Position numbers and translations under genes: made by a program
Shown here: positions 1 through 64,000 of the stretch, piece by piece
Position numbering within the stretch: position 1 is the stretch's first letter
How the letters are laid out: each line of letters opens with the position of its first letter
NCBI GenBank assembly: GCA_008632985.1
Contig: QPGO01000014.1
Span: forward strand, 310,001 to 374,000
Length of the DNA: 64,000 nt
Reading direction: 5' to 3'
Origin: Psammoneis japonica
Taxonomy: Eukaryota
Notes under the pieces: generated by a model
The model's database searches: none
Told to the model about the DNA's origin: nothing
The model's input: the letters and a program-made list of their open reading frames with translations, nothing else

Positions 1-1403
1 AAAGCTTTTCTCACTGCAGGTCTTCTTCTCTTTTGGTTGCAAGATTTGTTGCTCTTGTCACCTCTGCCACACAACCACAACTTTGGCCTTGGTCTCTTCT
101 GCTTCTTGTTTTGCCCCCTCCTTTGCCACTCATTGTGCAGATGTTCACTGCAGGTTGGCATTTTGCAAGCACTCAATGTGCTGGTGCCAGCAACTCTTTG
201 GAGCACATGTTGAACTGGCAAGTCAATGTTGCCAAAAGGGAGTCCCACCAGGCTTCCTGTGATTCTCACTTCACTTGTCTTGGCAGTCTGTGTTGTCTGT
301 GGGTTGGCGCCAAAAGGTGCCTGGATGAACTGCAAACTCATGCAGTGACAGGTGCCTGCTGATGCCAAATGACAGGCCAAATGATTCACTCCAAAGAGTG
401 AGACAAGCCAAAAGCCAAAGGCAAATGATCAATGATGGTGAGGAGGTCCTCCACCACACAGAGAATCATTCTTTGAGCCACATCAGGGGACAAAACATCT
501 TTTCTTCAACGCACCCATGGGTCTGTTGCAACTGGCACCCATTTTCTGAAGCAGTGCAAGGTTGGTTGCTTGCTCACTGACAATGCTTGAAAAAACTCAT
601 CAAGCAACAAGTGGGGGGTGAGAACCTTGAAAATCTTGGCTTGAGCCCTCACAACAACAAAAACTGGCAAGGTGCACTCAAAAACAAGTTCCAACTTGAA
701 GGCATCAACACATTGAAGCAAGACCATGGGTTTGTGACCTGCCACTTTTGTCAGCATCACATTGTCTCCAAGACACCTTTCTTCAGCATGCACTGCAGCT
801 GGGCCATGCAGCCAGATTTGTGACAGGATGGAGAAGTCTTGCTTGCCTTCTCCCCTTCTTGTGTGTGTGGGATGATGCACAGTTCAGCTCAGGTGGGTCA
901 TTTGCAGCTGATGGCAATGCTGCTCCTCCAGATTGTTGACTTCCTTGCAAGAAACATTTTCAAAATGATGAGCCAGCATCTTCTTTTCAACCATGTGCTG
1001 GGGGGTGGCTGCAGCAGGTTGAGCTTTCAAAGCACACCACCACACATCACCATCTCAAGCACTCTGCTGCAAAACTGTGTCTTGTGCGTCAAGTCACTCT
1101 CCCCACACATGTCAGGCACTGCTTTCATGACAAGATCCATGTTGTCATTTTTGAAGTCTGTGACTGCATGCCTGTTGAATGAGCTCCAATGGACAGATGC
1201 TGGGGGCACAGCAGCAACCAAATGAGCTCAGTGTGTGCAAAGTTTTTGTCCTGCACACACCAAACACATTGCTCTCTCTTCAATTTTGAAAGCTGGTGGC
1301 AAGAGCTCCTCCTGGTTGTCAAGCTGCAAGCACAACTTTGGCAGCTCACATGGGGCAGCAACAATGGCGTGGCAGTGGCATGGCCAAGCTGTGCACAAAA
1401 AGC
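1..1403. other. Degraded TpA-free, CpG-poor sequence (older repeat/pseudogene) that was the target of the Copia insertion; continues at 8621-~9250
   Basis: No TpA found by eye in 1-1450 and very few CpG. Only short Cys/His-rich ORFs. The same composition resumes after the right TSD. Confidence 0.6.
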
Positions 1404-1597
1404 TGACAGAACACCAAAGGTCGACAATGACAGAGGTGTGAAAGACTCCCTAAAGTGCCAGGACTGTGACAACACGAGCACTGGCAGATGAGAAAGTGAG
1501 AAGCAGATCTCAGAGAGATCTGCTCGTCCATCTAAATGGTCCAGCCATCATCCGCATCCAGTCTGTCCATCCTGTGGTGGGTGCAGATGGGCTGACA
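1404..1597 (-). repeat. 3' LTR of Copia-1
   Basis: Colinear with 8422-8615, 14 substitutions, no indels. Confidence 0.95.
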
Positions 1598-1774
1598 CCC
1601 TCCCCTGATCTGCAACATCTCAAGATGGAGAACAGTGCAGATCAAACCAAAGAACATGGATGATGTGAGGAAAAAACAGAGAGACTGGACATGGGACATG
1701 ACAAGTGTCCATGCCCAATGCGCAATCAAGCAAGGGGGCAATTCACAGCAGGGAGGCCACCGCGGAAAAAAATG

Positions 1775-4700
1775 TCAACAGCAGTGTCCCATCATGCGTC
1801 GAGCGTGGCGAGCGTGTGGCACCCAGCCAAGAGCCTTGGCAAGGTCATCGCTGGGGTTGACAATGCCAGGGACATGTCTTGTGACAATCTTGCCCACTTC
1901 CTTCCATTCTTGGATCGCAAAAAACTGGATCTCAATGTGACAGGAGCGCTCGGTCGGAATCGAGTGATTGATGATCTTGATTGCCGATTCGTTGTCAACA
2001 CATGACGGGGTTGGCTTCGTCTGAGGGAAGCCCAGGTCTTGTAGAACGTGACGAAGGCACAGCACATGCTTGGCAGCAGTTCCAGCAGCACAAAATTCAG
2101 CTTCCGTAGAGCTTGCAGCGGCCACCGATTGGGTCTTGCACCGAAAAGACACAGCAGCACCAGCTGACATGCAAGCACAGCCAGTCGTAGAACGACGGTT
2201 GCGGAGGTCATTGCCATGAGCAGCATCCAAGAAAGCAATGAGTTGATGATCACATGCAGGACAAGGGAACGATGGTAAGGTCGGGTCCGGAGTGAGACGT
2301 TCGAAGGGGCAGGCAGGCAGTTTTGAGTCTCGGGTGGGCTTCTTGCAGTTCAATTCCCAATGCTTGGTGCGGCGAAGGCACTTGCACATTCCTTTGAGCG
2401 CGTCACAGTGAACCACAGCAGGACAGGTCGAGAACTTGGAGAGAGCAGTGACAGCATGCCCAATGTCCAGTTGACAGACAACGCACGCATGCAACAATTC
2501 GCCAAGAAGAGTTCGGCAGCTGAAACCAGCAGCTTGTTGTGGCTCCGCATGCTCCGGGGTTCCTTCAGCTGGGCCAACAGCAGTGTGCAGTTCGCGAACA
2601 GAGTCAACAGGGAGTGGCGCAGCCTTGCAGTCATCGTCGAGTTCCTCGTCCGTCGGTGTCGACCAACCATGTGAGGCACAAACCCGATCTACACAGCTGT
2701 GAACAGCAATGCCAATGGAGTCATCACATTGATGAACATCCACTCCATTGAATTCTTCAATCAAGCCAAGACACTTGAACGGCGGAGAGGTTTCCGATTC
2801 CAATTGGAGAGCTTTGCCAATCTTGTTGTAGATCTTGATCGCAACAGACTCTTCAGGACAAGCGAGAGAGAAATCATCAACCTGATGGAGGAGCAAGATC
2901 TTGTGTCCTTCAAAAGCAGCAGAGCAGATGCATTTGTCATGAGCAGTGTTGCGAAAAAGCAGGTTCACATCAGACAAAATGCCGTTGATGTGCGTCTCCC
3001 AGAGCACGCCGGCTTCTGGGTGTCCTTGGAGTGCATGTTGCATCGGAAGTGCCATGCTCCCATCCAAGTCAATGCCAAATCGAGCCTTGCACCAGGTCGC
3101 GCATGCCTTGTCTGTGGCAACACACACGGGATGTGACGGTCGTGGGGAGTGTGCATGGGCATCACGAGCATCCCCGCCAAAGACAGGATAGCTCATGGTC
3201 GCAGCAAGGGCAAAAAACATGCATTGGATGGGTTGCTCGACACGGGATGAGCACGTCGAGTGGAGACGATGTAGCATCGATGCAGCACGGGGAGATCCAT
3301 CGCAGCACTGTCGAGAGTGCCGTGTGCCATCATGCTTGAGGTCATGTTGCCAATGCGGACGAAGTGCGATGGCATCCTTGGGTCGTTCAATCGGTGCACC
3401 AAACATCCCCAACTCATGGAACTGGTCAAGTTGTTTGAATTCACCTGCATGCCATTCGGGCCATGTGTCCAACTTCTTGAGATGATGGCGGGTGAAAGTG
3501 CCTGAGGCTTGTTCCTCTGGAGCAATGGCGTGAGATGATGCAGCACAGACATTGACTGTGCCATTGTCACAATTGACAAAGAACGGCAGAGGGACATCGT
3601 CATCATCCGTTTCGGAGAAATCAATGTCGGGGTGGCGGATGGCAGCAATGGCACGCATGTCGGCGTTGGTGATTTCCGGAACATGTTCATCATCAGGATC
3701 AGGAGTCGGTGCATGTGTGTTGTGTTCCATCAGAGCACGTTGTAGAGCTTGAGAGTCCAGGCGACGTTCCAGCGCAAATTCAATTTCAAAATGAGTCTTG
3801 CCAGAATCACAGACTTGCTGAAAACGTTTGACAGCCTCCTCTGCCGTGAACACAGGATGATCATCGATCGATGCGACACATGCACCCTTGATCTTGTTGC
3901 GGGTGGCCTTCAAAGAAGAGAAAAGATGCGCAGCAGGAGAACCATGCTTGATGTCAGAGACAAATGCTCGCCGATGGAGATCGTCCGTAGCCAAGGAAAG
4001 TCCAAACGTGGGATCAGCAAATGGTCCCTTCATCGTACGCTTGATGGTCTTGGCAAAAGGATTCCCATGAAAGTGAAACTCATCCATCGTGGTTTCTTCA
4101 GTCTTGGCAGGTAAAGCCTTGCCATCTTGAGCACGTTCCAAGTGAACCACATTCGGCGGAAGAGAGTCGTGGGGAAGATCATTCATGCCCTCATCACAGC
4201 GGATGTGCTTGGCAAGCTTGACACGCGATGTCTCAGTGTCATGCCAAAGAATGTTCTTGGCAGTGTCCGGAAGATGACCTGAGAACATTCCCTTGCAAGA
4301 GACAGACCGAAATTTTGCTGGGCGGTGATTCGACGCACGCACCCACACTCGACAACCAAATGCACGAAAGTTCTTGAAATCATCCTTCCGACCAGCAGCG
4401 AGAGCAATCGGAGCAGCAGGTTGTCCGCGGGATGGCACAGCGTTGTTGATTCAAGTGAAATGATGAAAAGCACAGGGCCAGAATTTTGTGGGCAAATCGG
4501 CACTGATTGGCATCGCCCGGATGGCGTTGGCAACAGACAAATGACTGCGTTCCACTGGGTCACTCTGATTTGAAGCATCTTTTCCTGTAGGACGAATTAC
4601 ATGATGAAAGTCATCCTCGAAGAGTTGCCGAACTTCTGGGTTTTGATGCAGTTCACCTCCTTGATCCATGAGCACACATTTGTCTGGACATTTTGGCGAG

Positions 4701-6133
4701 TGCTCTTCCAGAAAGTGGTGAAGCCAATTCAAAGGGGTTGCCTTGGAGACACGAGTCGCACCATGGAGATGCTTCGTTTTATGATCGTAAATGGCAATCC
4801 AACAAGTCTCGCCATTCAATCCAACACAGTCCTTGGTGCGCTCCGAATTCTTGGAGCGTAGGCCAGAGAAGGAAAAATCAATCGCAAGGCCTTGGTGGGG
4901 TTGGGTGGCAGTGAGAGCAGTGTTCAGACCAGCAGGTTCCTTCGTCTGCTTTGCTTGTGTGCATGTGGGACAAGTGTTGAGGGGAGAGGTTCCGTGAGCA
5001 AACTTGGGGACGCCGTCAACGTGTTTGTGGGCATTGTAAAGGCAGTGATCACTCGGATGACCAAGTCGCTGATGCCACAAAAGACCTTCCGTGTCGGCCT
5101 TGAGAGACTGGACAGGAACATTCTTCTCAGCATGCTTCTCGAAAGGAACATCTTGACAGACACGGGGGATCAACTTGCGTTCATCACGAAGAGCTTCATG
5201 TTGGTGGGTGCGACAAGTCTCAATCACACACACAGAGACCGCTTCACACTCATTGGCAAAAGAAGGATCACTGGTCTTGAGGCGCTCGATGGATGCATCC
5301 AGTTCATCGTTAGATTCCGGGAGAATGAGAGGGTGAGCAAAACATTTTCCACTGATCAATTTCCCATGAACAATGACATCCTGACTCTTGCGCAATCGGT
5401 GTCGTGCAACAAACTTGCAGGTGCCAAGATCTTGGAACTTGAGAATGCAATCGACATTGCAATCTGCGCGACGAGTGCCATTTTGATGGAGCAGTGGTCG
5501 CTCATCGACCAACGTAGATTGGATCTGCGGGTGACAGCATGTACGAACCTCAACACATCCGGCAGAGTTCTCTGCAGGAATCCGCAGGCATCCGAAACCA
5601 ACTGGGACAGCTTGATGGCCAAGGGCGGGATTGACAGCAAGGGGACAGGGATGAGACGGAGTGAATTCTTGGTGTCGATGGAGGAGGTCACGGTCGCCTG
5701 TGCACGCAACATCAGCACCTGCATCGAGTTGAGCACAACGTTCATTCGGAGCAAAATTGACCCCATGGACAGAGCAAGTAGAGCGCAGCAGTTCTGGTTC
5801 AGGAGAGTGAGTTGCTTGGTGTGGATCAATCAGAGCAACTCGAACAGAATTGACTGCAGCAAAACCATCTTCAACGGCCATGTCATCATAGGTGAGATCA
5901 ATGTGTTCCTCAAAATCTGGTGTTTCTGAGGCTTCCCTCCCCTGTTCCACAGGATCCGGAGTGGGAGCAGCATCGACGGTGTCTTCTTGAGGAGCAGGGT
6001 CATCGTCTGGCAATTTGCCAGTGTCAAATGACACCTTCTTGGCAGTGGCAGGGGTGGTGTCCATGTCAATCTGCGGAGAAAGAGGCACTTCAGCGGCAGA
6101 TGACGAGACGGTTAGTCCCTCTTTCAAGGTCAT
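1775..6133 (-). pseudogene. Copia-1 pol (protease, integrase, reverse transcriptase, RNase H), split into ORFs 4451-6133 and 1775-4438
   Basis: LDAGADV protease motif, LWHQRLGH and CPTC integrase zinc region, MDQGGE integrase core, ALQGHPEAG and LHQVDD (CoDi-type RT), DAAHGND/STEAEF/DNESAI RNase H. Only 2 Tyr in the 887-aa ORF. Confidence 0.92.
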
Positions 6134-6498
6134 CTTGCTGACATTAGTCGTGTCTCGGTGAGGAGAAAACGGGCAGCGTCGGAGATCCGAAACTAGCTGC
6201 GACGGCCCAATTGAAAATCCGAGGGCGGAGCACCAGATTTGGTCAAATTTTCAGGGTTTTCATGATGAGGGGGGAGCAGGCCTTGGGGTCCTTGGAACTC
6301 AGAAGCACGCACAGCTGCCTCCCTCTTCAAGAATTGGCAAAAGCGGACATGGAATCCCTTGACACATGGATTGTTCCGCAAGACTGGACAGTCGTCAAAT
6401 GAGTGTTCACCGGAGCAAACGAGACATGGTTTCTTGGAAGCTTCAGTTGGAGTGACTTTCAGCTTGTAAACTGAAGCCGAGTGGACATGGTGAAGGAG

Positions 6499-8274
6499 TC
6501 AATCTTCGTCCGTGGAGGGGAACTCGAGTCCATGCAACTCGTTGCAAAGAGTGTCGAAGGCATCTGAAGACAGAGATTCTGCACCAGCATCTTCAACAGT
6601 GGAGTCATCGACTGGTTCAAGTGGAGGGATCTCGGGGACCTGGAGAGCATTGACATCAATGGTCGTGCGTCGTGTTTCCTCATTGGTGCGGTTCCATTTA
6701 CGGTGGGGATTGGATGGCGTCGCACGGGTGTTGAGGGATGGACCACCCGGTTGGCGGAGGAAATCAGAGAGAGTCTTGACAATCTGTGCATCGGCGCACT
6801 TCTTCTGCACAGCTGGAGACATCCGTTCATCTCTGGCAGCACAAGACAAGAACTTGGAGCACTTGGTGTTCTCAACAAAGATGGTCATCTCTCGTGGATC
6901 ACTCAACGTAGAGTCCGCATCAAAGATGCAGGCACGCAGCTGCAGGAAATCATTGAAAATCATGTGGTGGTCCATCAATGATCGATTGCCTTGGGTGGGA
7001 CAGGAATCAACTGGTCCTGCAGCATCGTGGTCAAAAGCAGGGTGATTCTCGTAGACAATCTGCTTGAGAGCCTTGCACCCATTGCCGCAGCATGATGCAA
7101 CAATCCGATGATGCTTGCTGTTCTTGGGGAACATGTCCGACTTGGATGGGATCTTGTGGAGAGAGCTCTGGGCTTCCTTGCAGTGGATGTACATGCACTG
7201 GGGTGAGTCGTCATCTTTGCCATTTCCAATCTCAAAACCTTTCTCACCACCGTGGTCCTTGGCAAAACACCACAATGGGTGCACGTGGCACCCTGAATCA
7301 AAGGCATGACGTTGGAAATTTTGGCACCATGCGCGCATCCCAGGAGGAGAGTCATCGTGACACACAGGAGGTTCCCTGAACAACATTTTCTGGTCAGGAG
7401 TCGAGCTCATGATGAAAAGAGTGCCATCATCAAGGATGATGCGATCGGATGCATCAATGCAGTGACGGAATCCATGGTCGCAAGGGACGAGAGAACTCTG
7501 GAGAGCAACTTTGCCGTCTTCTTTGCGGTCACAGCGTTCATGAACATCTTTTGGCAGCGTGTTTGGATTGAAGAGGCATTTCGATGTAACGGAAGATGTG
7601 GTGCTTCCGGATGACTTGGCAGAAGCAGCAAAAGGCGGAGCGTGGCTCGACGCATGTGTGTTGAGTGCATTGACTGAGTCACCCACACTCACCGCAGCCG
7701 ATCCTGCAGTTTTCTGAGGAGGAGACAGAGGCTGCTGTTTCTGCTGGTGGGGTGTGAGAGAGAATTCGTTCCAATTGCGACAGCTCCACATCATGTCCGG
7801 ATCAACACGCATGTGTTGGGTAGATGTGGTGATGAACAGAGATTGTTCACCGTTCTGAAGATTCGTCTTGATCATCTTTGACAAGATCGGAGTCGTCAGG
7901 CAGACTGGACGGGGCCTTTGAGGGTCAAGAAGTCTGAACGGGGCTTGATCCACAATCGACTTGATTGATTCTACATCCATGGGATCTGCTGTGCAAGGTG
8001 GAAATGCTTGGTGGATGAAACAATCGCGAAGTGTGTCCGCAAAATCGTTCTTGGGTTGCGCATGCTCTGGATCGTCAAAAAATCGATCGAGATCAGTTGT
8101 GGAGTCCGCACAAACCGCACTCAGGCACTGATGTAGATGTGGTGTCGTTGCATGTGCCTCAAATTCACAGCAGATCTCTGCAATTGACGCAGGAGCGGCT
8201 TTTGAGGTCGGGAGATGCCATGGTTTTAGTGGGTGGAGCCATTTTTTGGTCATGCACGTGTGGAAATCTGGCAT
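6499..8274 (-). pseudogene. Copia-1 gag-like ORF
   Basis: Long ORF between PBS and pol. Homologous to the 5' part of the deleted copy at 30580-31365. Confidence 0.75.
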
Positions 8275-8421
8275 GTTTCTACGACCGTGAAAAATGCCGG
8301 GAAAGCGAGATAAAAAGTTGTCTGATCAGACGATGAGGCTCGCTCGATCGGCTCACAAAACAAATGAATCGAAACAGAGAGCTTGGTGCAGAGGTCTGTG
8401 GCACAGCGCATGGCCACAACC

Positions 8422-8615
8422 TGACAGAATGCCAAAGGTCGACAATGACAGAGGCATGAAAGACTCCCCAAAGCACCAGGACTGTGACAACACGAGTGCC
8501 AGCAGATGAGAAAGTGAGAAGCAGATCTCAGAGAGATCTGCTCGTCCATCTAAATGGTCCAGCCATCATCCGCATCCAGTCTGTCCATCCTACGGTGGGT
8601 GTAGATGGGCTGACA
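8422..8615 (-). repeat. 5' LTR of Copia-1
   Basis: Direct repeat of 1404-1597, followed by TSD AAAGC. Confidence 0.95.
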
Positions 8616-9462
8616 AAAGCCTGCACTGTGGCAAAAAAGACACACAAAACAAGGAGAAGAGAGGGGGGAGAAGATGTCAGAAAAGCCTCTGTCAGCAGTC
8701 AGGCTGCTTTCAACATGAATGAAGATGTCTTGCTGTGTTTGCTTTTGCAGAAAAGTGGCACTTTGAAAGGCATGTTTGCACTGCTGCACTGTGCCTGCTG
8801 TGGTGCAGCTGAGCTTGTTGGCAGCACGCCGTTGCTGCCACATTTTTCTCAAAGAATGATGAGAAGAGGAGAGGGGCGCGGGCCATGCAGAGTGTTTTTG
8901 CCACCCCTTCTCACAGGCTGTGCGTGTGAAAAGGTCAACTGTCCTGCATGCAACACATTGCAAGAGTTCTTGGCAAACACTCCTGCCGTGCTGGGGATTT
9001 CAGACTTTGGCTCTCGTCCACATCAAAGAGACAGTGGCTGGCTGCAGCAGCAGATGTGGGGGCACCAGAGCCACCGCCACACATTGCCGTCTTTGTGACA
9101 TCACGACAATTCATGAGCCATTGTTCAGCTGGAGAAACACACAAGAGACTCAACATGTGTCTTGTGCATTTTATGGCCAATGTCAAGTTTGGGGTGCAAG
9201 TTGTTGCTGTGCCTCAATCTGCAAAACACACCAGCGTCAGGCGGATGGATGGGCGGACGTGGAAGGCTGAATGTTCTGTCTGTCCATCGTCCAAAGATCG
9301 CATCCGCGACGCCGGAGAGTTCGCATCGCGGACAGAAACCGCGGAGAAACTGAAAACACACAACGCACAACGCACCGTCACATCCATCACATCATCAGTT
9401 CACATCAAACTGTAGCAACAACAACAACAACAACAGCAACAACAAGAGTCAAAACATCAACG

Positions 9463-11338
9463 ATGTTCCGAGCGTTCCCAAAGCTAGTTCCAAGGGCCAC
9501 TGCCCGAATTCGGTCTTCTTTGGTTCGTTCTAGCAATAACTTATGGAAGAGTACTACTACGACACCATCGAGGCGATTGGAAGCCATGGTGATTCCGCTT
9601 TCCCGTCGAGGTGCGTATCGAGCCGTGACGGTGGTTGATCCGTCCGAGCAATCCAGAACTAGCGCTTCGAAAAACCTCGGTGGTGCTGTGGCAGCCATGG
9701 TGGCACTCTTGGGGTTATTAGCAACGTCTCCTCAAAACAATAATTCAAAATGCGAGTCCTTGACTCCCGCTGCTGTGGCACAAGATGACATTGATTACAT
9801 CACGTCGGCAAAAGAAGACGACTTGCCCGAGTACACGGCAGAGGAGGTGGCCAAGCACAATGGCCAAGATGGGACAAGTGTGTGGATGACCTATGGTGGG
9901 GTCGTTTATGACGTGACGGATTTTATTGCCAACCATCCCGGTGGATCGGAAAAGATAATCATGGCTGCCGGGTCGGTAAGAAAAAAAAGTGCAAAATGTC
10001 TGACGACTTACGCAAGATCATGTCCTTACCGTTTCTATTTTTCTACAAATCCTCTAGGCCATTGAACCGTACTGGCACTTGTATCGTCAACACTTTGCTA
10101 CCGACTTGCCCATGAAGCTCATGGAACACATGATGATTGGGAGATTGGCCGAAAAGGATCAAGACGAGATTGATGCACAAATGGAACAGATGGTGGACGA
10201 TCCGTACGAATCCGATCCCATGCGACACGCGTCCCTCAAGATTCATTCCGACACACCCATGAATGCCGAGTTGCCCTCGACGCTCTTGACGGAAAACTAT
10301 CTAACGCCTCCGGCGCTTTTTTACATTCGTCATCATCATCCCGTACCCATGGTCAAGAATGTGAACAAGTATCGTCTCAGTGTCGATTTGAAAGCGGTGG
10401 GCATTGAACAAGAATTGAAGCTGTCGTTGGAGGATATAAAGAAATTACCAAAGCACGAGGTTGTTGCAACGCTACAATGCAGTGGCAATCGTCGCAGCGG
10501 TTTCAATCAAGTCCAGCGGACCTCTGGCACGAGCTGGGGACAGGGTGCCATTTCTACCGCCAAGTGGGGCGGAGTGTGGTTGAGGGATGTGTTGGAGATG
10601 GCTGGTCTACAGGATGCAATTGAGGCACAAGAAAAGGATGGAATTGAACACGTCCGTTTCGAGAGCCTGGATGGCATGTCGGCATCGATTGGAATTGAAA
10701 AAGCCATGAACCCATACGGTGATGTGTTGTTGGCGTACGAAATGAATGACGAGCCGCTACCCCGTGACCACGGATATCCGATGCGATTGATAGTTCCAGG
10801 TTACGCTGCAGTCCGCAATGTTAAGTGGCTCAACAAGATTGAGCTGGCAAAAACAGAAGCAGAAGGACCGTGGCAACGCGGATTAAATTACAAAGTGTTG
10901 CCACCCTCCGTGACGGATGCCAAGAATATTCAACTGGAAAAAATGCCAAGCATGACTGAGGTCAGTTTGTTCTCGGGCATCACAAAGGTGGAACGTATCC
11001 AAGAGAGCTCAGGAGAAGTGCTGCTAAAGGTTGGTGGGTGGGCCTGGTCGGGCGGTGGACGCAACATTGTGCGGGTCGACGTGACTCCGGATGGTGGTAA
11101 GACCTGGTGCACGGCAAAGTTTACAAAAGGCAGTGATCAGAAGTTTGGAAGAGCTTGGGCCTGGACATTTTGGGAGTGTGAGGTACCGGCGGCGGTCCGA
11201 GAAGACGGTACGGTAGAACTCGCTTGCAAGGCGGTCGACATGGCTTTCAATGTGCAACCCGAAAAATGTGACCACATGTGGAATGTTCGAGGTCTTGGAA
11301 ACAACAGCTGGTACCGAACTTATGTGCGACTACAGTAG
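9463..11338 (+). CDS. SUOX: Sulfite oxidase (cytochrome b5 + Moco + dimerisation domains), mitochondrial-type presequence; intron 9976-10057
   Basis: YDVTDFIANHPGG b5 motif, FYIRHH, LQCSGNRR, DHGYPMRLIVPG, WNVRGLGNNSW. A phase-0 GT-AG intron joins the two ORFs (AAGS|AIEPYW). Confidence 0.95.
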
Positions 11339-11552
11339 GACCAACTAGAGAATTGTAAAGCAGTTAGAGAGAGTGCCTTATTTTTACATTGTTTTGAAGA
11401 AAAGCAGGGTTGCCATCACTTGTCGTCTTTCGAAGAGAAGAAAGAGAAACTACTGACACAGGGGAGTGACATGGAATTAGCTATTGCAACAGTAATTTAG
11501 CCTATGTACAATTTTGTGCATCCCAAGAGATGCACACCTTGCTGCTGCTGTA

Positions 11553-12643
11553 CTACTGGTATTCCAAAAACGAGTTCATCACATTTCTGTAGTCACCAGA
11601 CCACCTTCTCGATGCCGTCTTCTCGCCCAAATGGAAGCGGGATCCATTTATTATTTTCTTGCTGGTAAACAAGTTTATATCCAACAGATAGTCCGCTGGA
11701 ACAAGGGAATGAATGTATGCATTGTATTTTTCGTACGCTTGTCTCAACACCGAAAAGTCGGTCACTCCTAAATCCGTGGCGGACCCGCTACACTGCGAGT
11801 ATGAAAAGGGGTCTGGCGTATCTTGCCATTTCGAGCAAACAAAACCAACACTGCTCTTTCGGTGATCTCCCTGTCGTTTCGTTGCCCACGCCCGTGAATC
11901 ACGACGAGTCAGAATCACCTTGGTGGTGGGCCCTAGCGCAAAATATAGCTCTGTGATTATATTCACAAATGGAGAATCCATCAGCACAATTCGCCCACAG
12001 TCTCCACAGGACAGCATACGAGCCAAACCATCGGCCTGAATGTTGCGCAGTCTCTGATACGCTTTTTCGTCCACATTTTCACGATCCCGTACGCCCATCA
12101 TTGCCAGACGCGTGTCTCGTACGACGTCCGTGGCTGCTGTATTCATGCAAGCTTGGATTGACTCGTTTAAGCACCCGCGCACCTTTCCAAAATGAATCGT
12201 TGTAAAGTTTATTGGGGGGAGCCAGTTTTGTGCCACGTCTCTCGTTCCCGTTGTACCGCGTCCGGCCAAAAGAGCAATGGAAGAATTGTAGTTTTGAACC
12301 GCATCTACGATCTTGTGAAAAAAGGGCATATCCGGCAAAAGCTCTGTCAAAGCCAGCTCGGGACGTCGCTGCAATGCGGCGAGAGGACTGGAATCAAAGA
12401 TTCGGGAATTAAGGATGTCGTATCGTTGGAGATTATTTGTGCGCATGGACTGGCATTTTGTTCTTCCACCGTATCGGCGCGAACCAGAACCGACGAATCG
12501 CAGCCTTCTATTGTTGTTTGCATCGGCGTTGTGACAAACAGCAAATTCCCCTGCCTCCATTGCACTGTCAGTATCAATGTCAACGCTGCTGCTACGAATA
12601 TAGGATCGAATCCAGCTCGGCGCTTCTTCTGAACCAGGCCCAT
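11553..12643 (-). CDS. Type II membrane P-loop sulfotransferase-like protein; apparent 1-nt frameshift near 12350
   Basis: N-terminal basic stretch and TM in ORF 12347-12652. GRGTTGT and KVILTRRDSRAW motifs in ORF 11553-12731. The frames join across a T run. Confidence 0.6.
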
Positions 12644-12879
12644 GATGTTCACAGTTGTTCACAATGTTGAACGATTGACGGTTGCGCTGCAGGTGAGATG
12701 TTGACGGATGAATAACAGGCAAATCAGGCAAACGAACCGAACTCTCTACGCTGCGCTATCCATACGGTAGTACTCGTAGCTACGTAGGGCCCTACTGTAA
12801 AGAGATAAAAGAAAATGGAAAAAATGAGACAAACCGGCAAACGGGATTAGAATCCGGGACCAACCCGGGACTCGTGTAA

Positions 12880-14030
12880 AACGGCTGCTCTGTGTGCTGT
12901 GCACACAAGGCTGATGAAGTGACAGCATGTTGCCCACCCAGCAAGCGGGCTCGTTGTTAAAAAAAAGTGAAATGCTGTGGTCAAGATCATGTTGCACAAA
13001 ACAATGATGTGCAAAAGAACAAAAATGCTTGGGGACAACTCTTTGCGCAGAGTTTGCTCCTTTGAGCCGGACCAAGGAGGGGCAGCAGCAGAAGCCAAGC
13101 CCCACTCCACCACACTGGCGCCGCTGAGTCTGCATGTTTTCTGCCATGAACCCATGCACTGGTGCACATCAACAAAGTCCAGCAGCCCTGGACTGCATGT
13201 GTGAGTGCTCAGGGTGTTGTGCATGCAGTCGAAAAAAAAGCTTTTTTTTGCGCTGTGTGTGTGTGGCACTTTTTTAAGGGCAGATCCCCATGCGGGTGGC
13301 GGACATTTGCGGGCCTCAAATTTCCCGCACTTCACCGGTCATTTGGACCTGTCATGGAACACTCCCAAACACTTGTGCATTTGACAAACCCTTTCAGGGC
13401 TGTCAGAACACTGCGAGAGCTGTGTGTTGAAGGCTTCAAAAACGCCCGCTTGTCGGCCTGTCCCTGTTGCCCAGTTGAAGTTGCCGCCAACTGTTGCTGC
13501 TCATGGCAAATGAGCCATGACTTTTCAGGAAATGCCAACAATTTGTGTTTGATCAGCTGCAGACACATCCACAGTCGACAAGCCAAATGTCGCACATCAT
13601 GGGCACAACCACTGCCCAGCCATTCTGTGATGACATGTCGCAGGGACAGGGACAAAGTTAGACCTGCAGCATCGCTGGAATTTTTTTTGGCAAATGCACA
13701 TGCTTTTAGTGCAATGAAGAATTTTTTTCCAAAAATTGATGGGTCTGTAAACATCCGCCCTCACCCAAGCACATCCATCCTCAAAGGGGGCGCAGCACAT
13801 GCACACAGTGGGGGGGCACATGATCGTGTTGTGTGTCCTTTCAACATTTTTGCCAATTGGTCATTCAGAAAAGCTTTAACTATCATGTTGTTGCAGGCAA
13901 TGTAGATGGCTTGGCCTCCAGAGATCAGATTTTGCGACCATGGCAAGCATTTGAAGGAAGAAGGAAAGGGAGGCAGGATGGAGTTGGAGGGATTGATGTT
14001 TGTCAAGTTTGTTACTCGTGACTGAAATTT
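12880..14030. other. TpA/CpG-depleted island, degraded unidentified element or gene
   Basis: Abrupt TG/CA-rich composition between two intact genes. Residual minus-strand ORF pieces with no recognisable domain. Confidence 0.55.
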
Positions 14031-14282
14031 TGAGTCACGGGTTTGATATCGCCAAAATGCACAAAAAATCGACCATGGGCGACGAATGACAGCCTACTAT
14101 CTGCCTTCAAAGTGACGCTCGCACCTTTGCTGTATGTCATTGTTGTGTAATTCAACACTCGTGAGGAACAACGTCACCCTAGCGCAAGTCCCAGGCATTT
14201 TAACACCGTGCACTGGAAGCGCTGAGAGCACGGGGTTGAGCCTACCTTTCTTCAGAAAGTCAGAACTCGAACAAGACCCCCA

Positions 14283-15413
14283 ATGTGGAAGCGTGCGTTG
14301 GTAGTAGCTGGTGGGCTTGCTGCGGTTTATACCTTTGGAATTCTTATGCAGCTGATTCTTGGCGGCGATCAATTGCAAAAGATTCACCGTATGGATATCC
14401 AACACAAACATCCTGTCGGCGATAAGACAGCTATGGCAGCATGGGCCGCTGAAAAAGCCTGGAGACGTGGGCGGGGCTTTTTGTGGATGCAGCACTCTCG
14501 AAAAGCGGGTGGTACAAGCCTATGTATGACGCTGCGCGAGAACTCTCGTGGGATGATCAAGGTTGGGAGAAAACAATACCCCTTGAAACAAGAAACATGT
14601 CAGTATTGCGAGTTCTGCTGCGATTGCGATCTCAAGAAAAAATATCCTAATCCCAATAACCTGCATAAGGCGGTGAGCATTGTGATGAATAAGACAAGGC
14701 GGAATTTCTTTGAGGCAGAAGGGTTTGGTGTGCCGACAGACACATTGACTGATAACTGGTCGGACTGGGCCTTTGTATCCACGCTTCGACATCCACTCGC
14801 CCGCATTGAAAGCTCGCTACGAAATGATTTCGAATACGAAATCTGTCACAAGCAACAAAACGGAACGACTGCAGATTGTTTGAAAGAGAAGTTTGTGGGT
14901 TCGGATCAGATGATCCTTGACTCTTGTAAGAATGGGATTTATCACTGTAATTCCAACTACTTTGTCCGAATGTTCTCCGGTCGAGAACTAGATTATTCAA
15001 CGGATAGAAAAATGGTGGAGCTAGCGAAGCAGAAGTTTAAACGGTTTTCTTGCGTGGTGCTAGCGGAAGAATGGAAATATACTGAAATATGCCTTGGAGA
15101 AAAGCTTGGTCTGTTGCGAACTGTCAGTGGTGCATTCAACGTCAACGGGGAAGTGAAAAAGCTGAAAAGCGCTACAGATAGCCGGACTCAATCGATCACT
15201 GCTTTCGTCGACACCAAGAACGAGTCATCACTGGTGGCTACAGCTAATGTGGACGATACAATATCAGCCAAGCTTTTGCATCCAGAAGAAGTAGAAAGGC
15301 TCATACGACTTAATAAAGCGGACCTTGAGTTTTACGAATGGGCCAGAGAACAAATCCTGGAAGACGCGCAATCAATGTGGCGTCGAAAGTTGCAAGAGAA
15401 GAACATGCAGTGA
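14283..15413 (+). CDS. Type II membrane sulfotransferase-family protein
   Basis: N-terminal TM, HSRKAGGTS (5'-PSB) and LRHPLARIES (3'-PB) motifs, C-terminal NKADLEFYEWA. Confidence 0.8.
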   Translation: MWKRALVVAGGLAAVYTFGILMQLILGGDQLQKIHRMDIQHKHPVGDKTAMAAWAAEKAWRRGRGFLWMQHSRKAGGTSLCMTLRENSRGMIKVGRKQYPLKQETCQYCEFCCDCDLKKKYPNPNNLHKAVSIVMNKTRRNFFEAEGFGVPTDTLTDNWSDWAFVSTLRHPLARIESSLRNDFEYEICHKQQNGTTADCLKEKFVGSDQMILDSCKNGIYHCNSNYFVRMFSGRELDYSTDRKMVELAKQKFKRFSCVVLAEEWKYTEICLGEKLGLLRTVSGAFNVNGEVKKLKSATDSRTQSITAFVDTKNESSLVATANVDDTISAKLLHPEEVERLIRLNKADLEFYEWAREQILEDAQSMWRRKLQEKNMQ

Positions 15414-15801
15414 AACTGGCTTTGTTAGCTTTTGGTTTTAGATCCAGTGGATCTTGAGTAGTTTTCTCTCTCCATCAAGTCTCTCATTGCATCAGTCCAG
15501 TTTTCGACCAAAAACGCACAAAATAAAAATGAAAATAGAAAAACGGTGGAAAATTGATATTAATATCCGATCACGACAATAATTTTATCTCAATATACTT
15601 CTAAAAATGATTTTTTCAGAAAAAGTCGCGCCTTTGTGCTATTTCGCTATCATTCGGCGGGTCTTGGTGCTTGGTGTCTCGGTGGGGAAGAAAGTGATGT
15701 TGTGAAAGTTGAGACGCTAACACTGCAAGGTTAGACCCTCTCCCTAGCTAGCTAGAGCGTCGTCGTTTCTGCCTTCTGGTACTTGTTAATGATTCTTCAC
15801 A

Positions 15802-17605
15802 ATGTCTTCGGAAAACAGTGATGATGAGTCAACGCTGCAAGAAACAACGGCTTCTTCCTGGATAAAAAAGTCAGACCATGGGAGCATTCATTTTTCTGTG
15901 CCTCTTTCCGAGACCTACAGGCTCTTTACCCGTCCAATTCAGCGCCAACGATGGGGTGATACGCAGATTCATCCCGTCGTGAATTGGGGAGACTTGTTCT
16001 TTGACTTATTCTACGTCGGTGCAGCTTATAACCTCGGTTATATTATCGTGTACGATCCTACCAATCAGGGCCTCTTGTACTTTTGCGGAGCTTTTCTGCC
16101 TGTGATTCAAATGTGGATGGACAAGACCTATTACGATGCTCGCTATTTTACTCGGGATGACTTGTACCATCGCCTTTATGAGATTGCGCATCTCTGTGCG
16201 CTTGCAACCGCCATTGTTCATATTCGTCCCGTAAAGTTTCTGTCAAACCCAGAAGAACACATTGACATGTTTGGTATGTCGCTTGGATTCTTAGCTGCCC
16301 TTGTCTTTTCCAGTGGGCGTCAGCTGGAGGTTTACTTTTGGGTTCGCGGAGGACCTGAAGCCAAGACGAATTCACTGCGAGACTTGTCTGCCAAAGTCAT
16401 TCTGTTTGCCTTTTACCTTGCCTCCACAATTGTAGCAGGTACAAAGTACTTTCAGAATGAAGGAAGCAGCCGTCGGATGCTGGCGGGTGATGAAGAGGCA
16501 TCAAATACTTATGAAACATACTCCTCCTCGTCTACTGATCTTCCGATTTGGCTGTTACTTGCAGGATCCTTGGCGTGGTGGGCATATTTTGTGGGTTTGA
16601 TCGTTTTCCTTCTTCCTGGGGGAGGAGCGCACAAGCGGTGAGTATTACATTTCCCAGGGGAGCTCCAAGTCCCTTATCATGGCATACGCACACCTCATAC
16701 GTGTATATCTCGTTCCCGTCTTCTTCAGTTTCATTGTCCCCGCCAACATCAGCTTCACGATTCACCGTTATGGCGAATGGATCATGCTCGTGTTAGGAGA
16801 AAGCATTCTTAGTCTCTTGATTGTAGATGTGTTGGACCCGACGGGCAAATATTACCTTACCTTTTATGCAGGAATATTGTCAGTGGTACTTTTGCAGTAT
16901 CTACACTTTCGATCGCAACCTCACGACCCAGATGATCACGCCTTGAGAAGAAGTAAGAACCAAGGAGTTCTGTTTAGTGTTCTCATGGCGATTTATTCTG
17001 GTGGTTTGATCTTGATTGGGACGGCTTACAAGATGCTTGTGAATGAGCACGCACTTGCTCAGATTATTGCGGCTGATGACAAGGGCCGCATGATGTTGTT
17101 CGCTCCCATGCGCTTGCTTGCTGGTGGTGACGACTCGGGTCTCTCTACAGAAGAACGCCAACAGTCCGTAGCAAATTTATTTTGCGGCAGCATGGCTGTC
17201 GTTTGGTTGACCAATGATCTCATGATGATCAATCACAATGGACTCAAAGACAATCTTGGACGGTGTGTCTGCAAGGAAAGCAAGAGATGGAGTATTTCTG
17301 GAGTCGCAGTCATTATGGCACGCATTGGACTCATCATCTTTATTGCCACTCTGCGTGGATACGTTACGGATCCAACAGCTCTTTCCTTGATTGGACTCGC
17401 TGGAATTTCCGCACAAGTGATTCTTCGTGTTGTTGGATCGTTGGTGTTCCCGTCCGATCAAGTCCATGCTGTAGATACTCAAGGACTGCAGGTTCCAAAT
17501 AATCAGGACGGCGAAGAAAAGAAAAAATGGCCTAATGTAACCCACGCAGTCGCACAGCCATCGGAAGAAATCGAAGCAGGGACGGACGCCGTAGAACGGA
17601 ATTGA
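15802..17605 (+). CDS. Low-temperature-requirement A (LtrA)-like multipass membrane protein; intron 16638-16728
   Basis: WGDLFFDLFYV and HRYGEWIMLVLGESI motifs, many TM segments, phase-2 GT-AG intron. Confidence 0.8.
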
Positions 17606-18135
17606 TTTGTTTGGGTTGAAAATGAAGAAGATGCTTCAGATGCATTGCTACAGCATGGACTATAATAGGTTGATGACATCGAGAGCGATAAAAGGCTTGT
17701 GTTGTGCATACGTATACAAGTTGTATTGTTACCTTTTATCATTCTCACTACACACAATAATTATACCAATTTCCGCACAAGTGATTCTTCGTGTTGTTGG
17801 ATCGTTGGTGTTCCCGTCCGATCAAGTCCATGCTGTAGATACTCAAGGACTGCAGGTTCCAAATAATCAGGACGGCGAAGAAAAGAAAAAATGGCCTAAT
17901 GTAACCCACGCAGTCGCACAGCCATCGGAAGAAATCGAAGCAGGGACGGACGCCGTAGAACGGAATTGATTTGTTTGGGTTGAAAATGAAGAAGATGCGT
18001 TCAGATGCATTGCTACAGCATGGGACTATAATAGGTTGATGACATCGAGAGCGATAAAAAGGCTTGTGTTGTGCATACCGTATACAAGTTGTATTGTTAC
18101 CTTTTATCATTCTCACTACACACAATAATTATACC
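17404..18135 (+). repeat. Head-to-tail tandem duplication (~364 bp unit) of the LtrA-like 3' end and UTR
   Basis: 17404-17767 is repeated at 17768-18135 with four single-base insertions and no substitutions seen. Confidence 0.9.
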
Positions 18136-18444
18136 ACTGGGAACCTGGCTCTTATCTTGGGCTAACTTTGATCCAGTTTCCCATGTAAACACATTCATCC
18201 CCGTTCATCCCCTACACATTTATTTCAGACCTTAACTCGGCAATAATCGTCATATCCATGGCAAGACAATCCCCGCTACACGCCCTGTCAAACCACGAAA
18301 GGCGAAATCAATCACGCCTCAATGCGAATCAATCTCGATGCACATACGTCCTTCGTGATTGAACAAGGTGTCCAAGAAGCTCTCAAGACATCTTCAAATC
18401 AAAACTATGAACTACGCATCGGAGAAACCCGTCCCCTTCCCCTT

Positions 18445-21112
18445 TTAGTGGTCGTACATGATGGCTCTTAGTAAGGCGCTTCGGTGCGCAGCTTTCATCT
18501 CAATCTTCTCCAAGACTTTGAATTCCTCATTTTGAGCCCATAGTTCTTGGTCAAGCATTGCCGCACTATCGAATCCGTACTCAACCAACCGTCTCGAGTA
18601 CTCTTTAAGATGATGCTCACCTAAAAGAGGCAGTTTGTCTGTGAGCCATTCTCTCACCTCATCAAACTCGTCAACCTTGCGTTCTTCGCCGACGCTATCA
18701 CTAAAATCGCCGGTAGCAAGAATCTTTTCCAACTTTCGCTTTTTCTGTGGAACATTCTTGGTTGATTCTTTCTTGGCAATGGGAATCTTGGTGGAGACTC
18801 CCCTTTTATCGCGTTGCTCGCCCCGTTTCCTTTCTGCGGGACGTCGTTCTCGCTCCACCTCTGGAGGACGATCCATATCAAAATCTTCCGGCGGCGGAAA
18901 GTCTCCTCGAGAAGGTGGTCTTCTTGGTGACATTTCTGCGCGTTGCCTTTGCTCTGGAGGGACATCCATGTCAAAAGCTTCTGGTGGCGGAAAGTCTCCT
19001 CGAGGAGGTGGCCTGTCCGGTCCCCGAGGTGGCGGCCTTTCCGGTGGCACTTGTCCTCGAGGTGGCGGCCTTTCCGGTGGTGGAAAGTCTCCCCGCGGAG
19101 GTGGCCTTTCCGGGGTTAATTGTCCTCGAGGCGGTGGCTTTTCCGGAGTCAATTGTCCCCGAGGCGGTGGCCTTTCCGGCAGTGGCCTTTCCGGCGGTGG
19201 AAAGTCTCCCCGAGGAGGCGGCCTTTCCGGGGATATTTGTCCCCGAGGCGGTGGCCTTTCTGGTGGCAGTTGTCCCCGTGGAGGTGGCCTTTCTAGAGGC
19301 ATTTGTCCTCGAGGGGGTGCTCTGTCCCGAGATAGTGGTTCCCGAGGCGGTGGCCTTTCCGGTGGCATTTGTCCCCGTGGATGTTGCCTCTCTGGAGGCA
19401 TTTGTCCTCGAGGTGGTGCTCTGTCCCGAGATAGTGGTTCCCGAGGCGGTGGCCTTTCCGGTGGCATTTGTCCCCGAGGTGGTGGTATTTCCGGAGTTAG
19501 TTGTCCACGAGGCGGCGGCCTTTCCGGTGGAGCGCTCTGCTCTGGAGCGGAGAACGGTGCAAGGTCTTCCATTTTCTCTGCAAAGTCGTCAGGCGGGAAT
19601 GATCCTCTAGCAGGGGGCTTCCTTTGAGCAGGGGGGCCTGCAAATGGGGATGGGTCCTCCATTCTTTCTGTAAAATCATCAGGGGGGTATGATCCTCTCG
19701 CCGGAGGTTTCTGCTGAGCAGGCGGGGTACCAGCAAACGGGGATGGGTCATCCAGGTCCGTAAAGTCATCAGGCGGAAACGCTCCACGCTCACGAGGCCT
19801 GTTGGAACGGTTTTCAAAAGCAGATGGCTCGTCATAGCGTGCAAAATCATCGCGTGTTGGTGGGAATACCGCCCTTTCTGGTCTTCTTCTGTTCGAGAGA
19901 GGGTGAGCGGGTCCATTATCGGGTGATAAGCTATCCTGTACAGGCGATTCTGGTCTTCTATTCCTCCTAGCTTCAGCAGCTTTCTTCCTTGCTACAAGTT
20001 CAAGAGCCTTCCTTGCTACTTTCGGGTCTCGAATAACATCGTTGACATCATTTTCATCAAGCGCCCTTTCAAGTTCTTCATAGCTACTAAATTCAGGCAT
20101 GGTCGCCCGCATTTCGTTTCTAATGCGTTGCTCCTCGAGTCTAGCGCGCTCTTCGGCTTCTCGATGTCGTTCCTCTTCAAGTCTAGCGTGCTCTTCGGCT
20201 TCCCTAAATCGTTCCTCCTCAAGTCTAGCCTGTTGTTCATCGGCTTCAAGTCTAGCGCTTTCATCGGCTTCTCGAAGTCGGTCTTCCTCTTCAGGTATAG
20301 CGTTCTCGTTATTACCATTACGACGCTCATAACGGTGCGGTACTTCGTCATGATGGGCTGTATCAAGAGAGCACCAACGAGAGTGTGAGATATGTATATA
20401 TAAAAAAAACAGGTTGTTGTAGCACAACGAGAAAACATAATAATGATACAAAACAAAGACTTACGATGCATCGGACCGCCGTATGCTTTCATGCCAAAAT
20501 CTCTTCCATCGCCTTCAAAATCAAAACCGTCTTTTCCTCCGACACGCCCACTGGATTCCATCAACATTTCCGCCGCACTATCCACATCCCTGTTGCATGC
20601 TATATAGGCCTGCCTCGCATCGGCAGGATGAAACCCCATTCGCGCCAGTCGATCGACAGCCGCCGACTCTTGCTCCGTCAGACTCCCAGTTCCAGTTTTG
20701 AAGGCAGGGCCTTTTGGCCGATAAGGCTCATGACGGGCAGTATTCTTTTGATCTCTCTCTAAAATGTCGCTAAGTACTTCCGTTGCAGAAGGAGCTGCAT
20801 CATCATACAATGTACCGGAACGAGCACGGTTCGTTTCTGAGAAAACAATGAGGGAACAACAGAAGTAAACCAAAGGCACAAGAGACAAATCTGAATCGTA
20901 CCAGGACGGGCCCGAGGTTGGTTATTATAACCATACTCATAGGCACTTTCATCTTGTCCGCGAAAGCCAGGAAGAATGTCACCATTCGCATAAAGTACTA
21001 CGAAAGGCTTATTCCTGCCAATCTCAACGCATACCCTTCTCGGAGGCGCAAATGCATCCGCTTCTTTTTTCCACAATGCCACGAGCGCAACCACGGCAAT
21101 GTAAAGCTTCAT
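18445..21112 (-). CDS. Putative plastid-targeted protein: signal peptide + AFAP, UBA domain, coiled coil, PPPRG repeat region, C-terminal SAM-like domain; introns 20837-20901 and 20358-20464
   Basis: MKLYIAVVALVAL...ADAFAP; AVDRLARMGF...ACNRDVDSAAEML (UBA); many PERPPPRG units; VREWL...GFDS...MKAAHRSALL (SAM-like). Splice phases are consistent. Confidence 0.8.
18880..19760 (-). repeat. Coding tandem repeat (~33-39 bp units) encoding (P)ERPPPRG(Q/D)
   Basis: Recurring cgaggcggtggcctttccgg units on the + strand. Confidence 0.9.
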
Positions 21113-21757
21113 GGTGGTCGTACCACACACACACACACAACTCACAACCCGCTCTCGATGATTAACGGCTTTTTAGCGTAACTGATTCACAACGTGCTCA
21201 CAATTATTGCAGTAGCAGCGTTTTGGCGGGAAGCGTTGACGTTGATTCTTCTCCAAAAATTGGAATGAAGCCTTTTGGCGAGGGAACCGACGTCATCTCT
21301 GACGTCTTTGTTTCCGCGTTCGAGAATCTCGTAGAATTGTACATAGCTGATGTACTAGACAGTGACGCATGACTCACTCGCCCGCGCAAAGTTGAGCCAC
21401 GTCAGAGGAATGAGGAATCACAAACTTCATGCTGTACATATGTGCAGTTGTTTTGAAAAATGGCGGGAAATCCCAGAGAAATCCGCAAAACATCGAAAAA
21501 ATTCGGCGCAGGCGAGAAGCCAAGAAGCACCAAAGAACTGAGACGAGAAGCTTGAAGAAAAGGTGTGAAAAGGTGAAACGAAGGCAAGAGTCGGTGAAAG
21601 TGCCACGTCTACGGCATTGGCAGGAAGTAGGAGTGAGATAGATCAAAACTGTGGGCTGCAGCACGTAGCAAGATACAACAGAATCTGGGTATTGTTTCAC
21701 CCATCACATAACTGACAGACATCTTTGTTTCTAACGACCAAAAGCATATTGTACACC

Positions 21758-22850
21758 ATGTCATCTTCAACGCCTGAAGACATTCCCAAAACGATGAAGG
21801 CTGGCATTGCAACCGGTTTTGGTGACATTGACGAGAATATTTTTGTCAAATCCGATTGGGAGACTCCCACCTTGCCCCCAGATGCCGATGGTTTCATGTT
21901 GATTCGAGTCTTGGCATGCGCATTAGCCCCGGGTGATGTACGGGTTTTATCTGGCAAGACGGACGCGGTCCAACTCCCGAAAGGCGGACATCCCTATGTA
22001 GTGGGCAGTGATTCGAGCGGAATTGTGGTGGCGGTGGGTCCTGGCGACAAAGATAAATTTCAACCCGGCGATTACGTGGTGGCGCGCTTTGATGAGCCAA
22101 AGCCAAACGGCGGAGTCGCCGAATATCGTATAGTCAAGACGAGCTTGTCTGAAAAGTGTCCAGAGAGTATACCACCGACGGTAGCGTGTGGTTTGCCGGC
22201 AAGTGCCATGGCTGCCAAGCGCGTCGTTCGTAGCTACGCCAAGTCTGGAGATCGGGTTTTAATCATTGGTGGTAGCGGTGCGGTTGGATCCAGCATGATT
22301 CAATATGCAAAAGCAGCAGGAGCTAGTTTCATTGCAACCGTCTCGACACAGCGTTCGTTGTGTGAATCACTTGGTGCCGACCATGTCATTGACTATCGAC
22401 AAGAGAAGTGGTGGGAACTGCCTCAGTACCAAACAAACCGTTTTGACGTCGTGTTTGACTTGGTCAATGGCGAAACTGGACCAAAGGCGGCGTTCTGGCA
22501 AAGCCATTAACAGAAAAGGAACCTACGTTGCGTTGCTAACTGGAGTAGCTACAGAACTCGAAGTACACGGCAATCTAGACATGGTTAGACTCGCCTTTGA
22601 GTTCATTGGCATCAAATTGTACTCCACACTGCATCCGTCTGTTCCGAAATGGGTTGCTCCCGAAGCACTCAAGCTGGAAGACGGCGATCTACGTGAGCTG
22701 CTTGATGACGTCAAAGAGGGAAGACTCAAGCCTGTTGTGGACCCTGCCTCTCCCTTTGACTTTACCCAAGATTCGCTTCGAAAAGCCTTTCATTTACAAA
22801 AGTCATGCCATGCCCACGGAAAGGTTGTGATTACGATAGCGGAAAGATAG
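21758..22850 (+). CDS. MDR-family NAD(P)H quinone oxidoreductase-like protein; apparent frameshift near 22475
   Basis: GroES-like N-domain (VGSDSSGIVVAVG), GGSGAVG Rossmann motif, HAHGKVVI C-terminus in the second frame. Confidence 0.85.
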
Positions 22851-23331
22851 TTCTGGTCGATGGACCATGATTTTCCGACAGGAGGTTTCGACTGTTCCCC
22901 CGTGGTAGTTGGCAGTTAACAGTGATGCATGCCAATCTTTATATAATTGTTTCTGACTCCGTATTTACTGAGCATCTAGTTTCACTAAATGTTTCACTAA
23001 ATGCTTATACTGACGGAGAACAATTTCCGAACCTTGTGTGGTAGCGCTCAGTGGAACCCAGTGTTGCAGGACTGTTCAGATACTGCCTAACGAACGAAAA
23101 GTACAAGACTCGACATAAGTGTCATTTTATGCGTTCTATTTTGGCTTTCTTAGTTGCATTGCATCGCTGATCGATTATACATCATGGCTGCTTAATCCCG
23201 GAATTGATAAGTTTGAACAGTGGGATGTGTGATTTGAGGCTTGGTCTATGAGTACAATCTGAGTGAATAACGGGAAGCATGTATCTGTGCGTTCCCAGAA
23301 ATAAGTGTGGCTTTTTCGTTTTGGATTTCTC

Positions 23332-23799
23332 TCATGACACGAAGGCGTGAGCAAACTGTTGAGCAAAACTCTGTCCTGTCGCCAACTCTGTACCAAATAA
23401 AATGAGAGCCGCAATCATGGCGATTCGACCCAGTATCATTTCCGTGTCCATCATGGCTTTGGATTCCTTGATTCTCGAAAGGTCCGTGTGCCTCGGAAGA
23501 TCCAATTCATCGGGCTTGTCGGTGGATCCCATCGCAACACTTGGTAGTATCGACACTAGGTGATCTTCGTCGTCCGTGTTTCGATACAAGAGACGAGTGC
23601 GTTGCTTGGATGATTCCTGTTGTTGGTATCTTGAAGGGTCTGGGACGCCAAACACGCTGGATGAAGCAGCATCTAGAACAAGCAGCTTGCGTGCTGATGA
23701 TTCGTTCGACACGGCGATTGTAGCTGGATTTCTTGTAGAGAACGCAGCAGCCAGTTGAGGCGCCATGGCAAACAGGAATAGGAGATTCTGTGGACGCAT
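23332..23799 (-). CDS. Plastid-targeted one-helix LHC-like (HLIP/OHP-like) protein
   Basis: Signal peptide + AAAFS; C-terminal EMILGRIAM...ELATGQS chlorophyll-binding-type helix. Confidence 0.75.
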   Translation of the reverse strand: MRPQNLLFLFAMAPQLAAAFSTRNPATIAVSNESSARKLLVLDAASSSVFGVPDPSRYQQQESSKQRTRLLYRNTDDEDHLVSILPSVAMGSTDKPDELDLPRHTDLSRIKESKAMMDTEMILGRIAMIAALILFGTELATGQSFAQQFAHAFVS

Positions 23800-24322
23800 T
23801 TTTCTTTCTATCGTCGCGGTGGCTTTTTGGTTCTCTCAATGATATGAGAAGGTCGGCAACAGTGAGAAAATGACACAGGCAGTGTCACAATTCACAATCC
23901 TGTGTCTGAGAAAGATCGCGACCAAACCGTGCTGCGTAGAATCTACGCGAAAAAGATACGGAGATTCGACACTTCGTGAGTTGCCTTCCGTGACATCCTG
24001 TAGAATTCTACGAAGTTTTTCCCGTATTGTTTTGGCGGGAAAAAGGAAAGGAATGTCCGCGATGTCAATGTTTCAAAATGCTGCAATCTGATTGGCTAAA
24101 CGACAAACTTCACTCTACTCCGCAATCTTCCCGCCATCCGATCGGCAGAACGAGTCGTCGCGGATCTTTGCTCGCAAATGTCGTGAAGCGAAACGATGGC
24201 CGAGAAGTTAGGTGCCGGTTCTGACAGTGAACAAGAATCAAGGTCAAGGCTGTGCGTTTCGAGAGTTCGATCTCTTTTTTTATTTAATGTCTGCCTTGTT
24301 TCGGTTCCGCCAAGAGCAAAAA

Positions 24323-24850
24323 ATGAGTAATTATCCCTTTCAAAAGACACAAGAAGAGTGGCGTCGGCAATTGACTCCGGAAGAACATCACGTGCTCCGA
24401 GAGGGTGGCACTGAATCGTACGGCAAGGGCGAATTCTGTCGATTCTTTCCCAAAGCTGGTTACTTTGCATGCAAGGCCTGCAAATATCCCCTCTATTCGG
24501 CGGCATCAAAATTTCAAGACCCGGGTTGGGACGCGCACTCCAAGTGTTGTCACAGCAACGACAAGCCTCATATTGGTGTACGAGAGGAGAATGAGGTAAA
24601 ACGAAACCCGTTTTGACTGTGCTCTGTATGGAGTGTTTGCCGTGTAAATAACGCGGTTAATCTTCTTTTTGCAAAACAGGTTTGCTGCAACAACTGCGGA
24701 TCGCACATGGGTCATGTGTTTTCCGAGCGCCGCCATAGCAATACAGGAGAGCGTCAATGAATCAACAGCATATGCGTAGTGCATGTTCCAGATCACCCCC
24801 CTCCGGAAAGCATTTCAGGAGAAGGACCATTGGGTGTGTTTTCAAAGTAA
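24323..24850 (+). CDS. msrB: Methionine-R-sulfoxide reductase B, selenoprotein (in-frame UGA at 24758-24760); intron 24596-24679
   Basis: [23 protein letters not shown] and [12 protein letters not shown] zinc motifs, GERQ-[TGA]-INS at the catalytic RxCxNS position. Reading continues to TAA 24848-24850, with a SECIS downstream. Confidence 0.9.
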
Positions 24851-24904
24851 AAACAAATCTTTAGAATAGAGTGGATTTGCGGAGAGCGGAAGTAAAGGAG
24901 TCTT

Positions 24905-24976
24905 CGTGGATGCGAATGACGGCGTGTGTGATCAAGAAATACATAGCTTGCCAAGCACGCCTGAAAGCATGGCACG
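24905..24976 (+). promoter_or_regulatory. Eukaryotic SECIS element in the msrB 3' UTR
   Basis: Lower stem CGTG.ATGC/GCAT..CACG, core ATGAC (24916) / TGAA (24962), upper stem GGCGTG/CACGCC, apical AAGAAA. Confidence 0.8.
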
Positions 24977-25088
24977 TGGTTTCCTTTTCTCGCTCTGCTG
25001 TCCACATTTTGAATTGAGAAACTGATTTCTTGTCGTGTTTCGTTGAGAGTCGGGTCTACTCGTAGAACAAGGAATGGCAGTTCTCTAG

Positions 25089-28000
25089 CCCCCGTGAAGA
25101 TTTTCGTCTGTTTTTTGTCCGTTCGTGCCCACAGGGGCACGAAAGGAGGCTACGTAGGACTGTACCAGCAAATCCTGTAGATGCACGTTTCCATGCCAAC
25201 AAGATTCATGAACCTCTCAAACGAAAAGAGACAATGGCGTCGTTCTGGATCAACGCCGTAGTTGCCACGTCTGAAACCGCAGCGCGCCGCTTTTTCTGCT
25301 CGTAGACTTGTACGCTGTCCTGGTACAAAGGTCATTGCATGCATGGAGTCTACGATGAGGTCACACTGAAGGAAGAATTCTCGAATTTGAATTCTCAGCA
25401 ATCAACCGAGTTTGTTTACTTTCTATTTTTTTATGCTGCCAACCAAGTCTTACAATCACACATCCCTGATTCTACCTGCATAAGACGACACTGAGATTTC
25501 AGTCCACACATAAGTTCACTTGCACCAATGGATGAATCGGCGTTGTGCTCGGTGACGACGTCCGAATCAGATTGGGTGGAGCATTTCAATCCAACAGAGG
25601 ACTTGAATTTTTGCGACGAGGATCTCCACTTGATTGAGGACAGCTTGATGGATGAGCATGATAGAACCGAGCAGTCAAAGGACCGTCCAAAATGGAAAGT
25701 GGACAATGATGGGAAAGATGTTAAGATTGCCTTTAGCCAAGCTCCCCAAAAGGTGTGGGAGACGGCCAAAGCCGAGATTACAGAGTGTCAAGGTTATTCA
25801 GAATGGTTCCAAGGACGCAAGCATGCATTGACCTCCTCTGGTTCTGATGCTCAAGTTTCAGTTCACCTTAGATTGGACAAAGCGCGAGAGCAGAGGCAGT
25901 CGCATTGGGTGTGCCTTGAGAAGCATCTCGACACGGCATCTGGTGTCGAAGATTTGGTGTGTCAAAATGATGACGATGATACGGCACCGGCTCAGAATGA
26001 CAATGATGATGCCACTGCACAATCCAATCCAATGACTGTTGGTGAAGGGAATGCTGCTGGCTCAGAGGACACCGATGATGATGACATTGTAGATTGGGCT
26101 GAGTTGGAAAAACACTTAGATTCAGACATGGAAGAGGAGGAGCGGATTTCTGTTATCGAGAGTCGCCGTTGGGAAGCAAAGGAGGCGTTGAAGAAAGCAA
26201 AGGAAATTCTCAGTGATGCAGTTGACTCCACCAAACGAAATGAGGTGTTGCGAGCCAAACTAATGTCGGAGTTGAAAGCTGGCGAGCACAAGGATCTCCT
26301 GAAGGCGTTCGTCAAACAAATGGGGTGGAAGGTTTGTAAGACGCACAAGGCAAACCTGAAAAACGCAGTTACGTGGCTAGAGTGTACCCCCGCCTCTCGA
26401 CCCTACATCGTGCTGAACAAGGAGCAACTGAAGGTAAGCATGTGTAATTGCTGCTACTGACATTATTTTACTATAGATCTAACCGAGTCGCTCCGAACCA
26501 TTATTTGCTGACAAAGGCAAAATACCGAGAATGTATTAACAGCACGATACCGTCGAGTGTGACAAAAACGATGACTTCATAGCGATTCTGAGCGGTGAAG
26601 TCTCCGCACCAGTTGCAAGAGATGGCGATAGTGAGCCAAAAACGCCACTGGAAGCAATGGTGAAAACCACTTTTCTTCCACCACTCAAAGGTGAGGCGGC
26701 GGAGCTCTGTAGATTGGACATGAGATGGAAGAACAGTGCGGAAAAGATTTTCTTGGTGTTGCAAGCGGCGAAGGAGTGCGACTCGAAAACAGATCCGTAT
26801 TTGTTGCAAACAATCTCTTCAGAGCCGGCCTGCTACAGAAGCAAAATCGCCCTTATCAAAAGGACAGTCCAGACTTCCTCTGCACTGGAACAATAGACGA
26901 TAAGCGAATCGTAGCGGTTGTCGAGATGAAGGCGCGTTGCAAATCTACTACCGCCGCCAAGGAGCGTCAGCGCATCTCCGAAGTTGGTGAATTTTCGTTT
27001 GTATCATGTGATTCGCCTGAGTTACGCAAGTTCATACTTAAACGTTCAGAGGCAGTTCAGGTGAGCTGATGCACGGAATAACTATTTGATACTGTCGTTG
27101 TAACGGTAACTCACCTCAGTCTCCACGACTTCCTCGCTACAGTGCGCTCATCATGCAAGCACCCTTGGAGTCAACCACGTCATTCTTGCCACTGGAGACA
27201 GAGTAGGCCTTACAGCAATGGTGGTTATTGAGTGCTCCGACGAGTTCCTTGAAAACTACGAAAAGTGCATCAACGACATGTACGAGTCGGCATTGAAGTG
27301 GCGTACGAGGAGGGCGTCGACATTCCAACCGAAGAGCTCAAGGCTGCTGTGAAAACTGCACGAGTAAAGGTGGACTATGAGTCATTTATGAAATCAATTT
27401 ACTTTTGGAAAGAACTGACGAAGCCTCAGTACTTACCACTCCCACCGTGCGAGAGGATCATTCCCATGCAGGATGCGTACTGGAACAACACCAAGCATGG
27501 GTCGGACGTCAAAACCCAGTACTGCCAAAACCTATCAGCCCCAATTCCTGTCACATCTGCCGGAGCTAAGGCATACGACCGCATGCAAATGACAGCACTA
27601 TCCGACATCCACAAAGGCGCTACCATGTTTATTACCAAGGAAGATCTCAACCAGTGCAATTCCCTTCACGACTTCAGAGACGATGCAAAGCACAAGATGA
27701 GCTTCAGAAAAGCACTCCTTCGATTGTCTAAGTTTTCAAGAAGCTGAGCCAGCAAAATCTCCAAAGTGGAATTGGTTCTCCTTCGTCTTTTACAGGGATC
27801 GTTACACCATCACCAGCAACTCCAGTACAGCCGCCGAGGTGGATGCGCGGTGAAATTCAAAAGGAACCAACCAATTTTGTAGCAAAAGGAACTGGAAAGT
27901 CTCCCAAGCGCTCTCACCTAGAAGCTCTACTGAAACCAAAGGACAGTTCTGAAGAGGTCCCTTCCAAGCGATTCAAGAGTTGTCGGGGTGTACCTGTGTT

Positions 28001-28493
28001 CAGAGCAAATGAAAACAATGGAAGTAAGAAAGGGAGTGGAGCTTTGGCGCGATGTATCATGTGCGACTCCAAGACACATTGGTATTGCTCTGGCTGTCGT
28101 CAATGGTATTGTTGCGATAGTCCCCGTCCGCAAAGCGCTGGAGTCCCATACTTTCAAGATTCGTCAACGTACCGTGATGGGAAAAACAGGGATCGACCAA
28201 TCGCCGGCGTGTACACATGCTTTATGCACTGTCACCCATCCATTGTGAACCAGGGATAGTAATATGTATTTGTATTTAGTGAATATATCATCTTTTTGAC
28301 CACCGGCGTAATTGTAGTACTTTGGAATATCATTTGTTGACAAGACGAGCGTTGTGTTGATGCTTTATCAATGAGAGCCGGTGTTTGTTTTGCACGTACA
28401 ACTCGGTATGAAACCTACAGGGGCGTCGTTCGTGCCCACAGGAGCACGAACTTTTGCGTTCGTGCCCACACGCGCACGAAACTATCACGCGGG
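25089..28493 (+). mobile_element. piggyBac-like DNA transposon with CTAG target-site duplication
   Basis: CTAG|CCCCCGTGAAG ... ATCACGCGGG|CTAG imperfect TIRs. Subterminal TTCGTGCCCACA...GCACGAA hairpins at both ends. The paralogous locus near 50465 lacks the insert. Confidence 0.88.
25528..28259 (+). CDS. Transposon ORF: YqaJ/lambda-exonuclease-like domain followed by piggyBac-type C-terminal catalytic motif and Cys-rich domain; two introns (~26434-26516, 27061-27141) and homopolymer frameshifts
   Basis: QGYSEWFQGRKHALTSS, LGHEMEEQ, DSPDF, VEMKAR (YqaJ-like); YWNNTKHGSDVKTQ and CIMC..THWYCSGC...CFMHCH (piggyBac-like). Confidence 0.65.
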
Positions 28494-28759
28494 CTAGTGG
28501 TCGATTGGTGTTGTATGCCTTTTTCAGTTTATCATCTTTTTTATGAACATCTCTACCAGTGGATACTGCTTTTTCCATCCCAGCCAGGTTAGATATAGGA
28601 AGGAACGTAAAGGCGATAGTGTTGGCGGGGAATTCGTGTTGCATGAAATTCGAGCTCCGCACTCTCAAAAACTGTAGACTTTTCGAAAATGCGTCAGAAA
28701 GCTCGGCTGCGCCGTTTCGCAACAAAAGAAACTTTTTTTGGCAAATGCCCACAACTTTA

Positions 28760-30194
28760 ACAATGTCACCACAACACACCCAAGACACCACTGCTGTCAA
28801 CAATTGTCACACATCATTTGTGGAATTTGTTTGTTGACTCAGCGATGTGACAGCAGTCATTTTGAAGGATGAGGCACTTTTGACTTTTGAGTCACAAAAC
28901 CATCTTCACAAGGCATCAGCGCGAATGTCTGTGTGAGCACACAAGAAACCAAAAAACCGCAACTTGGCATTGTTCTTCATTGTCCACACAACACATTTGA
29001 TTGCTTGCCCTTGCAAAGCAACCATTTTTGAAGGACGAGAGGCATTTTGTGTCTTTTCCTCAAATTTTTGCTGAGATTTGAAACTTGCTCAGGACTCTGC
29101 AAGAATTTGCTGCCTGTGATTCAGCCCTTCACTGGCCGAGTGTTCAGAGAGAATGTTTTCATCAATGGCTGGCATCATGGGGGCTTGCTGCTGACTGCTG
29201 TTGCAAAAAGAGAGATTCTGTTCTTGGTCAGCTTTGTTGGCATGATCGATTGTGTTGCTGAAAAAATGTGCAAAAAGTGCGCTCTGGTTTGAGTTGACCC
29301 CGTGCCCCTCTGCACTTGCAAGCAAGGCAACAATGAGAGATGGAGGTGCAAAGGTTTTTCTGTTGCAGGGAATTCCTTGTTTGGCCCTTGATTTCCTCCG
29401 ACAAGGAAAGATGAGGAGGAAACCAGATGAGGAAAAAATGGTTGTCATGGCTCGCTGCGAAGAAGTTTGTTCTGGCATCATCCTTTCATCCACTGGCATC
29501 ATCCTTTCATCCACTGGCAGCAAACTTTTTTCTGCTGGCAGCAGACTTGTCCAGAGCATGCAGCTGCTAAAACACTTTAGATGCTGCGTTGGACAAGTGA
29601 GGCAAATGCTGTTGGGGGGACCACATTGTGGGAATCATGGGACCAACACAACAATGCCATTCTCATGGTCATGATTTGGACACTGGCAAATCCGTGCACA
29701 ACGGCATGACACAGAGGCAGAAGTCCAGACTGCATGCTTGTGGTCTGGCAATTGCTTGGCCAAGGATTGATTCAGTTGACGAACATCTCACTCACTCCAC
29801 TCACAGGCTTTGAAATTGGTTGGCAATCATCAGCCCCAAGTTTAAATCCAGCATCTGTGAAGCAAAACGGCTGGCTTTGCAAGGCACTCATGCTGTTGCC
29901 AGCTGCTTTGGCATGGCATCACCTGATGGTGATGCCAATTCAGGCTGATTGCTGCATGCCCCTGCCGCACTTTAAGTGCGCTGGGGGTGTGGGTCAGCTT
30001 GTTTGTCGGAGTTGCGGGGCGGAAGTGCAGCAGCACCTTAAAAACAGATTGTGGGTTTTGTTTTGTTGGGGAGCATGTTGTTGGACAATGAAAAATTGAT
30101 TGTTGCAACATGGCTGCAAGTTGCAACCAACACGGCACTTTTGTCCAGCAGTTGACTCATCCTGTTGCAAGTGACAGAATCCACAGCTGCCAAA
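28760..30194. other. Heavily degraded TpA/CpG-poor sequence, continues at 31792-32380
   Basis: Composition only. Interrupted by the deleted Copia copy. Confidence 0.5.
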
Positions 30195-31786
30195 TGTCAG
30201 CCCAACTGTCCCATGACAGACAGACTGTGTGTGGATGATGATCATTCAGACAGATGAGCAGATCACTCTGAGATCTGCCTCTCACTTTTTTTCACTGGTG
30301 CTCATGTTGTCACAGTCCTGCAACAGTGATTGGGGAGTCCATTGTGCCATTGTCTCAATTGCCCTTCGGTGTTCTGTGAGGTTGTGGCCTCACGCTGTGC
30401 CACTGAACTCTGTGCCACACTTTCCATTTTGGTTCATTTGCTTTGTGAGCCAATCAAGCAAGCCTCATCTTTTGCTCCCAAAAGCATGCTTTGTGAGCCA
30501 ATCAAGCGAGCCTCATCTTTTGTTCCCAAAAGCATTTCTTTCTCACTTTCCTGGCATTTTTCATGCTTGTTGAAACACACCAGATTTCCTTGTGTGCATG
30601 ACCAAAATTGTTTTCACCAGATGCAACCATGGCCATCTCCTGGCCCTGCAAAAGCCACTCCCACAACTGTTGCAGAGATCTGCTGTGATTTCCAACCACA
30701 TGTCACCACACCGCATCTCCACGCATCTCTGAAAGGGCTTTGCATGGACTCCACATTTCATCTGGATCTGTTCTTTGAAGACCCTGAGCATGCTCAACCT
30801 GAGAAGAACATCGCGGACTTGTTTCATGATCATCTTGTCAATCAAGCATTCCCACCTTGCACAACAGACCTCGCCAACACACAGTCTGTCAAAGCAATTG
30901 TGGATCAAGCACCTCTTCAAGTTGTTGACCCTGACAAGCCTTGTGTGTTTTGCTTGACTCCTGAAGCTCCATCTTCCATGATCAAATTGACTCTTCAGAA
31001 TCACAGACAATCTTCACACATTCTCGTGTCAATGCAGCATGCCCACATTGATCCTGACATGCAATGGAATTGTGGAGATCGGAACAAGTTTTCTCTAACT
31101 CCTGGATGCACAACTGTTGTTGGTGTGAATGATCTGGCAGCAGCGCTCAAAGAGTTTGCATCAAAAGCCAAGTTCTGCCTTTGACTGCTGCTGGCAAGAC
31201 ATCAGGAAGCGCTGCATTGTCCACAACATCAAAACACCCATTCAACCCCAACACTCCACCCAAGGATGTTCACGAACGTTGTGATCACAAGGAATGTGGT
31301 GACATCACATTGAAGAGCTCGCTCACTCATTTTGACCATGGACACCATCACTGTGTTGATGCCAAGGCTCCAGGATGGGTGCTCCATGCTTGCCATGCTC
31401 AACACATGATGGGACACTGCCGCTGATGTTTTTTTTTCGTGGCGGCCTTCCTGCTGCACATTGCCCCCTTGTTTGTTGCACATTGGACTTGGACACTTGT
31501 TGTGTCCTTTGGTCTCCATCCCCACATCATCCCTGTTCTGTGGATTGATCTGCATTGTCTTTCATTTTTAGACATTGCAGATCAGGGGGGAGGGTGTCAG
31601 CCTGTCTGTCCCGCAATGGACAGACTGCACATGGATGATGACCAGACCATTTTTTGGACAGACAAGCAGATCTCTCTGAGATCTGCCTCTCACTTCTTCT
31701 TTTCTGCCAATGCTCATGTCATTACAGTCCCAGTGCTCAGGGAGTCCATCACACCATTGTCCTCATTGCCCTTCAGTGTTCTGTTG
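30195..31786 (+). mobile_element. Internally deleted (TRIM-like) relative of Copia-1
   Basis: LTRs 30195-30379 and 31595-31786 homologous to Copia-1 LTRs, TSD CCAAA on both sides, PBS-like GGTTGTGGCC, PPT AGGGGGAAGGG. 5' gag is fused near 31365 to the last codons of RNase H. Confidence 0.88.
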
Positions 31787-32403
31787 CCAAAACACTTGCC
31801 AACAACTTCTTTTTCAATGCCGCGCCAACTGCGCTCAATGGGCAAGGCAGATGATGCCATTGGGGACCACATTCTTGAGGACAAAGAGATGAGCTCCAAT
31901 GGTCTCTTCCAGCTTCTTGTTCTGTCCCAGCTGAGTCCACAACAAGCTCAAGTTGGGAGAAAGTTGTTCAACACATGCGTTTGGCAACAAGAGCTCCTTG
32001 ATCTTTCTCTGGCTGCCCGCATTGTCATCTTCGACAATCGCTGTCATGACAAGTTGTGTTCCATGTTGCCGGCGCGCTCTTGTCATTGTGCTTTTGTTCT
32101 CTCAGGCTTTGTTGCTGACAGTCGCGTGCCTAAAAACAATGTGCAGGCACACCACAGCCATCCCTGCTTGTTGTTCATGAGCTCGAATTTGCACACAGAG
32201 ACACAATGCTCCAGAGCATGTCTGTGCATTTGCACAGATTTGCACCAGTCGCATTGTAGAGTGATGTTGTTTGCCTGCCCCAATGAACTCTTTCTTGTGC
32301 ACAAAACACTTCTCAAGCCTGCCGGATGGGTTGGAGGCACATTTTCTTGGTGCAAGCACGTGGAATTTAATGCAGCTGCACACAGATGGTCTCTGGAGAC
32401 CAT

Positions 32404-34209
32404 GGAGTCACCTCAAAGTTGTTGAAACTGTGACTCAAATTGAAAAGCTTTCATCCTTGAACAATTTCACAAAATTTTGCAGTGTCTGCATTGTGGCACT
32501 GTTGGCAAATTGGGCTGCACAAAATTCAGCCTGTTGCCCATCACACATGCAAGCAATGAACAGCTGCACTTGGCGCTTTGTGTGGCTTTCAACAACAAGA
32601 AAGCAATTGCAGCATTTGTTGCCAAATGACTTTCAACAATGTTTTGTTGAAAGTTGTTAACTTTCAACACTTTTTTGTTGAAAGTCGTGACAACTTTTTG
32701 TTGAAACAAGTGACTTTCAACAACTGCTTTTTGTTGAAAGACACAACTTTCAACAACCTCGCCAGAAAATGCATTGGCACAAAAATCTGATTGGACAAGT
32801 GACGTGGTCTGAGACAAGCACGCATGACCAATGTGCATCATTGAATGCAGCATGTGGAACAATTCCCACTTTGCACAGCAGCAAACTGCAGCGCAGCACA
32901 ATGAAGCAAGCCGACGGTGTCCCACTTTACAGCGTGATGTCTCAACAATGCTTGCACCATTTTCCCGTTTCTTTTTTCATCATTGGGAGCAATTGCACAA
33001 TGCGTCCTGCTGGGTTTGCCCCATTGTGTGTCATTGAGAATTGTGGAATTCTGTTTTGTTTGAAACCTCAAAGCAGCTTCAAATTTGGAGAAGCATGCAC
33101 AAAGGATGCAGGTCAGTGCCACTCAATTCTCAGTGGTGCTGTCACCAGTGTTCTCACTTCTGAGTCTCTCATTGATTCCAACAAGACTCAGAACAGCAGG
33201 TGGGATTGCCAGGCTCAGAGCACAGAGCAGCCAATGGTTTGGCACCAGTGTTTCACTCAGAGCTGCAGATGGTGCCTGATGATGCACTGGGTGAGATGGA
33301 AGTGCATTGGAAGGCAGCTCACTTGGAGCCATCAAAGGTGCTCCGCTGTTGGCAGATTTTAAGAAATTAAGAATTCTGAAACCACTGCAGCCAAAAAATC
33401 TGAAACTGCTGTGTTGCACACTCTGAAGCTGCCACCACAAACTTTGAAACTGCTGCCATGAATTGTCAAACTGCCAGAACCACCAAACCAGCACTGAACT
33501 GCTGAGCCAACTTCAAGCCACTCTTGGTGGCTTTGGCAAGGCATGCATCACTCCAGCTGTTGTCATCACGATCTTTGACTTTTGTGTCGCCCAACTGCAG
33601 TGCAACCCTGAGAACAATGGCTGTCAGTGACCCTGACATGTGTCTCCTCCTCAATGGACAAACGGCTCACCCTTCACCCACCACAATGTCAGCTGGAATT
33701 GGGTTCACCACTCTTTGATGTGTGGTCAATGATGCAATTGAGGCATGATTTCAGGTTGAAAGAGCTGTTGAATGCACTGACTTTCAAGAGAATGTTTTTG
33801 TTGAAAGCACAACTTTCAACAAAAAGTTGTTGAAAGATCTAACTTTCAATGGATTTTTTTTTAAGATCTAACTTTCAACAGATTTTTTTGAAAGATCCAA
33901 CTTTCAACAGATTTTTTTGAAAGATCTAACTTTCAACAACTTTTTTGTTGAAAGATCTAACTTTCAACAACTTGTTGTTGAAAGTTGGTTGTCTGTTGAG
34001 TTGTGACAGCAAACTCAATGTGAAACATCTGTGGCTGAGTGTTTTCACACAAGGAAAAGGCAATTGTGTTGTCTTCAATGGACGCATGTTGCACAGCACG
34101 CAAAAATGTCCATTTTGTCAGAGTCAACAGCGGGAATCAGATGCACTGTGCCTGCATGCACAAGCACAACAGGACAGCTTTGAGCTTTCAACAGATTTGA
34201 GGTGACTCC
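32404..34209. mobile_element. Degraded non-autonomous TIR DNA element with subterminal palindromic arrays
   Basis: TIR GGAGTCACCTCAAAGTTGTTGAAA / TTTCAACAGATTTGAGGTGACTCC. Arrays of ACTTTCAACAA...TTGTTGAAAG at ~32628-32757 and ~33780-33986. Confidence 0.7.
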
Positions 34210-37200
34210 CACATTTGCAGGTGACAGTGCACAGATGGTCTCTGGGTGCTGGAGACCATCTGTGCATGTTGAACAGGGTGTCACAATGTCCAGATTGTCA
34301 TCCACAAAGCAAAGCATGATGAGATGCAATGGGCATGGTGCAATTCTTTTAGGTGCTGATGTTGCAATGACCAAATTGAGATTGTGAGGAGAGGAGACTC
34401 TCAACGTCTCCTCTTCTGAATCACTTGAGTGATGTTTTTGTTGCTGACATGATTCTTTGCAACGGTGAGTCACAATGACCATCGTGGTGATTTGACAATC
34501 TTCACACTCCCTCTCAGTGTCTTGCAAGTTGAATCAGCCAATCAGATTGAGTTTTTGTTGCTCTGGTTGCCATTGCTTGTGAAGAGCAATTGCCCTTCAC
34601 ACTCACCAACCCACGACCAAAGGACACAAGGCCTCAAGTGCATCAGCAGTCAAGGGCTCATCAAGACAGTCTGCCAGTTGATCCTTTGAATCAATGCCCT
34701 TTGTTGAAATCTCCTTCCTTGTGGCACAGTCACGGAAGTGATGCAACTTGACATTCAAGTGCTTGGTGCATGGTCTGCACTCATGTGCGTGCGCCATCTC
34801 CAGAGCAATGCTGTTGTCTTCAAACACTCGGCAATGAATGAATCTTGGGCTGTGATGTCTTGATGGGGAATCCGTGCCACTTGAGTTCTTTCAGCATCTC
34901 CATCAAGGGCATGGTTTTTTGCAGAGCACATGACAAGCCAGTGCACTCAGACTCAGCACTGCTTGTGAGGCTGTCTCAGTCTGAAGCTGAGATTTCCACA
35001 ACATGGGACAACCTGCACAAGCAACAACACAACCATGTCATGATCTTGCTGTGTCGCAATCTTGGCATGCTTCTTGTGGATCCCAATTGCCGGAATCCTC
35101 ACCTTTTGCAGGTTTCAGGACAGCACCCTTGTCTCTGGTCTTGCACAAGTGTTGGCCCAGCCATCTGATGGCCTTGCCATGCTCAACCTTGGGATCTGCT
35201 GCAAACTGTGCACACTGGTGGGTGATGCATGCAATGTTGCTTCGGGTGCACTTCTCCAAATGGCTCAGCTTTCCAACCACAGATCTGCAGTTGAAGGAAC
35301 CATCAAACAGTTCTGAGTTAGAATGCCTCAGGAGAATTTTGGAGGATGCGCGTGAGCATCCTTTGGCAGTGTGTTTGGCAAATCCAATTGCAAGTCCTTG
35401 AGCATTTGGTCAATTGGGTGTGGTTGCGTCAAATGAATGGTGCCATTGTCTTTTCTCACGACATTGACACCCAGAAAATCCTGCATGTCTCCTTCCACAG
35501 CAATGTCAAGCTTTGCCTCTTTAAGTTCCTTGATGATTTGATCAACTTCAATTTCATCAGGACCGGCAATGAGTGAGTCGTTGGTGCACAGGAGACACAT
35601 GGTTTTCCCACAATAAAACACACACTTGTCAATTTTTGATTGATCAAATCCAAGCTTGTTCACAAGCCTGTCAACCAAGTGCTTGTTCCATGCTCTGCCA
35701 GCCTGTTTTTGACCATGTGCATTTCAACGGAGCTTCAGAACACAGTCCTTGGCATTGCCTTTGTCGATTTTGAATCCCACTGGCATTTCCATGTAAAGCT
35801 CTTTCTCTGCTGGTGCTTTAGGAAAGGCTGAGTTGCAGTCCAATTGCTTGGAATGCCACCCATTCATTGCTGTCAGGGTGAGCTTCATTTGAATGAAATT
35901 TTGTGATGCTGCTGGCGTGCATGTCTCATCACAGTCTCACCCATTTCTCATTCTCAAGCTGTCAACATTCAAGCGAGCTTTCCACTTCTTGACCTTGTGA
36001 GTCCCAATGTTGTGCTTGCATTTCATCTGCCACACTGCTGGCAGCACCTTGCTGTCTCTTTTCACCTTTGATCATGGAATGATGGAGAAGTCACCATTTT
36101 CCATTTGATCTGTCACCTCCTTTTGCATGGCTTTCAGGAATTGTGTGCAATCTGGTTCCTTCATTGCCTGATGCACGCACATGGTGTCAGGATCTGCTGA
36201 TGCTTCACAGGCAAGGAGGGGATTCTTCTCTTCCCAGAGCACTTGTGAGTCTTGGGATGCATTGCAGCCAAACACATTGTCTCACCCTTGACATTGCTCC
36301 TTGTTTCAGCACTGATTTTAGACATCATGGCTTGCATCAGTCTGCTGACCGGTCGGCTTTTACACCCTGAACAAGTCACTTTCAGTGCATTGACGCCACT
36401 TCATGTCTCATCAGACTTGCGCTCACTTAGAGCTGCTTCCAGAGATTCAGTCGCAGGTGTGGATCCACCCTTGTCTGTTTGAGTTGTGTGTGTGGACATC
36501 TTGCCTTGACGCCACTTGGCCAGTGGCCACTGCAGTGTCACCGCTCTGTTGTGGTGGCTCCGGATCTTGTGGGTCAGTCCATTGAACTTGTTTTTGTTGT
36601 TTCTTGCCCTGCTCAGCTCCCTCTGAATTTGCTTTCTGCTTTTTCATGATTGGAGCTGGTGTGGATGCCGTTTTGGCTGCTCCACCAGTTTTGGCCTTCA
36701 TTGCCTCCCTCTTGGCTGTGAAGCCGGCTTTGACCTGCCATTGCAAATCAAGCTTGTCCTGCTGCACTGTGTGGAAGGATGGATCATGTTTGACATGGAA
36801 CTGTGGGCTCATCAGAGCAGTGGCTTGATCCAATGCAAGCACCACATTCTTTCCATGCATTGGGCTTTGGCCCAAGTAGACTCCGACCCTTGATCTTTGC
36901 TTCCGTTTGTGGCGCAGCAGGTTGGATTGCCACAAAGTGCCATCACGAATGTGCGCTGGACAGCCAAAAGGTTTCCAGTGCTTTGGGTTTGCAGAGACTC
37001 AAGATTTGGAGAACATCTTTGGTGGGGTCAACTTGCCCTTGTTTTGTTGTGCACGTTGTTGGCCATTGGCATCACGTGAGGCCACAGGTTTGCTGTGATT
37101 GCCTTCTTCCACTGGCTTTGAGCATGTGTTGACATGCTCCGTGCCAGATCTTGAAGTTTGCAGATTTGGCACTTGGCCATGCCGTTCATGTGATGAGCAC

Positions 37201-40200
37201 CTGCTGCTGTGAAAGCAAGCTGTTGCCCCTGGGTTCGACATGCGAACACCCAGTTGATTGCTTTGAAGATGCTGTTGTTGGTGTGGCAGGCTTCCACTGT
37301 GACTCCACAGCTTTTGGCATGCTGCTCAAAAGCACGTTTTCCCTCTGATGTCTCTGCTGCCAATGCCCTCTTTTGCAGGTGCACGTGTCCCAACTTGGAG
37401 CATTGATCCACGCACACTGTTGCACACATGTGCCATTTGGTTGTTGGCCATCTCTGGTCATTTGAGCAATTGACCCCAGTGTTTGTGATTGCAGTTGATC
37501 TGCTGAGATGACTTGGCCTGGGCGTCAGGGTTTTTTTGTCAGTTCCTGGTTGCATCACATTTTTTGTCCCATCATTTCCACTTTGTTGCCTTTGCACACA
37601 GGCACTTGGAGCAGACAGGTGCATTGCATTTTGCCAGGTCCTTGGGAAGTGTTCCCAATCTTGCCATAAATTGCAGTTTCTTGAAACTCATGTGACCAAA
37701 TTGTTGATGGCATTTTAGGAGCGGTGATGCCCCAGTGAACTGTTGGCAATCTTCTTCATCCTCCACCATGGTTGGTGGTTTGGGGTCCACTCCCTCTGAG
37801 GTCAAACTTCACAAGTTGTCCGTGTCTCCCTCATGCTTGCCACTCAAGTTTGGCCCATCTAAGTTGTCATGAAATCTGCCGCCGTTGATCCGTTGCCTTC
37901 CTCAGGTGCCAACCCTGAGTCTTGCAACAGATCTTGGCCCTCAGGTTGCCATTCATTGCACTGTGCATCCACGTTGCATTCACCTTCAGCTTCATCTTGG
38001 CCCTCATCATCAATGACAACAGCAGCCTCTTTGGCTGGAATGGGATCCTCAACTTCATGTGCTGGGTCATTCTCTGCTTCTGCACAGAATGCTTCATGCT
38101 TTTGGCACCCTGGTGCCAAGTGAAACACAGCCACATTGGTCATTTCGCTCAGTGGCACAGCCAGTTGATGCCTCTTTTGATTTCAAGAGAGGGTCACTCA
38201 TTTTGAGTCGGCATTGCTGCCTGTGCCTTTGCTTGGTTTGTTGTCCCTTTGGGTGTTGGGGGCTCAGCAGTCTGACCTTTCCACTTGGTGGCAGAACAAA
38301 TTTGGTGTCTTGAGCTTGTGTGTTCTGCCTTCATTGTCATTCCACCTCCATGGCAGGGTGCCCACCTTGAGTCCAGTTGTTCTCAAATCACCGAACCCTT
38401 GATGGCTCTGTTGCAATCTTGCAACTCACCAACAAAGCCTTCCACACAATTGGATGTGCAACCTGCAGCCTGATTGTCAACCCCCCGACTGGTCCAGAAT
38501 CAGCATGGAAGGCCACCGTGTGTTCCAATGTGCTCTTGTGTTGAGCCTGCATTGCTGCCACCACCACAGCCATTGCTGTGGCACAGCATCACAGTTGCTT
38601 GGGTCTCTTGAGCTTGTCCATGGACTGGTGGAGCCTTTGGATCCTCCCTCTTCTGGGTGAGTCAGTGTTGGTGTCGATCACTTCAATGGAGTGTGTGACT
38701 CGTTCTCTGATGCTGTGCAATGTGTCAGTCAAATGGCACCAACCAGAGCGTAGCCTGCACCATTGCTTGCACTTGGGTGTGCAGTGTGGTGATTGCCTTG
38801 GGTTGTCATTGCAGCAGAACAACAAGCAGATGACAAGAATTGCAGCCTGTGGGCTGCAATGAGCGCAGGCCATTGAATGGTCTGCAATGATCAGTGTCAG
38901 AATCATCAAGGTCGTGCAATTGTGGGCTGTCGCCTGCCATGCAAAAGCAGAGCTGTCACTTTTAAGAAAGCACAACACAGCATCACAAGGTTCCCAATTG
39001 CATTTCCATCTCACACATGATTGCAGCAGTCACAACCATGGCCGTGCTCCAGGAGTCATTTGGAATCCTTGTCCGACCCTTCCTTGTCGACGACTGCCTT
39101 GCATGCCTTTGCAAGCTTGGTGCATCTCTTTTCATTGCACCTGTGGCCAAACTTCTTGTCCCATCCATTGTCACTCTTGTCTTTGGCTGGCCTTTTCTTG
39201 TTGAACTGCTCTGGATTGAATGCACAATTCTCTGGGGTGTGCTTGTGCCACTTGCCAGGGCATTTGCCCCCAAGGTCCTTGTGGCAGCAACAGTTTGGTG
39301 CTGCTCCACTCCAATGCTTTGGCTTGGAGATCACATCCTTGGCTGGGTGCAAGTTGTCCTTCATCTGCTTGGGCATGCCTCCCTTCTCACTGTCTTTTCC
39401 TTTGCCATGCTTGGAGTCATTCCAGCTGCTTCTGGCATTGTCCTTCTTGGCTCGCTTTTCGATGCCTTCAAGCTCCGGGAGTTTCACACGGATCGTGCTT
39501 GTGGTCACGTTTCCATCAAGGTGCGACTCTTGAATGATGACTTTGAGGAGCAGGCAACCAGAAATCTTGTCTCCAATCTTGTGGGACTTGTCATGGATGT
39601 GCACCTTGTCCACTCCATTTTTGGAGATCGAGCCAATGAGACAGCATCCAAGCATGACAGTGTCTTGGGCCGCATGGCAAGGATTCACAATGCATGACTC
39701 CTCGTGTCTTTCAATGCATTCCAAGCTGATCTCACCACAATTGGTGAGCAGGTTTGAGTGCATCACATCAGCATCAGCAGGGTCCTTGGGCATCTCATCA
39801 GAATTCCCATGACTGGGTCATTCCATCCGAGCAAGCTTGCGCCCTGTTCTCTCGGCATTCTTGAGGAACTGAAAGAGCTTGCCTGGAGTGCAGTCGAACT
39901 TCTCCCCACTTTGGCTCTTCCAAACCAGTTTGGAGTGATCTTCATCCAGCACTCTTGCAAAAATCCACTGCCCCCATGATTGCCTGAGCTGGAGCCAGAG
40001 CAAATGGAATGTCCTTGTCGGATGACGACAAGACACTCGAAGCATCCGATGTGTTTCCAGTCTTTGGTGCAGAGGAAGCATGTCACAACATCCAGAGCAA
40101 CATCCACAAAGCAAAGCACAATGAGACACAATGGACATGGGGCGATTCTTAGGTGCCAAGTGTTGCAGCGACTAAATTGAGATTGTGAGGAGAGTTGCTT

Positions 40201-40267
40201 GAGTGACGTTTTTGTCGCTGATGACAGTCTTTGCAACGGCGGGTCACAATGACCATTCTGACGATTT

Positions 40268-40449
40268 TGCAAGATCTAGCTTGAGATGACTTGACAAAAG
40301 TTGTGGGAGAACCAAGAAGAGACCCGATCAGCGCAATCGCTGATTGGAACTGACTTCCAACGGCTTCCTGAGTGTCCAATGCATCAGTCAATGTGCATGT
40401 GTCAGAGAGGGCACACTTGGTCATAAAGTGCATGTGCCCATCTCATTCA
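40268..40449 (-). repeat. Gypsy 3' LTR (TpA-depleted copy)
   Basis: Colinear with 45744-45925, 17 transitions. Confidence 0.95.
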
Positions 40450-40499
40450 CTCTTCCCCTCCATGGTGCAAGGAACACGCGCACCATTGGAACCACTTGA

Positions 40500-43400
40500 C
40501 TAAAACTCAAACCCAACACGCACGGTGAAGGGAACCCAGATGTTGGGAAGAAACCCTCAACTCCGGTGCGGCACCACGCGGCGAACATTGATTCGCTCAA
40601 TGATGTGCGGTGCTCGCAGCACCGAAACAGTCCCGTTGGCGTGGACTTGTGCAATTCAAAACGGACCACAGGCTCGTTCTTCCAACTTTGAAGGATCCAC
40701 CGACTTGATTGACACATCTTGACCAACCAGACAATCGCAGGAATGGCGCTTCGCATTCTGTCGTCGTAGATTCTCGTCAACCAATGCTTGTCGGTTGGCT
40801 TGTGTCGCAGCAAGGTCGGAGACAACTGGCAAGTCCAAAATCACATCACGTTGAAACACTGGAGCTCCACTTGAAACACCCACAGACCTTGAGTGGGAGC
40901 ATCGTAAAGCACAAGAGGCTGCAGCAAGGGCATTGTCCACAATCTGCTCGGCCTGTTGAACATTTAAAGGTGGGTCAGCGACAACCACAGCACGTGAGAT
41001 GTTAGCTGCTGTCTGGTGCATTCGTTCACAAATGGAGTTGGCTGTAGGATTTCGAGACGTCGTCGGCGCATCAGCAACACCCGCTTGATTTGGTGGCATT
41101 TGGAACTCCCAACCAATGAATTCTCCACCATTGTCATGGATGCATGATTCGGTCTGGGACAACGAGCTGACCAAAGATTGCGAAACTTGCCAGTCACATG
41201 CTGAGAAGTTTTGTTGTCAGCGCGCTTGAGTTCAGTCAATCCAGTGACAGCATCAATGCAAGTGAGAGCACTGAATTCAATCTCTTGGTCTTAAATCGGC
41301 ATTTTCCACGGTCCAATGAGATCAACCGCCACTTCCGTCCACGGAGCCAAAGGTGCTTGACGTTGAGGCAATTCTCCATGTCCAGGACCCAGCTGTTTAA
41401 ATCGTTGACACGCATCGCAAACAAATTCGTTACAACATCGACGCAATGCAGGATGACACACATGAGTCCGAACACTTTCACACAATTGCACAACTCCACA
41501 ATGGCCCAACACACGATGGCACCATGCAACGGCATCTGGCAACAACGCAGCAGGAATGCAAATTTTCCAGGCTCCAGGCGGATCATTCAGATGCAAACAA
41601 CAACAAATCAAGGGACGATGATTCACAATTTTGACCACGAACTGCTGCGGATTTTGTTGTCTTTGTTGGTTCAGTTGGAGGTCTTCGAACTGGAACTGTT
41701 GTGTCCTCAGCATCTCAGTGGGATTCGGCATTTCGTCCAGCGTTGGGTAATTCAAAAAGCACTCAAACAATTCAGGCTCATCAAGCAGAGAGGAAAAGGT
41801 GGCGTGAGACTCATCAGAAGGATCAACCGGAGCACGGCAACACTTGAACCTGCAAGCGCCCAACTCCAAATCTTCCTCTTCCTTGGCTTTGCTCAGTTCC
41901 TTGGAATCCAACTTTTCAAAATGAACAATTTTTCCTTTGCGTTTGCTGCTTGGCCCAAGGCTCTTCCCCTCCGAAGGTGGATCCATGCGTGGGAGTCAAG
42001 AAAAACAATCGGCGAGCACGTTGTCCTTGCCTTCAACATGCTCAAAGGTGGGCACGAAATCTTCGAGAAACAGTCGCCAACGGAAGGACACGCTGTGCAT
42101 TCAAAGTGTGACAGGTGAGATTTTTGTGATCAGCATGAACAGTGATGTCAGCACCGAGCAACATGGAGCGAAATTCCTTGAAGCACATGACGACGGCCAG
42201 GAGTTCTTTTTCCATTGTAGAGCAGTTGCATTGAGCCGCCGAGAGCTTCTCAGACCAATGTGCCACAGGTTCACCATCTTGAACAATGGCGGCGCCCATC
42301 TGGCAGTCTGATGCATCGGTGCAGACATGGAATGGTGGGTTGTGGTTAGGACAGGCCATCAATGCTTCCGCCACAATTGCTGCTTTCATCTCCTTGAACG
42401 CTTTCGGACATGATTCTGTCCATTGGAACTGACTCTTGCCTGTCAATTCAGTCAGAGGTGCAAGCAGGTGAGAACAGCCAGGCCACACATTGCGACAATG
42501 GGTTGCTGCACCAAGAAACGACCGGAGCTGAGTAGCATCCCGTGGAGGTTGCATTTGTGGGATCGCCTCGACCTTCTTTTTCCACGGTTTAATTCCAGTT
42601 GGAGCAAGCCAATGCCCCAGGAAATCAGTTTCTTGGACACACCACTCGCATTTCAACGGGTTAACTTTCAAACCATTCTCCTCGAGATGATGCAGCACCT
42701 TGTCAAGATGAGAGAGATGGCAACCAAAGTCAGCATCAAATGTGCCAATGTCATCAACACAAGTTTCAACATCCAAACCATGTGGGATCTTTTCAACAAT
42801 GGACTGAGCAATGTCTGGAGCTGGCTTCAATCCCACAGCCGTGCGACAACACTGGAACTTCCTGTGCGGAGTTGCAATCGTAGCGAGCTCCTTGCTTTCA
42901 TCGTCCAACTCCAAATTGTAGTAGAACACAGTGAGGTCCAATTTCGTGAAGAACTTGTAGCCCGCTCTCCGCTGTAGCACATCTTGAATGACTGGCAAAG
43001 GACATGCTTTTCGTTTGAGGACCTTGTTGAGCTCCCAAAAATCGGACACCCATCGTGCTCGGCCGTCCTTCTTCGGAGCAATGAAGGTGCCGGCTGCCCA
43101 TTCCGTAGGTCCACATGGTCGAAGTACGCCGAGGTTCACCAAATGCTTCAATTCCTTTTTGAACACTTCTTCATTGACTCGAGCAACAGGAAACGGTTTT
43201 GAGTGACATGGAACAGCATTTTCATCCACTTCGAGGTGCACCTTTTCATGAGGACAGTGCCCCAAAGTTCCGTCAAACAAGGTCGAACATTTTTCCAATG
43301 CCGCCAGTGGCTTCTTCTTTTGCTCCTCCGTGAGATGATCCAAGTTCCGAACCACCTCGCTGGATCTGTTGCTTCACACTTGGCGTCGAGCACACAGTTG

Positions 43401-44035
43401 TCACACCCATCATCGCATCCACAGTCCGACTCGTCTTCATGATTTTCATCAAATTCATCCATTCGATCTAAAGCCACACACCAGTCACAAGATTTGGACC
43501 AATGACGAGGTTCCTTCATTGGGATCACATGGTCCAGCCATCGCAGTGTCCTCGCATCATAGTTCAGGTTGAGACCAATCTTGTCCAAGAAGTCTCGACC
43601 CAAAATGATGTCATGCACACACGGAGCATCAAATGCGTGAGCCACACAGCTGTCAATCCTCCCAGTTTTGTCAAATTCTGGTGACACGACATCGCTCAAG
43701 GCTGCCCAACGACCCGATTGGAAAGGACCAGCCACGGTTTGGAAAGCTCTGACTCCATGTTCGTCAACAGATGGTGTGGCTCCTCGAGGTAAAACTTGGG
43801 ACAAAATCACAGTGTGAGAACCACCTGAATCGAACAAAACACGCATCACACGATTTGACTCATGCCATTGGATTGATTTTGCAACAAGCAGTGCAGATGG
43901 GACCAATGCGGTGCGCGAGACTTGCGAACTCATTTTGGGGAGAGGAACATTGTGTTCAAATGCATCTTGATCAAACACATCCCCCTCTTCATTCATGTAA
44001 TTTTCTGCAGCATTTTCAAATTCAGTGGGTGACAA
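40500..44035 (-). pseudogene. Gypsy pol (protease, RT, RNase H, integrase), frameshifted
   Basis: LFDSGGSHT protease, KLDL and TCVDD (from YxDD) RT, CTDASDCQMGA and EKELLA RNase H, HxxLGH/CDAC, VDLIGP, HDNGGEF, NSICERMH integrase. Confidence 0.92.
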
Positions 44036-44173
44036 TTCGTCAGGATTTTCAAAACAATCAAAAGCAAAACATTCATCATTTCATTCAGGCAAAACACAAT
44101 CATTTTCTTCAACAAATGCTTCTCTCACAGGCAATTGGGAGCATTCAGCTCCGGAGCATTCAGCTCCTTCTTC

Positions 44174-45430
44174 TCAGAACTGCCGAGGAAACTGCCCATC
44201 CGGCTGAAACCTCACCACACCTCTGCATCTTGGAGGGCCTCGTCCGATCATGTCGAAATGGCGCACATCACCACGAGGAGCTTCTCGAGCCTGGTTGTCA
44301 TTGTTCACATTGTCTGCTTGAGCAGCATGTCCGTCGGCCTGTCCTTGGCCTCCACGGTTGTTGTTTTCATTGCAACAATGTTGACCACCACCTTGGTTGC
44401 CATTGTCATTTTGATTTCCATTGTTGTTGTTACAATGGGTGCCACGACCTCCTTGGTTCTGGTTGCCACGACTGCCAAAGCGTCCACCACCTCCACGGCC
44501 TTGACCACGGCCTCCTTGGAAACAACCTCCGCCTCGACCTCCACCGCCACGGCCTCCTCCTCGACCGCCACGGTTTTGAGGCCCACGAAAGTTAGGGTTG
44601 TTTGGATTGTCACAACATTGGCCCCACGCATGCCTTCCATGGTGCCACGGGACCGGACACAGATCACCTGCCTTCGGTTGGCCCTTGCTGTCCTTCTTGT
44701 CACGGTTGCCCTTTTTGTCACTGGAGTTTCCTCCGTTGCCATCACTGGACTTGCGTTTCTTGTCATCTTGACCGTTGGCAAACACCTTCTCGTCACTCAC
44801 GCAGGCTTGGATGTCAACCATAGAATCCGCAACAAGGTTCTTGCCCACACGAATGTGGGACTGCTGCCAGGTCAAAGGGAAGGTGCAAAAGATGACATTT
44901 TTCTGCTCCTGCTCTGCAAGTGCAGGAACGGCGCCAGGCAAATGGTTGGTGCAACGAAACAACGTCTCCATGCGATCAACATGAGTTTCAGATTCCACTG
45001 AATGAGGCTTTTTGCAAGTGGGCAAATGCATCTTCATCGTGTCGCGAGCTGTCGGTTTCACGCAGGGCAGACAGCAGGATGAAACAGCCTGATCAAATCG
45101 AGCCACCGTCCGTTGATTCTGTGGAATGCCCGCGGTGACATTCTGCCATTTTGCCTCCGCAGTTCCTTGGAGACAATCCTCGAAAGCATCAAATAACTCC
45201 GTTCCGGCATCACAATCTAGCTGTCTTGCCACCTTCCGGAACCTGTCCTCCACATGCAACAATGATTCAATCCCATGCTCTCCTGTGAAAATGGGACACA
45301 TTTTTGAAAGTTTAGTGCCATCATCGAAGGTTTGAGTGAGCTTCACTTCCTGTAGCTCAGAATCCACGAATTTGGTTTTGTGTTCAACACACGCTTTCTC
45401 CAAGGCTTCTTGATGCATGGCGATGAACAA
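44174..45430 (-). pseudogene. Gypsy gag-like ORF
   Basis: 418 aa with a CPV..H..H.W..C zinc-knuckle-like motif and RGG-rich tail. Contains no Tyr. Confidence 0.8.
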
Positions 45431-45743
45431 TTTCAGCGATCAAATGATCAACTGTCCACAAGACAAACGAAACAAAACGTTCCCAATTGATCCACACAAC
45501 GAGAACAATCAATGACCAAACAATGACGAATTCAAGAGTGGCAACACGAGATTCGAGTTCAAACAAATGCTGTTCCGAATCGCCAATTTCACGAGTGTAA
45601 TTGCGCTGCACTTCTGATCGACTTCGAATGAAATTTTCTGCACGAGCTCGCAAACAAATTTTCTCTCTTCTCGACAACACTCTTCGCGTTGTCATAAAGT
45701 TGACAATGCAATGAACAAGCTATGACAACGACTGTAATTACAG

Positions 45744-45925
45744 TGCAAGATCTAGCTTGAGATGACTTGATAAAAGTTGTGGGAGAACCGAGAAGAGACC
45801 CGATCAGCGCAATCGCTGATCGGAACTGACTTCTAACGGCTTCCTGAATATCTAATACGTTAGTTAATATACATATATCAGAGAGGGCACACTTGGTCAT
45901 AAAGTACATGTGCCTATCTCATTCA
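45744..45925 (-). repeat. Gypsy 5' LTR (TpA-intact copy)
   Basis: Direct repeat of 40268-40449. Retains 15 TpA, including a TATA-like tract. Confidence 0.95.
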
Positions 45926-46029
45926 GATTTGACAATCTTCACAGCAGCAGGGCCATGACCCTGGATTACCGTTCCGGTAGGTGAAGTGCACAGTAACAGA
46001 GACACTCATTTGAAGCCGCCTTGACAAAA

Positions 46030-47286
46030 ATGAAAGATGAAAATCAAGACAATAATGAAAGAAGTTCCGAGGAATCGCCAGCTCCATCATTAAGACCAAC
46101 ATGCAATCGCCTTGGATGGGTAGGGCGAGTCATTATTGTGTTGGCATTGCTTGCAATATATAAAATATCGTTGACAGCGGAGAAAATAAAAAATGTGGTG
46201 CAAGAGGAAGAAGGAGAAAGTTCTATGGCCAAACAAAACGTCTCAAAAGGGTCTCCTAGCGCAACTACAAACTCAACGAAAGCTCCTTTAGGATCTTCAT
46301 CGGATGCGGCTGATTCTTCGTTTGATTGGGACGCCATGGCAGATCGCCTTTGTCCGAATATGGTTCCCAACGTTGCATTGGGTGAGAAACTCTTTCAACT
46401 CGCACGTCAAGAATTGCCTGGCAACAATGCTACCTGCCCTAGCAATACCGACGAGATGTCTAGACAGTTTTATCAAACCTTTTGGGGAGTCAAGAGCTAC
46501 ATTACCAACAGCCAAAAACGGATTGCCTTTGTTCCCATTTGGAAATGTGCCAATGACGAATTGCGTGCTTACTTGGAACGAAACTTTGAGAGCGATAATT
46601 TCTTTGCCTTGACGCAAACGCAACGAGAGAGCATGGCGTGTTTAGTGACCGTCATTCGAGATCCTGTCTCCCACTTTTTATCAGCGTACAATGAAGTGGA
46701 TTTTCGACTCGACAAGGGGCGATCGGATCGAAGTAGTGTCGCTAGTACATGGAACTTTTATCACGCTCCAAAAGGAACGAAACAAAGATTTGAACAGTTT
46801 TTGATTGATTTCTTGTCTTGTCCATTTGAACGTGGGTTTCGAGGCATTTACAAAGATTTATGGGGAGGCTATCCTCACACTCTGGAAATTGGTCATACGT
46901 ATTCCATGTCGTCAGTGTTGCACTATTTTGCAGTCGAGACTCGAGTCAACGTGACGAGCAATCTCACGTATTTGCCAACACTCACCAATCTTTCTCATAC
47001 GTTTGGACCCTTTTTGGTACACAATTGTCCCGAAGGAACCTTTTCCAATCAAAGTGAAAGTTGGTTAAGGCATGAAACTGTGTACACAAATCACCATGAA
47101 TCTTCCAAGGATGTATCTGGTTCGTATCATGCGGCGATTGACGTATGGAAACAAGCTTCGTCTTTTTCCAAGGCTTTGTGTGCCATGCATATTATGGACT
47201 ATGCTTGTTGGAATGGCTTGCCAGATGGCATACCACATGTGTGTATGGAAGTGTACAAATCGTATGATGAGCAAGGAATTCTTTGA
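46030..47286 (+). CDS. Type II membrane sulfotransferase-like protein
   Basis: N-terminal TM, IWKCAND and IRDPVSHFLSAYNE motifs. Confidence 0.75.
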   Translation: MKDENQDNNERSSEESPAPSLRPTCNRLGWVGRVIIVLALLAIYKISLTAEKIKNVVQEEEGESSMAKQNVSKGSPSATTNSTKAPLGSSSDAADSSFDWDAMADRLCPNMVPNVALGEKLFQLARQELPGNNATCPSNTDEMSRQFYQTFWGVKSYITNSQKRIAFVPIWKCANDELRAYLERNFESDNFFALTQTQRESMACLVTVIRDPVSHFLSAYNEVDFRLDKGRSDRSSVASTWNFYHAPKGTKQRFEQFLIDFLSCPFERGFRGIYKDLWGGYPHTLEIGHTYSMSSVLHYFAVETRVNVTSNLTYLPTLTNLSHTFGPFLVHNCPEGTFSNQSESWLRHETVYTNHHESSKDVSGSYHAAIDVWKQASSFSKALCAMHIMDYACWNGLPDGIPHVCMEVYKSYDEQGIL

Positions 47287-47653
47287 AGCATTGCAGCTTT
47301 TCCACAGAACATTGGTGAAGCCTTCTGGATTCTAAACTTATTTGCAGTGAAACAAATAATGAGCTAGGCTAGTATCCATTTTTGATCTTTTTGAGCTCAT
47401 TCTACTCCACAAGTGTTGATAGCTGCTCTAGAGCACCGGTAGCTACAGCTAAACTACTCTAGCTAGCTAGCTAGCTTAGAGAGAATAGAGAGACCCTGAG
47501 AAACACACGGTCGCTGACAGACTGCAGCTCGAACATTTCGCAATTCATTTTCACTTCGTCGAGACAATGACGAGACTGTCTTCTCAGCCTAACAGACATC
47601 CATCATGGCGAGTTATCATAGAAGCAGGGAAAATGCTTCACGAAGAAAGCAAC

Positions 47654-48750
47654 ATGAGAAGTCAAAAAGAAAGAAATAATGCAAGAAGAGCATTGGGCAG
47701 GAGTCCTCTGTTTCCGTTTTAATTGTTCTCTTTGCTGTTGTCACATCAGCACTTTTGAGTGTTCCCACTGTTCTTCAAAGTGAAACGATGCCACAGTGCA
47801 TCACAACACCAGTGATGCCAATGATTTTTCCACTGGGCATTGTTGGGACATTTTTGCTTGGCAGTGGAAATCCCCAGCTTTGGAATGCCATGTGCTCCTT
47901 GTTTCTGCTGCAGTTGACTCAACTCATTGTTCCTCAAAAACTGGACATCTTGGGAGCCGTCACTTGTTGATCACTTGAATTTAGTGGCACTTGGTCAAAA
48001 CAATGCTTCACATCAGCATAAGATCATTTTCTTTGAACAAGACTGCAGCTGTTTGTCCAAACTTTGATGGTTTTTCAATGATGACTCATGAACACCAATT
48101 TATGATGCCCATTGTGAGTGTTTGCTCATGCCACAAAAGAGTGTTTTTGTGTCCTCCAAAACACATCTTCCTCATCTTGAACATGCGCTCAATGCAACAT
48201 GAGCATGCTGATGGAACCCATCTAAGCACCCATGTGCCAAGCTCCATTGGAGCACATTCAAGGCAAACAATGGCACACCACTGCATTTCTGCATCTGTCC
48301 ATGGTGCAAAAATGTGAGTGTTGAATCAAGACAGATCCAGAGACAATTTTTTTGCCACTCTGCTCTCCACATCAGGTGGCAGGGTGGGCCCCACTGGCAC
48401 AGTTGTTTTGTGAGCCAGCAACGCAGGTTCCAGACTCCACCAACCCGGAGGACATGTGCCATTGGGTTCCAGATTCCATTTGGTCAGAAGGAACTTTGAA
48501 CCTTCCGTTGGATTCTGGATTCCATCATCAAGCTGCACACCAGTGTTGGGTCGTAGGTGTCATGTCTCATGAGCCACTCTCTTGGGTGTGACAGATGGGG
48601 CTGCCAGTGTTGAACACACAGGCCTCTCCAGAGAGTGGGTTGGGTGCTGCTGCACACAATGGAGTTCAAGCACAATGTGGTCATCTCATGACACAAAATT
48701 GCGCATGAAGGCGCAAAGGATTTCTGTTGAGCTTTTGTCAATGCCGTTGT
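47654..48750 (+). pseudogene. Possible hypermutated remnant of a host-type (type II membrane) gene
   Basis: ATG followed by basic then hydrophobic codons, then TpA-free broken frames. No domain recognised. Confidence 0.3.
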
Positions 48751-49733
48751 CAAGTGTGTTGCAGCTCATCACAGAACTCAAGAGCTCACAACTGGCGGAA
48801 GAGCATCCAATTTGTTTTGTGAGGTTCATGAGACTGGGTGGGTGGCACAGAGTGAGACAGTTTTGGAGTCAATGCCACAACCCATTGCAACCATCACCTT
48901 GCCGCTGCTGTCACTCTGCCACCTCAGCTTGCTGTCACCCAGTTTGTTCTGTGTGGAAGTGTTGATGGTGGACAAATGCTGGGGAGGGGGGAGATTCGTC
49001 CTGCTGCTGGTCAGCAAGGATTCTTTCTGAATGAGGCACAAATTGGTTTGCAGCCTCAGCTCCTGTGCTGAAGACATGCCTTGGGCCTGACCCACTTTTT
49101 AGCCCAAGTGTCAAAGCACTTGTGCCAACTTGACTTTCAATTGACTTTTGACTGCAACCCAAATGAGTTGCCTGTCAATGTGAAGCATGACATGCTTGTG
49201 ACCAGTTGTGGGATTGAGGAGATGAGGAGGAGCAATGAGTGTGTGTGTTTGCTTCAGCACCCCAGCAGTCTTGTTCCCCACCCTGTTTGGTCTTTTGTGG
49301 GTGCCCTGTTCCCAAGTGTGAGGAGGATGAGCAAGGACTCCAAAAAAGCAACATCAAGAACATTCTGGCAAAGTCAACAGGGGAAGAGGCATTGCATTGA
49401 ATGGTTCATTGATCAGCCTCACTGGACAAACATCTGCCAGAAGAATGAGAACAAAGATCCACTCTGAATGAGGCCACAAATTGGGTTGTGCCTCAGCTTC
49501 TCTGCTGTGGGCCTGACCTGCTTTGGCCCATGTGTTGAAGCACTCACACCAAAACATTGCTTTCAACTGACTTTTGATTGCTGATTGACTTTTGATTGCA
49601 TTTAAAATGAATTCCCTGTTGGCCAGTTGTGGGACCATGGAGAGACCAGGAGGAGCAAAGAGCAAGTTTTTTGGCACCAGATCACTTTTTTTGTTTGGCA
49701 TCTGCCTTGTTCTTTTGGCTCTGCCAAGAAAAA

Positions 49734-50249
49734 ATGAGCAATTGTCCCTTTCAAAAAACAGAAGAAGAGTGACATTGGCAATTGACTTTGGAAGAATGTC
49801 ATGTGCTTCAAGAGGGTGGCACCGAATCATGCTTTGATTCTTTCCCAAAACTGGTTGCTTTGCACGCAAGGCCTGCAAACACCCCCTGCATTCAGTGGCA
49901 TCAAAATTTCAAGACATGGGTTGGGACATGCACTCCAAGTGTCATTGTGGCAATGGCAAGCCTCACATTGGTGTGCAAGAGAAAAATGAGTTGAGACAAA
50001 ACTCACCTTGGCTGTGCTTGGTGTGTCAAGTGTTTGCCACTCAAGCAATGCGCTTGCTCCCCTTTTGCAAGACAGGTTTGCTGCAACAGCTGAGGGTCGC
50101 ACATGGGTGCCATGTGTTTTCTGAGCACCACCACAGCAATGCAGGAGAGCATTGGCAAATCAACAGCTCATGCATGGTGCACGTGCCAGACGACCCCCAC
50201 CTGGAAAGCATTTCAGTGAGAAAGACCGTTGGGTGTGTTTTCAAAGCAA
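49734..50249 (+). pseudogene. msrB: Hypermutated paralogue of msrB (intron retained, Sec codon and SECIS degraded)
   Basis: Colinear with 24323-24850 including intron and 3' flank. Homology extends ~49670-50625. Former TAA stop reads CAA. Confidence 0.9.
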
Positions 50250-50860
50250 GAAGTGTCAACAAATCTCTGGAATGAAGCAGATTTTTACAGAGAATGGAAG
50301 CAAAGGAGTTTTCATGAATGCAAATGATGGTGTGTGTGATCAAGAAAATGGGCAGCCAGAAAGCATGGCACATGGTTTCCTTCTCTTGCTCTGCTGTCTG
50401 CACCACTTTGTTTTGAGAAACTGACTGTGTTTCGTTGAGAGTCGGGACTCGCAAAATGAATGACAGGTCTCTGCTAATTGATTGTTGTTGCACTAACACC
50501 CCTGGCACACATTTTTCAGTTCGTCATCGTTTTTTTGCATCTCTGCCAGAGGAAGCTGCTTTTTAAATCCCAGTTTTAGTTGGCGGGGAATTCGTGTAGA
50601 ATTCGAGCTCCGCACTCTCAAAAATTATTACCTCCGGCCGACGCTTATATCATCACGCGCGTCACGACTCCTCACGGCGAGAAGTATGAACACCGATCGA
50701 CCCTTTTGCTTTATCCTTCATCATTTTTTGTTTCCTTCGTTGCTATTTGCTGACGCTTTACCTTTTCACCTTTGCATCCTTCCAGAAAGCAATCCACAAT
50801 CCATCGACTTCTCAAATCCTTTCGCTTCTTTTTAAAAAACTGCTCGTACGCGAATTCGTC

Positions 50861-51805
50861 ATGAAAATTCAAGAGCGAATCTTTGTGGTTCTCACGCTCC
50901 CGTTTTTGTGGGCGTTTGCATGCTATGACACCGCCATCTTTGAGCACCAACTTTTAGAGTTAGGCAGTTCAGATGAGTTTGCCATGTGCGACGGTTGTTG
51001 GTGCATCAAGGATGCTGGAGGAGGAGAGTGCCGCCAACCTGTTCCACCCCAAGCTTATACGGACTTGCTTCCTTCGTTGCGTGCGTTAGAATTGACGAAT
51101 CCTTTGTATGAGTTGGATTGCGACCCATATGAATCCCCCGATTGCGACACTACCCCGCCACTGGAACAAGGTGGGGCATGTGTCGTGAAAACCGACTGCT
51201 CGGCAAAATCGTACGAGTTACAATCGTACGGGGGAACCGCGCAAGAGGCTATTGACGAGGGGCTTATTGTCACTCATGAAGGGCCTTGTGCGACGTGTTC
51301 CACGTTGCAAGATTTGTCTATATACATGGAATTTGGAGCAGAACTGTCAGCAAGATCAGAAGAGTGCGGCATTTTTGGTCTTGTCAATTTGACAAGAGGG
51401 TTCGAGTGCTTTGTGAGACTGGGCATGACGGACTCTTGTGCTTGGACTTGGGCGTACAACACTAGAAACACTAGAAAAGAATGCGGAGCACTTTGCACAG
51501 CATTTTTAATATCGGGTGATCCCTCCAATGGACCACCTCCCAATTGCACCCTCGCTGAATGTCTTCAATGCGACGAGGACAACTCGGGTGCAATATTCAA
51601 ACAGTTTTCTGGCAGAACTCGGCGCAATTCGTATTTGTGGTCCAACATTGGTCGACCATGCTCTGTATATGGCGTTGCGCTAAACCACACTGACCCCTGT
51701 CCGCCTACTGCCCCGCCTACGGATTCACCTACTGATGCATCGTCAGGCAATGTGGTATCACCGTTTCGGAGTTTTTCGAGAATATGGCGTGAAGTTGCTC
51801 TCTAG
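50861..51805 (+). CDS. Secreted cysteine-rich protein of unknown function
   Basis: Signal peptide; THEGPCATCS, CLQCDEDNSG, GRTRRNS motifs; P/T-rich tail; normal TpA content. Confidence 0.7.
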   Translation: MKIQERIFVVLTLPFLWAFACYDTAIFEHQLLELGSSDEFAMCDGCWCIKDAGGGECRQPVPPQAYTDLLPSLRALELTNPLYELDCDPYESPDCDTTPPLEQGGACVVKTDCSAKSYELQSYGGTAQEAIDEGLIVTHEGPCATCSTLQDLSIYMEFGAELSARSEECGIFGLVNLTRGFECFVRLGMTDSCAWTWAYNTRNTRKECGALCTAFLISGDPSNGPPPNCTLAECLQCDEDNSGAIFKQFSGRTRRNSYLWSNIGRPCSVYGVALNHTDPCPPTAPPTDSPTDASSGNVVSPFRSFSRIWREVAL

Positions 51806-52244
51806 CTTTTTGGGGCCTGCAATGAAAACACCGTTTTGGACTGACTTTGTACTGATTCCTTTTAATTTCATTCATCGTCAACATTGTCATAGTAGTGTAA
51901 CTTAAGACTAGCTAAACAGTCTCATTGCACTCCAACTCTACAGTAGTTCAAGCTGAGATAAGGTGGGCGAAGAGGGAGGCGATCGCTTCTACAAGTATCA
52001 CATTTGGTATATCGTGCTGTTTGGCACACTTTATGTCCGTCCTTCCATCCGTCATACCTCACAAACTCCGACGACCGACGATCGAGCGACGATGATGAGC
52101 AAAACGAGCCAAGTTCCAAAGTTGTATGTTCAATGTTGGAGGGTGCGGAAGGTGATGAATGCACCATAGCTGATCACTACTTTACACTTTTGCGTTGTGC
52201 CTACTAAACCCAATTACCGGTATTTTTTGTGCTATCGGTTGTCC

Positions 52245-53195
52245 ATGCGCGGCTCAATTCATAGGGTCGCAACAGTCGCTGTTTTGTGTCAGCACCGCTC
52301 GATAGTAGCCTCGTTTCCTTTGGGAAATAGAACTTCTCTTTGGAACCAATTCAATCCTCAAAGACCAGCAGGTAGAATGAGTAGCAGCAACAGCAATGTC
52401 ATGGAGTCGGATCGACTGGTGTTTTACAAATTGGATTTTGCAGAATCGACTCAGGATGAAGCACGAAGGCTGCTAAAGGAATCTGATTTCCCCGAAAAGT
52501 GCTTGGCTGTCACTGCAAAGCGACAGTCAAAGGGCCGTGGTACGTCGGGACGACAATGGATGGGAATGCCGGGAAACTTATTCTTGACAATCGCCATTCC
52601 TTCCGACAGAGTTCCAGTTGTCGTAACTTTGTTGCCTCTAAAGATAGGAACGATTGTTGCGAGAATTTCGTCAAGGCTTTTGAAAGAGTGTGAATCATCC
52701 TCCAACGTCACTGTCAAGTGGCCCAATGATGTCCTTGTGGAACAAGAAAAAGTTGCAGGAATCCTGATTGAATCTGAATTACTCAACAAGAAAGATTCGT
52801 GGTTCCTCGTGGGCATTGGTCTCAACCTGGTTCATGCACCAAAGGTACCCAAAGAGGGCCCAAACCGTGGACGAACTTCCACATCGATTCAAGGAAATTG
52901 TGAAACGACGCTAGACTTTTTGACCTCGGATAGCGCATCGGCGGTAGTTGGAGCTGAAATCGCATCCGAACTCGTAGATTGGGTACACAATGGGAAAGAA
53001 TCCAACAAGGCACAAGCTTCCGCCAAGGTTGTAGAGGAATGGAAGGAATGGGCAGAGTTTGGTTTACAACAAGAGCTGCGCGATACAGCGGATAATGAAA
53101 TTGTAGTCCCGATTGGGATTGAATCGGATGGGCAGTTGCGCGTACGAGGCCAAGATGGCCGAGAACGACTGCTGGTTGCCGATTATCTGCTGTAG
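52245..53195 (+). CDS. birA: Biotin-protein ligase (BirA/BPL family) with N-terminal targeting sequence
   Basis: STQD, QSKGRGTSGRQW, KWPNDV, KVAGILIE, VGIGLN motifs. Confidence 0.92.
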   Translation: MRGSIHRVATVAVLCQHRSIVASFPLGNRTSLWNQFNPQRPAGRMSSSNSNVMESDRLVFYKLDFAESTQDEARRLLKESDFPEKCLAVTAKRQSKGRGTSGRQWMGMPGNLFLTIAIPSDRVPVVVTLLPLKIGTIVARISSRLLKECESSSNVTVKWPNDVLVEQEKVAGILIESELLNKKDSWFLVGIGLNLVHAPKVPKEGPNRGRTSTSIQGNCETTLDFLTSDSASAVVGAEIASELVDWVHNGKESNKAQASAKVVEEWKEWAEFGLQQELRDTADNEIVVPIGIESDGQLRVRGQDGRERLLVADYLL

Positions 53196-53473
53196 GAATG
53201 ATGTGCTGTTAGAACTAGCAAGCTCAGCTGAATTGTATCCATACGAAATTGAGTGTATGCTTTATCGGAATCATAATGTTGTCCTGAATTGAGTCGAAGC
53301 TCAAGAAGTGCTTGGTAATTTGAATGCAAACTTGATCGAAGAACATCACGAAGAGGAACTCGCGCTATTGTCTTATCTTAATTTTTAGAGGAAGTGCCAT
53401 AGAGATGCGTAAAGTTTCGACCGCTTAGCTACTTTTTCATGATGTCAGAAGCCAGGATAAAACGCCGCCAAGA

Positions 53474-53956
53474 CTACTTGCCCAATTTCCACTTTGCAAG
53501 GACTTCTAAAGCTTCAGGACTAACACTATCACCCGTAATTTCCAACATTTCAGCGACTTCATCCATCACTGGTACAATCTCATTGTTGTACTCGTCTTCT
53601 GCTGCGGTTGCTGCAGCCACCGCTTCTTCCGCTTCCTTCTTGTCATGCAAAAGCTGTGCGCGAGCGGCCTCTTGGGCCTTGATGTATCGGTCTTCTTCTA
53701 CTTTTTTCTGCCATTTCGTTGTAAAGAAAGGAATTGTTGAAATGCGCACCATGTAAGTAAATACCAGAGTCCACAAACACTTTCGTTCCGGCAGTTCATC
53801 GTGAGCTTGCTTGATCCGTCGCCTATCTGGGCCGGTCGTCGCACGTACCTTGCTCTTGAGTTGGTCCCCAATCGTCATGTATCTGGTCGCCCCAACACGA
53901 CAAACTCCTCGTGCGGAAACCCGACCTGCGGCAATGCGGGAAACAGTGGAGATCAT
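53474..53956 (-). CDS. Small mitochondrial coiled-coil protein, ATPase inhibitor IF1-like; probable intron 53708-53848
   Basis: Arg-rich presequence, KVEEDRYIKAQE motif, in-frame GT-AG intron. Confidence 0.55.
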   Translation of the reverse strand: MISTVSRIAAGRVSARGVCRVGATRYMTIGDQLKSKVRATTGPDRRRIKQAHDELPERKCLWTLVFTYMVRISTIPFFTTKWQKKVEEDRYIKAQEAARAQLLHDKKEAEEAVAAATAAEDEYNNEIVPVMDEVAEMLEITGDSVSPEALEVLAKWKLGK

Positions 53957-54279
53957 TCTGATGCAGATGCGTGCTACAGTATGTTGATGTTGTCGTTGAT
54001 GCTCAATGGGAGTTCAGAGTGTTCTTTTGCGTGTTCTCATGTCTCGTGGCTCGTGGTGCGGTATGCGGTGCCGGTTCCGATCTTTTTTCAGTCGACTGCG
54101 GATGTCAACAGCCGCGCGCCGCGCCGCGCGTATCGAGCCTCCCGTCTCACCCCACGAAGGAATCGACTCGTTCGACTTCGTCGAGCTTTCGTTTCTTTGT
54201 TTTGTGATGGCTTTTCACCGCCATGGTGGCCTGCATGCCGGGCGTCATTGCTGACCAATTGCAGAAAATCTATGCTCAA

Positions 54280-55150
54280 CAAGGAGATACAGCATGTTGC
54301 AACATTGGAGTGCAGCAGGACATTGTTGCCAAATCCTTGAATGCTGCAACTGCTGCTCTGGCAAGAACAAGCGCAAGAGCGGGGGGACACAAAACTGGCT
54401 GCAGCCGCTGGAGATGCAACACTTGTACAAACAGACAAATCAGCAAGACAAGCTGCAAGTAGAGGTGACCTTGCTTGTTCACCACAAACCACTGTTAGAA
54501 AATTGACTGAGCAAGTGATGGAGCAGCTTCTCCAATTTCCAGCGCAAGCAAGCCAGCAGCTCGCCCCCCGCAGCTTGCACAGCCTGCTGGGCTGGCTGCT
54601 TTTTCTATCTCCTCTCTCACTCTCCTCTGAGCAGAGAGTGCAGCACTGCAGCAGTGGCATCAAAAACCAAACAGAGCAGCACGCACAACAACCTTTCACA
54701 GCAACTGCCAATGCGCAAGGAGGGGGGGGCTGTCATCTTGTGGCTGCCTGCTGGCACCCTGCTGGCGGGCGCTTCTCTCTGCTCCAAAGAGGCTGCAGCA
54801 TCAGCACCAAACAACACCTGAAAAATGTGTGCAGCAAGTGGCAGGGGCAGAGGGCAGAGGCTGCTAAGCACAGCACCTGTCAAGCTGGGCAAAAACAGTC
54901 GAACGATGCACCACGCATTGTTTGTGCGCACGCACACTTGCTGCTGGCTGCCAGCACACAAAACTTGTGCGGAGGGCACAAACAACAATCTTGACAATGC
55001 AGGCAGGTGTGAGACATCCATCATTCCATTCTCAGGTGAATGAGAAAAAGACGTTGTTGTTTTGTCAAGAAAATTCTGACAACCATTGCCAGAACATTGA
55101 CGAAAAATTGTTCCGTGTGTCTTCTTCGGCATCGTGGGGATGTCAACTTG
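54280..55150. other. TpA/CpG-depleted island, unidentified degraded sequence
   Basis: TG/CA-rich with spurious overlapping ORFs on both strands. Confidence 0.5.
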
Positions 55151-55194
55151 TGCGAAAATAAAAAAATATATCCATCGATGTCCAAACGTTCTAA

Positions 55195-55907
55195 CCCCGC
55201 TCGCGCTGTGCATGGCATGCTATGCACAGACATTTTTGCGAATTATCGCCAAAATCGCGCATGTGCATAGCATGCTATGCACAACTCAATTTTTTGGCGC
55301 CTTTTGGTCATCCTATTAATCAACTACTTTGAAGTGTCTGGAAAGACCTCATTGTGTCAAACATGTCAGACGCCTTTGACGTTCTTATTGACCCACTTGA
55401 AGCGGTTGATGTGGTACACGTGTAATGAGATTCAGCGATTCACGTAGAAATGACGTAGAAAAATACCTGTGTAACCCCTCGTACAAAAGCTACGCATTAG
55501 CCTCGCCAACAAGTGACTCCACTTCCAAGGTCATTGGAACAAGAAAGCTGCTATTTTAAAGGCTGTCCATTAAACATGCTAACAAGTATTGACTCATCGT
55601 CCATAAACGCTATCTATGTCCTACTGAAACGAGGTACTTGGAACTTGAGCGACTCAAACCTTGTGCATAGCATACCATGCACAACGTAGAATTCTACGTA
55701 AAAAATCCCGCCAAAATTGACCAACTTCTGTGGCATTAAACAGCTATGTAAGCCCCATGGCGGAAGCTGTCCTTTTCAGCCTGTTTCGACCGTCGAGTGT
55801 ACTGAAAGGTTCGGTATGTCTCAAGAAATGTAATGTCTCGGGGAAGTTTCGCGACACCTCTGAAACGTTGTGCATAGCATGCTATGCACAGTGCGCGCGG
55901 AGTGGGG
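55195..55907. mobile_element. Non-autonomous piggyBac-like element (MITE) with CTAA TSD
   Basis: CTAA|CCCCGCTC ... GAGTGGGG|CTAA. Four copies of the 22-bp palindrome TGTGCATAGCATGCTATGCACA (55207, 55262, 55662, 55869). Confidence 0.78.
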
Positions 55908-56024
55908 CTAATGTTGGCGAGCGGTATTCTCAATTTGACCACCTTCATTGCTGAATAACACATTCGAAAATTGCGTTCCAAACCCGGCTCATATTTTTGA
56001 TATTCACGCAACAAAAAGAAGACA

Positions 56025-56483
56025 ATGGGAGTCCTCACCGTAACACTCGACAAAGTCACCAATCTTGTTGATAGCGATCGCCTTGGGAAGTCTGATCCGT
56101 ACGTCAAGTTCGAGCTGGAACAAGACAATTTTCTTTTCGATAAAGGGTACGGCAAGAAAGAGTCGTCGCACAAGCAAGGCACTCTCAATCCCGAATACGA
56201 TGAAACATTCACGTTTGAAGACGTTCCCTCGCTCAACAACATGGTCCTTCACGTACAAGTAATGGATGATGATCCTGGCTTTGATGACAAGATCGGCTCA
56301 TGTAAAATTAATCTCGAGAATATGGGCATCGACGAAACACCCAAGGCCGTCGAGATGGTTGTCGACAAGAAGACTCCGGAAGGATCGATTTGTGATCCAT
56401 GCAAGTTTCTCTGCGCATGTTGCTGCGCCATGCTATTTAGCAAGGATGCTGTGATCTATCTTCACATTTCCTACACCGAGTAA
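56025..56483 (+). CDS. Single C2-domain protein
   Basis: DSDRLGKSDPYV, TLNPEYDETF, VMDDDPGFDDKIG; Cys cluster near the C-terminus. Confidence 0.9.
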   Translation: MGVLTVTLDKVTNLVDSDRLGKSDPYVKFELEQDNFLFDKGYGKKESSHKQGTLNPEYDETFTFEDVPSLNNMVLHVQVMDDDPGFDDKIGSCKINLENMGIDETPKAVEMVVDKKTPEGSICDPCKFLCACCCAMLFSKDAVIYLHISYTE

Positions 56484-56607
56484 TTGTGGCAGAACAGTGC
56501 CGGACTCCTTATTGTGATCAATCTTGTGTTTTGAAAACACTAGTATCCCAACTCGCAACCTACTCGCTACTAGAGAGAATTACATCAGTAGTTGAAAAAC
56601 TTTGTTT

Positions 56608-58064
56608 CTAATTTGCTTCATCACCACTGTCACATGTAGCGCTTAAATCGAAAACACCAATGAACTTGTTCGTATGCGATCCCAGATACAGTTTGCCATC
56701 GTAATGGCTAACTCCCGTGATGTGCGCGATATCCCTCCCATTGGGATCCTGAAAAATACGTGTAGAAGTTTTACCATCAGGCTGCATTGTCATTTCTACT
56801 ATCCCACAGTAGCGCTTGGCATTTGGAGCCAAACGCTTTGGCAGCAACATGAGCAATGTCCTCAAAAATGCATCAATGGGGTGAGGGATTTTGCCAATGA
56901 TGCGCATAAAGGGATCATGCGCCAGAACCAGAGGAACATAACACTTGTCTGCAGCACACGTTGCACCATCGGGATATCCAGGAAACTCATCGGCCATGAC
57001 TTGGAGAGTTCCCTTTTGATGTCCCTCCAAATGATACTTTAACGTTCGTCCAGCAAAGGTTTCCGACATCATGATAAACTTTTCGTCGTTGTCGACGGCA
57101 ATTCCATTTGCAAACCAAATCCCACTCGCCAGTACACTAACTTGATGCGTCTTCGGATCGTATTGAAGCAAGCGACCGGTTGGCTTACCTCGTGCATAAT
57201 CCAGTTTTGAGGCATACATAATGTCCCAGGTCTTTGTTTCAATTCGATCGGGCGGAATCTCAGACGCTGCGAAATTGCAATGAAAAGGCAGAGTAGTAGG
57301 TAAGCAAAGGGTATGCAGAACCACATCAAAGAAAGCAACAGAAACTTTACCATCGCTGAAGTAAATCATGCCAGTTTTTGGTCCAACATCAACGTCGTCT
57401 GCAAAAAGAATTTGCGACCACGTTCCGTCACTTTGCTGGACGCGAGAGGCCAGTAGCTCAACCGTTGGTGCATGGCCTCCATTTTTCTTTTTGTTAAAGT
57501 TCTGAACCCGAATCAGCCCCAAAAGAGAATCGGCAATGTACATATCATGATTCACAATGACTCCACCAAGGGGACGGCCAACGCCCAAGCTCACGACGAG
57601 AGAGGCGCGAGCCGTCAGCTTGTGCTCATCTTCCGTTTGTATGTCCTCCAACTTGATCAAATTGGCATCCTCTGTCAGACCGTACAAATCTCCATTCTTT
57701 GGATCAACAACAATTGTTTCCGATCCCTTCAGTAGGGCTTCTTTTCCATCATCCACTCGCTCAAAGATCTTTTGAAGCTTGCCATCTGCAACATCAGGGG
57801 GGGGAGAGAATCTGTAAGTGACAACCGTTCAAAAGTGGACCAGATTTTTGCACAGCAAGACTCACGTTTCATGCGCAAGCTATCGTTGTCAGAGTCCACC
57901 TCTGAAAAGACATGACGACGTTCCTCGGGTACTTCCACAGCTGGCCCGTAAGGAAGCAAGATTGGATACAAAATGCTCCGGCCATAGTACCCAACCCCAA
58001 ATGCTGGAAGAAAAAGTTTAAGAGCGTTTTTACGGCGTTGCTTCTGCTCTCGATTTGCAAACAT
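56608..58064 (-). CDS. Strictosidine synthase-like / APMAP-like beta-propeller protein; introns 57786-57865 and 57267-57350
   Basis: GRPLG, FADDVDV, IYFSD, TGRLLQYDP, FANGIAV, PGYPDG motifs; N-terminal TM. Confidence 0.88.
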
Positions 58065-58744
58065 TTTGTCTTCTGCGCAATGATGATTCTCGAGAGGAGT
58101 CGAATGAAGTACAGTACGAGTGAAGTCAAATAAGTTGCTATATGTTTGCTGTCGGGTCTTCCATCTCAATCTCTTGGATCTTGGATCTTGGCAAAAGATC
58201 GCCAGGGTTTGGACATGACCGGGGGCATAGAAACAAGCCCCCTTTTTCTCGTGGGGACCCTGCAACGTACAATTTTGCATGGATTCGTACGAGGAAATTT
58301 GCGTGAATAATACCCCCGTATGGTACTGGTATGGTTATTGTGTTGGGCGTCAGCGAAGCTGCGCTGCGGCGTGCGGTACGAGCGCCATGAGCCATCCATC
58401 AATTATTTTATTGTGGCTGTTAGAAGGCCCTCTCTCTGCTCCTCTGCTTCTCTCTCTAGAGAGGCTTTACTAATACTCTGAACTACTCTCATTCACTAAA
58501 TCACATAGGATAGTCTGCACTGCTTATAAATAGCTTGAAATGATGCTACTAGTAGGAATCAGGTCATAACTTTTGTGCGGCCGTCCGTCTGCACACGCTT
58601 CGGAAGGTAAGGGAGAACAGGTGGTGACGCTCTACCCTTATTATACCGGTACTAATAATCAAGGAGTTTCCATACCGTAGTAAACTTATTCTTCAGCATT
58701 GCTAACAAGTTTTTCGAGCTACTTTAGCTAAAACTTACATCACT

Positions 58745-60030
58745 CTAGGGAGACGCTGGACCCAATAGTAGCATAAGACGGTGAAACTTGCCGAATTGCT
58801 CTGGATGTTTTAGAAGCAGCGCCAAGATGTTCATGACTGGAATCAACAGCCCAATGGCGTTGAAAAGTCCGGCCCGTTTCTGGGTAGTGCGGCGTTGAAT
58901 GACCAGAGTACCGGCAAAGGTCCCAAAGTTATTGGCCACGACGCCAGGAGGGCTTGGTACATGCTCCAGCGGCAAAACGTTGGCTCCGACGTCCACAAGG
59001 CCTTCATACCGGCAGCTCCAACCTGTCCGCCAATGTTAAAGCTGTATCGAAGCTGGAGAAGACCCAGACAAGCGAAGACTGCCGTCATTGTGGTAGTAAA
59101 GACAACCACGCCATTGGCTGGGCTGACCGTTGCCTCGAGTGCCTCCTCAGTGGGTTGCCTCCAGAGATTGGTGAAAAACACGTCTCGCAGCTTTGATCGC
59201 TCAAAGGGGAGGTACCAAAAACGGCGTCCGTTTTTGCGTCCATCAGTGCTCATGACCAGCTTCTGGTCGTCACGGGAATGCTCCCGCTGCTGCTTCATTC
59301 TCTGGAGTAAGAAAAGGCGGACGTGTTGGAGGGCATCACTACAAGCAAAAATGGTCGCATATGCAGCCACGCAAGAGAAGAGCACTCCAATTGGATGATA
59401 CCACCGATTCTGACCCAAGGCAAAACTAAGGCTTGAGCCTAGGAAAGAAAACCCGAGTAGTACCCCAGTCGCAAATGCTCGAAGGGTGGGAATGTCGTAG
59501 GCCGGTACTCTGCGTGTAATCATGGCTCCTCCCAAGACTAAATTGGACGTTGCCATTGCCACAGCCAGTCCGTACAAAACACTTGGTGGGGGGGCTTTCA
59601 AAAGCGCGTCCCAAGCAGCTAAAGCCAGCGGCAACGCAAGGATGCCTATTCCGCCTAGTCGATGTCCATTGGACAGCGCTGATTTCTTGTTACCAAGCTT
59701 GTTAGCTGTAGGGAGACCCCATGCAAGACAGGCCGCGTACGGGAAAAAGGTGAGAGCGAATGGGCCGAGGACTAGATAAGACGAAACCGCTAGCGTTGCT
59801 AGCTGCAAAAGCTTTTTCGAAGCGCCTAACTTTTGCGGCTCTTTCTCGATGCTCGTAGTGCTTTGGTAAGTAGTAGTCCAGTCGTGGATCTTCTGTGGCA
59901 ATTCCTTCTTCCTGAGGAGGTGTGTAGGACTTCTTCCAGGCACAGTCGGTGTCAATAACGCAAAGCCATCCGAAAATGGGATGCCGCCGAATGCCATCAA
60001 TGCTAGTGTCAGTAGAGGGAATCTAGCCAT
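58745..60030 (-). CDS. Putative plastid-targeted multipass membrane protein, unknown function; apparent frameshift near 58943
   Basis: Signal peptide + DGFALL, multiple hydrophobic segments, C-terminus continues in ORF 58745-58996. Confidence 0.65.
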
Positions 60031-60706
60031 GGTCTGATATTATGTGTGATTGTACAATTTTCAATTTTGTGGCGCTGTTCTTCTTTTTCTTCGAGGAATG
60101 CTGGATCCGGTTTGGTTGAGAGTTGAGACGTGCTTGAACTCATCATAATTTCTTAGTCCCGCAGGCGGCAGTCCGTCAAGTCGATTTGTTCTCATTCGTG
60201 GAAAGACAGAAGGAACAGACATCGCGTAAGAATACGGAGGATGCTGGGGAGTGGAAGTCAGCGTAATGGTACTTTCCGCGCCTCTTCATTTTGCCTTTCT
60301 ATTGCCGGCACGCCATTGCGGATCTTTTGTTCGCGGATCCCTCGCGCAACGAACGCAAGACGAACGCGGGCTTTTTCATAGAGCGCACAGAAGGACAAAC
60401 ACTCTTTTATATACATTCTATTAAGGCCTTTATAATTTTAGTGTATTGGAGTATCAACTTATACCGCATTGAGGAATATCAATTTTTATAAATTTATCAA
60501 AGACCTAATAAAGTTTTGAACATGACTCGCTGAAACTCACATTTTGCGTCGCAAGCAGTCTGATCTGCAGTATGGCTAAGTACAATGATTCCGTACGGTA
60601 TTCTCTGTTAGCCCTACTATTCAATCCCGCCCGATACCCGGTGTGCTGCACGCTGTATATCATCGTCAGTGAGTTTGCATCAGAGTTCTTAGTTTCCTAA
60701 CTGACA

Positions 60707-61905
60707 ATGGGTTCAATTTTTCATCCACGGAACACAATGGTCATTCTTTCGGCAGTGGCCTTGTTCTCCCTTTCGATTTCACATTATGTCTGGCTATCAC
60801 CATGCTTGAATACCGCCGACTTTGAGCTGACTCACTTGGACATGTCGGAGAGCCGAGAAACAATAGATCAAGTCGGCCCAATAAATTACACCTTGCAATA
60901 CAAAGGCCCAAAACGCATTTTTCCAATGTGGGATTACAACAAGTACCCTTTTCCTTGTCTACCGGGAGAAAAGAATTGGTGGATGCCGCAAGTGGTACGA
61001 AGTCCAACCACCACAGGAATCTTGTTTGTCCGTAACATGAAAACAGCATCCTCCACAGTGGCTGGAATTGCTCTCCGAATAGCAAGAAACCTGTCCAACA
61101 ATACAACAATGTGCAAGGTTCGGTTTGATCACACGCCGGCTGCCAAACTAAACTATGGACAACGTGACAAGACCAAGAGCTTTTTATTTTCTTTGTACGA
61201 GATCCTACGAAGCGAGCCTTGAGCCAGTTCTTTCATTTTGAAGTGTCTCGCAATAAAGCAGAGCCTACCCTTGCAAATTTCAAACAATGGTTCAAGGCCC
61301 AGCCTTGGTTGTCAAGCTATATGATGCGTGACATGGCGCTCGCGCCGCCACCGCGACTGCCATCCAACTCAACCATTGATAGCAAAGCGTTTGTTGAACA
61401 AGTTTTGAACGACTATGATTTTATTGGTGTCACGGAACGAATTCATGAATCACTTGTTGTGCTCAAGATTGTTTGAATTTGGATTTCAATGATATTTTGT
61501 ATTTGTCGGCCGCCAAGGGTCAAGGCGGTTTCGACGATGGGGCTTTCCGGGACAAATGCTATTACATCGTCCCCACATTTCTCTCACCAGGCATGAAGGA
61601 ATACTTTGAGAGTAAGGAATGGAAGAAAAAGAATAAACTCGACCTGCTCTTACACAGAGCTGCGAATCACAGCCTGATTAACAATTGATTCAATAGGGCG
61701 ATCCAGAGTAGAGCGAGAGGTGCTTGAATTTCGCGTTCTCTTGAACAGTGCTGAAGAACAGTGTGTACGCGAGGTTATTCCTCCCTGTTCTCCAGAGGGC
61801 GTTGGACCCCGACGAAACAACACCTGCTTGTTTTGGGACTCAGGATGCGGCTTCGAATGCCTGGATAGACTGAAGGCCCAGCTAGGTAGAGGCACATTAA
61901 GATGA
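60707..61905 (+). CDS. Type II membrane sulfotransferase-family protein; apparent frameshifts near 61195, 61472, 61682
   Basis: N-terminal TM, MKTASST, RDP..R..SQFF, YDFIGVTER, CLFWDSGCG across successive frames. Confidence 0.75.
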
Positions 61906-62570
61906 GAATGGAGCAGCAGTGGTAACACAACAGATGTCCCTCTGATTATTGTCAGGATGAAGTCTGTTGCGATAAGGGAGCGTCTTTACCGGTATCGTGA
62001 ATCATGAGCTGTGATTAGGTCCTGCATTTTTCGAAGCTTCAAGTCTGCAGCTGATCGTCGAGGACGACCAACGACAGGGTCGGATGGCCAATGCACAAAA
62101 AGCCGTAACTGAAATTGCTCACCATGCCTCATCGGTAGCTGTTTTCTTGCCGTGTTTGTTGGTTTCCAGGAATCTCAGCTCTGTGTCTTGGCCAATCGAA
62201 AACCCGTACTGTACACCTCGTCCGTAAGTGTCTCGCACACTCTAGCGCCCCGGCATCTCAAACGCTGTTCGGCTGCCTTAAGGGCGAAAAGTACACAGAA
62301 GATTCCGACTTCTACAGTAACAAACTGAAAGAGTGACGACGTGCACGACGGTTTGCGTTTTGCTCTAGAAGTAGCTTCTGTCGTTTTTTGAATTTTGAAT
62401 TTGCGGAAAACTTAAAATCTTTGTATATAGGTATGATACTCTATTTTGTGTGGCCTCTCATACAAAACCGCCGTAGCTGGCCTTCGTCGTTATTTTGCAC
62501 TTGTCCGCCCAAAATTTGCCCAAACGCACAAGCCACAACAGCTCACCAACGCCATCCACCAACACCCACC

Positions 62571-63614
62571 ATGCCGCCGTACAACAACGACGACGGACCC
62601 GCTGCACTTACTGCTAATCTAAGGGCGCACTTGGCGAGGAGTCGTAAAAAATTCGATGAATACATTGATCGGGAAAAGGCTCGCGTTGACGAGATTGCTC
62701 AAGCACAGGCCAAGCTCGTGACGGACCGTCAAGGCGAAATCAATCGACTCGAGGATACCCTTGCCGCCGTTCAGTTGGAACGGGGTCTTGCTCAGACTCA
62801 CTCGGAAGAAGAGGGTGGAATTGCCAAAGCAAAGATTGAGTTGCTTGAGCAGCAGAAAGTGGCAGATGCGGAAGTTGCGCAACTCCAAGAAGAATTGAAT
62901 GAGAAAGAGACGAATTTTAAAGGTATGTTCTGTGTACGTACTGTACTGCATAACGAAAATCGGGGGCCGTCTTTTGTATCACTTAACCCATATTATTCGT
63001 CATGCAACCACTTGAATTGTATTTTTTTAGAAATCCGCCATGAAGAGGAAAAAGAGCAGGCTCGTGCCGAGAAGGTTCGACGCGACAAAGAGCTTGTTGA
63101 AGAATCCAAGAAAACAACGGTTGATGATTTGACGAACGGTCTCGTGTACTATAAGCAATGCTCAGGTCTTGACTTTGCCCATGGTAAAAACGGTCTCATT
63201 TGGTAAGCTTAAAATCGTTGCTCTAAATACTGTATGTTGTGTCGTGCACGTAAGGACTAACATACTTCTACCTTTTGTCACGGTTTTCTTGTTTGCTCAT
63301 AAAGGGTTTTTACGCAGCTCGACAGGGCTGATCCTGATCGTAAGTTCACCTTTCACCTCAGACTCAACGATCAAGAGAAATACGAAATGGTGAGCTGTAA
63401 GCCTTCTCTCGATGATTCTGTGATTTCGGACTTGTTGGCCGAGCTCAATTTGAGCAACGACATGGACCCATTCACGGCGGAGATGCGTAAGTTTTATGTT
63501 CGAGAGTGCCGCCATGTGTAGAAACGAATTGGGTCTGAAACTTGATGAGTATTGTCGCTTTGTTGTACAGGTAAAGCCTTTCTCGCAACGACTCAGGGGC
63601 CTTGCAAAAATTGA
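62571..63614 (+). CDS. SPC25: Kinetochore protein Spc25-like; introns 62923-63030, 63203-63304, 63487-63570
   Basis: N-terminal coiled coil, then GLDF...VFTQLDRADPDRKFTFHL...YEMVSCKPSL...ELN...MRKAF after splicing. Confidence 0.82.
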
Positions 63615-64000
63615 TTGGAAATGACAACATAGTTATCATGATGCAATTGATGGGATTAGTTTTTACGCTTCAGTGATTGCTGTTTGTATGCTTGTACCGA
63701 TTGAGAGGATTTCATCTACAGCAGCCTTGCAGACGTAAAATTTATGGTAGGCTTATATTTTAGGCCCGATATCTATGCGCATTGGGGGTAGATACAGTCC
63801 GAAAGTTGTGTGATAGCAATTATGATGTTTTGTTTTCTAAGCTACGAATCGCATGCTGGAGATGCTGGCTGACAGCGGTAGCCTAGCCCTCAGGAGCCTT
63901 CGTCGAATCCTAGTGCTGGTATGTATTTTCTAAAACGGGTACGGTATGCCATGTTCCTCAAGGTTAACAGCACATAGTTGCATTTGCCTCGCAATGATAT

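Follow-up and report, generated by a model that had tools for sequence, protein, structure and literature searches.

In ascomycete fungi, repeat-induced point mutation (RIP) changes C to T, mostly CpA to TpA; it enriches TpA, creates stop codons and affects both members of a duplicated pair. For integrated NCLDV and virophage DNA, a hypermutation specific to TpA has been described in Bigelowiella natans, a chlorarachniophyte (Mettrop et al., bioRxiv 10.64898/2026.01.13.699255, April 2026). According to that preprint, A>G/T>C changes in mutation-accumulation lines occurred at about 6e-7 per site per generation, only at TpA and only in integrated NCLDV/virophage DNA, a de novo rate about 1000-fold over background that was seen in a subset of lines, and an ADAT2-like DNA adenine deaminase, as yet unproven, was proposed. 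Its discussion cites ADAR as preferring U before the edited A. Our literature searches found no report of such TpA hypermutation in diatoms.

Our analysis of a window of 64,000 nucleotides from the diatom Psammoneis japonica indicates that the transposon-bearing chromatin domains of this diatom are likely to undergo dinucleotide-specific hypermutation of their DNA in place, TpA becoming TpG or CpA. The first affected block holds a copia element with the following parts.

1..9531, TpA-depleted block 1, containing the copia element
1399..1403, target-site duplication AAAGC, left copy, equal to the five bases after 8615
1404..1597, minus strand, copia LTR (3' LTR in element orientation) with TG..CA ends, 2 TpA and 4 CpG left
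1598..1606, minus strand, polypurine tract, coding strand AGGGGAGGG, read directly in the sequence and adjoining the 3' LTR
1775..4438, minus strand, ORF of 887 aa, SH3_retrovirus, RVT_2 and RNase H part of a Ty1/copia polyprotein
4451..6133, minus strand, ORF of 560 aa with a gag_pre-integrs domain (protease/integrase part)
6499..8274, minus strand, ORF of 591 aa, presumed gag region
8422..8615, minus strand, copia LTR (5' LTR in element orientation), 3 TpA and 5 CpG left
8616..8620, target-site duplication AAAGC, right copy, equal to the five bases before 1404

The 194-bp direct LTRs, TG..CA ends and 5-bp target-site duplication are features of Ty1/copia elements, and on the minus strand gag_pre-integrs (4451-6133) precedes SH3_retrovirus and RVT_2 (1775-4438), placing integrase upstream of reverse transcriptase (RT). 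Homologues of the element protein numbered 74, and the named ones were all from diatoms. Judged from these features, the element is a diatom Ty1/copia (CoDi-like) LTR retrotransposon on the minus strand. No Pfam family matched in the 591-aa ORF, and the polyprotein is not intact or potentially active, being split into three separate ORFs in which 21 of the 22 conserved Tyr residues and 14 of the 44 conserved Arg residues have been replaced. The LTRs are a true pair from a single insertion, given the TG..CA ends and the AAAGC duplication on both sides.

An ungapped alignment of 1404-1597 with 8422-8615, free of indels, reproduced the 14 substitutions per 194 bp counted in the first-pass annotation, including its five CA/TG swaps (1412/13, 1437/38, 1456/57, 1479/80 and 1482/83), three sites of TA versus CA/TG (1451, 1574 and 1584) and one of CG versus TG (1575), with all remaining positions identical. 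All 14 differences were transitions within pyrimidine-purine (YpR) steps, which make up 92 positions out of 194. When 14 LTR positions were drawn at random 200,000 times, 14/14 in YpR steps occurred at a frequency of 2e-5 and at least six adjacent pairs at 9e-5. About 80% of TpA had changed, whereas the 102 positions lying outside YpR steps showed 0 differences. The accompanying caution about LTR dating therefore holds, since the raw divergence of 14/194 (7.2%) compares with 0 at the non-YpR positions; LTR-divergence dating would be badly inflated in such genomes. Contigs from the public run X1, which has a single-copy depth of about 64 and is possibly the assembly's own sample, matched 219-1446 with 0 other letters and 8562-10935 with two (9126 and 10558), neither inside an LTR. 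Because these contigs span unique flank into each LTR, they confirm the LTR-specific letters at 1412/13, 1437/38, 8592/93 and 8602, and the LTR pattern is not an assembly error.

Depletion extended beyond the element: its TA O/E was 0.10 and its CG O/E 0.70, while the left flank (1-1398) had 0.00 and 0.05 and the right flank (8621-9531) 0.06 and 0.58. Further depleted regions of the window were as follows.

12807..13877, small TpA-depleted block between host genes, TA O/E 0.10, CG 0.47
28609..45721, TpA-depleted block 2, TA O/E 0.07, CG 0.43, old transposon debris and the body of a gypsy element
30195..31784, plus strand, older copia-related fragment with LTR-like and gag-like parts, 68-77% identity, in the opposite orientation
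47678..50564, TpA-depleted block 3, TA O/E 0.05, CG 0.16, holding an MsrB pseudogene copy
54427..55169, small TpA-depleted block, TA O/E 0.14, CG 0.39

All five blocks were sharply bounded, with TA O/E of 0.05-0.14, CA/TG of 1.4-1.95 and CG O/E of 0.05-0.74. Host DNA of the same window had TA O/E of 0.53-0.65 and CpG of about 1.0, and host genes were of normal composition, with about 3% Tyr in their ORFs. Two pairs of sequences, one LTR pair and one pair of gene copies, gave the direction of change.

40263-40267 and 45926-45930, gypsy target-site duplication GATTT
40268..45925, minus strand, Ty3/gypsy LTR retrotransposon (RVP weak, RVT_1, RT_RNaseH_2)
40268..40449, minus strand, gypsy LTR (3' in element orientation), hypermutated
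45744..45925, minus strand, gypsy LTR (5' in element orientation), pristine, TA O/E 0.99, CG 0.89
24269..25086, plus strand, host MsrB region of normal composition, 27 TpA and 44 CpG, the unmutated partner that polarises the changes
49680..50472, plus strand, copied fragment of a host MsrB (SelR) gene, hypermutated, with 1 TpA and 10 CpG left

If the pristine gypsy LTR is taken as the ancestral state, all 16 YpR differences of this pair run one way, from 13 TA and three CG in the right LTR to CA/TG in the left, with a single other difference. The MsrB copy inside block 3 had changed at 23/23 TpA and 32/40 CpG to CA/TG, with only six substitutions in the opposite direction. The direction in both pairs is thus from TA and CG to CA/TG. 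These changes arose after integration. The first-pass proposal that the process acts on genomic DNA in situ is supported by the copia LTRs, which differ only at these dinucleotides between intact AAAGC duplications, by the gypsy element, in which one LTR lost 13/15 TpA and 3/7 CpG beside a pristine partner, and by the MsrB fragment, which lost 23/23 TpA.

Because a single template gives rise to both LTRs at integration, earlier editing cannot make them differ. Pre-integration editing of RNA or cDNA by an ADAR- or APOBEC-like enzyme, or ectopic gene conversion between differing copies, is accordingly a highly improbable source of the LTR differences. Conversion donors would be ample, since the copia family has roughly 25-70 copies by depth and 203 of 223 variable places are transitions, and CA shared by the majority of copies at some sites suggests amplification of partly mutated copies; conversion nevertheless requires the variants to arise in place somewhere. 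The host gene fragment and flanks of single-copy depth are depleted too, which argues against pre-integration editing. ADAR and APOBEC3 acting on animal retroelements resemble the present case in their deaminase transitions, 5' neighbour preference and fossilisation in copies, but they edit RNA or cDNA before integration and leave strand-coherent clusters common to both LTRs. In the present case the two LTRs are not alike and the outcomes switch from strand to strand, with none of the coherent runs of hyper-editing clusters (31 runs where 28.5 were expected, and 9 where 9.0 were expected).

The same chemistry might instead be triggered by homology sensing of repeats, as in fungal RIP, rather than by a chromatin domain. 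We regard this as unlikely, though most of the affected DNA is repetitive, and DNMT4 enzymes, relatives of the fungal RID protein, occur in diatoms except P. tricornutum (PMC9998398). The gypsy LTRs were identical at birth, and the mutated one is the only one in a block; its pristine partner lies outside the depleted block, 71 bases from the host ORF at 45997-47283. Likewise only the in-block MsrB copy is mutated, although selection on the functional copy could mimic this. The edge of block 2, moreover, falls about 225 bases inside the gypsy element, which argues against repeat sensing, as does the single-copy target in B. natans. RIP is similar in making defence-like, dinucleotide-specific transitions in chromosomal transposons, in inflating LTR divergence and in being able to leak into neighbouring sequence (see PMC2621366 and PMC7296669). 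Its direction is the opposite, whereas here TpA was lost, CA/TG gained and no stops made; and one gypsy LTR and one MsrB copy escaped, while an exact 231-bp duplicate in host DNA is untouched, keeping 6 TpA and 15 CpG.

Tyrosine codons also recorded the loss of TpA. Tyr makes up 0.2% of the 887-aa ORF compared with 3.4% in homologues. The RT and INT ORFs were aligned to 24 diatom copia polyproteins, giving 551 conserved columns, of which 447 were kept and 104 changed. Only 1 of 22 conserved Tyr columns was kept, with 13 changed to Cys, six to His and two to Phe (Fisher p = 2e-15); the 19 changes to Cys or His correspond to TAY becoming TGY/CAY. Among the 104 changed columns, TA>TG/CA can explain 39 and CG>TG/CA 14. 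The loss of 21/22 Tyr, 19 of them to Cys or His, makes TpA the main ancestral target, with CpG decay as a second, slower component. The same relation was found at 39 metagenome loci with related copia RT genes, which may derive from the same or a related diatom: RT-region TA O/E ranged from 0.10 to 1.02, and Tyr loss to Cys/His tracked it, with 1/14, 2/13 and 3/18 Tyr kept at L006, L038 and L005 and 10/10 at L012. In the five copies with the heaviest mutation, 46 Tyr>Cys changes stood against 17 Tyr>His (p = 3e-4); the proposed model does not explain this bias of strand or context.

Miscalling is extremely improbable as the origin of the pattern. A modified base in transposon chromatin might be miscalled strand-wise, so that a true TA is read as CA or TG; the signature is limited to regions expected to carry heavy modification, and no record gives the sequencing platform used for the assembly or for run X1. 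The X1 contigs, evenly covered at a depth of about 64, nevertheless repeat the LTR-specific letters joined to unique flanks. Related elements in separate metagenome assemblies carry the same graded signature, and the pristine and mutated gypsy LTRs belong to one element. The B. natans changes were called from Illumina data of mutation-accumulation lines.

At the five reciprocal CA/TG sites, the four LTR copies within the window read only CA or TG, and we infer the ancestral letters. A two-copy decay model gave lnL -11.38 for ancestral TA (p_TA 0.81) and -17.46 for ancestral CG, and the fitted p_TA per LTR is in line with the losses in the gypsy LTR (13/15) and among Tyr codons (21/22). The five sites would then be ancestral TpA, changed independently in both LTRs on opposite strands, and about equally many sites would have changed on the same strand in both LTRs, which makes them invisible in LTR comparison. 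An account by 5-methylcytosine decay only, in which the five sites are former CpG deaminated on opposite strands in the two LTRs, is very improbable. CpG decay is present, as the CG O/E of the blocks indicates; 13 of 29 listed places inside the copia element read CA/TG here and CG in most copies, and nine of 44 conserved Arg columns became His, Cys or Gln. Diatom transposons are also CpG-methylated (PMC2806351 and PMC9998398). Like the present process, 5mC decay turns CG into TG/CA on either strand; it is restricted to methylated repeats, and it explains the CG part and, with certainty, one of the nine LTR sites, that of CG versus TG. Yet four CpG are intact in both copia LTRs and only one site is CG versus TG, so five doubly changed CpG fit badly; 5mC decay leaves TpA untouched and cannot account for the lost Tyr codons, their change to Cys or His, or a TA O/E of 0.1.

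A further reading, which we consider improbable, is that the sites originally read CA (or TG) and that one LTR alone underwent a flip, either in two successive transitions via TA or CG or in a single concerted tandem change (for example C and A deaminated on the same strand). Three internal sites read CA in most other X1 copies (shares 0.86-0.92) and TG in the window copy; therefore either CA>TG flips do occur in single lineages, or amplification involved copies that were already partly mutated. The old MsrB copy also shows flips, at 9 of 109 CA/TG sites (5/50 CA to TG, 4/59 TG to CA). They are rare next to CpG decay, however, affecting 8% of sites there where 80% of CpG are gone. In the LTRs, where 1/10 CpG site-copies is gone, scaling predicts about 0.4 flips per 74 site-copies, making at least five improbable (P = 6e-5; hand scaling, Poisson), and none was found at 68 conserved His/Gln/Cys/Trp codons of the copia element (Fisher vs 5/74, p = 0.059) or at 21 sites in the gypsy LTR. 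To what the first-pass annotation described can thus be added ordinary CpG decay within these blocks and, as rare events, CA<->TG flips in single lineages.

Under the preferred reading, hypermutation in place, TpA would become TpG or CpA by A to G on either strand, near saturation, while other sites barely change, and CpG would become TpG/CpA more slowly in the same domains, most simply by methyl-cytosine deamination. Targeting probably follows a chromatin or methylation domain and not sequence repetition as such. The chemistry would be deamination of adenine to inosine, which is read as G, through a deaminase acting on DNA such as has been proposed for B. natans; thymine oxidation (5hmU/5fU mispairing with G) is the alternative. 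More speculatively, and with rather less than even probability, this may be a chromatin-guided DNA-editing defence of diatoms in which adenine at TpA, perhaps with cytosine at CpG through the same dual-specificity enzyme, is deaminated on either strand of transposon DNA in place, quickly erasing Tyr codons and regulatory TA-rich motifs, and which is homologous to the B. natans system and so ancestral to the SAR supergroup or older.

In this case and in the B. natans system alike, the changes are A>G/T>C, occur only at TpA and yield TpG or CpA by strand; in the present window they comprise 13/17 gypsy LTR differences, 23/23 MsrB TpA and 19/22 Tyr codons. Both affect integrated DNA in place, and here LTR pairs with intact duplications differ only or almost only at TpA/CpG sites. 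In both, foreign-derived regions are affected and the rest is normal (here five blocks against host DNA), and TpA-depleted, CpA+TpG-enriched clusters occur; RT and DDE domains are enriched among TpA-poor genes there. The present host is a stramenopile and B. natans a rhizarian, and the DNA affected here comprises two superfamilies of LTR retrotransposons together with a gene fragment. Depletion comes close to saturation here (O/E 0.05-0.1, against Rho 0.45 for the NCLDV region), and the rate was measured there but is inferred from fossils here. CpG decay runs in parallel here while "CpG" has 0 occurrences in the B. natans preprint, so the two systems may differ.

If real, the process would extend TpA-specific hypermutation, first reported in 2026 in one chlorarachniophyte, to diatoms, major experimentally tractable algae, and would mutate LTR retrotransposons almost to saturation within sharply delimited domains; its enzyme, its guide (methylation, histone marks or small RNA) and its age would become testable. 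Mutated copies appear single-copy to k-mer methods. By the genetic code, Tyr codons and TAA/TAG stops are removed and no new stops arise, so that long open frames persist in all six frames of dead elements and mislead gene finders. The sensitivity of profile searches suffers as well: RVT_2 in the 887-aa ORF scored 24.6 bits, under the Pfam cut-off of 31.6, as expected for a mutated copy.

The repeats at 1404–1597 and 8422–8615 (194 bp each) aligned without gaps and were unlike at 14 bases. Both show TG..CA ends, and the motif AAAGC flanks them on both sides (1399–1403 and 8616–8620), which identifies them as the two LTRs of one insertion. At five adjacent pairs one LTR had CA where its partner had TG (1412/13, 1437/38, 1456/57, 1479/80, and 1482/83; the reciprocal sites), three sites had TA against CA or TG (1451, 1574, and 1584), and one had CG against TG (1575), exactly the list in the first-pass annotation. 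All 14 differences were transitions and all 14 lay within pyrimidine-purine (YpR) steps, which occupy 92 of the 194 positions. When 14 differences were placed at random 200,000 times, all fell in YpR positions with a frequency of 2e-5, and at least six adjacent pairs arose with a frequency of 9e-5.

The element between these LTRs is coded on the minus strand and has the following features.

6499–8274, minus strand, long ORF between the LTRs
4451–6133, minus strand, middle ORF with Pfam gag_pre-integrs
1775–4438, minus strand, last ORF with Pfam SH3_retrovirus and RVT_2 (RVT_2 at 24.6 bits, below the Pfam cut-off of 31.6)
1598–1606, polypurine tract adjoining the element's 3' LTR

Integrase precedes reverse transcriptase (RT), so we assigned the element to Ty1/copia. 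A search of a large protein collection returned 74 relatives, the best 56% identical, and the named ones were from diatoms (Cylindrotheca, Nitzschia inconspicua, and Fragilaria). The dead element retains ORFs of 560–887 codons, and the region has 24 ORFs of at least 100 codons. Such long ORFs persist because a change of TA to TG or CA creates no stop codon and erases TAA and TAG.

The RT and integrase (INT) ORFs were aligned to 24 homologous polyproteins, a column being called conserved where at least 80% of homologues agreed. The gag ORF was left out of all counts due to its poor alignment (76/257 "conserved" columns kept, with many multi-step changes). The window keeps 447 of 551 conserved columns, and only 1 of the 22 conserved for Tyr, the others having become Cys (13), His (6), or Phe (2). 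This is far above the general loss of conserved residues (Fisher p = 2e-15), and Tyr makes up 0.2% of the copia RT ORF vs 3.4% of the homologues. Arg was kept in 31 of 44 conserved columns, with 4 His, 4 Cys, and 1 Gln among the changes. Tyr codons that become Cys or His codons (TAY to TGY/CAY) have undergone precisely a change of TpA into TpG or CpA, and the Tyr losses thus indicate TpA as the main ancestral target. A single TA>TG/CA step explains 39 of the 104 changed columns and a CG>TG/CA step another 14; the rest comprised 11 other transitions, 22 transversions, and 18 multi-step changes. By these codon counts, CpG decay is a second component beside TpA loss. Tyr>Cys exceeded Tyr>His (46 vs 17, p = 3e-4) across the five most mutated sequences, namely the window copia ORFs and four metagenome loci with related copia RT genes (L006, L038, L005, and L016), an excess that could reflect context preference or sense-strand bias. 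A was the 3' neighbour of 5/36 changed adenines vs 15/36 opposite-strand adenines that stayed, which is only suggestive of a 3'-neighbour preference.

Three ancestries were weighed for the five reciprocal sites. Our model gives every TpA a loss probability p per LTR, with CA and TG as equally likely outcomes; p²/2 of sites then end up reciprocal and another p²/2 identical, hence invisible. The TpA classes in the copia LTRs (one kept in both, three in one, and five reciprocal) fit p = 0.81, close to the 13/15 of the gypsy LTR described below and the 21/22 of the Tyr codons. An origin of all five from CpG (four kept in both, one in one, and five reciprocal) had the lower log-likelihood, with a total lnL of -17.46 vs -11.38 with TpA. 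The third possibility is an ancestral CA or TG that flipped to the other form in one LTR only. Such flips are real, since three internal sites have TG here and CA in most other family copies of the public sequencing run X1 (shares 0.86–0.92), and the block copy of the host MsrB region shows nine, but they are slow. By hand scaling from CpG decay, the LTR pair with its 74 CA/TG site-copies should show about 0.4 flips (Poisson tail 6e-5), and none occurred at 68 conserved His, Gln, Cys, or Trp codons of the element (Fisher vs 5/74, p = 0.059). On these comparisons TpA is the likely ancestor of all five reciprocal sites, or at least of the majority of them. Four LTR copies within the window had only CA or TG at these sites and so do not polarise them, and an exact-pattern scan of a collection of genome contigs with the conserved LTR core returned 0 stretches.

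X1 contains 57% of the stretch's sampled words, though it may be the assembly's own data and its platform is not on record; two further public runs (X2 and X3) contributed almost nothing beyond X1, and no RNA data set was among those listed for the stretch. Contigs of X1, whose single-copy depth is about 64, matched 219–1446 with 0 other letters, and those on 8562–10935 had two, both beyond the LTR, so the LTR-specific letters are joined to unique flank. Depth over the copia interior was 1564–4416, corresponding to some 25–70 copies, and 203/223 variable places among these were transitions. Per-place states were listed for 40 of 224 variable places, 29 of them within the element. Among these 29, the majority had CG and the window copy CA or TG at 13, the majority TA and the window copy TG at 3, and the majority CA and the window copy TG at 6 (three sites), with the remaining 7 mixed. 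The CA majority at 5290/91, 5962/63, and 8032/33 is either a set of single-lineage CA>TG flips or the product of an amplified copy that was already mutated.

Whole-window observed/expected dinucleotide ratios (O/E) of 0.35 for TA, 1.45 for CA, 1.39 for TG, and 0.71 for CG are an average of two states, TpA-depleted blocks and the DNA around them.

Dinucleotide ratios of the TpA-depleted blocks and the rest of the window
1–9531, block, TA O/E 0.08, CG O/E 0.60
12807–13877, block, TA O/E 0.10, CG O/E 0.47
28609–45721, block, TA O/E 0.07, CG O/E 0.43
47678–50564, block, TA O/E 0.05, CG O/E 0.16
54427–55169, block, TA O/E 0.14, CG O/E 0.39
Window outside blocks, TA O/E 0.53–0.65, CG O/E about 1.0

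Block edges were sharp to within a few hundred bases, and the three large blocks, taken whole or in parts, had CA and TG ratios of 1.4–1.95. Host-gene ORFs in the window contained about 3% Tyr. TpA loss saturates early, as the copia element has a TA O/E of 0.10 while its CG O/E remains 0.70, and CG falls further in older debris (0.27 at 28609–40267 and 0.05 at 1–1398). The two copia flanks had CpG O/E values of 0.05 (1–1398) vs 0.58 (8621–9531), with TpA nearly absent from both; both were at single-copy depth in X1 and may not be one old element. The host gene beside the element (9271–11335) has cytochrome b5, molybdopterin oxidoreductase, and dimerisation domains, making it a sulfite oxidase, and its product was 68–71% identical to diatom proteins. 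The window DNA is accordingly that of a diatom without any near match in the protein collection searched. A scan around the small blocks for TG..CA ends with 5-bp duplications gave candidates at chance level only, the best being 12816–13867 with GAAAA. That small block could be a solo LTR, and the same scan yields such matches by chance. An imperfect 33-bp tandem-repeat array at 19078–19557 (nine copies of a 165-nt register, 65–85% alike, G+C 59%) lies inside a long ORF without a Pfam family (18448–20460, minus strand).

Two further sequence pairs in the window, one of LTRs and one of MsrB copies, served as internal controls; a duplicate in host DNA is listed with them.

40268–40449 and 45744–45925, LTR pair of a Ty3/gypsy element (RVT_1, RT_RNaseH_2, and weak RVP) with target duplication GATTT
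24269–25086 and 49680–50472, MsrB (SelR) host region of 818 bases and its copy in block 47678–50564, 76% identical and about 25 kb away
17404–17634 and 17768–17998, exact 231-bp direct duplicate, 364 bases apart

The right gypsy LTR (5' in element orientation) falls a short way beyond the depleted block, at 71 bases from the host ORF 45997–47283, and is unmutated (TA O/E 0.99, CG O/E 0.89). Without this pristine LTR the gypsy element has a TA O/E of 0.11, and the block edge falls about 225 bases inside the element. The left LTR, within the block, differed from the right at 17 bases: 13 were TA on the right and CA (6) or TG (7) on the left, three were CG on the right and CA or TG on the left, and one was another transition. 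Two TpA and four CpG were common to both LTRs, and 0/21 CA/TG sites had flipped. For the MsrB pair, changes were polarised with the gene copy taken as ancestral. In the block copy 23/23 TpA and 32/40 CpG had become CA or TG and 9/109 CA/TG sites had flipped to the other form; only six substitutions in the pair ran in the opposite direction. The MsrB fragment may have entered the transposon block through capture by an element or through segmental duplication.

The gypsy and MsrB controls indicate that the process acts on integrated DNA, and together with the copia LTR pair they support the earlier interpretation that mutation took place in situ after integration. Non-transposon sequence within a block is affected as well, given the mutated MsrB copy, and an equally repeated LTR outside the block is spared. 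The pattern favors limits set by a chromatin or methylation domain rather than by homology sensing, but the MsrB part of the argument loses force through selection on the working gene copy. The 231-bp duplicate, at the 3' end of and just past the LtrA-like host ORF 16601–17602, had normal TpA and CpG.

At the sequence level, the process consists of transitions that hit CpG and, on either strand, TpA; they arise after integration and are confined to blocks. Strand-coherent runs of outcomes were sought in these data and not found (31 observed vs 28.5 expected, and 9 vs 9.0). The probable chemistry is conversion of A to inosine by an adenine deaminase that acts on DNA, the type of enzyme put forward for Bigelowiella natans. 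Alternatively, thymine may be oxidised to a form that mispairs with G. The CpG part would most simply be 5mC deamination, since diatom transposons are described as CpG-methylated (PMC2806351 and PMC9998398); a single enzyme may also act on both A and C. Among diatoms, P. tricornutum lacks DNMT4 whereas others carry it (PMC9998398). We rejected GC-biased gene conversion, which lacks dinucleotide specificity and works against the direction of CpG loss. Selection against TpA was rejected too, since dead elements escape selection and the LTRs within one element are not alike. The same holds for ADAR- or APOBEC-type editing ahead of integration, which could not have produced unlike LTRs within a single element.

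The closest known case is a 2026 preprint on B. natans, whose main text mentions neither diatoms nor CpG (bioRxiv 10.64898/2026.01.13.699255). In its mutation-accumulation lines, an integrated NCLDV and an integrated virophage gained 231 mutations, of which 230 were A>G or T>C. These 230 were all at TpA, with a rate of about 6e-7 per site and generation, and appeared in some lines only; the genome also has 124 clusters of windows poor in TpA and rich in CpA+TpG. Fungal RIP has a like role and the reverse direction, converting CpA to TpA and thereby enriching TpA, whereas the diatom window loses TpA; two tests for membership in RIP came out negative in the window. Our literature searches for TpA-directed or RIP-like hypermutation in diatoms found no report. 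The process is not categorically new and is best filed as chlorarachniophyte-type TpA-specific hypermutation, in diatoms on LTR retrotransposons, plus CpG decay. It widens a very recent chlorarachniophyte finding to a major algal group, with clean in-place controls.

A metagenome scan with the RT alignment returned 39 loci (L001–L039) with RT-region TA O/E from 0.10 to 1.02, among which loss of conserved Tyr tracked TA O/E. They formed a graded series, from O/E of about 0.7 with all conserved Tyr to 0.10 with 1/14, in which L006, L038, L005, L016, and L029 stood out.

Conserved Tyr at metagenome copia loci
L006, 1/14 kept, 8 Cys, 3 His, 2 other
L038, 2/13 kept, 9 Cys, 2 His
L005, 3/18 kept, 12 Cys, 3 His
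L003, 17/19 kept, 1 Cys, 1 His
L012, 10/10 kept
L037, 9/9 kept

Although their source may be the same or related diatoms, these loci belong to separate assemblies and lend independent support. With such a graded series, the TpA-loss signature is not unique to the window's assembly.

Follow-up and report, generated by a model that had tools for sequence, protein, structure and literature searches.

The window analysed here is a stretch of 64,000 nucleotides from Psammoneis japonica (contig QPGO01000014.1, positions 310,001 to 374,000), and features below given without a strand have none assigned. Near its left end lies Copia-1, an LTR retrotransposon on the minus strand with a body at 1598..8421 (matches to RVT_2, SH3_retrovirus and gag_pre-integrs), a 3' LTR on its left (1404..1597) and a 5' LTR on its right (8422..8615). 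LTRs of the form TG..CA, a 5-bp target duplication and an integrase placed before the reverse transcriptase (RVT_2) place it in Ty1/copia. The duplication, AAAGC, precedes the left LTR and follows the right one, showing the nesting to be real. The left part of the target (1..1403) is degenerate repeat DNA from which TA and CG are almost gone, and it forms the end of a degenerate block of about 7 kb that extends upstream of the window, where 1-kb bins have TA values of 0.01-0.04. Its first 400 bases or so have 41 other matches at 68-85%, and a search for a parent sequence of the 1-1403 flank found none. The right part of the target (8616..9410) is TA-free, apart from one step, as far as the neighbouring host gene, and its CpG content recovers in that direction.

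Host genes for a sulfite oxidase (approximately 70% identical to diatom sulfite oxidases) and a sulfotransferase-domain protein, recognised through Pfam, follow at 9460..12900 and serve as an unaffected control. A public run, X2, gives spliced joints over host genes and does not cover 1-9338; this was not taken as expression evidence. Beyond these genes is a small TA-poor island (12950..14000; TA 0.12, CG 0.39), and further along an intact host gene with a SelR/MsrB domain (24269..25086, plus strand). The latter is the parent that gives the direction of mutation in a dead duplicate at 49680..50472 (plus strand, 75.8% identity), which is not a transposon and has been hit by both of the processes described below. 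An older relative of Copia-1 (68-77% to the Copia-1 ends), short and with internal sequence deleted, occupies 30195..31784 on the minus strand and has two LTRs. Copia-2, an older copia element also on the minus strand, lies at 34279..40267 (RVT_2 match at 35382-36062), and by LTR alignment its right LTR is interrupted by a Gypsy element and ends at about 45942. The Gypsy element, again on the minus strand, consists of an inner LTR within the mutated domain (40268..40449), a body (40450..45743; RVT_1, RT_RNaseH and Integrase_H2C2) and an outer LTR (45744..45925) that adjoins a host gene and was spared by both processes. GATTT on both sides shows that this nesting is real as well, the insertion being near the end of the Copia-2 LTR.

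A contig built from a public run, which may derive from the same sample as the assembly, is identical to the window over 219-1446 (0 differences) and has 2 differences over 8562-10935, so that at the places checked TA depletion is not an artefact of the assembly only. Within the small island a public-run contig has TG in place of the window's CA at 13183-13184 and 13554-13555, which hints at recent activity of a TA mutator.

Depletion of TA and CG and the fate of individual sites

The Copia-1 body contains 38 TA steps against 398 expected (o/e 0.10) and 325 CG steps against 456 (0.71). Values for the Gypsy body (40450-45450) are 33 TA (o/e 0.10) and 223 CG (0.72). The flank at 1-1403 has 0 TA against 92 expected (o/e 0.00) and 4 CG against 83 (0.05), Copia-2 has 17 TA (0.04) and 94 CG (0.26), and the element at 30195-31784 has likewise lost both (TA 0.03, CG 0.21). 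Host-gene stretches range from 0.50 to 0.64 for TA and from 0.91 to 1.02 for CG (0.58 and 1.02 at 9460..12900), and TA in the Gypsy outer LTR stands at 0.97. Depletion in the window is thus limited to foreign, repeated or silent regions, and host genes are spared.

The original prediction held that the Copia-1 and Gypsy bodies keep abundant CpG while TpA is nearly gone, and that the older sequences into which they inserted have lost both. The o/e values bear out the first statement, yet CpG is not intact, about 20% of its sites having been lost. The second holds for 1-1403 and Copia-2 but not for the whole of the Copia-1 target, whose right side is of the same age as its left and has lost TA while keeping part of its CG: 8616-9000 contains 0 TA and 6 CG, and 9001-9410 contains 1 TA against 23 expected and 22 CG against 28. 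Since 9001-9410 is TA-poor with CG left and is as old as 1-1403, position matters as well as age. Nesting alone, moreover, does not tell two clocks apart from a single clock running at two rates, the o/e pattern under saturation being identical; only the spread among copies makes that distinction.

Compared with sister copies, Copia-1 in the window keeps 172/215 CG sites and 29/199 TA-type sites, meaning that approximately 85% of TA and 20% of CG sites in its body were lost after insertion. The part of the Gypsy body at 43100-45450 keeps 75/93 CG and 11/102 TA sites, a loss of about 19% and 89%. The Gypsy outer LTR keeps 15 of 16 TA and 6 of 7 CG sites, and relative to it the inner LTR has 13 mutated TA steps, 3 mutated CG steps and 1 other difference. 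The Copia-1 LTRs are 92.4% identical, and all 9 difference events lie in TA, CG, CA or TG steps, as do 163 of 189 in 19 further LTR pairs. Differences outside TA/CG steps amount to 0/194 columns for Copia-1, 1/182 for Gypsy, 11/178 for 30195-31784 and up to 20/210 for Copia-2, some of the last owing to misaligned ends. CpG loss may track neutral age, a relation drawn from few LTR points. Reading frames in Copia-1 stay long, although tyrosine is nearly gone (7 residues in 2098, as against 93 in 3166 for host ORFs). In the SelR/MsrB duplicate all 23 TA sites have become TG (13) or CA (10), and 34 of 38 CG sites are lost; the parent gene is intact although the duplicate was hit.

Throughout the copy comparisons, TA steps turn by transition into TG or CA, on either strand. 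Between the unhit copy L071 and copy L097, 109 of 123 TA sites changed, 55 to CA and 54 to TG, while 25 of 123 CG sites went to CA or TG. Because the two LTRs of one element differ, and because the same TA site is resolved differently in different sister copies, TA mutation came after insertion. Same-strand runs of TA hits were sought and none found (0.492 vs 0.499 and 0.506 vs 0.503 in Copia-1). Neither transversions nor non-CpG C>T changes rise in hit copies, the latter being 11/7683 vs 39/12011. In the CpG component, C>T is specific to CpG, strand-symmetric and found in repeats. Unhit source copies have ordinary TA (o/e 0.71-0.75), and young multi-copy elements that are 98-99% identical stay unhit; among 38 Copia-1 copies examined none was unhit, the lowest loss being in L032 (TA o/e 0.22). 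Comparison of sequences demonstrates the direction TA>TG/CA, the post-insertion timing, the strand symmetry and, as detailed below, the context, the rate ratio of roughly 10:1 with its variation, and the territory that the two losses have in common.

These same observations make it scarcely credible that the pattern is inherited or artefactual, whether through source elements already poor in TA, editing of RNA ahead of reverse transcription, or errors of base calling and polishing. Blends of haplotypes or of polishing do exist, since L134 and L139, like L121 and L133, share flanks and differ in blocks, and the high TA of the Gypsy copy L184 could partly be such a blend. However, the LTRs of single elements differ, the two strands are affected alike, the hits include an intron-bearing host duplicate, unhit copies carry normal TA, TA-free unique flanks recur in public-run contigs, and L184 has no CG at its TA sites, with survivors that follow context (13/36, 37/58, 7/8). 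ADAR editing of retroelement RNA, which would put A>G on the sense strand alone and alike in both LTRs, was considered separately and ruled out, as both strands are hit, LTRs differ and the duplicate is not a retroelement.

Rates and coupling of the two losses across copies

Hazards per site class were obtained for 25 selected copies from three LTR families. The ratio of TA hazard to CpG hazard has a median of 10.4 and ranges from 3 to 54, although TA hazards are underestimated near saturation, where some sites resist, and this inflates the spread between families. A single fixed ratio is rejected over the 25 copies (deviance 87.6, df 24, p 3.5e-9) and within the young family (p 0.0008), but not for the Gypsy copies alone (p 0.11). 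Among seven sister copies, 10-22% of 300 TA-type sites survive, as do 81-88% of 402 CG sites, and transversions stand at 0.05-0.27%; by hand calculation the per-base TA hazard is about 1.0 against about 0.0016 for transversions. TA loss is uneven both between copies and along them. In L135, 34 of 152 TA sites are lost and 0 of 192 CG sites; in L138 the counts are 115 of 151 and 5 of 192. L184 is the opposite case, keeping 57 of 102 TA and 76 of 91 CG sites against an ordinary background. TA loss is far ahead of CpG loss in L135, L131 and L138, which suggests separate regulation.

The prediction of a fast, saturating TpA clock running ahead of CpG decay is therefore upheld by the median ratio, and its claim that TpA loss precedes CpG loss by L135 and L138. 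Its word "uncoupled" goes too far. TA and CpG losses rise together across the 25 copies (rho 0.83; 0.86 in one family), and such joint scaling had been named as grounds for abandoning the idea; it weighs in that direction, whereas rejection of a fixed ratio weighs against. An earlier analysis of columns in mixed subfamilies, without a TA-CG correlation (rho 0.13, -0.19), was confounded by subfamily differences and was replaced by a star-like group. Within copies, CpG loss climbs through bins of rising TA loss (0.6%, 0.7%, 2.6% and 8.2%; stratified p 0.001). Only 1 of 128 bins in the window is CG-low with normal TA, the two losses share domain edges, and Gypsy outer LTRs keep 26/28 CG sites where TA was spared vs 19/28 where it was hit (p 0.04). 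TA and CG losses strike the same stretches of DNA and are not locked to one ratio.

The shared territory invites the reading of one clock with two rates, in which both losses stem from a single process, such as a deaminase of both A and C or the length of silencing, at a ratio of roughly 10:1, and what looks like uncoupling comes from saturation and noise. We regard this as unlikely, though less so than the alternatives based on repair, lesion or artefact. The correlation over 25 copies accords with it, as do a Pearson coefficient of 0.95 in six full-length sisters, the common bins and boundaries, and a rate of CpG C>T about 55 times that of non-CpG C>T in the seven sisters (hand calculation), which is high for passive decay. 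The ratio is also strikingly constant in most older copies (approximately 9-12 in 13 of 17 Copia-1 and Gypsy copies), which could also fit a single process. The cited article on amphioxus BjADAT2 describes an enzyme editing both A and C in DNA (PMC10354150). Against one clock are the two rejections of a fixed ratio, the unequal CG loss of L137 and L138 at similar TA loss (p 0.03), and a Spearman coefficient of 0.14 over all seven sisters. TA hypermutation in B. natans, as reported in the main text of its source, likewise proceeds with uGC>AT of 3.9e-9 vs uAT>GC of 6.85e-7 (bioRxiv 10.64898/2026.01.13.699255).

The TA content of the 3' flank is no guide to TA loss among 20 young copies (rho -0.13, p 0.59), and in the Gypsy copy L190 the outer LTR is hit though the adjoining flank is normal, so the mutated domain is not simply the landing site. 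Guidance of the TA mutator by 5mC or chromatin may be involved.

Sequence context and probable mechanism of TA loss

Relative to A, a 3' neighbour of C raises TA hits 6.6-fold, T 4.2-fold and G 2.7-fold, and Copia-1 has the same 3' pyrimidine bias. A>G spill-over outside TA is small (38/8917 vs 26/13923). Together these features resemble the context preference of an enzyme. TA steps with a neighbouring CpG are less often hit (x0.33 and x0.35 in two families; CGTA x0.33). Since TA steps at such places are lost more slowly, neither deamination of 5mC nor the local repair that it calls for is the source of TA loss, and on this point, together with the rejected fixed ratio, the original prediction is confirmed. 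TA erasure looks like the work of a mutator in its own right, rather than a consequence of methyl-cytosine decay.

A by-product of 5mC could arise through error-prone patch repair at deaminated methyl-CpG, by mismatch repair with a polymerase-eta-like enzyme, and would explain the common territory with CpG decay. Where a CpG has been lost within 100 bp, 191/270 TA sites are hit (148.8 expected), and local CpG density has a weak positive correlation with hits (rho 0.21); both figures are confounded by element position. Within 10 bp of a lost CpG, however, there is no excess (18/29 vs 15.6), CGTA is protected, same-strand runs are absent and transversions show no rise. Polymerase eta mutates AA and TA within a few-fold of each other, and AA>AG is found at just 20/2889 in hit copies. 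Context has already largely refuted this reading, and we hold it to be very unlikely. WA mutagenesis by polymerase eta, examined as a candidate in its own right, was set aside on the same AA>AG count and the lack of clustering near lost CpG.

A somewhat less improbable variant, still a poor prospect, keeps the two-process picture and places the lesion on thymine, an oxidised or modified T in R-T-A pairing with G. On the complementary strand the event in TA reads as T>C, its context may be given as R-T-A, and sequence does not tell A>G from T>C opposite it. One gene (L115) fuses a guanine-deaminase-like domain to a thymine-dioxygenase-like domain, a fusion that looks like nucleobase metabolism. 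A TET/JBP search gave no match, but its control also matched nothing, so the absence carries no conclusion.

We favour, with a probability of roughly 60%, two chemically different processes acting on the same silenced domains. A fast mutator acting on DNA would convert TA to TG or CA on either strand, site by site after insertion, favouring T-A-C and T-A-T, with an intensity that varies between and along copies and saturates early; slower C>T decay at CpG, most likely deamination of 5mC and hence a reflection of methylation, would build up in the same domains. The TA mutator would be a host enzyme of ADAT/TadA/ADAR type, brought to silenced chromatin, that deaminates adenine to inosine, which is then read as G. 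In-frame T-A-Y is a tyrosine codon, and the stripping of tyrosine from transposon frames would point to genome defence. The genome carries several C5 methyltransferase genes by domain matches, none identified with certainty as DNMT5 with its SNF2 domain, and deaminase genes of TadA, ADAT2 and ADAR/ADAT1 type. These candidate deaminases are the expected housekeeping or diatom-wide genes, none tied to TA mutation. In tRNA substrates the A34 is preceded on its 5' side by U; a citation for a T-A-Y preference of TadA editors was sought and none found.

For practical purposes, dating by LTR divergence is invalid in the P. japonica genome without masking of TA and CG steps, and dead elements look intact because their open frames stay long. 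The T-A-Y preference, slowed by adjacent CpG, provides a yardstick for assaying candidate enzymes.

Comparison with known systems

The repeat-induced point mutation (RIP) known from ascomycete fungi (RID/DNMT4) is likewise a dinucleotide-specific hypermutation of repeats that includes a host-gene duplicate. RIP is triggered by homology, strikes both repeat copies and makes C>T changes at CpA in processive same-strand runs, creating TpA. The diatom process removes TpA, the opposite chemistry, and does so without same-strand runs. Nor does it behave as if triggered by homology, given the unequal LTRs of one Gypsy element, the intact SelR parent and the unhit copies of 98-99% identity. Diatoms do carry RID-related DNMT4 genes, and in Phaeodactylum tricornutum CG methylation of transposons depends on DNMT5a, according to the cited text (PMC9998398). 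Decay of CpG in methylated transposons fits the slower CG>TG/CA component confined to repeats; it cannot remove TA. Guidance of the TA mutator by 5mC is directly testable in diatoms, where DNMT5a knockouts exist.

BjADAT2, as the cited article presents it, edits DNA with a preference for GAA and TCG and for hairpin loops (PMC10354150). Its A-to-I activity on DNA, like that of TadA-derived adenine editors, gives A>G, as proposed here, and the article's account shows no link to repeats. That the one eukaryotic ADAT2 shown to edit DNA is described there without a TA preference counts against the adenine-deamination reading.

The one published description of the TA>TG/CA signature that we found concerns B. 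natans, where TpA-restricted hypermutation affects integrated NCLDV and virophage DNA (Mettrop et al., bioRxiv 10.64898/2026.01.13.699255); for diatoms, none was found in open-licence PubMed Central and bioRxiv. According to its main text, mutation-accumulation lines in vegetative growth acquired the signature while GC>AT change was almost absent, reverse-transcriptase and DDE domains are over-represented among TA-poor coding sequences, and adenine deamination is put forward as a proposal only (bioRxiv 10.64898/2026.01.13.699255). A term search of that main text returned neither "CpG" nor "diatom", and the relation to CpG and the T-A-Y preference are not covered there.

It is conceivable, and we offer it tentatively, that a host pathway of DNA adenosine deamination is common to diatoms and chlorarachniophytes, is switched on apart from methylation decay, is steered by silenced chromatin via 5mC or histone marks, and rewrites T-A-Y on both strands; candidate enzymes would be ADAT2 or L195, a diatom-wide gene for a stand-alone ADAR-like editase. 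Were this so, it would be a natural chromatin-guided adenine base editor serving genome defence across SAR, stripping tyrosine codons from transposons and leaving their frames unclosed.

As far as the B. natans main text allows comparison, the two systems are alike in producing TA>TG/CA on both strands in foreign or silent regions only, at hundreds- to thousand-fold above background, and they may share an activity that is uneven between lines or copies. B. natans is a rhizarian alga in which two viral regions were measured directly and TA is partly depleted (rho 0.45). The diatom process differs in affecting LTR retrotransposons and a host-gene duplicate, in being near saturation and in being reconstructed from copies. 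New here are the dose-response curve of copies, the test of sequence context and the test of domain sharing. The diatom series grades natural copies from untouched to erased, and this gradation argues that the TA process is a mutator of its own that shares its territory with CpG decay.

Step composition of the window and direction of change

The sulfite oxidase encoded in the window is ~70% identical to proteins of Grammatophora, Attheya and Phaeodactylum, which identifies the window as diatom DNA. Across its span, G000:C13:310001-374000, host-gene stretches are interspersed with repeat blocks. When it is divided into 128 bins of 500 bases, both TA and CG steps are normal in 65 bins and depleted in 35; a further 27 bins have low TA alone, and a single bin has low CG alone. 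Observed/expected (o/e) values in host genes are 0.50–0.64 for TA and 0.91–1.02 for CG. The pattern described in the original prediction was reproduced, the values being 0.10 and 0.71 in the Copia-1 body (1598-8421, minus strand; LTRs at 1404-1597 and 8422-8615, AAAGC duplication), 0.10 and 0.72 in the Gypsy body (40450-45743, counted on 40450-45450; inserted within a Copia-2 LTR, GATTT duplication), 0.00 and 0.05 in the flank 1-1403, and 0.04 and 0.26 in the older Copia-2 (34279-40267). That the young bodies keep CpG is true only in degree, as the Copia-1 copy of the window has kept 172 of 215 CG sites (and 29 of 199 TA-type sites). That the older target sequences have lost both steps holds for the flank and Copia-2, but not for 9001-9410, the right part of the Copia-1 target, which is of the same age as the left part and lacks TA while keeping CpG (22 versus 28 expected). 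This segment and the outer LTR of Gypsy, which retains both TA and CG, are two misfits to a simple age picture.

Several other features of the window were noted. A second small TA-poor island lies between host genes at 54100-55000 (TA 0.17, CG 0.54). A GC-rich ORF of 671 codons at 18445-20460 contains tandem repeats of 33 bases and matches nothing in Pfam; it is repetitive but TA-normal. A ~365-base tandem duplication at 17404-18136 (98.9% identity), also TA-normal, may, as a contig joint suggests, be an assembly duplication. AT-rich arrays of 29–31-base units with inverted symmetry at 32629-33987 resemble subterminal repeats of DNA transposons.

In the dead duplicate (49680-50472, plus strand) of the host SelR gene (24269-25086, plus strand), all 23 of 23 TA steps are changed, to TG (13) or CA (10), which sets the direction of mutation as TA to TG/CA; CG is lost at 34 of 38 sites. 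Between an unhit copia copy and a hit relative, that is, one with mutated TA steps, TA is changed at 109 of 123 sites (CA 55, TG 54) and CG has become CA/TG at 25 of 123. Comparison of the two LTRs in 19 further pairs gave 189 difference events, 163 of them within TA, CG, CA or TG steps, and one TA-type site is resolved as CA in some sister copies and TG in others; the change therefore post-dates insertion. Source elements were not TA-poor, since a young copia family at 98–99% identity has ordinary TA (o/e 0.71–0.75). An artefact is scarcely credible. Contigs from a public run match the TA-free unique flanks with 0 differences over 219-1446 and 2 over 8562-10935; since the run may be the assembly's own sample, this agreement tests base calling rather than biology. 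At 13183-13184 and 13554-13555 the assembly reads CA and the public-run contig TG, two alleles resolved independently.

Pace of TA and CG loss among copies

Loss per copy was expressed as a hazard, -ln(fraction kept), in Copia-1 (alignment of 38 copies), the young copia family (28 copies, 99% to 70% identity, with one unhit natural copy as reference) and Gypsy (8 copies out of 51 matches, including the one in the window); in two of the three families TA-type sites were recognized with the use of polymorphism. Seven star-like Copia-1 sisters kept 10–22% of TA-type sites (n=300) and 81–88% of CG (n=402), with transversions at 0.05–0.27%. Seven of the 8 Gypsy copies kept 4–17% of TA and 74–86% of CG; copy L184 kept 57/102 and 76/91 on an ordinary background. 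Young-family copies had lost TA and CG, respectively, at 34/152 and 0/192 (L135), 14/151 and 0/191 (L131), 41/152 and 6/192 (L121), 68/152 and 7/192 (L136), 83/152 and 14/192 (L137), 115/151 and 5/192 (L138) and 91/120 and 11/136 (L143), while seven unhit copies together had lost 19/1059 and 15/1343.

Twenty-five copies were pooled: 8 of 28 from the young family (partly hit, low background; unhit and divergent copies and one suspected blend were dropped), 8 of 8 Gypsy and 9 of 38 Copia-1 (the seven sisters, the window copy and L032). The median TA/CG hazard ratio is 10.4, with sites that resist mutation limiting the TA hazard in old copies, and together with L135 this bears out the claim that TA loss precedes CpG decay. 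The two losses are nevertheless not uncoupled, as had been proposed, for they scale loosely across copies (Spearman 0.83). A single process removing TA and CG at a fixed ratio is unlikely: such a ratio is rejected for the pooled copies (deviance 87.6, df 24) and, family by family, for the young copies (p 0.0008) and for Copia-1 (p 0.009), but is compatible with the 8 Gypsy copies (p 0.11). Ratios range from 3.2 (2.0–5.8) in L184 to 54 (95% range 23–168) in L138. Among six full-length Copia-1 sisters the losses correlate at Pearson 0.95, and among all seven at Spearman 0.14.

Certain locus pairs resemble haplotypes or blends, which qualifies these comparisons. L134/L139, L121/L133, L122/L123/L132, L040/L041 and L045/L067 have flanks in common or are themselves near-identical, and are probably haplotypes. 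Between L121 and L133, 55 TA steps are retained in L133 but not in L121, reflecting either allele-specific mutation or assembly blending. Beside an unhit copia element, a ~105-base repeat (L071:1300-1410) with dozens of genome-wide copies at 96–99% is possibly the end of a young MITE.

Shared territory, sequence context and candidate enzymes

In partly hit copies TA hits are clustered along the element (0.783 versus 0.648 shuffled), with the 3' end mostly spared. Where more TA has been lost, more CG has been lost too, as seen over four classes of 300-base bins ordered by TA loss (3/470, 2/282, 8/309 and 33/402), and within copies it is concentrated in TA-hit bins (25 observed versus 17.7 expected, p 0.001). 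In the Gypsy outer LTR, 26/28 CG sites survive in four copies with the LTR spared, versus 19/28 in four with it hit (p 0.04). Flank TA content had no predictive value for TA loss in 20 young copies, and Gypsy L190 is hit although its adjoining flank is normal, which disfavours a simple landing-site rule.

Taken directly, CG to TG/CA chemistry is incapable of removing TA. Patch repair at 5mC could do so indirectly, yet would predict that hits are commoner by CpG, that they form runs on one strand and that AA>AG changes are numerous. In fact CGTA sites are protected (x0.33 in one family, x0.35 in Copia-1), TA hits show no excess at distances of up to 10 bp from a lost CpG (18/29 versus 15.6 expected), same-strand runs were absent in the two families tested and AA>AG changes number 20/2889. 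Patch repair is thus very unlikely, and the claim that TA loss is no by-product of 5mC decay stands. Overall, the observation in the original prediction was partly confirmed and its interpretation partly supported.

The context of TA mutation resembles that of an enzyme: compared with sites followed by A, those followed by C are hit x6.6, by T x4.2 and by G x2.7, and Copia-1 has the same 3' pyrimidine bias. T-A-Y in frame is a tyrosine codon; tyrosine makes up 7/2098 residues in Copia-1 and 6/1594 in Gypsy, 93/3166 in host ORFs and 32/1105 in an unhit copy.

Our preferred reading, at roughly 60%, is that two processes share the same silenced domains, one a fast mutator of TA whose activity is uneven, the other a slower CpG decay. 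The mutator would act by adenine deamination, with sequence silent as to which strand carried the lesion; a lesion on thymine is distinctly less probable. Besides several C5 methyltransferase genes, the genome has deaminase genes that are at most putative candidates for the mutator. These deaminase genes include a TadA-like gene (L113), an ADAT2-like exon (L116) and two A_deamin-domain genes, L194:1935-3475 (G000:C40) and L195:1672-3388 (G000:C79). L195 is an ADAR-like editase of stand-alone type, bears HAE and PC motifs and is a putative candidate for the mutator; relatives of it occur in both centric and pennate diatoms (317 matches). On the minus strand of G000:C79, L115:313-1785 joins guanine-deaminase-like and thymine-dioxygenase-like 2OG-Fe(II) domains in one frame. 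Three C5-methyltransferase loci, L106 (G000:C301:34166-37723), L107 and L108 (both G000:C297), lie within TA-erased DNA (TA o/e 0.07–0.10, CG 0.66–0.74); L106 and L107 are 94.8% identical, differ mostly in TA/CG steps, and all three are possibly transposon-borne or duplicated.

Comparison with known systems

Searches of open-licence PubMed Central and bioRxiv returned no account of a TA process in diatoms. CG methylation of diatom transposons depends on DNMT5a (PMC9998398), and amphioxus ADAT2 edits DNA with a GAA/TCG preference (PMC10354150). The diatom TA process departs from fungal RIP in three of the defining tests of RIP, and from RNA editing in the strand test. TA-only A>G/T>C mutation has been measured in B. 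natans by Mettrop et al. (bioRxiv 10.64898/2026.01.13.699255), who found it at ~6e-7 per site per generation in two viral regions and a subset of lines and proposed ADAT2; uGC>AT in the larger region is 3.9e-9. The main text of that report mentions neither 'CpG' nor 'diatom', though its supplements may bear on context. TA erasure in the diatom is a variant of this recently described kind of process.

Follow-up and report, generated by a model that had tools for sequence, protein, structure and literature searches.

TpA-type changes in one form of a transcribed msrB gene beside a fully changed paralogue in the diatom Psammoneis japonica

RIP of ascomycetes, a premeiotic process with a RID/DNMT4-like methyltransferase, changes C to T, creating TpA, and alters both members of a linked duplication, often in opposite directions. 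ADAR and TadA/ADAT2 produce A>G outcomes with a strong preference for a 5' T or U. Loss of TpA from DNA is the subject of a preprint on Bigelowiella natans, whose accessible text describes TpA hypermutation of integrated viral DNA, with a rate raised about 1000-fold and activity in some lines only, proposes an ADAT-type deaminase and suggests wider foreign targets (bioRxiv 10.64898/2026.01.13.699255). According to the same text, the affected regions there are of viral origin, the large one being single-copy and silent. The word 'diatom' is absent from that text, and our literature search, which covered a minority of subscription journals, found no diatom or algal report of TpA hypermutation, the Bigelowiella preprint being the only relevant match.

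Here we describe a locus in Psammoneis japonica at which TpA has become TpG or CpA on both strands. As in Bigelowiella, the changes fall on both strands and are regionally confined; there, the accessible text reports patchiness between lineages, and here the load varies by haplotype and copy. Unlike the system that text describes, the organism is a diatom, the targets are transposons and a host msrB gene rather than viral DNA, erasure goes to completion in old tracts, and one allele of a live diploid gene is hit. The process is like RIP in making dinucleotide-specific transitions in repeats and, at the msrB duplication, in leaving changes in both linked members. It is unlike RIP in that TpA is lost by A>G (singleton C>T at CpA: 0 of 4930 sites), in that near-identical silicon-transporter (SIT) duplicates and a tandem repeat at 17404 escape, and in that one msrB allele is spared. 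The msrB locus contributes a live gene whose unhit state appears in a spliced transcript, with partly and fully hit states also on view.

msrB copy A and its paralogue

The gene lies in the window, by which we mean the whole 64,000-nucleotide stretch of DNA analysed, and consists of the following parts.

24323..24595, plus strand: msrB copy A exon 1, 91 codons, with a SelR (PF01641) match and variants
24596..24679, plus strand: intron, 84 nt, GT..AG, with 5 TA kept and its spliced joint in run X2
24680..24850, plus strand: exon 2, ending in TAA
24758..24760, plus strand: in-frame TGA, codon 118, at the catalytic position; CAA in copy B
24916..24965, plus strand: SECIS-like hairpin from folding, ATGA...TGAA, with a non-canonical loop

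Copy A shares with the MsrB/SelR family (PF01641) a domain match, scoring 38 bits in exon 1 and 26.6 bits in the exon 2 part (curated cut-off 24.9), together with two zinc-binding CxxC pairs (CKAC and CNNC) and the catalytic R-x-[C/U]-x-N-S motif, here RQ*INS; seven MsrB sequences in the PDB also match it. Two homologues (P0043 and P0052) read RHCVNS, placing Cys opposite the in-frame TGA, at which the X2 contig agrees with the window. Conservation continues beyond the TGA on the evidence of three homologues; many other homologue calls stop just before it. Judged from the sequence, the TGA probably encodes selenocysteine. The hairpin downstream folds with z=-2.0, and a search of Rfam with it gave no match at E<=5. 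His126 (24782-24784) occurs in the window, copy B and the X2 contig where all three homologues reaching that far have Tyr, and it is possibly an older, fixed TpA hit. An AlphaFold model of exon 1 was set aside (mean pLDDT 48.8), the accessible part of PMC7539508 held no detail on diatom MsrB, and, of the SelR loci in the genome, which include two others, the analysis covered copies A and B.

Copy A belongs to a duplication whose other member, copy B, lies in direct orientation about 25 kb away.

24269..28676, plus strand: A side of the duplication, about 1.0 kb, made up of 24269-25088 and 28494-28676 and split by an insertion
25085..28497, strand not assigned: young multi-copy DNA-transposon-like insertion (25089-28493 proper) between CTAG target duplications
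28760..45600, strand not assigned: TpA-erased transposon tract, beginning about 600 bp from the nearest msrB hit on the empty-site haplotype
47720..50470, strand not assigned: TpA- and CpG-erased tract containing most of copy B
49680..50629, plus strand: copy B, an msrB pseudogene with stops and frameshifts, its intron kept

Because copy B keeps the intron, the duplication took place at the DNA level. Over the part aligned with 24269-25088, all 31 TA of the unhit state described below are changed in copy B, as are 25 of 25 when the window's own copy A is the reference (14 to TG, 11 to CA), and 34 of 40 CG of copy A have become TG or CA. Today the copies are 69-83% alike per 100 columns, and their longest exact run is 21 nt. 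A conserved GGCGGGGAATTCGTG...AATTCGAGCTCCGCACTCTC stretch (28621-28676 and 50579-50629) ends the duplication just upstream of the 50690 ORF, and the 21 kb between the copies resembles an insertion flanked by a 1-kb duplication. A tblastx comparison of the window with itself returned noise from summed statistics and was not used.

Unhit and partly hit states of copy A

We compared the window with contigs from public runs X1 and X2; a third run, X3, gave no contig here, and all three come from one sample of one study. The X2 contig over msrB (depth 105) skips the intron exactly, and because of its spliced joints we treat this run, which is on record without an RNA label, as RNA. It differs from the window in seven letters in 24178-24593 and in none in 24678-25054. 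The X1 contig (depth 55) is unspliced. It is unhit at 24386, 24424 and 24455 and matches the window at 24536-24553, and two further hits bring its total to six. The variant positions are as follows.

24386..24388, plus strand: codon 22, His (CAT) in the window and TGT in copy B; the X1 and X2 contigs have T at 24386, hence Tyr
24424..24425, plus strand: silent TpA hit, codon 34/35; C in the window, T in X1 and X2
24455, plus strand: the sole non-TpA variant, A>G after A, Thr45>Ala; A in X1 and X2
24536..24538, plus strand: codon 72, His in the window and the X1 contig, Tyr in the X2 contig
24548..24554, plus strand: three adjacent TpA hits at 24549, 24551 and 24553, giving Tyr76>Cys, Tyr77>His and one silent change
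24736..24743, plus strand: two TpA hits in the X1 contig only, 24737 (Ser>Gly) and 24743 (Thr>Ala); the window is unhit

Where the window's copy A has His22, His72, Cys76 and His77, the X2 contig has T at 24386, 24424, 24536, 24551 and 24553 and A at 24455 and 24549, and so reads TA at all four codons (Tyr22, Tyr72, Tyr76 and Tyr77). Of the eight TpA hits, six are in exon 1. The window allele departs from the transcribed state by five substitutions, Y22H, T45A, Y72H, Y76C and Y77H.

A first-pass annotation had reported CAT at 24386-24388 against TGT in the paralogue, TGT-CAC at 24548-24553 against CAT-TGT, and TGA against CAA at the Sec codon, and had proposed that ancestral TAY codons were changed in opposite directions in the two copies. 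The codons read as it described, and the proposal is borne out: TA is read in the spliced contig, and copy B is changed in the opposite direction at five of the seven alignable hit sites, 24549, 24551 and 24553 among them. Our comparison adds Tyr72>His (24536), the silent hits at 24424 and 24553, and 24737 and 24743 on the X1 contig. Tyr72>His leaves no swap between the copies because both now have CA.

We rejected the number of TG/CA swaps as evidence of TpA hits. Nine are seen between copies A and B, but 5.2 are expected from two-step changes in copy B alone (background C>T at 15 of 153 non-CpG sites, then TA conversion). Four of the nine resolve to TA in the X2 contig; the remaining five, including the Sec codon, match that expectation. 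The annotation's own caveat that swaps can arise by multi-step paths is therefore sound in general but does not apply to codons 22, 76 and 77, where TA is read.

Homologues give the same ancestral state. We searched 167 exon 1 homologues, the aligned number differing by position. The annotation took the Tyr of EEYxVLR as established, and it is the commonest residue, though not the only one, at position 22 (Tyr 109, Phe 42, His 3 and Cys 0 of 156). Position 72 has His in 1 of 122 and Tyr in 12 of the 12 closest, and position 76 has Cys in 2 of 72. The 12 closest homologues have neither His nor Cys at positions 22, 72, 76 or 77. This comparison, which the annotation had put forward as the refuting test of its reading, leaves that reading standing at the first three; position 77, with Tyr in 27 and His in 16 of 71 homologues, is weak alone. 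A metagenome scan of 58 candidate stretches yielded two loci, one (L076) with TAC at codon 22 and an intron ahead of codon 72, the other a match of 12 residues. Copy A has lost Tyr to His or Cys in 4 of 8 conserved-Tyr columns; the figure is 0 of 24 for two genes that are single-copy within the window and lie 460-2140 bp from erased tracts (P=0.002; sulfite oxidase 0 of 14, the gene at 45997 0 of 10), although selection may shield these two.

Eight of the nine variants in 24269-25086 are TpA-type, the expectation being 21% (P=3e-5), and none is CpG-type. No TpA-type change occurs among the 19 left-flank variants listed, which include every difference of two X1 flank contigs with three each. 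As a control this flank is weak alone (0 of 12 transitions TpA-type, P=0.05). In all, 6-8 of the 31 TA of copy A are hit, with one ApA change and no CpG change. The annotation's view that this copy is at an early stage agrees with this load, as the stage of one haplotype and not of the locus. Among 27 TA of the duplicated intron, UTRs and flank, no hit was seen.

The assembly contains two DNA matches for the msrB segment; a search of it for a third msrB copy, or for a haplotig of the flanks, found neither. In X1 the depth is 55 over msrB and 51-56 over the flanks, falling to 32+27 or 36+37 where alleles assemble apart. Since msrB and flank depths are equal and only two matches exist, there is no hidden third copy, and the msrB versions therefore very probably belong to one diploid locus. 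That locus has an unhit form, spliced and with nine Tyr, in which each of the eight sites reads TA, as well as partly hit forms, one of which is the sequence in the window. Very probably these are alleles, one of them recently hit by the TpA mutator of this genome.

That no mutator acted on copy A, the differences being neutral allelic variation, sequencing error, conversion from copy B or RNA editing that restores Tyr, is extremely unlikely. His does occur naturally at positions 77 (16 of 71) and 22 (3 of 156), the assembly has nearby single-base deletions relative to the contigs, and the TA state at 24536-24553 comes only from the RNA-like run X2. Against this, eight of the nine variants are TpA-type, four of the window hits are backed by the independent X1 DNA contig, TA at 24386 and 24424 is present in DNA, and editing would require C>U plus G>A. 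Conversion from copy B is excluded, because the two copies changed oppositely at five of seven sites and none of copy B's CpG losses is found in copy A.

Two histories would fit the window and the X1 contig: both may be mosaics of an unhit allele and an allele with all nine changes, or both may descend from a four-hit allele and have diverged since. The contigs carry no phase, and allele expression is beyond their reach. The accessible text of a diatom study reports frequent mitotic recombination between homologues (10.1101/2020.11.08.373134), so real msrB mosaics are possible. The spliced contig is unhit at every one of four or five independent places, a hint of allele-biased expression.

A TpA-specific process and its chemistry

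Whichever strand is hit, the msrB changes are A:T>G:C at TpA, and they come from the process that also erased copy B and the transposons. In the window, transposon tracts have a TpA observed/expected ratio of about 0.0-0.2 and genes mostly 0.4-0.8. CpG is mostly kept in younger tracts, and CpG decay joins TpA loss in old ones. Of two LTR pairs, the Copia pair at 1400-8615 shows five TG/CA swaps, and in the Gypsy pair at 40268-45925 13 TA lost from the left copy survive in the right.

The spectrum could be read in the family of the 3.4-kb insertion, which lies 240 bp downstream of msrB and whose empty site is present in a run X1 contig. The family has 46 genome matches; we fetched 30 loci and used 19 copies or fragments of at least 95% identity. 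Its termini are CCCCCG...CGCGGG, its target duplications are 4-bp NTAN (CTAG, CTAT, TTAT, ATAA), and one ORF has a Cys-rich end; none of six insertion ORFs matched Pfam, and an Atlas search gave no usable match. X2 contigs show a plus-strand intron at 26434-26516 and CT..AC joints at 27355 and 27989, and this apparent splicing on both strands makes double-stranded RNA possible. At 26495-27732 the window has several one-base deletions relative to the X1 and X2 contigs, which break the insertion ORFs and are probably assembly errors.

In the young copies 64 of 75 singleton A>G fall at TpA. Per 1000 sites, singleton A>G occurs at 26 TpA, 1.6 ApA, 0.6 CpA and no GpA; singleton C>T occurs at 3.3 CpG, beside the zero at CpA already given, and TpA is lost about 8 times faster than CpG. 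Hits are on both strands, mixed within a copy, and the same TA are recurrently hit, in both directions, across the family's sites (L007-L033). Among copies 96-100% identical, the load runs from 1 of 127 TA to 46 of 69. On the 3' side, rates are 0.075 for TAT and TAC, 0.047 for TAA and 0.026 for TAG, with shared events counted per copy; Tyr codons are therefore favoured targets.

A>G with a strict 5' T suits an adenine deaminase, and from this context alone we infer one of TadA/ADAT- or ADAR-type fold acting on DNA. The order T>A>C>G in young copies resembles ADAR. The difference from ADAR, TadA and ADAT2 is that here the changes are fixed in DNA; the loci L041, L044, L060 and L061, putative candidates for the enzyme, belong to ordinary tRNA-editing families. 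The full set (L041, L044, L060, L061-L062) comprises ADAT2/TadA-like loci and two A_deamin-domain loci; the genome also has 27 DNA_methylase matches, several of them broken (L064-L075).

For the enzyme step only, we weighed error-prone repair synthesis, in which a polymerase eta-type enzyme would introduce A>G at the WA sites of repeats that are methylated or under repair. Polymerase eta has a WA motif, with spectra far less skewed than that of the TpA mutator. The second-best context here, ApA, resembles that motif, and CpG decay accompanies the process in old tracts; but TpA exceeds ApA 16-fold, transversions are rare (nine singletons in 32,299 copy-sites), and in young tracts and the hit msrB allele TpA is lost with little or no CpG change. 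We regard this alternative to a deaminase as distinctly unlikely.

What brought the process to msrB

In the explanation that we favour, a chromatin-targeted adenine deaminase would work on silenced DNA, its inosine being copied as G. One msrB allele would have fallen under silencing, most likely through homology with copy B on the same chromosome, and the other would have stayed active and kept the function. For this chain as a whole, from homology through silencing to deamination of one allele, we see the case as evenly balanced, and the homology trigger by itself has about the same standing as all other triggers together.

Two observations speak for homology: no msrB hit falls outside the duplicated segment, and the single-copy genes close to erased tracts are unhit. 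Against it, the longest exact run between copies A and B is now 21 nt, both alleles are equally homologous to copy B although one was hit, the 27 duplicated TA outside the exons show no hit, and other duplicates escape. The genome is that of a diatom, with about a dozen long SIT matches and with diatom sequences as the named homologues of one window gene. SIT paralogues 99-99.8% identical show 0-2 TpA-type differences; one pair lies 25 kb apart on one contig, and one pair may be an assembly duplicate. In this family (L037, L038, L048-L059) near-identical duplicates are unhit and two relics, L058 and L059, are fully erased. The direct tandem repeat at 17404-18136 (365 bp, 98.9%, 21 TA per copy), which may be an assembly artefact, differs by four one-base gaps and shows no TpA-type difference. 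Of the duplications, copy B is fully hit and one copy A allele partly, while the SIT duplicates and the 17404 repeat are unhit. In Bigelowiella the process needs no duplicate, because the target there, according to the accessible text, is single-copy. The first-pass annotation had concluded that the system reaches duplicated host genes; a live host gene has indeed been touched, and duplication as the draw is the part put in doubt by the unhit SIT duplicates, the single-copy Bigelowiella target, and the transposon and erased tract nearby.

A more elaborate version of the homology reading is a homology-guided A-to-G 'reverse RIP' in diatoms, active in vegetative cells, in which a dead paralogue directs the process onto one live allele, perhaps via RNA. 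The window and X1 forms would then be two descendants sharing four changes that afterwards gained three and two, a mutator caught between samplings. RNA guidance would be suited by the exonic position of all eight hits, and by our reckoning this version is rather unlikely.

The nearest other candidate is the young transposon at 25089, which could bring the same mutator in cis: a silent domain nucleated at its left end, or read-through RNA from there, would extend some 700 bp into msrB on the haplotype with the insertion. An empty site exists, and the insertion can therefore be allele-specific; the left 1.2 kb that msrB faces is the hot part of the element (in five full-length copies 28 of 168 TA hit, against 16 of 469 elsewhere); the left-end rate of the window's insertion copy, 2-5 of about 33, is indistinguishable from the 6 of 31 in msrB (P=0.14-0.75); and some insertion copies carry hits in their target-site duplications. 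Over its whole length, however, the window copy has 2-5 hits of its own among 127 TA, fewer than msrB (P=0.0008-0.008). An argument that counts just one private hit in that copy goes too far, since recurrent hitting of sites allows it 2-5. Moreover, the window and the X1 contig show no hit at the 11 TA lying between 24744 and the insertion, nor does the X2 contig as far as 25054; the X1 contig, though possibly a mosaic, joins six hits to the empty site; and a coarse test on five young copies found ordinary TA counts in their left flanks. With the insertion placed on the unhit haplotype, the window and the X1 contig each require one switch; with it on the hit haplotype, each requires two. On this balance we think spreading from the transposon unlikely.

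Silencing might instead have begun with an ordinary lesion in one allele's promoter, untranscribed DNA being the mutator's default substrate and copy B and the transposon unneeded. The X1 haplotypes differ upstream of the gene by six substitutions in 23959-24018 and a 61-base skip at 24095-24157, which sits 20-80 bp before the start of the transcript contig; all eight hits are exonic (8 of 19 TA against 0 of 27); and the spliced contig shows the unhit state only. No phase connects the promoter variants with the hits, however, the contigs cannot measure allele expression, and the exon-only pattern is biased, because intron or flank hits common to the window and X1 would be invisible. A promoter lesion is accordingly quite improbable as the starting point.

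Spreading in cis from the old erased tract that starts at about 28760 is very improbable. On the empty-site haplotype the hits lie 606-963 bp from that tract, but the intervening DNA keeps its TA (12 in 28494-28676 and 11 in 24744-25088), in two genes similarly far from erased tracts none of 24 conserved Tyr has become His or Cys, subject to possible shielding by selection, and the SIT gene L038 is an unhit island between two erased tracts. Homology with copy B, leading to silencing of one allele, thus remains the trigger that we favour, at the strength given above.

These results suggest that a little-known transposon-destroying mutator reaches live host genes too, which would have other consequences than a mutator that spares genes. 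If TpA hypermutation reaches one working allele, clustered Tyr>His/Cys variants would result and the diploid would possibly be functionally hemizygous; if so, the TpA mutator may, like RIP in fungi, make gene duplication costly. In such genomes a reference gene model may show the damaged allele and not the expressed one. The msrB locus combines a 530-bp gene known in three states, from unhit through partly to fully hit, with a dead paralogue and a transposon that can be present or absent, and is a ready reporter for the question that the accessible text of the Bigelowiella preprint leaves open, namely whether homology, a transposon or silencing is the trigger.

Follow-up and report, generated by a model that had tools for sequence, protein, structure and literature searches.

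One-sided TpA depletion in the LTR pair of a young Gypsy retrotransposon at a domain edge in Psammoneis japonica

How can two long terminal repeats (LTRs) that were identical at insertion come to differ mainly at one dinucleotide, with the changes confined to a single copy? This question is raised by an element in a 64-kb window of the genome of Psammoneis japonica (contig QPGO01000014.1), the window being the whole stretch of DNA that was analysed and the reference for all coordinates. The element at 40268-45925 is a young Ty3/Gypsy LTR retrotransposon and carries the hallmarks of this group, with direct 182-nt LTRs (TGCAAG...ATTCA, ends TG...CA) and a 5-bp GATTT on each side. The pol order RT - RNase H - integrase was found on the minus strand, where the ORF 42042-43373 matches RVT_1, RT_RNaseH and RT_RNaseH_2 in Pfam and the ORF 41291-41995 gives a weak Integrase_H2C2 match (20.6 bits, under the Pfam cut-off of 25.5). 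No tRNA-complementary primer-binding site was recognised on reading beside the 5' LTR. The counterpart of the target-site region is present without interruption in a paralogous older repeat at 34489-34498 (GATTTGACAA). Since the genes of the element read along the minus strand and a purine tract lies directly beside the inner LTR, the outer copy corresponds to the 5' LTR and the inner copy to the 3' LTR. The features of the locus are as follows.

28701-40267, no strand: older repeat domain depleted of TpA and CpG (rho(TpA) 0.05, rho(CpG) 0.26), with the Gypsy element inserted at its right end
40263-40267, no strand: left target-site duplication GATTT, 5 nt repeated at 45926-45930
40268-40449, minus strand: inner LTR, the element's 3' LTR, TG...CA, the mutated copy (2 TpA, 4 CpG, rho(TpA) 0.16)
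40450-40461, minus strand: polypurine-tract-like run of presumed function, adjoining the 3' LTR, reverse complement GGAGGGGAAGAG
40450-45600, minus strand: TpA-depleted Gypsy interior with broken gag-pol (34 TpA in 5151 nt, rho 0.10)
45601-45743, minus strand: boundary zone within the Gypsy element, on the 5' untranslated/primer-binding side, with TpA back at 45695, 45721, 45735 and 45739
45744-45925, minus strand: outer LTR, the element's 5' LTR, the spared copy (15 TpA, 7 CpG, rho(TpA) 0.99)
45926-45930, no strand: right target-site duplication GATTT, 5 nt matching 40263-40267
46030-47286, plus strand: neighbouring host ORF, TpA normal, divergent from the LTR, 418 codons from the first ATG

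Differences between the two LTRs

The pairwise alignment of 40268-40449 with 45744-45925 is gapless over 182 nt and contains 17 differences, all of them transitions (p ~1e-3 under a 2:1 ts:tv ratio). The inner copy has TG where the outer has TA at seven sites and CA where the outer has TA at six, while one site is TG versus CG and two are CA versus CG. The sole other difference is 45848 A in the outer copy against 40372 G in the inner (context AAT vs AGT). An earlier note on this DNA had given the same partition into 13 TA vs TG/CA, three CG and one other difference; the strings it quoted are present in the window, and a recount returned its figures of 15 TpA in the outer and 2 in the inner LTR, with CpG at 7 and 4. 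All 16 signature changes are located in the inner LTR, an asymmetry of 16:0 (binomial p = 3e-5), which has lost 13 of 15 TpA and 3 of 7 CpG with a single change at the ~138 other positions. In the sense of the element the TpA changes comprise 6 TG and 7 CA.

Direction, timing and sequence context of TpA loss

The coding sequence of the element gives the direction of change. Compared with 60 homologues, the Gypsy RT retains Tyr in just 3 of 15 conserved-Tyr columns, the others being occupied by Cys (9), His (2) and Phe (1), its YxDD motif reads CVDD, and its Tyr content is 0.7% against 4.2% in the homologues. The 231 conserved columns contain 52 mismatches. A single TG>TA or CA>TA step restores 22 of these and a CpG step 4, and GG>GA, AG>AA, CG>CA, CC>TC or CT>TT steps restore none. 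Related Gypsy loci from metagenomes have normal TpA in 31 out of 31 cases, with rho(TpA) of 0.48-0.98 vs 0.10 in the present interior. Two further loci in the window can be compared in a similar manner.

1404-8615, minus strand: Copia element wholly within a depleted domain, LTRs 1404-1597 and 8422-8615, target-site duplication AAAGC, both LTRs mutated
49680-50472, plus strand: MsrB/SelR pseudogene copy in a depleted block, functional paralogue at 24269-25086

In the MsrB pair, every one of the 23 TpA that can be aligned from the functional paralogue is replaced in the pseudogene, 13 by TG and 10 by CA, and neither TA nor CG is seen at these sites. Of 38 CpG, 33 have become TG or CA, the functional paralogue being unaffected. 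The Copia LTRs differ at 14 positions in 194 nt, all signature transitions and none of any other kind, among them five CA-vs-TG double differences, for which the sole possible origin is one ancestral dinucleotide struck independently in each LTR. The conserved-Tyr columns of Copia (n=21) hold Cys 13 times, His 5 times, Phe twice and Tyr once, and of 100 conserved-column mismatches a TpA step restores 37, a CpG step 12 and an AG>AA reversal none. The RT, the relatives, the MsrB pair and Copia, rather than the family copies, thus concur with the direction that had been proposed before and support the reading that the LTR differences would represent TA loss in the inner LTR. That both strands are affected, as the earlier note had also stated, is borne out by 7 TG and 6 CA in the LTR, read on the forward strand, and by the 13 TG and 10 CA of the pseudogene.

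TpA loss is similar in the inner LTR (13/15) and in the interior (rho 0.10 vs ~0.75 in relatives), and this equality fits loss after insertion. The sense-strand TG share of the Gypsy pol is 0.58 compared with 0.45 +/- 0.03 in 14 relatives, and over Gypsy and Copia together Tyr>Cys outnumbers Tyr>His by 22 to 7. This implies either that the process is not perfectly strand-symmetric or that part of the interior load arose before insertion.

The loss is specific to A after T. Counted per base in the polarised MsrB pair, A>G reaches 0.48 where T precedes, compared with 0.113 for C, 0.095 for A and 0.067 for G as the preceding base. The suggestion of a WA-type mutator, based on the single LTR change in AA context, is not supported, as AA shows no excess and AG>AA restores 0/52 mismatches in Gypsy and 0/100 in Copia. 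Polymerase-eta mutagenesis in vertebrate somatic hypermutation targets the WA motif, which includes AA. It has A>G at A after T in common with the changes seen here, whereas AA is without excess in the window.

Depleted domains, the boundary and competing accounts

About half of the 64-kb window is TpA-depleted TE domain, with about 4 vs 40 TA/kb. It falls into five blocks (3-8 TA/kb vs 37-47 TA/kb elsewhere in the window), two of which contain Copia and Gypsy and one the host pseudogene, the remainder being unclassified and without Pfam hits. The host genes between the blocks have normal TpA. The TE domains have rho(TpA) of 0.05-0.10 and rho(CpG) of 0.16-0.74. At the Gypsy element the boundary lies at about 45.6-45.7 kb, roughly 50-150 bp inside the element, as an abrupt and not a patchy step. 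Of two LTRs identical at insertion one has escaped at the edge of the depleted domain, in keeping with the earlier description of identical sequence spared at the domain edge. The neighbouring ORF has 429 codons overall, and its first in-frame ATG at 46030 is 104 bp from the LTR end; the distance of ~100 bp to a host gene given previously stands, provided that this ORF is a gene. No Pfam hit was obtained for 46030-47286. By Atlas features only, the ORF is sulfotransferase-like, which is a lead.

A dependence of TpA loss on position is plausible, and it is a reasonable inference from the sequence pattern that targeting may follow chromatin position rather than homology. The three CpG losses share the inner LTR, the Copia element inside its domain has both LTRs mutated, and the functional MsrB is untouched, all of which is consistent with positional targeting. 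The earlier note had attributed targeting to chromatin position and not to sequence homology alone, and the sparing at the domain edge fits this; the right edge of a depleted block at 50472, on the other hand, lies within 3 bp of the end of the duplicated segment, therefore edges can also track sequence units.

The pattern is probably the result of TpA being mutated to TpG or CpA in place, after insertion, in a silent domain, by a process that halted before the outer LTR. The Gypsy element would have landed at the right-hand margin of a repeat domain that was older and already silenced, and a mutation process restricted to TE or repeat domains that also show CpG decay would then have acted on it, converting TpA to TpG or CpA through A>G on either strand of the duplex. 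The inner (3') LTR and the interior would have lost some 87% of their TpA. Because the process would have stopped short of the far end of the element, the outer (5') LTR may have retained its insertion-time sequence 104 bp from the ATG of the divergent ORF. The sequence itself demonstrates the changes, with their direction, TpA specificity, origin after insertion, arrangement in domains and high rate compared with other substitutions. The boundary could be set by chromatin state, with a silent, cytosine-methylated domain on one side and the host gene's open promoter on the other.

Alternatively, a mutated outer LTR together with ~100 bp of interior could have been recently overwritten from an unmutated family copy by gene conversion or recombination. 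Possible donors abound in the same sample (3505 contigs at a likeness of at least 80%), and some retain TA where the present element has CA, for instance at 44743, where 67% of the depth is T. Against these copies the element has 1082 variant places, and the 40 of them that were listed all fall outside the LTRs. Since 2913 of the 3505 contigs are less than 99% alike, a random donor is nevertheless expected to bring further differences, and only one of the 17 LTR differences is non-signature, with no indels. The tract end would also need to coincide exactly with the element end, and the intact target-site duplication shows that the element did not exchange unequally with another. Overwriting is improbable. 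The same low probability applies to a mutator that affects the whole element while mutated alleles of the outer LTR are purged by purifying selection as part of the host promoter. Although the LTR end is 104 bp and a TA-rich cluster (45848-45877) ~150-180 bp from the divergent ATG, protection would have to cover all 13 TpA and three CpG sites plus four TpA in the adjoining interior, the step is abrupt and not patchy, and nothing points to use of the LTR by the promoter of the ORF.

A sequencing or assembly artefact is more doubtful still. Silent chromatin could in principle give systematic miscalls at modified bases such as methylated A or C, as both TpA and CpG are palindromic and open to symmetric modification and as the read runs containing the sequence may be the very ones used for the assembly. 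Strand-mixed miscalls, however, should leave some sites as TA and turn others into CG through a change on each strand. Neither outcome is seen at the 23 polarised MsrB sites, and 592 of the 3505 contigs match the element at 99% or more, from a run with even, short-read-like depth. The same Tyr loss was found in the unrelated database proteins P0011 and P0350, and the TpA process has been observed de novo in another alga, Bigelowiella natans, according to a recent preprint.

RIP of ascomycete fungi changes C>T at CpA and thereby creates TpA, depends on duplication and mutates both copies. The 13 TA vs TG/CA differences taken alone are exactly what a Neurospora-type RIP would leave if C>T at CpA (G>A at TpG) had made the TA of the outer LTR and the inner LTR were original. 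Such an origin is hardly credible, as the three CpG sites would demand changes in the opposite LTR, the TE domains are TpA-depleted (rho 0.05-0.10) and not enriched, the Tyr columns of Gypsy and Copia record TA loss, the Copia CA-vs-TG doubles cannot come about by RIP, and the host, judged by its genes, appears to be a diatom. Equally remote is editing before integration, ADAR-like on RNA or by a deaminase on single-stranded cDNA, which draws on the sense-strand excess of the interior (Tyr>Cys 9 vs Tyr>His 2, besides the raised TG share) and, in principle, on the minus strand of the 3' LTR being editable after it has been copied, but which is at odds with changes on both strands (7:6 in the LTR, 13:10 in the MsrB pair), with an identical signature in a non-retroelement pseudogene and unclassified repeats, and with a 3' LTR as heavily mutated as the interior; as a partial contributor, in the interior only, it could have played a role.

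Relation to known mutational systems

The in-place process proposed here resembles RIP as a dinucleotide-specific transition hypermutation that cripples transposons and shifts composition domain-wise. Unlike RIP, it destroys TpA and can leave one member of an identical or homologous pair unmutated, as the outer LTR and the functional MsrB show; the distinction from RIP drawn in the earlier note holds. Decay of silenced transposons is also caused by methyl-CpG deamination, which cannot yield TA>TG/CA. It would form a second, slower component of the same domains (CpG lost at 33/38 in the pseudogene and 3/7 in the inner LTR), and TpA loss is ahead of CpG loss in both the inner LTR (13/15 vs 3/7) and MsrB (23/23 vs 33/38). 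ADAR, which hyperedits repeat RNA, and APOBEC, which edits the cDNA of retroelements, work before integration and on one strand of retro-copied sequence only. Clustered deaminase-type transitions in retroelements are shared with these systems, and ADAR prefers a 5' U (bioRxiv 10.64898/2026.01.13.699255), whereas here both strands are struck, the LTRs diverged after insertion and non-retro sequence is included.

The closest counterpart comes from the chlorarachniophyte B. natans (Rhizaria). In the preprint, the mutations that arose de novo during mutation accumulation were restricted to TpA within integrated foreign DNA and gave TpG/CpA, as A>G / T>C on both strands and at a rate orders of magnitude over background (bioRxiv 10.64898/2026.01.13.699255). 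Over the long term, clusters of 1-kb windows there are depleted of TpA and have gained CpA+TpG, depleted CDS more often encode RT and DDE domains, episodic activity and an ADAT2-like deaminase candidate belong to the description, and the proven targets are giant-virus and virophage inserts with mild depletion (NCLDV rho 0.45) (bioRxiv 10.64898/2026.01.13.699255). The window has in common with B. natans the TpA -> TpG/CpA change on both strands, confinement to particular foreign or silent regions and a rate far above other substitutions. The change accounts for 13 of the 17 LTR differences and all 23 MsrB TpA; it is confined to regions of foreign origin in the form of five depleted blocks, one with a host pseudogene; and the LTR pairs indirectly indicate its high rate, with 13/15 TpA against one other change in Gypsy and 14 against none in Copia. 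The window differs in its host, apparently a diatom, and in what is targeted, namely LTR retrotransposons together with unclassified repeats and a host pseudogene. With rho(TpA) of 0.05-0.10, against the mild NCLDV depletion, the loss is close to saturation, and it is coupled to CpG decay. The boundary is at base-pair scale within one element; the abstract, Results and Discussion of the preprint contain no LTR-pair or boundary analysis. The chemistry may be an enzymatic deamination of adenine in DNA, with the resulting inosine being read as G, which is the proposal made for B. natans (bioRxiv 10.64898/2026.01.13.699255).

In open-access papers and bioRxiv, no report of TpA hypermutation in a diatom was found, and the B. 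natans preprint of 2026 was the only one found on TpA -> TpG/CpA hypermutation of foreign DNA. What is seen in the window looks like a little-known, genome-defence-like mutation process caught in the act. Its signature is close to saturation here, affects ordinary transposons and comes from a second lineage that is ecologically dominant. The window adds an internal clock in the form of LTR pairs almost without ordinary substitutions, proof of action on integrated duplex DNA after insertion, and a boundary mappable to about 100 bp beside a host gene, which together make the question of targeting by chromatin state, homology or foreignness directly testable. Tentatively, diatoms might possess an adenine-editing defence guided by chromatin domains, which would erase TpA on duplex DNA in silent, cytosine-methylated domains, in transposon and pseudogene alike, faster than ordinary substitution, and be stopped by active promoters; its occurrence in a diatom and a chlorarachniophyte would then make it an old and widespread counterpart of RIP with the opposite chemistry. 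As TAA and TAG stops are lost in the depleted domains, dead elements retain long open frames in which Tyr has been replaced by Cys or His. Gene callers can be misled by such Tyr-poor frames and domain searches can lose sensitivity, as in the case of the Copia element, whose RVT_2 match falls under the Pfam cut-off.

The Gypsy LTR pair and its setting

The two LTRs of the Gypsy element (inner LTR 40268-40449, outer LTR 45744-45925) are a true pair of 182 nt each, which align without gaps, have TG...CA termini and are enclosed by the 5-bp target-site duplication GATTT (40263-40267 and 45926-45930). The coding strand is minus and, as a purine tract adjoins the inner LTR, the outer copy is the 5' LTR and the inner copy the 3' LTR. 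The reading frames of the element are broken, with RVT_1 and RNase H domains at 42042-43373 and a weak match, below cut-off, to an integrase zinc-binding domain at 41291-41995. In a repeated pairwise alignment the LTRs differ at 17 positions, 17/17 of them transitions, and the earlier note had described these differences accurately, including their classes and the TpA counts of 2 in the inner and 15 in the outer LTR. CpG counts are 4 and 7, respectively.

Differences between the inner and outer Gypsy LTR
Inner TG, outer TA: 7
Inner CA, outer TA: 6
Inner TG or CA, outer CG: 3
Other, A versus G after an A (AAT/AGT): 1

Counting TA or CG to TG or CA as signature changes, the asymmetry is 16:0 (p = 3e-5) with the reverse pattern at no site; the observation holds up and lies far beyond chance.

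Gypsy went in where an older repeat ends on the right. A paralogue of that repeat (34275-34493, about 80% identical to 40077-40267) runs uninterrupted through the empty insertion site. A local alignment that would have continued the older repeat to the right of Gypsy was spurious, 41 of its 60 differences being transversions, and the repeat stops at the insertion site. On the other side, 104 bp right of the end of the outer LTR, begins a plus-strand ORF of 418 codons that has no Pfam match and for which the protein Atlas offers just a lead to sulfotransferases.

TpA-depleted domains in the window

Mapped with 1-kb bins and a two-state HMM on 100-bp bins, TpA is extremely scarce and TG+CA abundant over about half of the window. 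The depleted blocks contain 3-8 TA and 199-227 TG+CA per kb, against 37-47 and 144-152 in the remainder, and the observed/expected ratio rho(TpA) is 0.05-0.11 in the blocks versus 0.52-0.59 in gene regions. CpG is likewise depleted inside the blocks (rho 0.16-0.74). They are occupied by a Copia element, Gypsy, unclassified repeats and one pseudogene, while the parts with normal TpA carry sulfite oxidase, a sulfotransferase-domain protein, an LtrA-like protein, alcohol dehydrogenase, MsrB, a biotin/lipoate ligase-family protein and other host genes.

Depleted blocks (HMM) and other features of the window
1-9400: depleted block
12901-13700: depleted block
28701-45700: depleted block
47701-50400: depleted block
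54001-55100: depleted block
1404-8615: Copia element, with LTRs 1404-1597 and 8422-8615 and target-site duplication AAAGC (1399-1403 and 8616-8620)
18859-19726, minus strand: array of a GC-rich 33-nt tandem repeat within a 671-codon ORF (18445-20460) without Pfam match

A further HMM block, 18901-19600, was rejected as a depleted domain: it is the GC-rich coding tandem repeat at 18859-19726, with TG+CA at 110/kb, and was flagged solely because of its GC content. The islands 12901-13700 and 54001-55100 are about 0.8-1.1 kb long, lie between host genes, have no Pfam match and could be solo LTRs or small pieces of TEs. Copia lies entirely within a depleted domain; past its duplication, toward the sulfite-oxidase gene, 8616-9412 is still depleted with a lone TpA at 9172, and this stretch may represent another repeat fragment or spread into unique DNA. 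Surviving TTAA, TTAG, CTAA and GTAG are in excess, part of which is inflated by tandem repeats; several surviving CTAA are borne by a five-copy tandem repeat of 29-31 nt (33796-33980) in an old depleted domain. Two direct repeats of 231 nt (17404-17634 and 17768-17998), 100% identical and 364 nt apart, sit at the end of or just past the LtrA-like ORFs and reflect either duplication in the very recent past or an artefact of assembly.

Dead elements show long overlapping open frames on both strands (e.g. 40421-45918 and 1775-8325), where TAA and TAG are gone, and Pfam scores are lowered, as for the Copia RVT_2 domain (24.6 bits, cut-off 31.6). Such dead elements are a pitfall for gene prediction.

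Direction, timing and specificity of the change

An LTR pair cannot be polarised by itself, and direction was therefore tested by independent comparisons. Aligned with its 60 best homologues, the Gypsy RT/RNase H frame has Cys (TGY) at 9, His (CAY) at 2, Phe at 1 and Tyr at 3 of 15 conserved-Tyr columns in RT; the catalytic YxDD reads CVDD, and Tyr content of the RT frame is 0.7% compared to a homologue mean of 4.2%. A single TpA step reverts 22 of the 52 mismatches found in 231 conserved columns (TG>TA 16, CA>TA 6) and a CpG step 4, with none of the 52 restored in the control contexts GG>GA, AG>AA, CG>CA, CC>TC and CT>TT. Across the 31 related Gypsy loci of metagenomic origin, rho(TpA) ranges from 0.48 to 0.98. 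Copia serves as a replicate: its 21 conserved-Tyr columns hold Cys 13 times, His 5 times, Phe twice and Tyr once, a TpA step reverts 37 of its 100 mismatches and a CpG step 12 (each control 0-1), and Tyr makes up 0.22% of the pol frame versus 3.6% among homologues. The Copia LTRs (194 nt) differ at 14 positions, 14/14 of them signature transitions, and five of these differences are CA versus TG doubles at one dinucleotide, which in once-identical LTRs can only arise from a TA (or CG) ancestor that changed once in each copy.

A non-transposon comparison is provided by the MsrB/SelR gene at 24212-24616 (SelR 37 bits) and its degraded copy at 49680-50472, which has a broken frame (SelR 16.6 bits) and lies inside a depleted block. 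With the functional copy as reference (24269-25086 against 49680-50472), its 23 aligned TpA have become 13 TG and 10 CA in the pseudogene, with no CG and no TA, and 33 of its 38 aligned CpG are now TG (17) or CA (16). Taken together, the RT columns and reversals, the relatives, Copia and the MsrB pair establish TA loss, the direction that the earlier note had assigned, and exclude a gain of TA like that produced by fungal repeat-induced point mutation (RIP).

Gypsy is highly repeated, with 3505 contigs of two sequencing runs aligning to the element; summed depth is 1500-5000 versus 84 in the flank bin, which is not a copy number. Its copies differ mostly by transitions (A>G 209, T>C 178, G>A 239, C>T 270; transversion classes 7-31 each). 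There are 1082 variant places, and site-level states come from the 40 listed, all outside the LTRs. Among these, other copies keep TA where this Gypsy has CA or TG at 44743 (67% of depth) and at 44719 and 44690 (39% each), and near the boundary, at 45353, this Gypsy has TA and 10/10 other contigs have CA.

As for timing, the inner LTR has lost 13 of 15 TpA (87%), and the interior, whose rho(TpA) is 0.10 where relatives have about 0.75, must have lost a similar fraction, while the outer LTR is undepleted (0.99). This pattern fits loss after insertion and not inheritance from a mutated master copy, so that post-insertion timing is supported. Substitutions of other kinds are nearly lacking: the Gypsy LTR pair has one non-signature transition and neither transversions nor indels, and the Copia pair has no non-signature change in 194 nt. 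Simple arithmetic gives about 2 hits per TpA versus about 0.007 changes per other site, which puts the process at roughly 100 times background or higher. TpA loss outpaces CpG decay both in the inner Gypsy LTR (13/15 versus 3/7) and in MsrB (23/23 versus 33/38).

The suggestion that the single AAT>AGT change reflects a WA-type mutator was not supported. In the polarised MsrB pair the per-base A>G frequency is 0.48 following T and 0.095 following A, with 0.113 following C and 0.067 following G, and owing to the low value after A the lone LTR change is best read as background. The claim that both strands are hit is supported by nearly symmetric TG:CA ratios of 7:6 in the Gypsy LTR and 13:10 in MsrB. 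In pol, Tyr>Cys exceeds Tyr>His in Gypsy (9:2; 41291-43373, minus) and Copia (13:5; 1775-4450, minus), and the sense-strand TG share of Gypsy pol is 0.58 versus 0.45 +/- 0.03 in 14 relatives. This sense-strand A>G excess, which is absent from the LTR and MsrB comparisons, may stem from flanking-base preference, transcription-linked bias or some pre-insertion editing. A 3' pyrimidine preference at the target was not significant (23/43 versus 13/33, p = 0.25), and a 3' A appears disfavoured (5/21 changed).

The domain boundary, and a precedent for the mutation type

Depletion of Gypsy spans the inner LTR and the interior and stops between about 45600 and 45700; TpA are back at 45695, 45721, 45735 and 45739 and then all through the outer LTR. 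The sparing at the domain edge inferred in the earlier note is thereby supported, since one of two LTRs identical at insertion escapes, as do some 100 bp of unique Gypsy interior beside it. This favours position over homology as the probable guide of the process. In the same direction point the Copia pair, which lies deep in its domain and has both LTRs mutated, the unmutated functional MsrB paralogue, and the depletion extending about 800 bp beyond the Copia target-site duplication. Against a purely positional rule stands the 47.7-50.4 kb block, which ends at 50472, exactly where MsrB homology stops, with TpA resuming at 50475, so that the depletion edge falls within 3 bp of the homology limit. 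Three CpG losses occur in the same LTR as the TpA losses, and cytosine-methylation decay and TpA loss therefore share a boundary, which again speaks for position. Judged from such sequence patterns, the best available inference is that chromatin state would set this boundary.

Other explanations fare less well. Purifying selection on a host promoter may have preserved TpA in the outer LTR, but 17 or more sites would need protecting. Gene conversion overwriting the outer LTR is disfavoured, as the target-site duplication is intact and non-signature differences are lacking. Editing before integration can account neither for changes on both strands nor for the pseudogene. An artefact of base modification predicts some unchanged TA and doubly changed CG, and the 23 MsrB sites show neither. 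Biased gene conversion was rejected because TpA specificity is not expected from it, and selection against TpA or stop codons because the targets are dead elements.

As far as the literature search reached, this type of mutation has been described once before, in 2026, in Bigelowiella natans. According to that bioRxiv preprint (10.64898/2026.01.13.699255), two integrated viral regions received 231 of the 302 de novo mutations seen in mutation-accumulation lines; with one exception the 231 were A>G or T>C, every such one at TpA. The hypermutation rate was about 6e-7 per site per generation, in some lines only, and an ADAT2-like protein was proposed as candidate (10.64898/2026.01.13.699255). In the present case the hypermutation strikes transposons of what is very probably a diatom, has come close to saturation and has a boundary that can be mapped. 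No diatom report of TpA hypermutation was found in open-access papers and bioRxiv.

The sulfite-oxidase ORF is 60-71% identical to its best 120 database matches, of which all named ones are diatom, and named relatives of Gypsy and Copia are almost all diatom, the exceptions being two Copia matches labelled as bacterial metagenome bin. These matches make it very probable that the window comes from a diatom to which the database has nothing closely related. A 23-nt LTR pattern had no match in metagenome_contigs. Tyr is also scarce in two retroelement proteins that belong to other database records: P0011 (jgi, 751 aa; Tyr 0.8%) has Cys or His at 12/17 conserved-Tyr columns, and P0350 (ena, 498 aa) has 0.0% Tyr. 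The locus search for P0011 recovered 31 relatives, its own contig not among them. The Tyr loss in both proteins hints that the same process can be seen in further data sets.

Follow-up and report, generated by a model that had tools for sequence, protein, structure and literature searches.

To our knowledge, programmed hypermutation of resident DNA is well known only from RIP in fungi. In Neurospora and other fungi, RIP changes C:G to T:A, mostly at CpA, and creates TpA; it strikes each member of a duplicated pair and stays within the limits of the repeat. In the Neurospora type its timing is premeiotic and it depends on a RID-type methyltransferase. A signature of the opposite kind has been described in Bigelowiella natans, where de novo TpA-to-TpG/CpA mutations were found only in single-copy integrated viral regions, TpA-depleted coding sequences were enriched for reverse-transcriptase and DDE domains, and an adenine deaminase was proposed, though not shown, as the agent (Mettrop et al. 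2026, bioRxiv 10.64898/2026.01.13.699255). The APOBEC3 and ADAR enzymes of animals act on single-stranded cDNA or RNA before integration, leaving a one-strand signature. Our full-text literature search yielded nothing on a loss of TpA in diatoms, and the B. natans preprint was the sole precedent in print that we found.

The stretch analysed here (the window, 64,000 nucleotides) is nuclear DNA of the diatom Psammoneis japonica. About half of it consists of LTR-retrotransposon blocks, and TA-poor blocks account for ~31 of the 64 kb. Within the blocks the TA o/e is 0.05-0.12 compared with ~0.5 in the adjoining genes, and the edges are sharp. CpG decay accompanies every TA-poor block in the window. 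There is also an effect of the flanking bases, RTAY having been lost completely while YTAR is the commonest survivor. We consider it probable that the blocks of LTR elements, together with a dead copy of the host antioxidant gene msrB, are explained by a hypermutation of TpA that is directed to chromosomal domains and acts on the DNA in situ.

The source msrB gene lies on the forward strand at 24,269-25,088, with exon 1 at 24,323-24,595, an intron at 24,596-24,679, exon 2 at 24,680-24,847 and a stop codon at 24,848-24,850. Its SelR/MsrB reading frame is intact. Pfam PF01641 (SelR) matches the two exons with E-values of 1.8e-9 and 2.4e-9, and an in-frame TGA aligns with the catalytic Cys of RYCINS in the MsrB structures 3cez and 6tr8, placing the Cys/Sec site in the R-x-C-I-N-S motif expected of an MsrB. 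The source also retains the conserved Tyr of G-x-Y-x-C and a conserved Trp where the copy has a stop. We regard it as a candidate selenoprotein methionine-R-sulfoxide reductase. A SECIS in the 3' UTR is needed if TGA encodes selenocysteine, and a SECIS-like forward-strand hairpin with AUGA and GA flanks is found 3' of the stop at ~24,916-24,966; its z-score is only -1.2, and with E-values of up to 1 allowed, Rfam matched neither a SECIS nor any other family to 24,000-29,000. Between the gene and the remaining source 3' region (28,494-28,670, forward strand) lies a 3.4-kb insertion found only in the source (25,089-28,493). Close to each of its ends this insertion carries hairpin repeats of 30 nt; it also has short inverted termini and CTAG as a possible target-site duplication, and none of its ORFs matched a Pfam family even at E up to 1. 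With 121 TA (TA o/e 0.53) it is not TA-depleted. The gene itself has 28 TA and 44 CG in the 820 bp of 24,269-25,088 (CG o/e 0.99), its TA o/e of 0.48 being normal for the genes of the window.

The second copy, at 49,680-50,617 on the forward strand, is a dead pseudogene, an intron-containing duplicate ~76% identical to msrB. Self-BLAST aligned 24,269-25,086 with 49,680-50,472 in 838 columns, 75.8% of them identical (E 3.9e-164), and MAFFT carried the match over the 3.4-kb source gap to pair 28,494-28,670 with ~50,500-50,617. The hypermutated part of the copy (49,680-50,560, forward strand) comprises a 5' flank, exon 1 (ATG at 49,734), the intron, exon 2 and a 3' region in which the SECIS-like hairpin is degraded. 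The 3' tail of the duplicate (50,561-50,617, forward strand), whose distance to the ORF that follows (50,690-51,805) is ~70-130 bp, is unmutated: it keeps 4 CpG and 3 TpA, and differs from 28,614-28,670 by 2 mismatches in 47 aligned bases and one 5-bp indel. The lesions of the copy are a stop at codon 13, a 16-bp deletion, a splice donor changed from GT to TT and a stop codon changed from TAA to CAA. Since the source frame is intact while the copy carries the codon-13 stop, the deletion and the lost donor, the direction of change is from source to copy. An earlier, sequence-only reading of this DNA had proposed that an intron-containing duplicate of a host gene had been inactivated here, and the retained counterpart of the 24,596-24,679 intron and the lesions agree with that proposal.

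The duplicated segment begins ~54 bp before the ATG and finishes ~430 nt after the stop, with no extension upstream of ~24,214-24,269. The retained intron counts against a spliced retrocopy, and the sequence at 50,617 shows no poly(A) tail. The limits of the segment nevertheless make the copying of an unspliced transcript possible, and the copy may have arisen either at the DNA level or from such a transcript.

The spectrum of change from source to copy is dominated by two dinucleotides. All 29 aligned source TA are changed in the copy (14 to TG, 11 to CA and 4 to other dinucleotides), as are 36 of the 44 aligned CG (17 to CA, 15 to TG, 4 other), while the remaining 14 dinucleotides are 49-80% kept. 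What is left in 49,680-50,560 is 3 TA and 12 CG in 881 bp (TA o/e 0.05). Transitions occurred at 28 of 58 TpA sites compared with 40 of 413 A/T sites in other contexts (odds ratio 8.7, p = 1.7e-11 by Fisher's test), and at 33 of 90 CpG sites compared with 34 of 322 C/G sites in other contexts (p = 4.9e-8); when the polarity is reversed, copy to source, no such enrichment at TpA or CpG appears. Even at a loss rate of 0.51, the top rate of any other dinucleotide, the loss of 29 out of 29 TA has p ~3e-9. The sequence-only reading had stated that essentially every TpA of the 24.3-kb gene reads CA or TG in the copy and that CpG had been lost as well. The first statement holds for 25 of the 29, the second is borne out by the CpG counts, and the individual changes that it quoted, ATGAGTAATTAT to ATGAGCAATTGT, GGTTAC to GGTTGC, CATATTGGTGTA to CACATTGGTGTG and the stop codon TAA to CAA, are all present in the alignment. 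It had also named a lack of enrichment at TA over other A/T contexts as grounds for abandoning the idea, and the enrichment found is the reverse of that.

Sites that are neither TpA nor CpG also differ by ~14% between copy and source, which means that the copy is old or that the domain raises all rates. This divergence, and the fact that TA is under-represented in the genes of P. japonica too (o/e ~0.5), would suit an explanation without any dedicated mutator, in which an old pseudogene simply decayed, or in which TA was removed by selection against it or by GC-biased gene conversion. We find this very hard to credit. It does not account for the 8.7-fold transition excess at TpA together with the complete loss of the 29 TpA, nor for the sharp edges of the blocks, and gene conversion would lack the TpA specificity. 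It is also contradicted by the comparison of LTR pairs, provided that the two members of each pair belong to a single element.

The LTR pairs serve as internal controls. The Gypsy element, with RT/RNase H domain matches at 42,042-43,373 on the reverse strand, has a hypermutated 3' LTR (40,268-40,449, reverse strand) with 2 TA and a spared 5' LTR (45,744-45,925, reverse strand) that keeps 15 TA and 7 CG and adjoins the ORF at 45,997-47,286. The two differ in 17 of 182 columns, of which 13 are of TpA type (TA in the spared LTR, CA or TG in its twin), 3 are of CpG type and 1 is another A-to-G change. The mutated LTR has thus lost 13 of 15 TA and 3 of 7 CpG, and its sole other substitution is the A-to-G, which sits beside a mutated TA. 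In this young LTR, TpA loss is faster than CpG loss. The Copia element, with gag-pre-integrase, SH3 and RVT_2 domain matches within 1,775-6,250 on the reverse strand, has two hypermutated LTRs (1,400-1,597 and 8,418-8,615, both reverse strand) that differ in 15 of 196 columns, and at five dinucleotides one LTR has CA where its partner has TG. These discordances indicate that, in each case, one ancestral TA was struck independently on opposite strands. Taken together, the Gypsy and Copia pairs place the mutation after integration, in DNA and on both strands.

This timing bears on the possibility that an unspliced msrB transcript was hyper-edited from A to I at UpA in an ADAR-like manner, and was then reverse-transcribed and inserted. 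Such a course would fit the duplicated segment, which approximates a transcription unit, and ADARs typically favour a 5' U according to the Discussion of the preprint. There is a general likeness to the APOBEC3/ADAR enzymes in that they too produce a deaminase-type hypermutation of retroelements. However, editing of RNA on one strand gives only one of the two products, whereas TG and CA stand on the same strand of the copy in near-balanced numbers (14 vs 11). The same signature is present in flanking DNA that is not msrB, the final 57 bp at the 3' end of the copy escaped mutation, the LTR pairs demonstrate mutation after integration and on both strands, and the retained intron and lack of a visible poly(A) tail likewise speak against it. 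We therefore think editing before insertion very unlikely.

The pseudogene stands at the right end of a TA-poor and CpG-poor domain that spans 47,720-50,560 and has sharp edges. To its left, 47,720-49,679 contains 8 TA and 13 CG in 1,960 bp, so the hypermutated tract reaches ~2 kb beyond the duplicate into non-msrB DNA, and at the right it halts ~57 bp inside the end of the duplicate. The tract ends within a few hundred bases of the neighbouring genes. By a rough sum of contigs at a likeness of at least 90%, the block has a depth of 52-82 and the flanking genes one of 53-63, and at that likeness the block appears to be single-copy. When the left ~2 kb was compared with the whole window on both strands by a transition-tolerant Smith-Waterman search, nothing convincing was found (best scores 44, 44 and 42 vs 32-38 for the shuffled null); tblastx likewise gave no homologue in the window (best E 0.029), and Pfam gave no family below E 0.1 for its 10 ORFs. 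Inverted-repeat matches between 47.9-48.3 kb and the msrB copy were non-collinear and were judged to be chance in CA/TG-rich sequence. It is possible that the left 2 kb is a decayed repeat with copies that have fallen below 90% likeness, in which case a repeat-triggered process may have spread from it into the msrB copy as a passenger.

These limits also bear on a homology-triggered defence like RIP, by which the msrB copy would have been attacked as a duplicate. There are parallels: in both cases transposons suffer a transition hypermutation at the DNA level with a strong dinucleotide bias that can kill gene copies. The mutated object is a duplicate, the remaining mutated blocks are LTR retrotransposons, a local ~430-bp repeat within the block is likewise mutated, and the Gypsy family is multicopy, being represented in the contigs by many diverged copies (2,611 pieces, with a summed depth of 1,000-3,500 vs ~60 in flanking sequence). 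The direction is opposite to that of RIP, however, with TpA lost and CpA/TpG gained, and one copy has been spared, since the source in total keeps 28 + 11 TpA and 44 + 7 CpG, those TpA of the intron and UTR included. Whereas RIP is bounded by the repeat, the tract here differs from the duplicate at both ends, and the block appears single-copy. At 17.4-18.1 kb, a near-perfect tandem duplication of 365 bp has kept all of its TpA, 21 per copy, and the twin Gypsy LTRs were treated unequally. In B. natans, too, the hypermutated NCLDV region is single-copy according to the preprint. Overall, a RIP-like trigger seems unlikely, though we give it more weight than the other alternatives. The sequence-only reading had gone on to suggest that the system limits evolution by gene duplication as RIP does; the unmutated source, the mismatched tract limits, the apparently single-copy block and the spared tandem duplicate do not sustain that suggestion.

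The base calls themselves need to be considered. The read data comprise 3 sequencing runs from 1 sample and 1 study, and the stretch is present as contigs in 2 of them. The contigs reproduce 50,059-50,608 with 0 differences, but they probably derive from the same sample as the window and thus give the base calls no independent confirmation. Among the contig differences listed in 47.7-50.0 kb, 5 of 11 are of CpG type and 1 of 11 is of TA/TG type, the contigs being blind to rare variants. One might suppose that a modification of TpA in silenced DNA was misread as TG or CA by a long-read caller: the reads that we could trace probably stem from the source sample, and four single-base indels between the otherwise identical tandem copies hint at a long-read assembly. 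This is the least probable of the explanations considered. The contigs match the copy, which also has indels, a nonsense codon and ~14% other substitutions, and the B. natans signal came from Illumina reads according to the preprint. The Tyr-to-Cys/His signature is seen as well in an unrelated metagenome protein, P0132. Among 31 metagenome loci related to this Tyr-poor protein, which do not include its own contig, 0 are TA-poor (TA o/e 0.48-0.98).

We return to the hypermutation in situ that we favour. It consists of A:T-to-G:C transitions at TpA on both strands, yielding TpG or CpA, and has run to near saturation, with a slower decay of CpG to TpG/CpA alongside. Since msrB is a host gene and only one copy of it is mutated, the candidates for the trigger come down to position or chromatin state. 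The process would be aimed at a chromosomal domain (~2.9 kb here, with the msrB copy at its edge) and not at duplicated sequence as such. CG methylation occurs on diatom transposable elements, and the CpG decay in the same blocks resembles 5-methylcytosine deamination, which does not explain the loss of TpA. Judging from this CpG decay and from the boundaries, the domain most likely consists of silenced chromatin with methylated cytosines, covering transposons or DNA that arrived recently. In this one case, which is not a genome-wide comparison, location within such a domain is a better predictor of the damage than duplication. By analogy, the likeliest chemistry would be an enzymatic deamination of DNA adenine to hypoxanthine with a 5'-T preference, as proposed for B. 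natans.

The resemblance to the system reported in B. natans is close. In both, the changes are near-exclusively A:T-to-G:C at TpA and give TpG or CpA according to strand; they are confined to discrete regions that contrast strongly with their surroundings (there with rates orders of magnitude above background); and the target may be single-copy. The hosts differ, one being a chlorarachniophyte and the other a diatom, that is, a stramenopile. The depletion reported there for the NCLDV region (TA o/e 0.45) is much weaker than the 0.05-0.12 of the blocks in this window, and where the targets there are viral regions, the clearest ones here are LTR retrotransposons, namely the Copia and Gypsy elements, and the host-derived msrB copy. 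The signature here is always accompanied by CpG decay and shows the RTAY/YTAR effect, which has no mention in the available preprint text. De novo mutations were observed in B. natans, whereas the mutations described here are deduced from comparison of sequences alone.

The same TpA signature is therefore now seen in a diatom, and at saturation. The available preprint text has no counterpart to the internal controls provided by this window, namely the LTR pairs that date the mutation, the twin LTR that escaped and the unmutated host original 25 kb away. The msrB copy is a natural reporter of a little-known genome-defence mutator, and the pair shows that the process is neither tied to transposon sequence nor in need of both copies. 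On the practical side, TA-poor tracts mislead gene prediction, having few TAA/TAG stops and Tyr-free ORFs rich in Cys and His, and they likewise skew molecular dating and the annotation of repeats. Diatoms can be transformed and are dominant ecologically, which places the enzyme and its cue within experimental reach. More broadly, and tentatively, we suggest that diatoms or this lineage may possess a chromatin-domain-directed adenine-deaminase defence that erases TpA in silenced DNA, be it a retrotransposon or a stray host gene, faster than methyl-CpG decays, with a preference for RTAY and with exclusion near promoters. Such a defence would be a second system beside fungal RIP and mechanistically its inverse, and it may be shared across SAR with Bigelowiella.

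The msrB gene at 24.3 kb is intact. Exon 1 (24,323-24,595) and exon 2 (24,680-24,847, followed by a TAA stop at 24,848) are separated by an 84-bp GT..AG intron (24,596-24,679), and both exons match Pfam SelR and solved MsrB structures. An in-frame TGA occupies the exact position of the catalytic Cys in the RYCINS motif, and a SECIS-like hairpin with AUGA and GA flanks lies about 70 nt 3' of the stop (gene and hairpin together span 24,323-24,966). Since the TGA replaces the catalytic Cys codon and the hairpin follows the stop, the gene is probably a selenoprotein MsrB; Rfam detected no SECIS at this locus.

Self-comparison of the window aligned 24,269-25,086 of this source gene with 49,680-50,472 at 75.8% identity over 838 columns. 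Beyond a 3.4-kb gap in the source, the match picks up between 28,494-28,670 and approximately 50,500-50,617 in both MAFFT alignments. The sequence-only reading, which had described the 49.7-kb copy as a duplicated gene destroyed by a TpA mutator, placed the pair within 10 bases of these limits, and the four TpA changes it quoted are all present in the first alignment. Over 883 aligned positions the two sequences differ by 135 transitions and 45 transversions. Every source TA is changed in the copy (29/29; 14 to TG, 11 to CA and 4 to other dinucleotides), as are 36 of the 44 source CG (17 to CA, 15 to TG, 4 to others), while the remaining fourteen dinucleotides are 49-80% retained. Transitions affected 28/58 TpA positions versus 40/413 other A/T positions, so that the enrichment at TA over other A/T contexts, on which the reading had staked its claim, is present (odds ratio 8.7, p = 1.7e-11); for CpG the figures are 33/90 versus 34/322 other C/G positions (p = 4.9e-8). 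With the polarity reversed, the same site counts gave no comparable TpA or CpG enrichment. Chance thus falls far short of explaining the TpA signature in the copy, which is real.

The copy is also dead, and the description of a gene copy destroyed by this process holds. Trp13 has become a stop codon, exon 1 carries a 16-bp deletion, the splice donor has changed from GT to TT, the hairpin has lost 12 bp and the TAA stop reads CAA. At MsrB-conserved residues that distinguish the two copies (the Tyr of G-x-Y-x-C, for example), it is the 24.3-kb gene that holds the conserved state, which sets the polarity from source to copy. The reading had further proposed a DNA-level, non-retrotransposed duplicate. 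The retained intron does exclude a spliced retrocopy, and no poly(A) tail was seen on the copy. However, since the duplicated segment runs from about 54 bp 5' of the ATG to about 430 nt 3' of the stop, the copy could equally derive from an unspliced transcript or from a small segmental duplication.

For the 3.4-kb piece present only in the source (25,089-28,493), later insertion there is more likely than deletion from the copy, since the piece carries a 30-nt self-complementary repeat once near its left end and twice near its right end, has short inverted termini and is flanked by CTAG on each side. It matched no Pfam family. It is a mobile element that is either recent or untargeted, since its TA content is normal (observed/expected 0.53).

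The surrounding window has long ORFs with few introns. The best database relatives of its sulfite oxidase ORF (10,058-11,338) are 60-71% identical, and those that are named all come from diatoms (Grammatophora, Attheya, Epithemia, Phaeodactylum, Mayamaea, Seminavis and others). Counted in bins of 1 kb, TA drops from the normal 30-60 per kb to 0-10 within five blocks, which together make up 31.1 of the 64 kb; every block is depleted in CpG and enriched in CA and TG. Two LTR retrotransposons, one Copia and one Gypsy, lie within the blocks. Two short intergenic tracts poor in TA and CpG (12,849-13,748, 0.9 kb; 54,461-55,169, 0.7 kb) contain no recognisable element; they may be solo LTRs or fragments. 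Older inverted fragments at 30,195-31,784, with 68-75% identity to 1,406-1,841 and 7,913-8,585 in the Copia LTR region, sit in the most CpG-depleted portion of the 28.7-45.7 kb block. A diverged local repeat in the 5' flank of the pseudogene (49,020-49,260 and 49,455-49,680, period ~430 bp) shows six CA-versus-TG discordances between its units, which suggests that it was duplicated before the TpA mutation.

Since both LTRs of one element are identical when inserted, LTR pairs are decisive for timing. The Gypsy element (RVT_1 and RNase H at 42,042-43,373, minus strand) has LTRs at 40,268-40,449 and 45,744-45,925 that differ in 17 of 182 columns. Thirteen of these are TA at 45.7 kb and CA or TG at 40.3 kb, three are of CpG type, and the last, an A-to-G change beside a mutated TA, is the single substitution outside TpA and CpG. 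The 5' LTR (45,744-45,925), which adjoins an ORF at 45,997, keeps all 15 of its TA, and the 3' LTR has 2; a boundary of the mutated domain therefore lies inside a single element. In the Copia element (gag-pre-integrase, SH3 and RVT_2 at 1,775-6,250, minus strand) the LTRs differ in 15 of 196 columns, and at five dinucleotides CA in one is aligned with TG in the other; these are ancestral TA sites struck independently on opposite strands. The same discordance is seen in contigs of other Gypsy copies at 43,479/43,480 and 43,486/43,487. These comparisons establish that the TpA mutation is post-integrational, acts on DNA and on both strands, and is fast, the 3' Gypsy LTR having lost 13/15 TA versus 3/7 CpG.

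The process has also left its mark on protein sequence. Tyr makes up 0.7% of the window's Gypsy RT, compared with a median of 4.1% among the 120 homologues listed. The first 60 of these were aligned and 59 used, giving 17 columns with Tyr in at least 60% of them; here the window protein has Cys at 9, His at 3, Phe at 2 and Tyr at 3. The only similarly Tyr-poor protein among the 120 is P0132, a metagenome protein of 751 aa (Tyr 0.8%), which has Cys at 8 and His at 5 of the 17 columns (13/17), so that the Tyr-to-Cys/His signature appears to be present on an unrelated environmental contig as well. Among the listed homologues, those from named diatoms (Cyclotella, Cylindrotheca, Thalassiosira exigua) have no such Tyr deficit, and all 31 metagenome loci related to P0132 lack the TA depletion; on this thin sampling the process looks lineage-restricted.

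Resident DNA here has thus undergone TpA-specific A:T-to-G:C transitions on both strands, in sharply bounded domains and faster than CpG decay. Across all TA-poor blocks of the window, TA persisted at 0.39 of its normal per-base density in TTAA and at 0.36 in CTAA/TTAG. ATAT (83 in normal DNA) and ATAC/GTAT (198) left no survivors, which suggests that alternating purine-pyrimidine contexts (RTAY) are the most susceptible. The main text of a preprint on Bigelowiella natans reports that de novo TpA-to-TpG/CpA mutations arise in two regions of integrated viral DNA, one of them demonstrated to be single-copy, at a rate of about 6e-7 per site and generation, and that reverse-transcriptase and DDE domains are over-represented in TpA-poor clusters; a deaminase is proposed there without demonstration, and the main text nowhere contains the word "diatom" (Mettrop et al. 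2026, bioRxiv 10.64898/2026.01.13.699255). Full-text search found no other relevant literature. The process described here is of the same kind, in another lineage and near saturation. As proposed for B. natans, adenine would most likely be converted to hypoxanthine by a deaminase that acts on DNA and prefers a 5' T.

It had also been proposed that the system acts as a RIP-like brake on gene duplication. This extrapolation does not stand, and five observations speak against duplication as the trigger. The source gene is untouched, with 28 TA and 44 CG in 24,269-25,088, intron and UTR sites included. Nor do the limits of the mutated tract (approximately 47,720-50,560) coincide with those of the duplicate. 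To the left it extends about 2 kb further, into DNA whose depletion equals that of the msrB part (8 TA and 13 CG in 1,960 bp), with no detectable DNA or protein relative in the window and no Pfam family. To the right it stops inside the duplicate, whose final 57 bp (50,561-50,617) retain 4 CpG and 3 TpA and differ from the source at 2/47 aligned bases plus one indel (p ~0.03 at 14% background). Summed contig depth, a rough guide that would miss copies diverged beyond 90%, is 52-82 across 47.6-50.8 kb, akin to flanking genes (53-63), and 1,000-3,500 over the Gypsy interval. Furthermore, a 365-bp tandem duplication (17,404-17,768 and 17,768-18,136) at the end of an LtrA-like gene (15,793-17,605) retains 21 TA per copy; its copies differ by four single-base indels alone, which may be assembly errors. 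In comparison with RIP, all three testable features failed: the direction of change, the mutation of both copies and limits bounded by the repeat.

The simplest reading is that the domain is the target and the msrB copy happens to sit in one; it could have arrived together with the left 2 kb, carried along by an element that can no longer be recognised. The targeted domain would probably be silenced, methylated chromatin, which would also be the source of the CpG decay. The unmutated msrB tail, approximately 70-130 bp upstream of the next ORF (50,690), is paralleled by the spared Gypsy LTR beside the ORF at 45,997, and promoter-proximal DNA would be exempt. The msrB pair serves as a host-gene reporter and shows that the mutator follows position and not sequence family.
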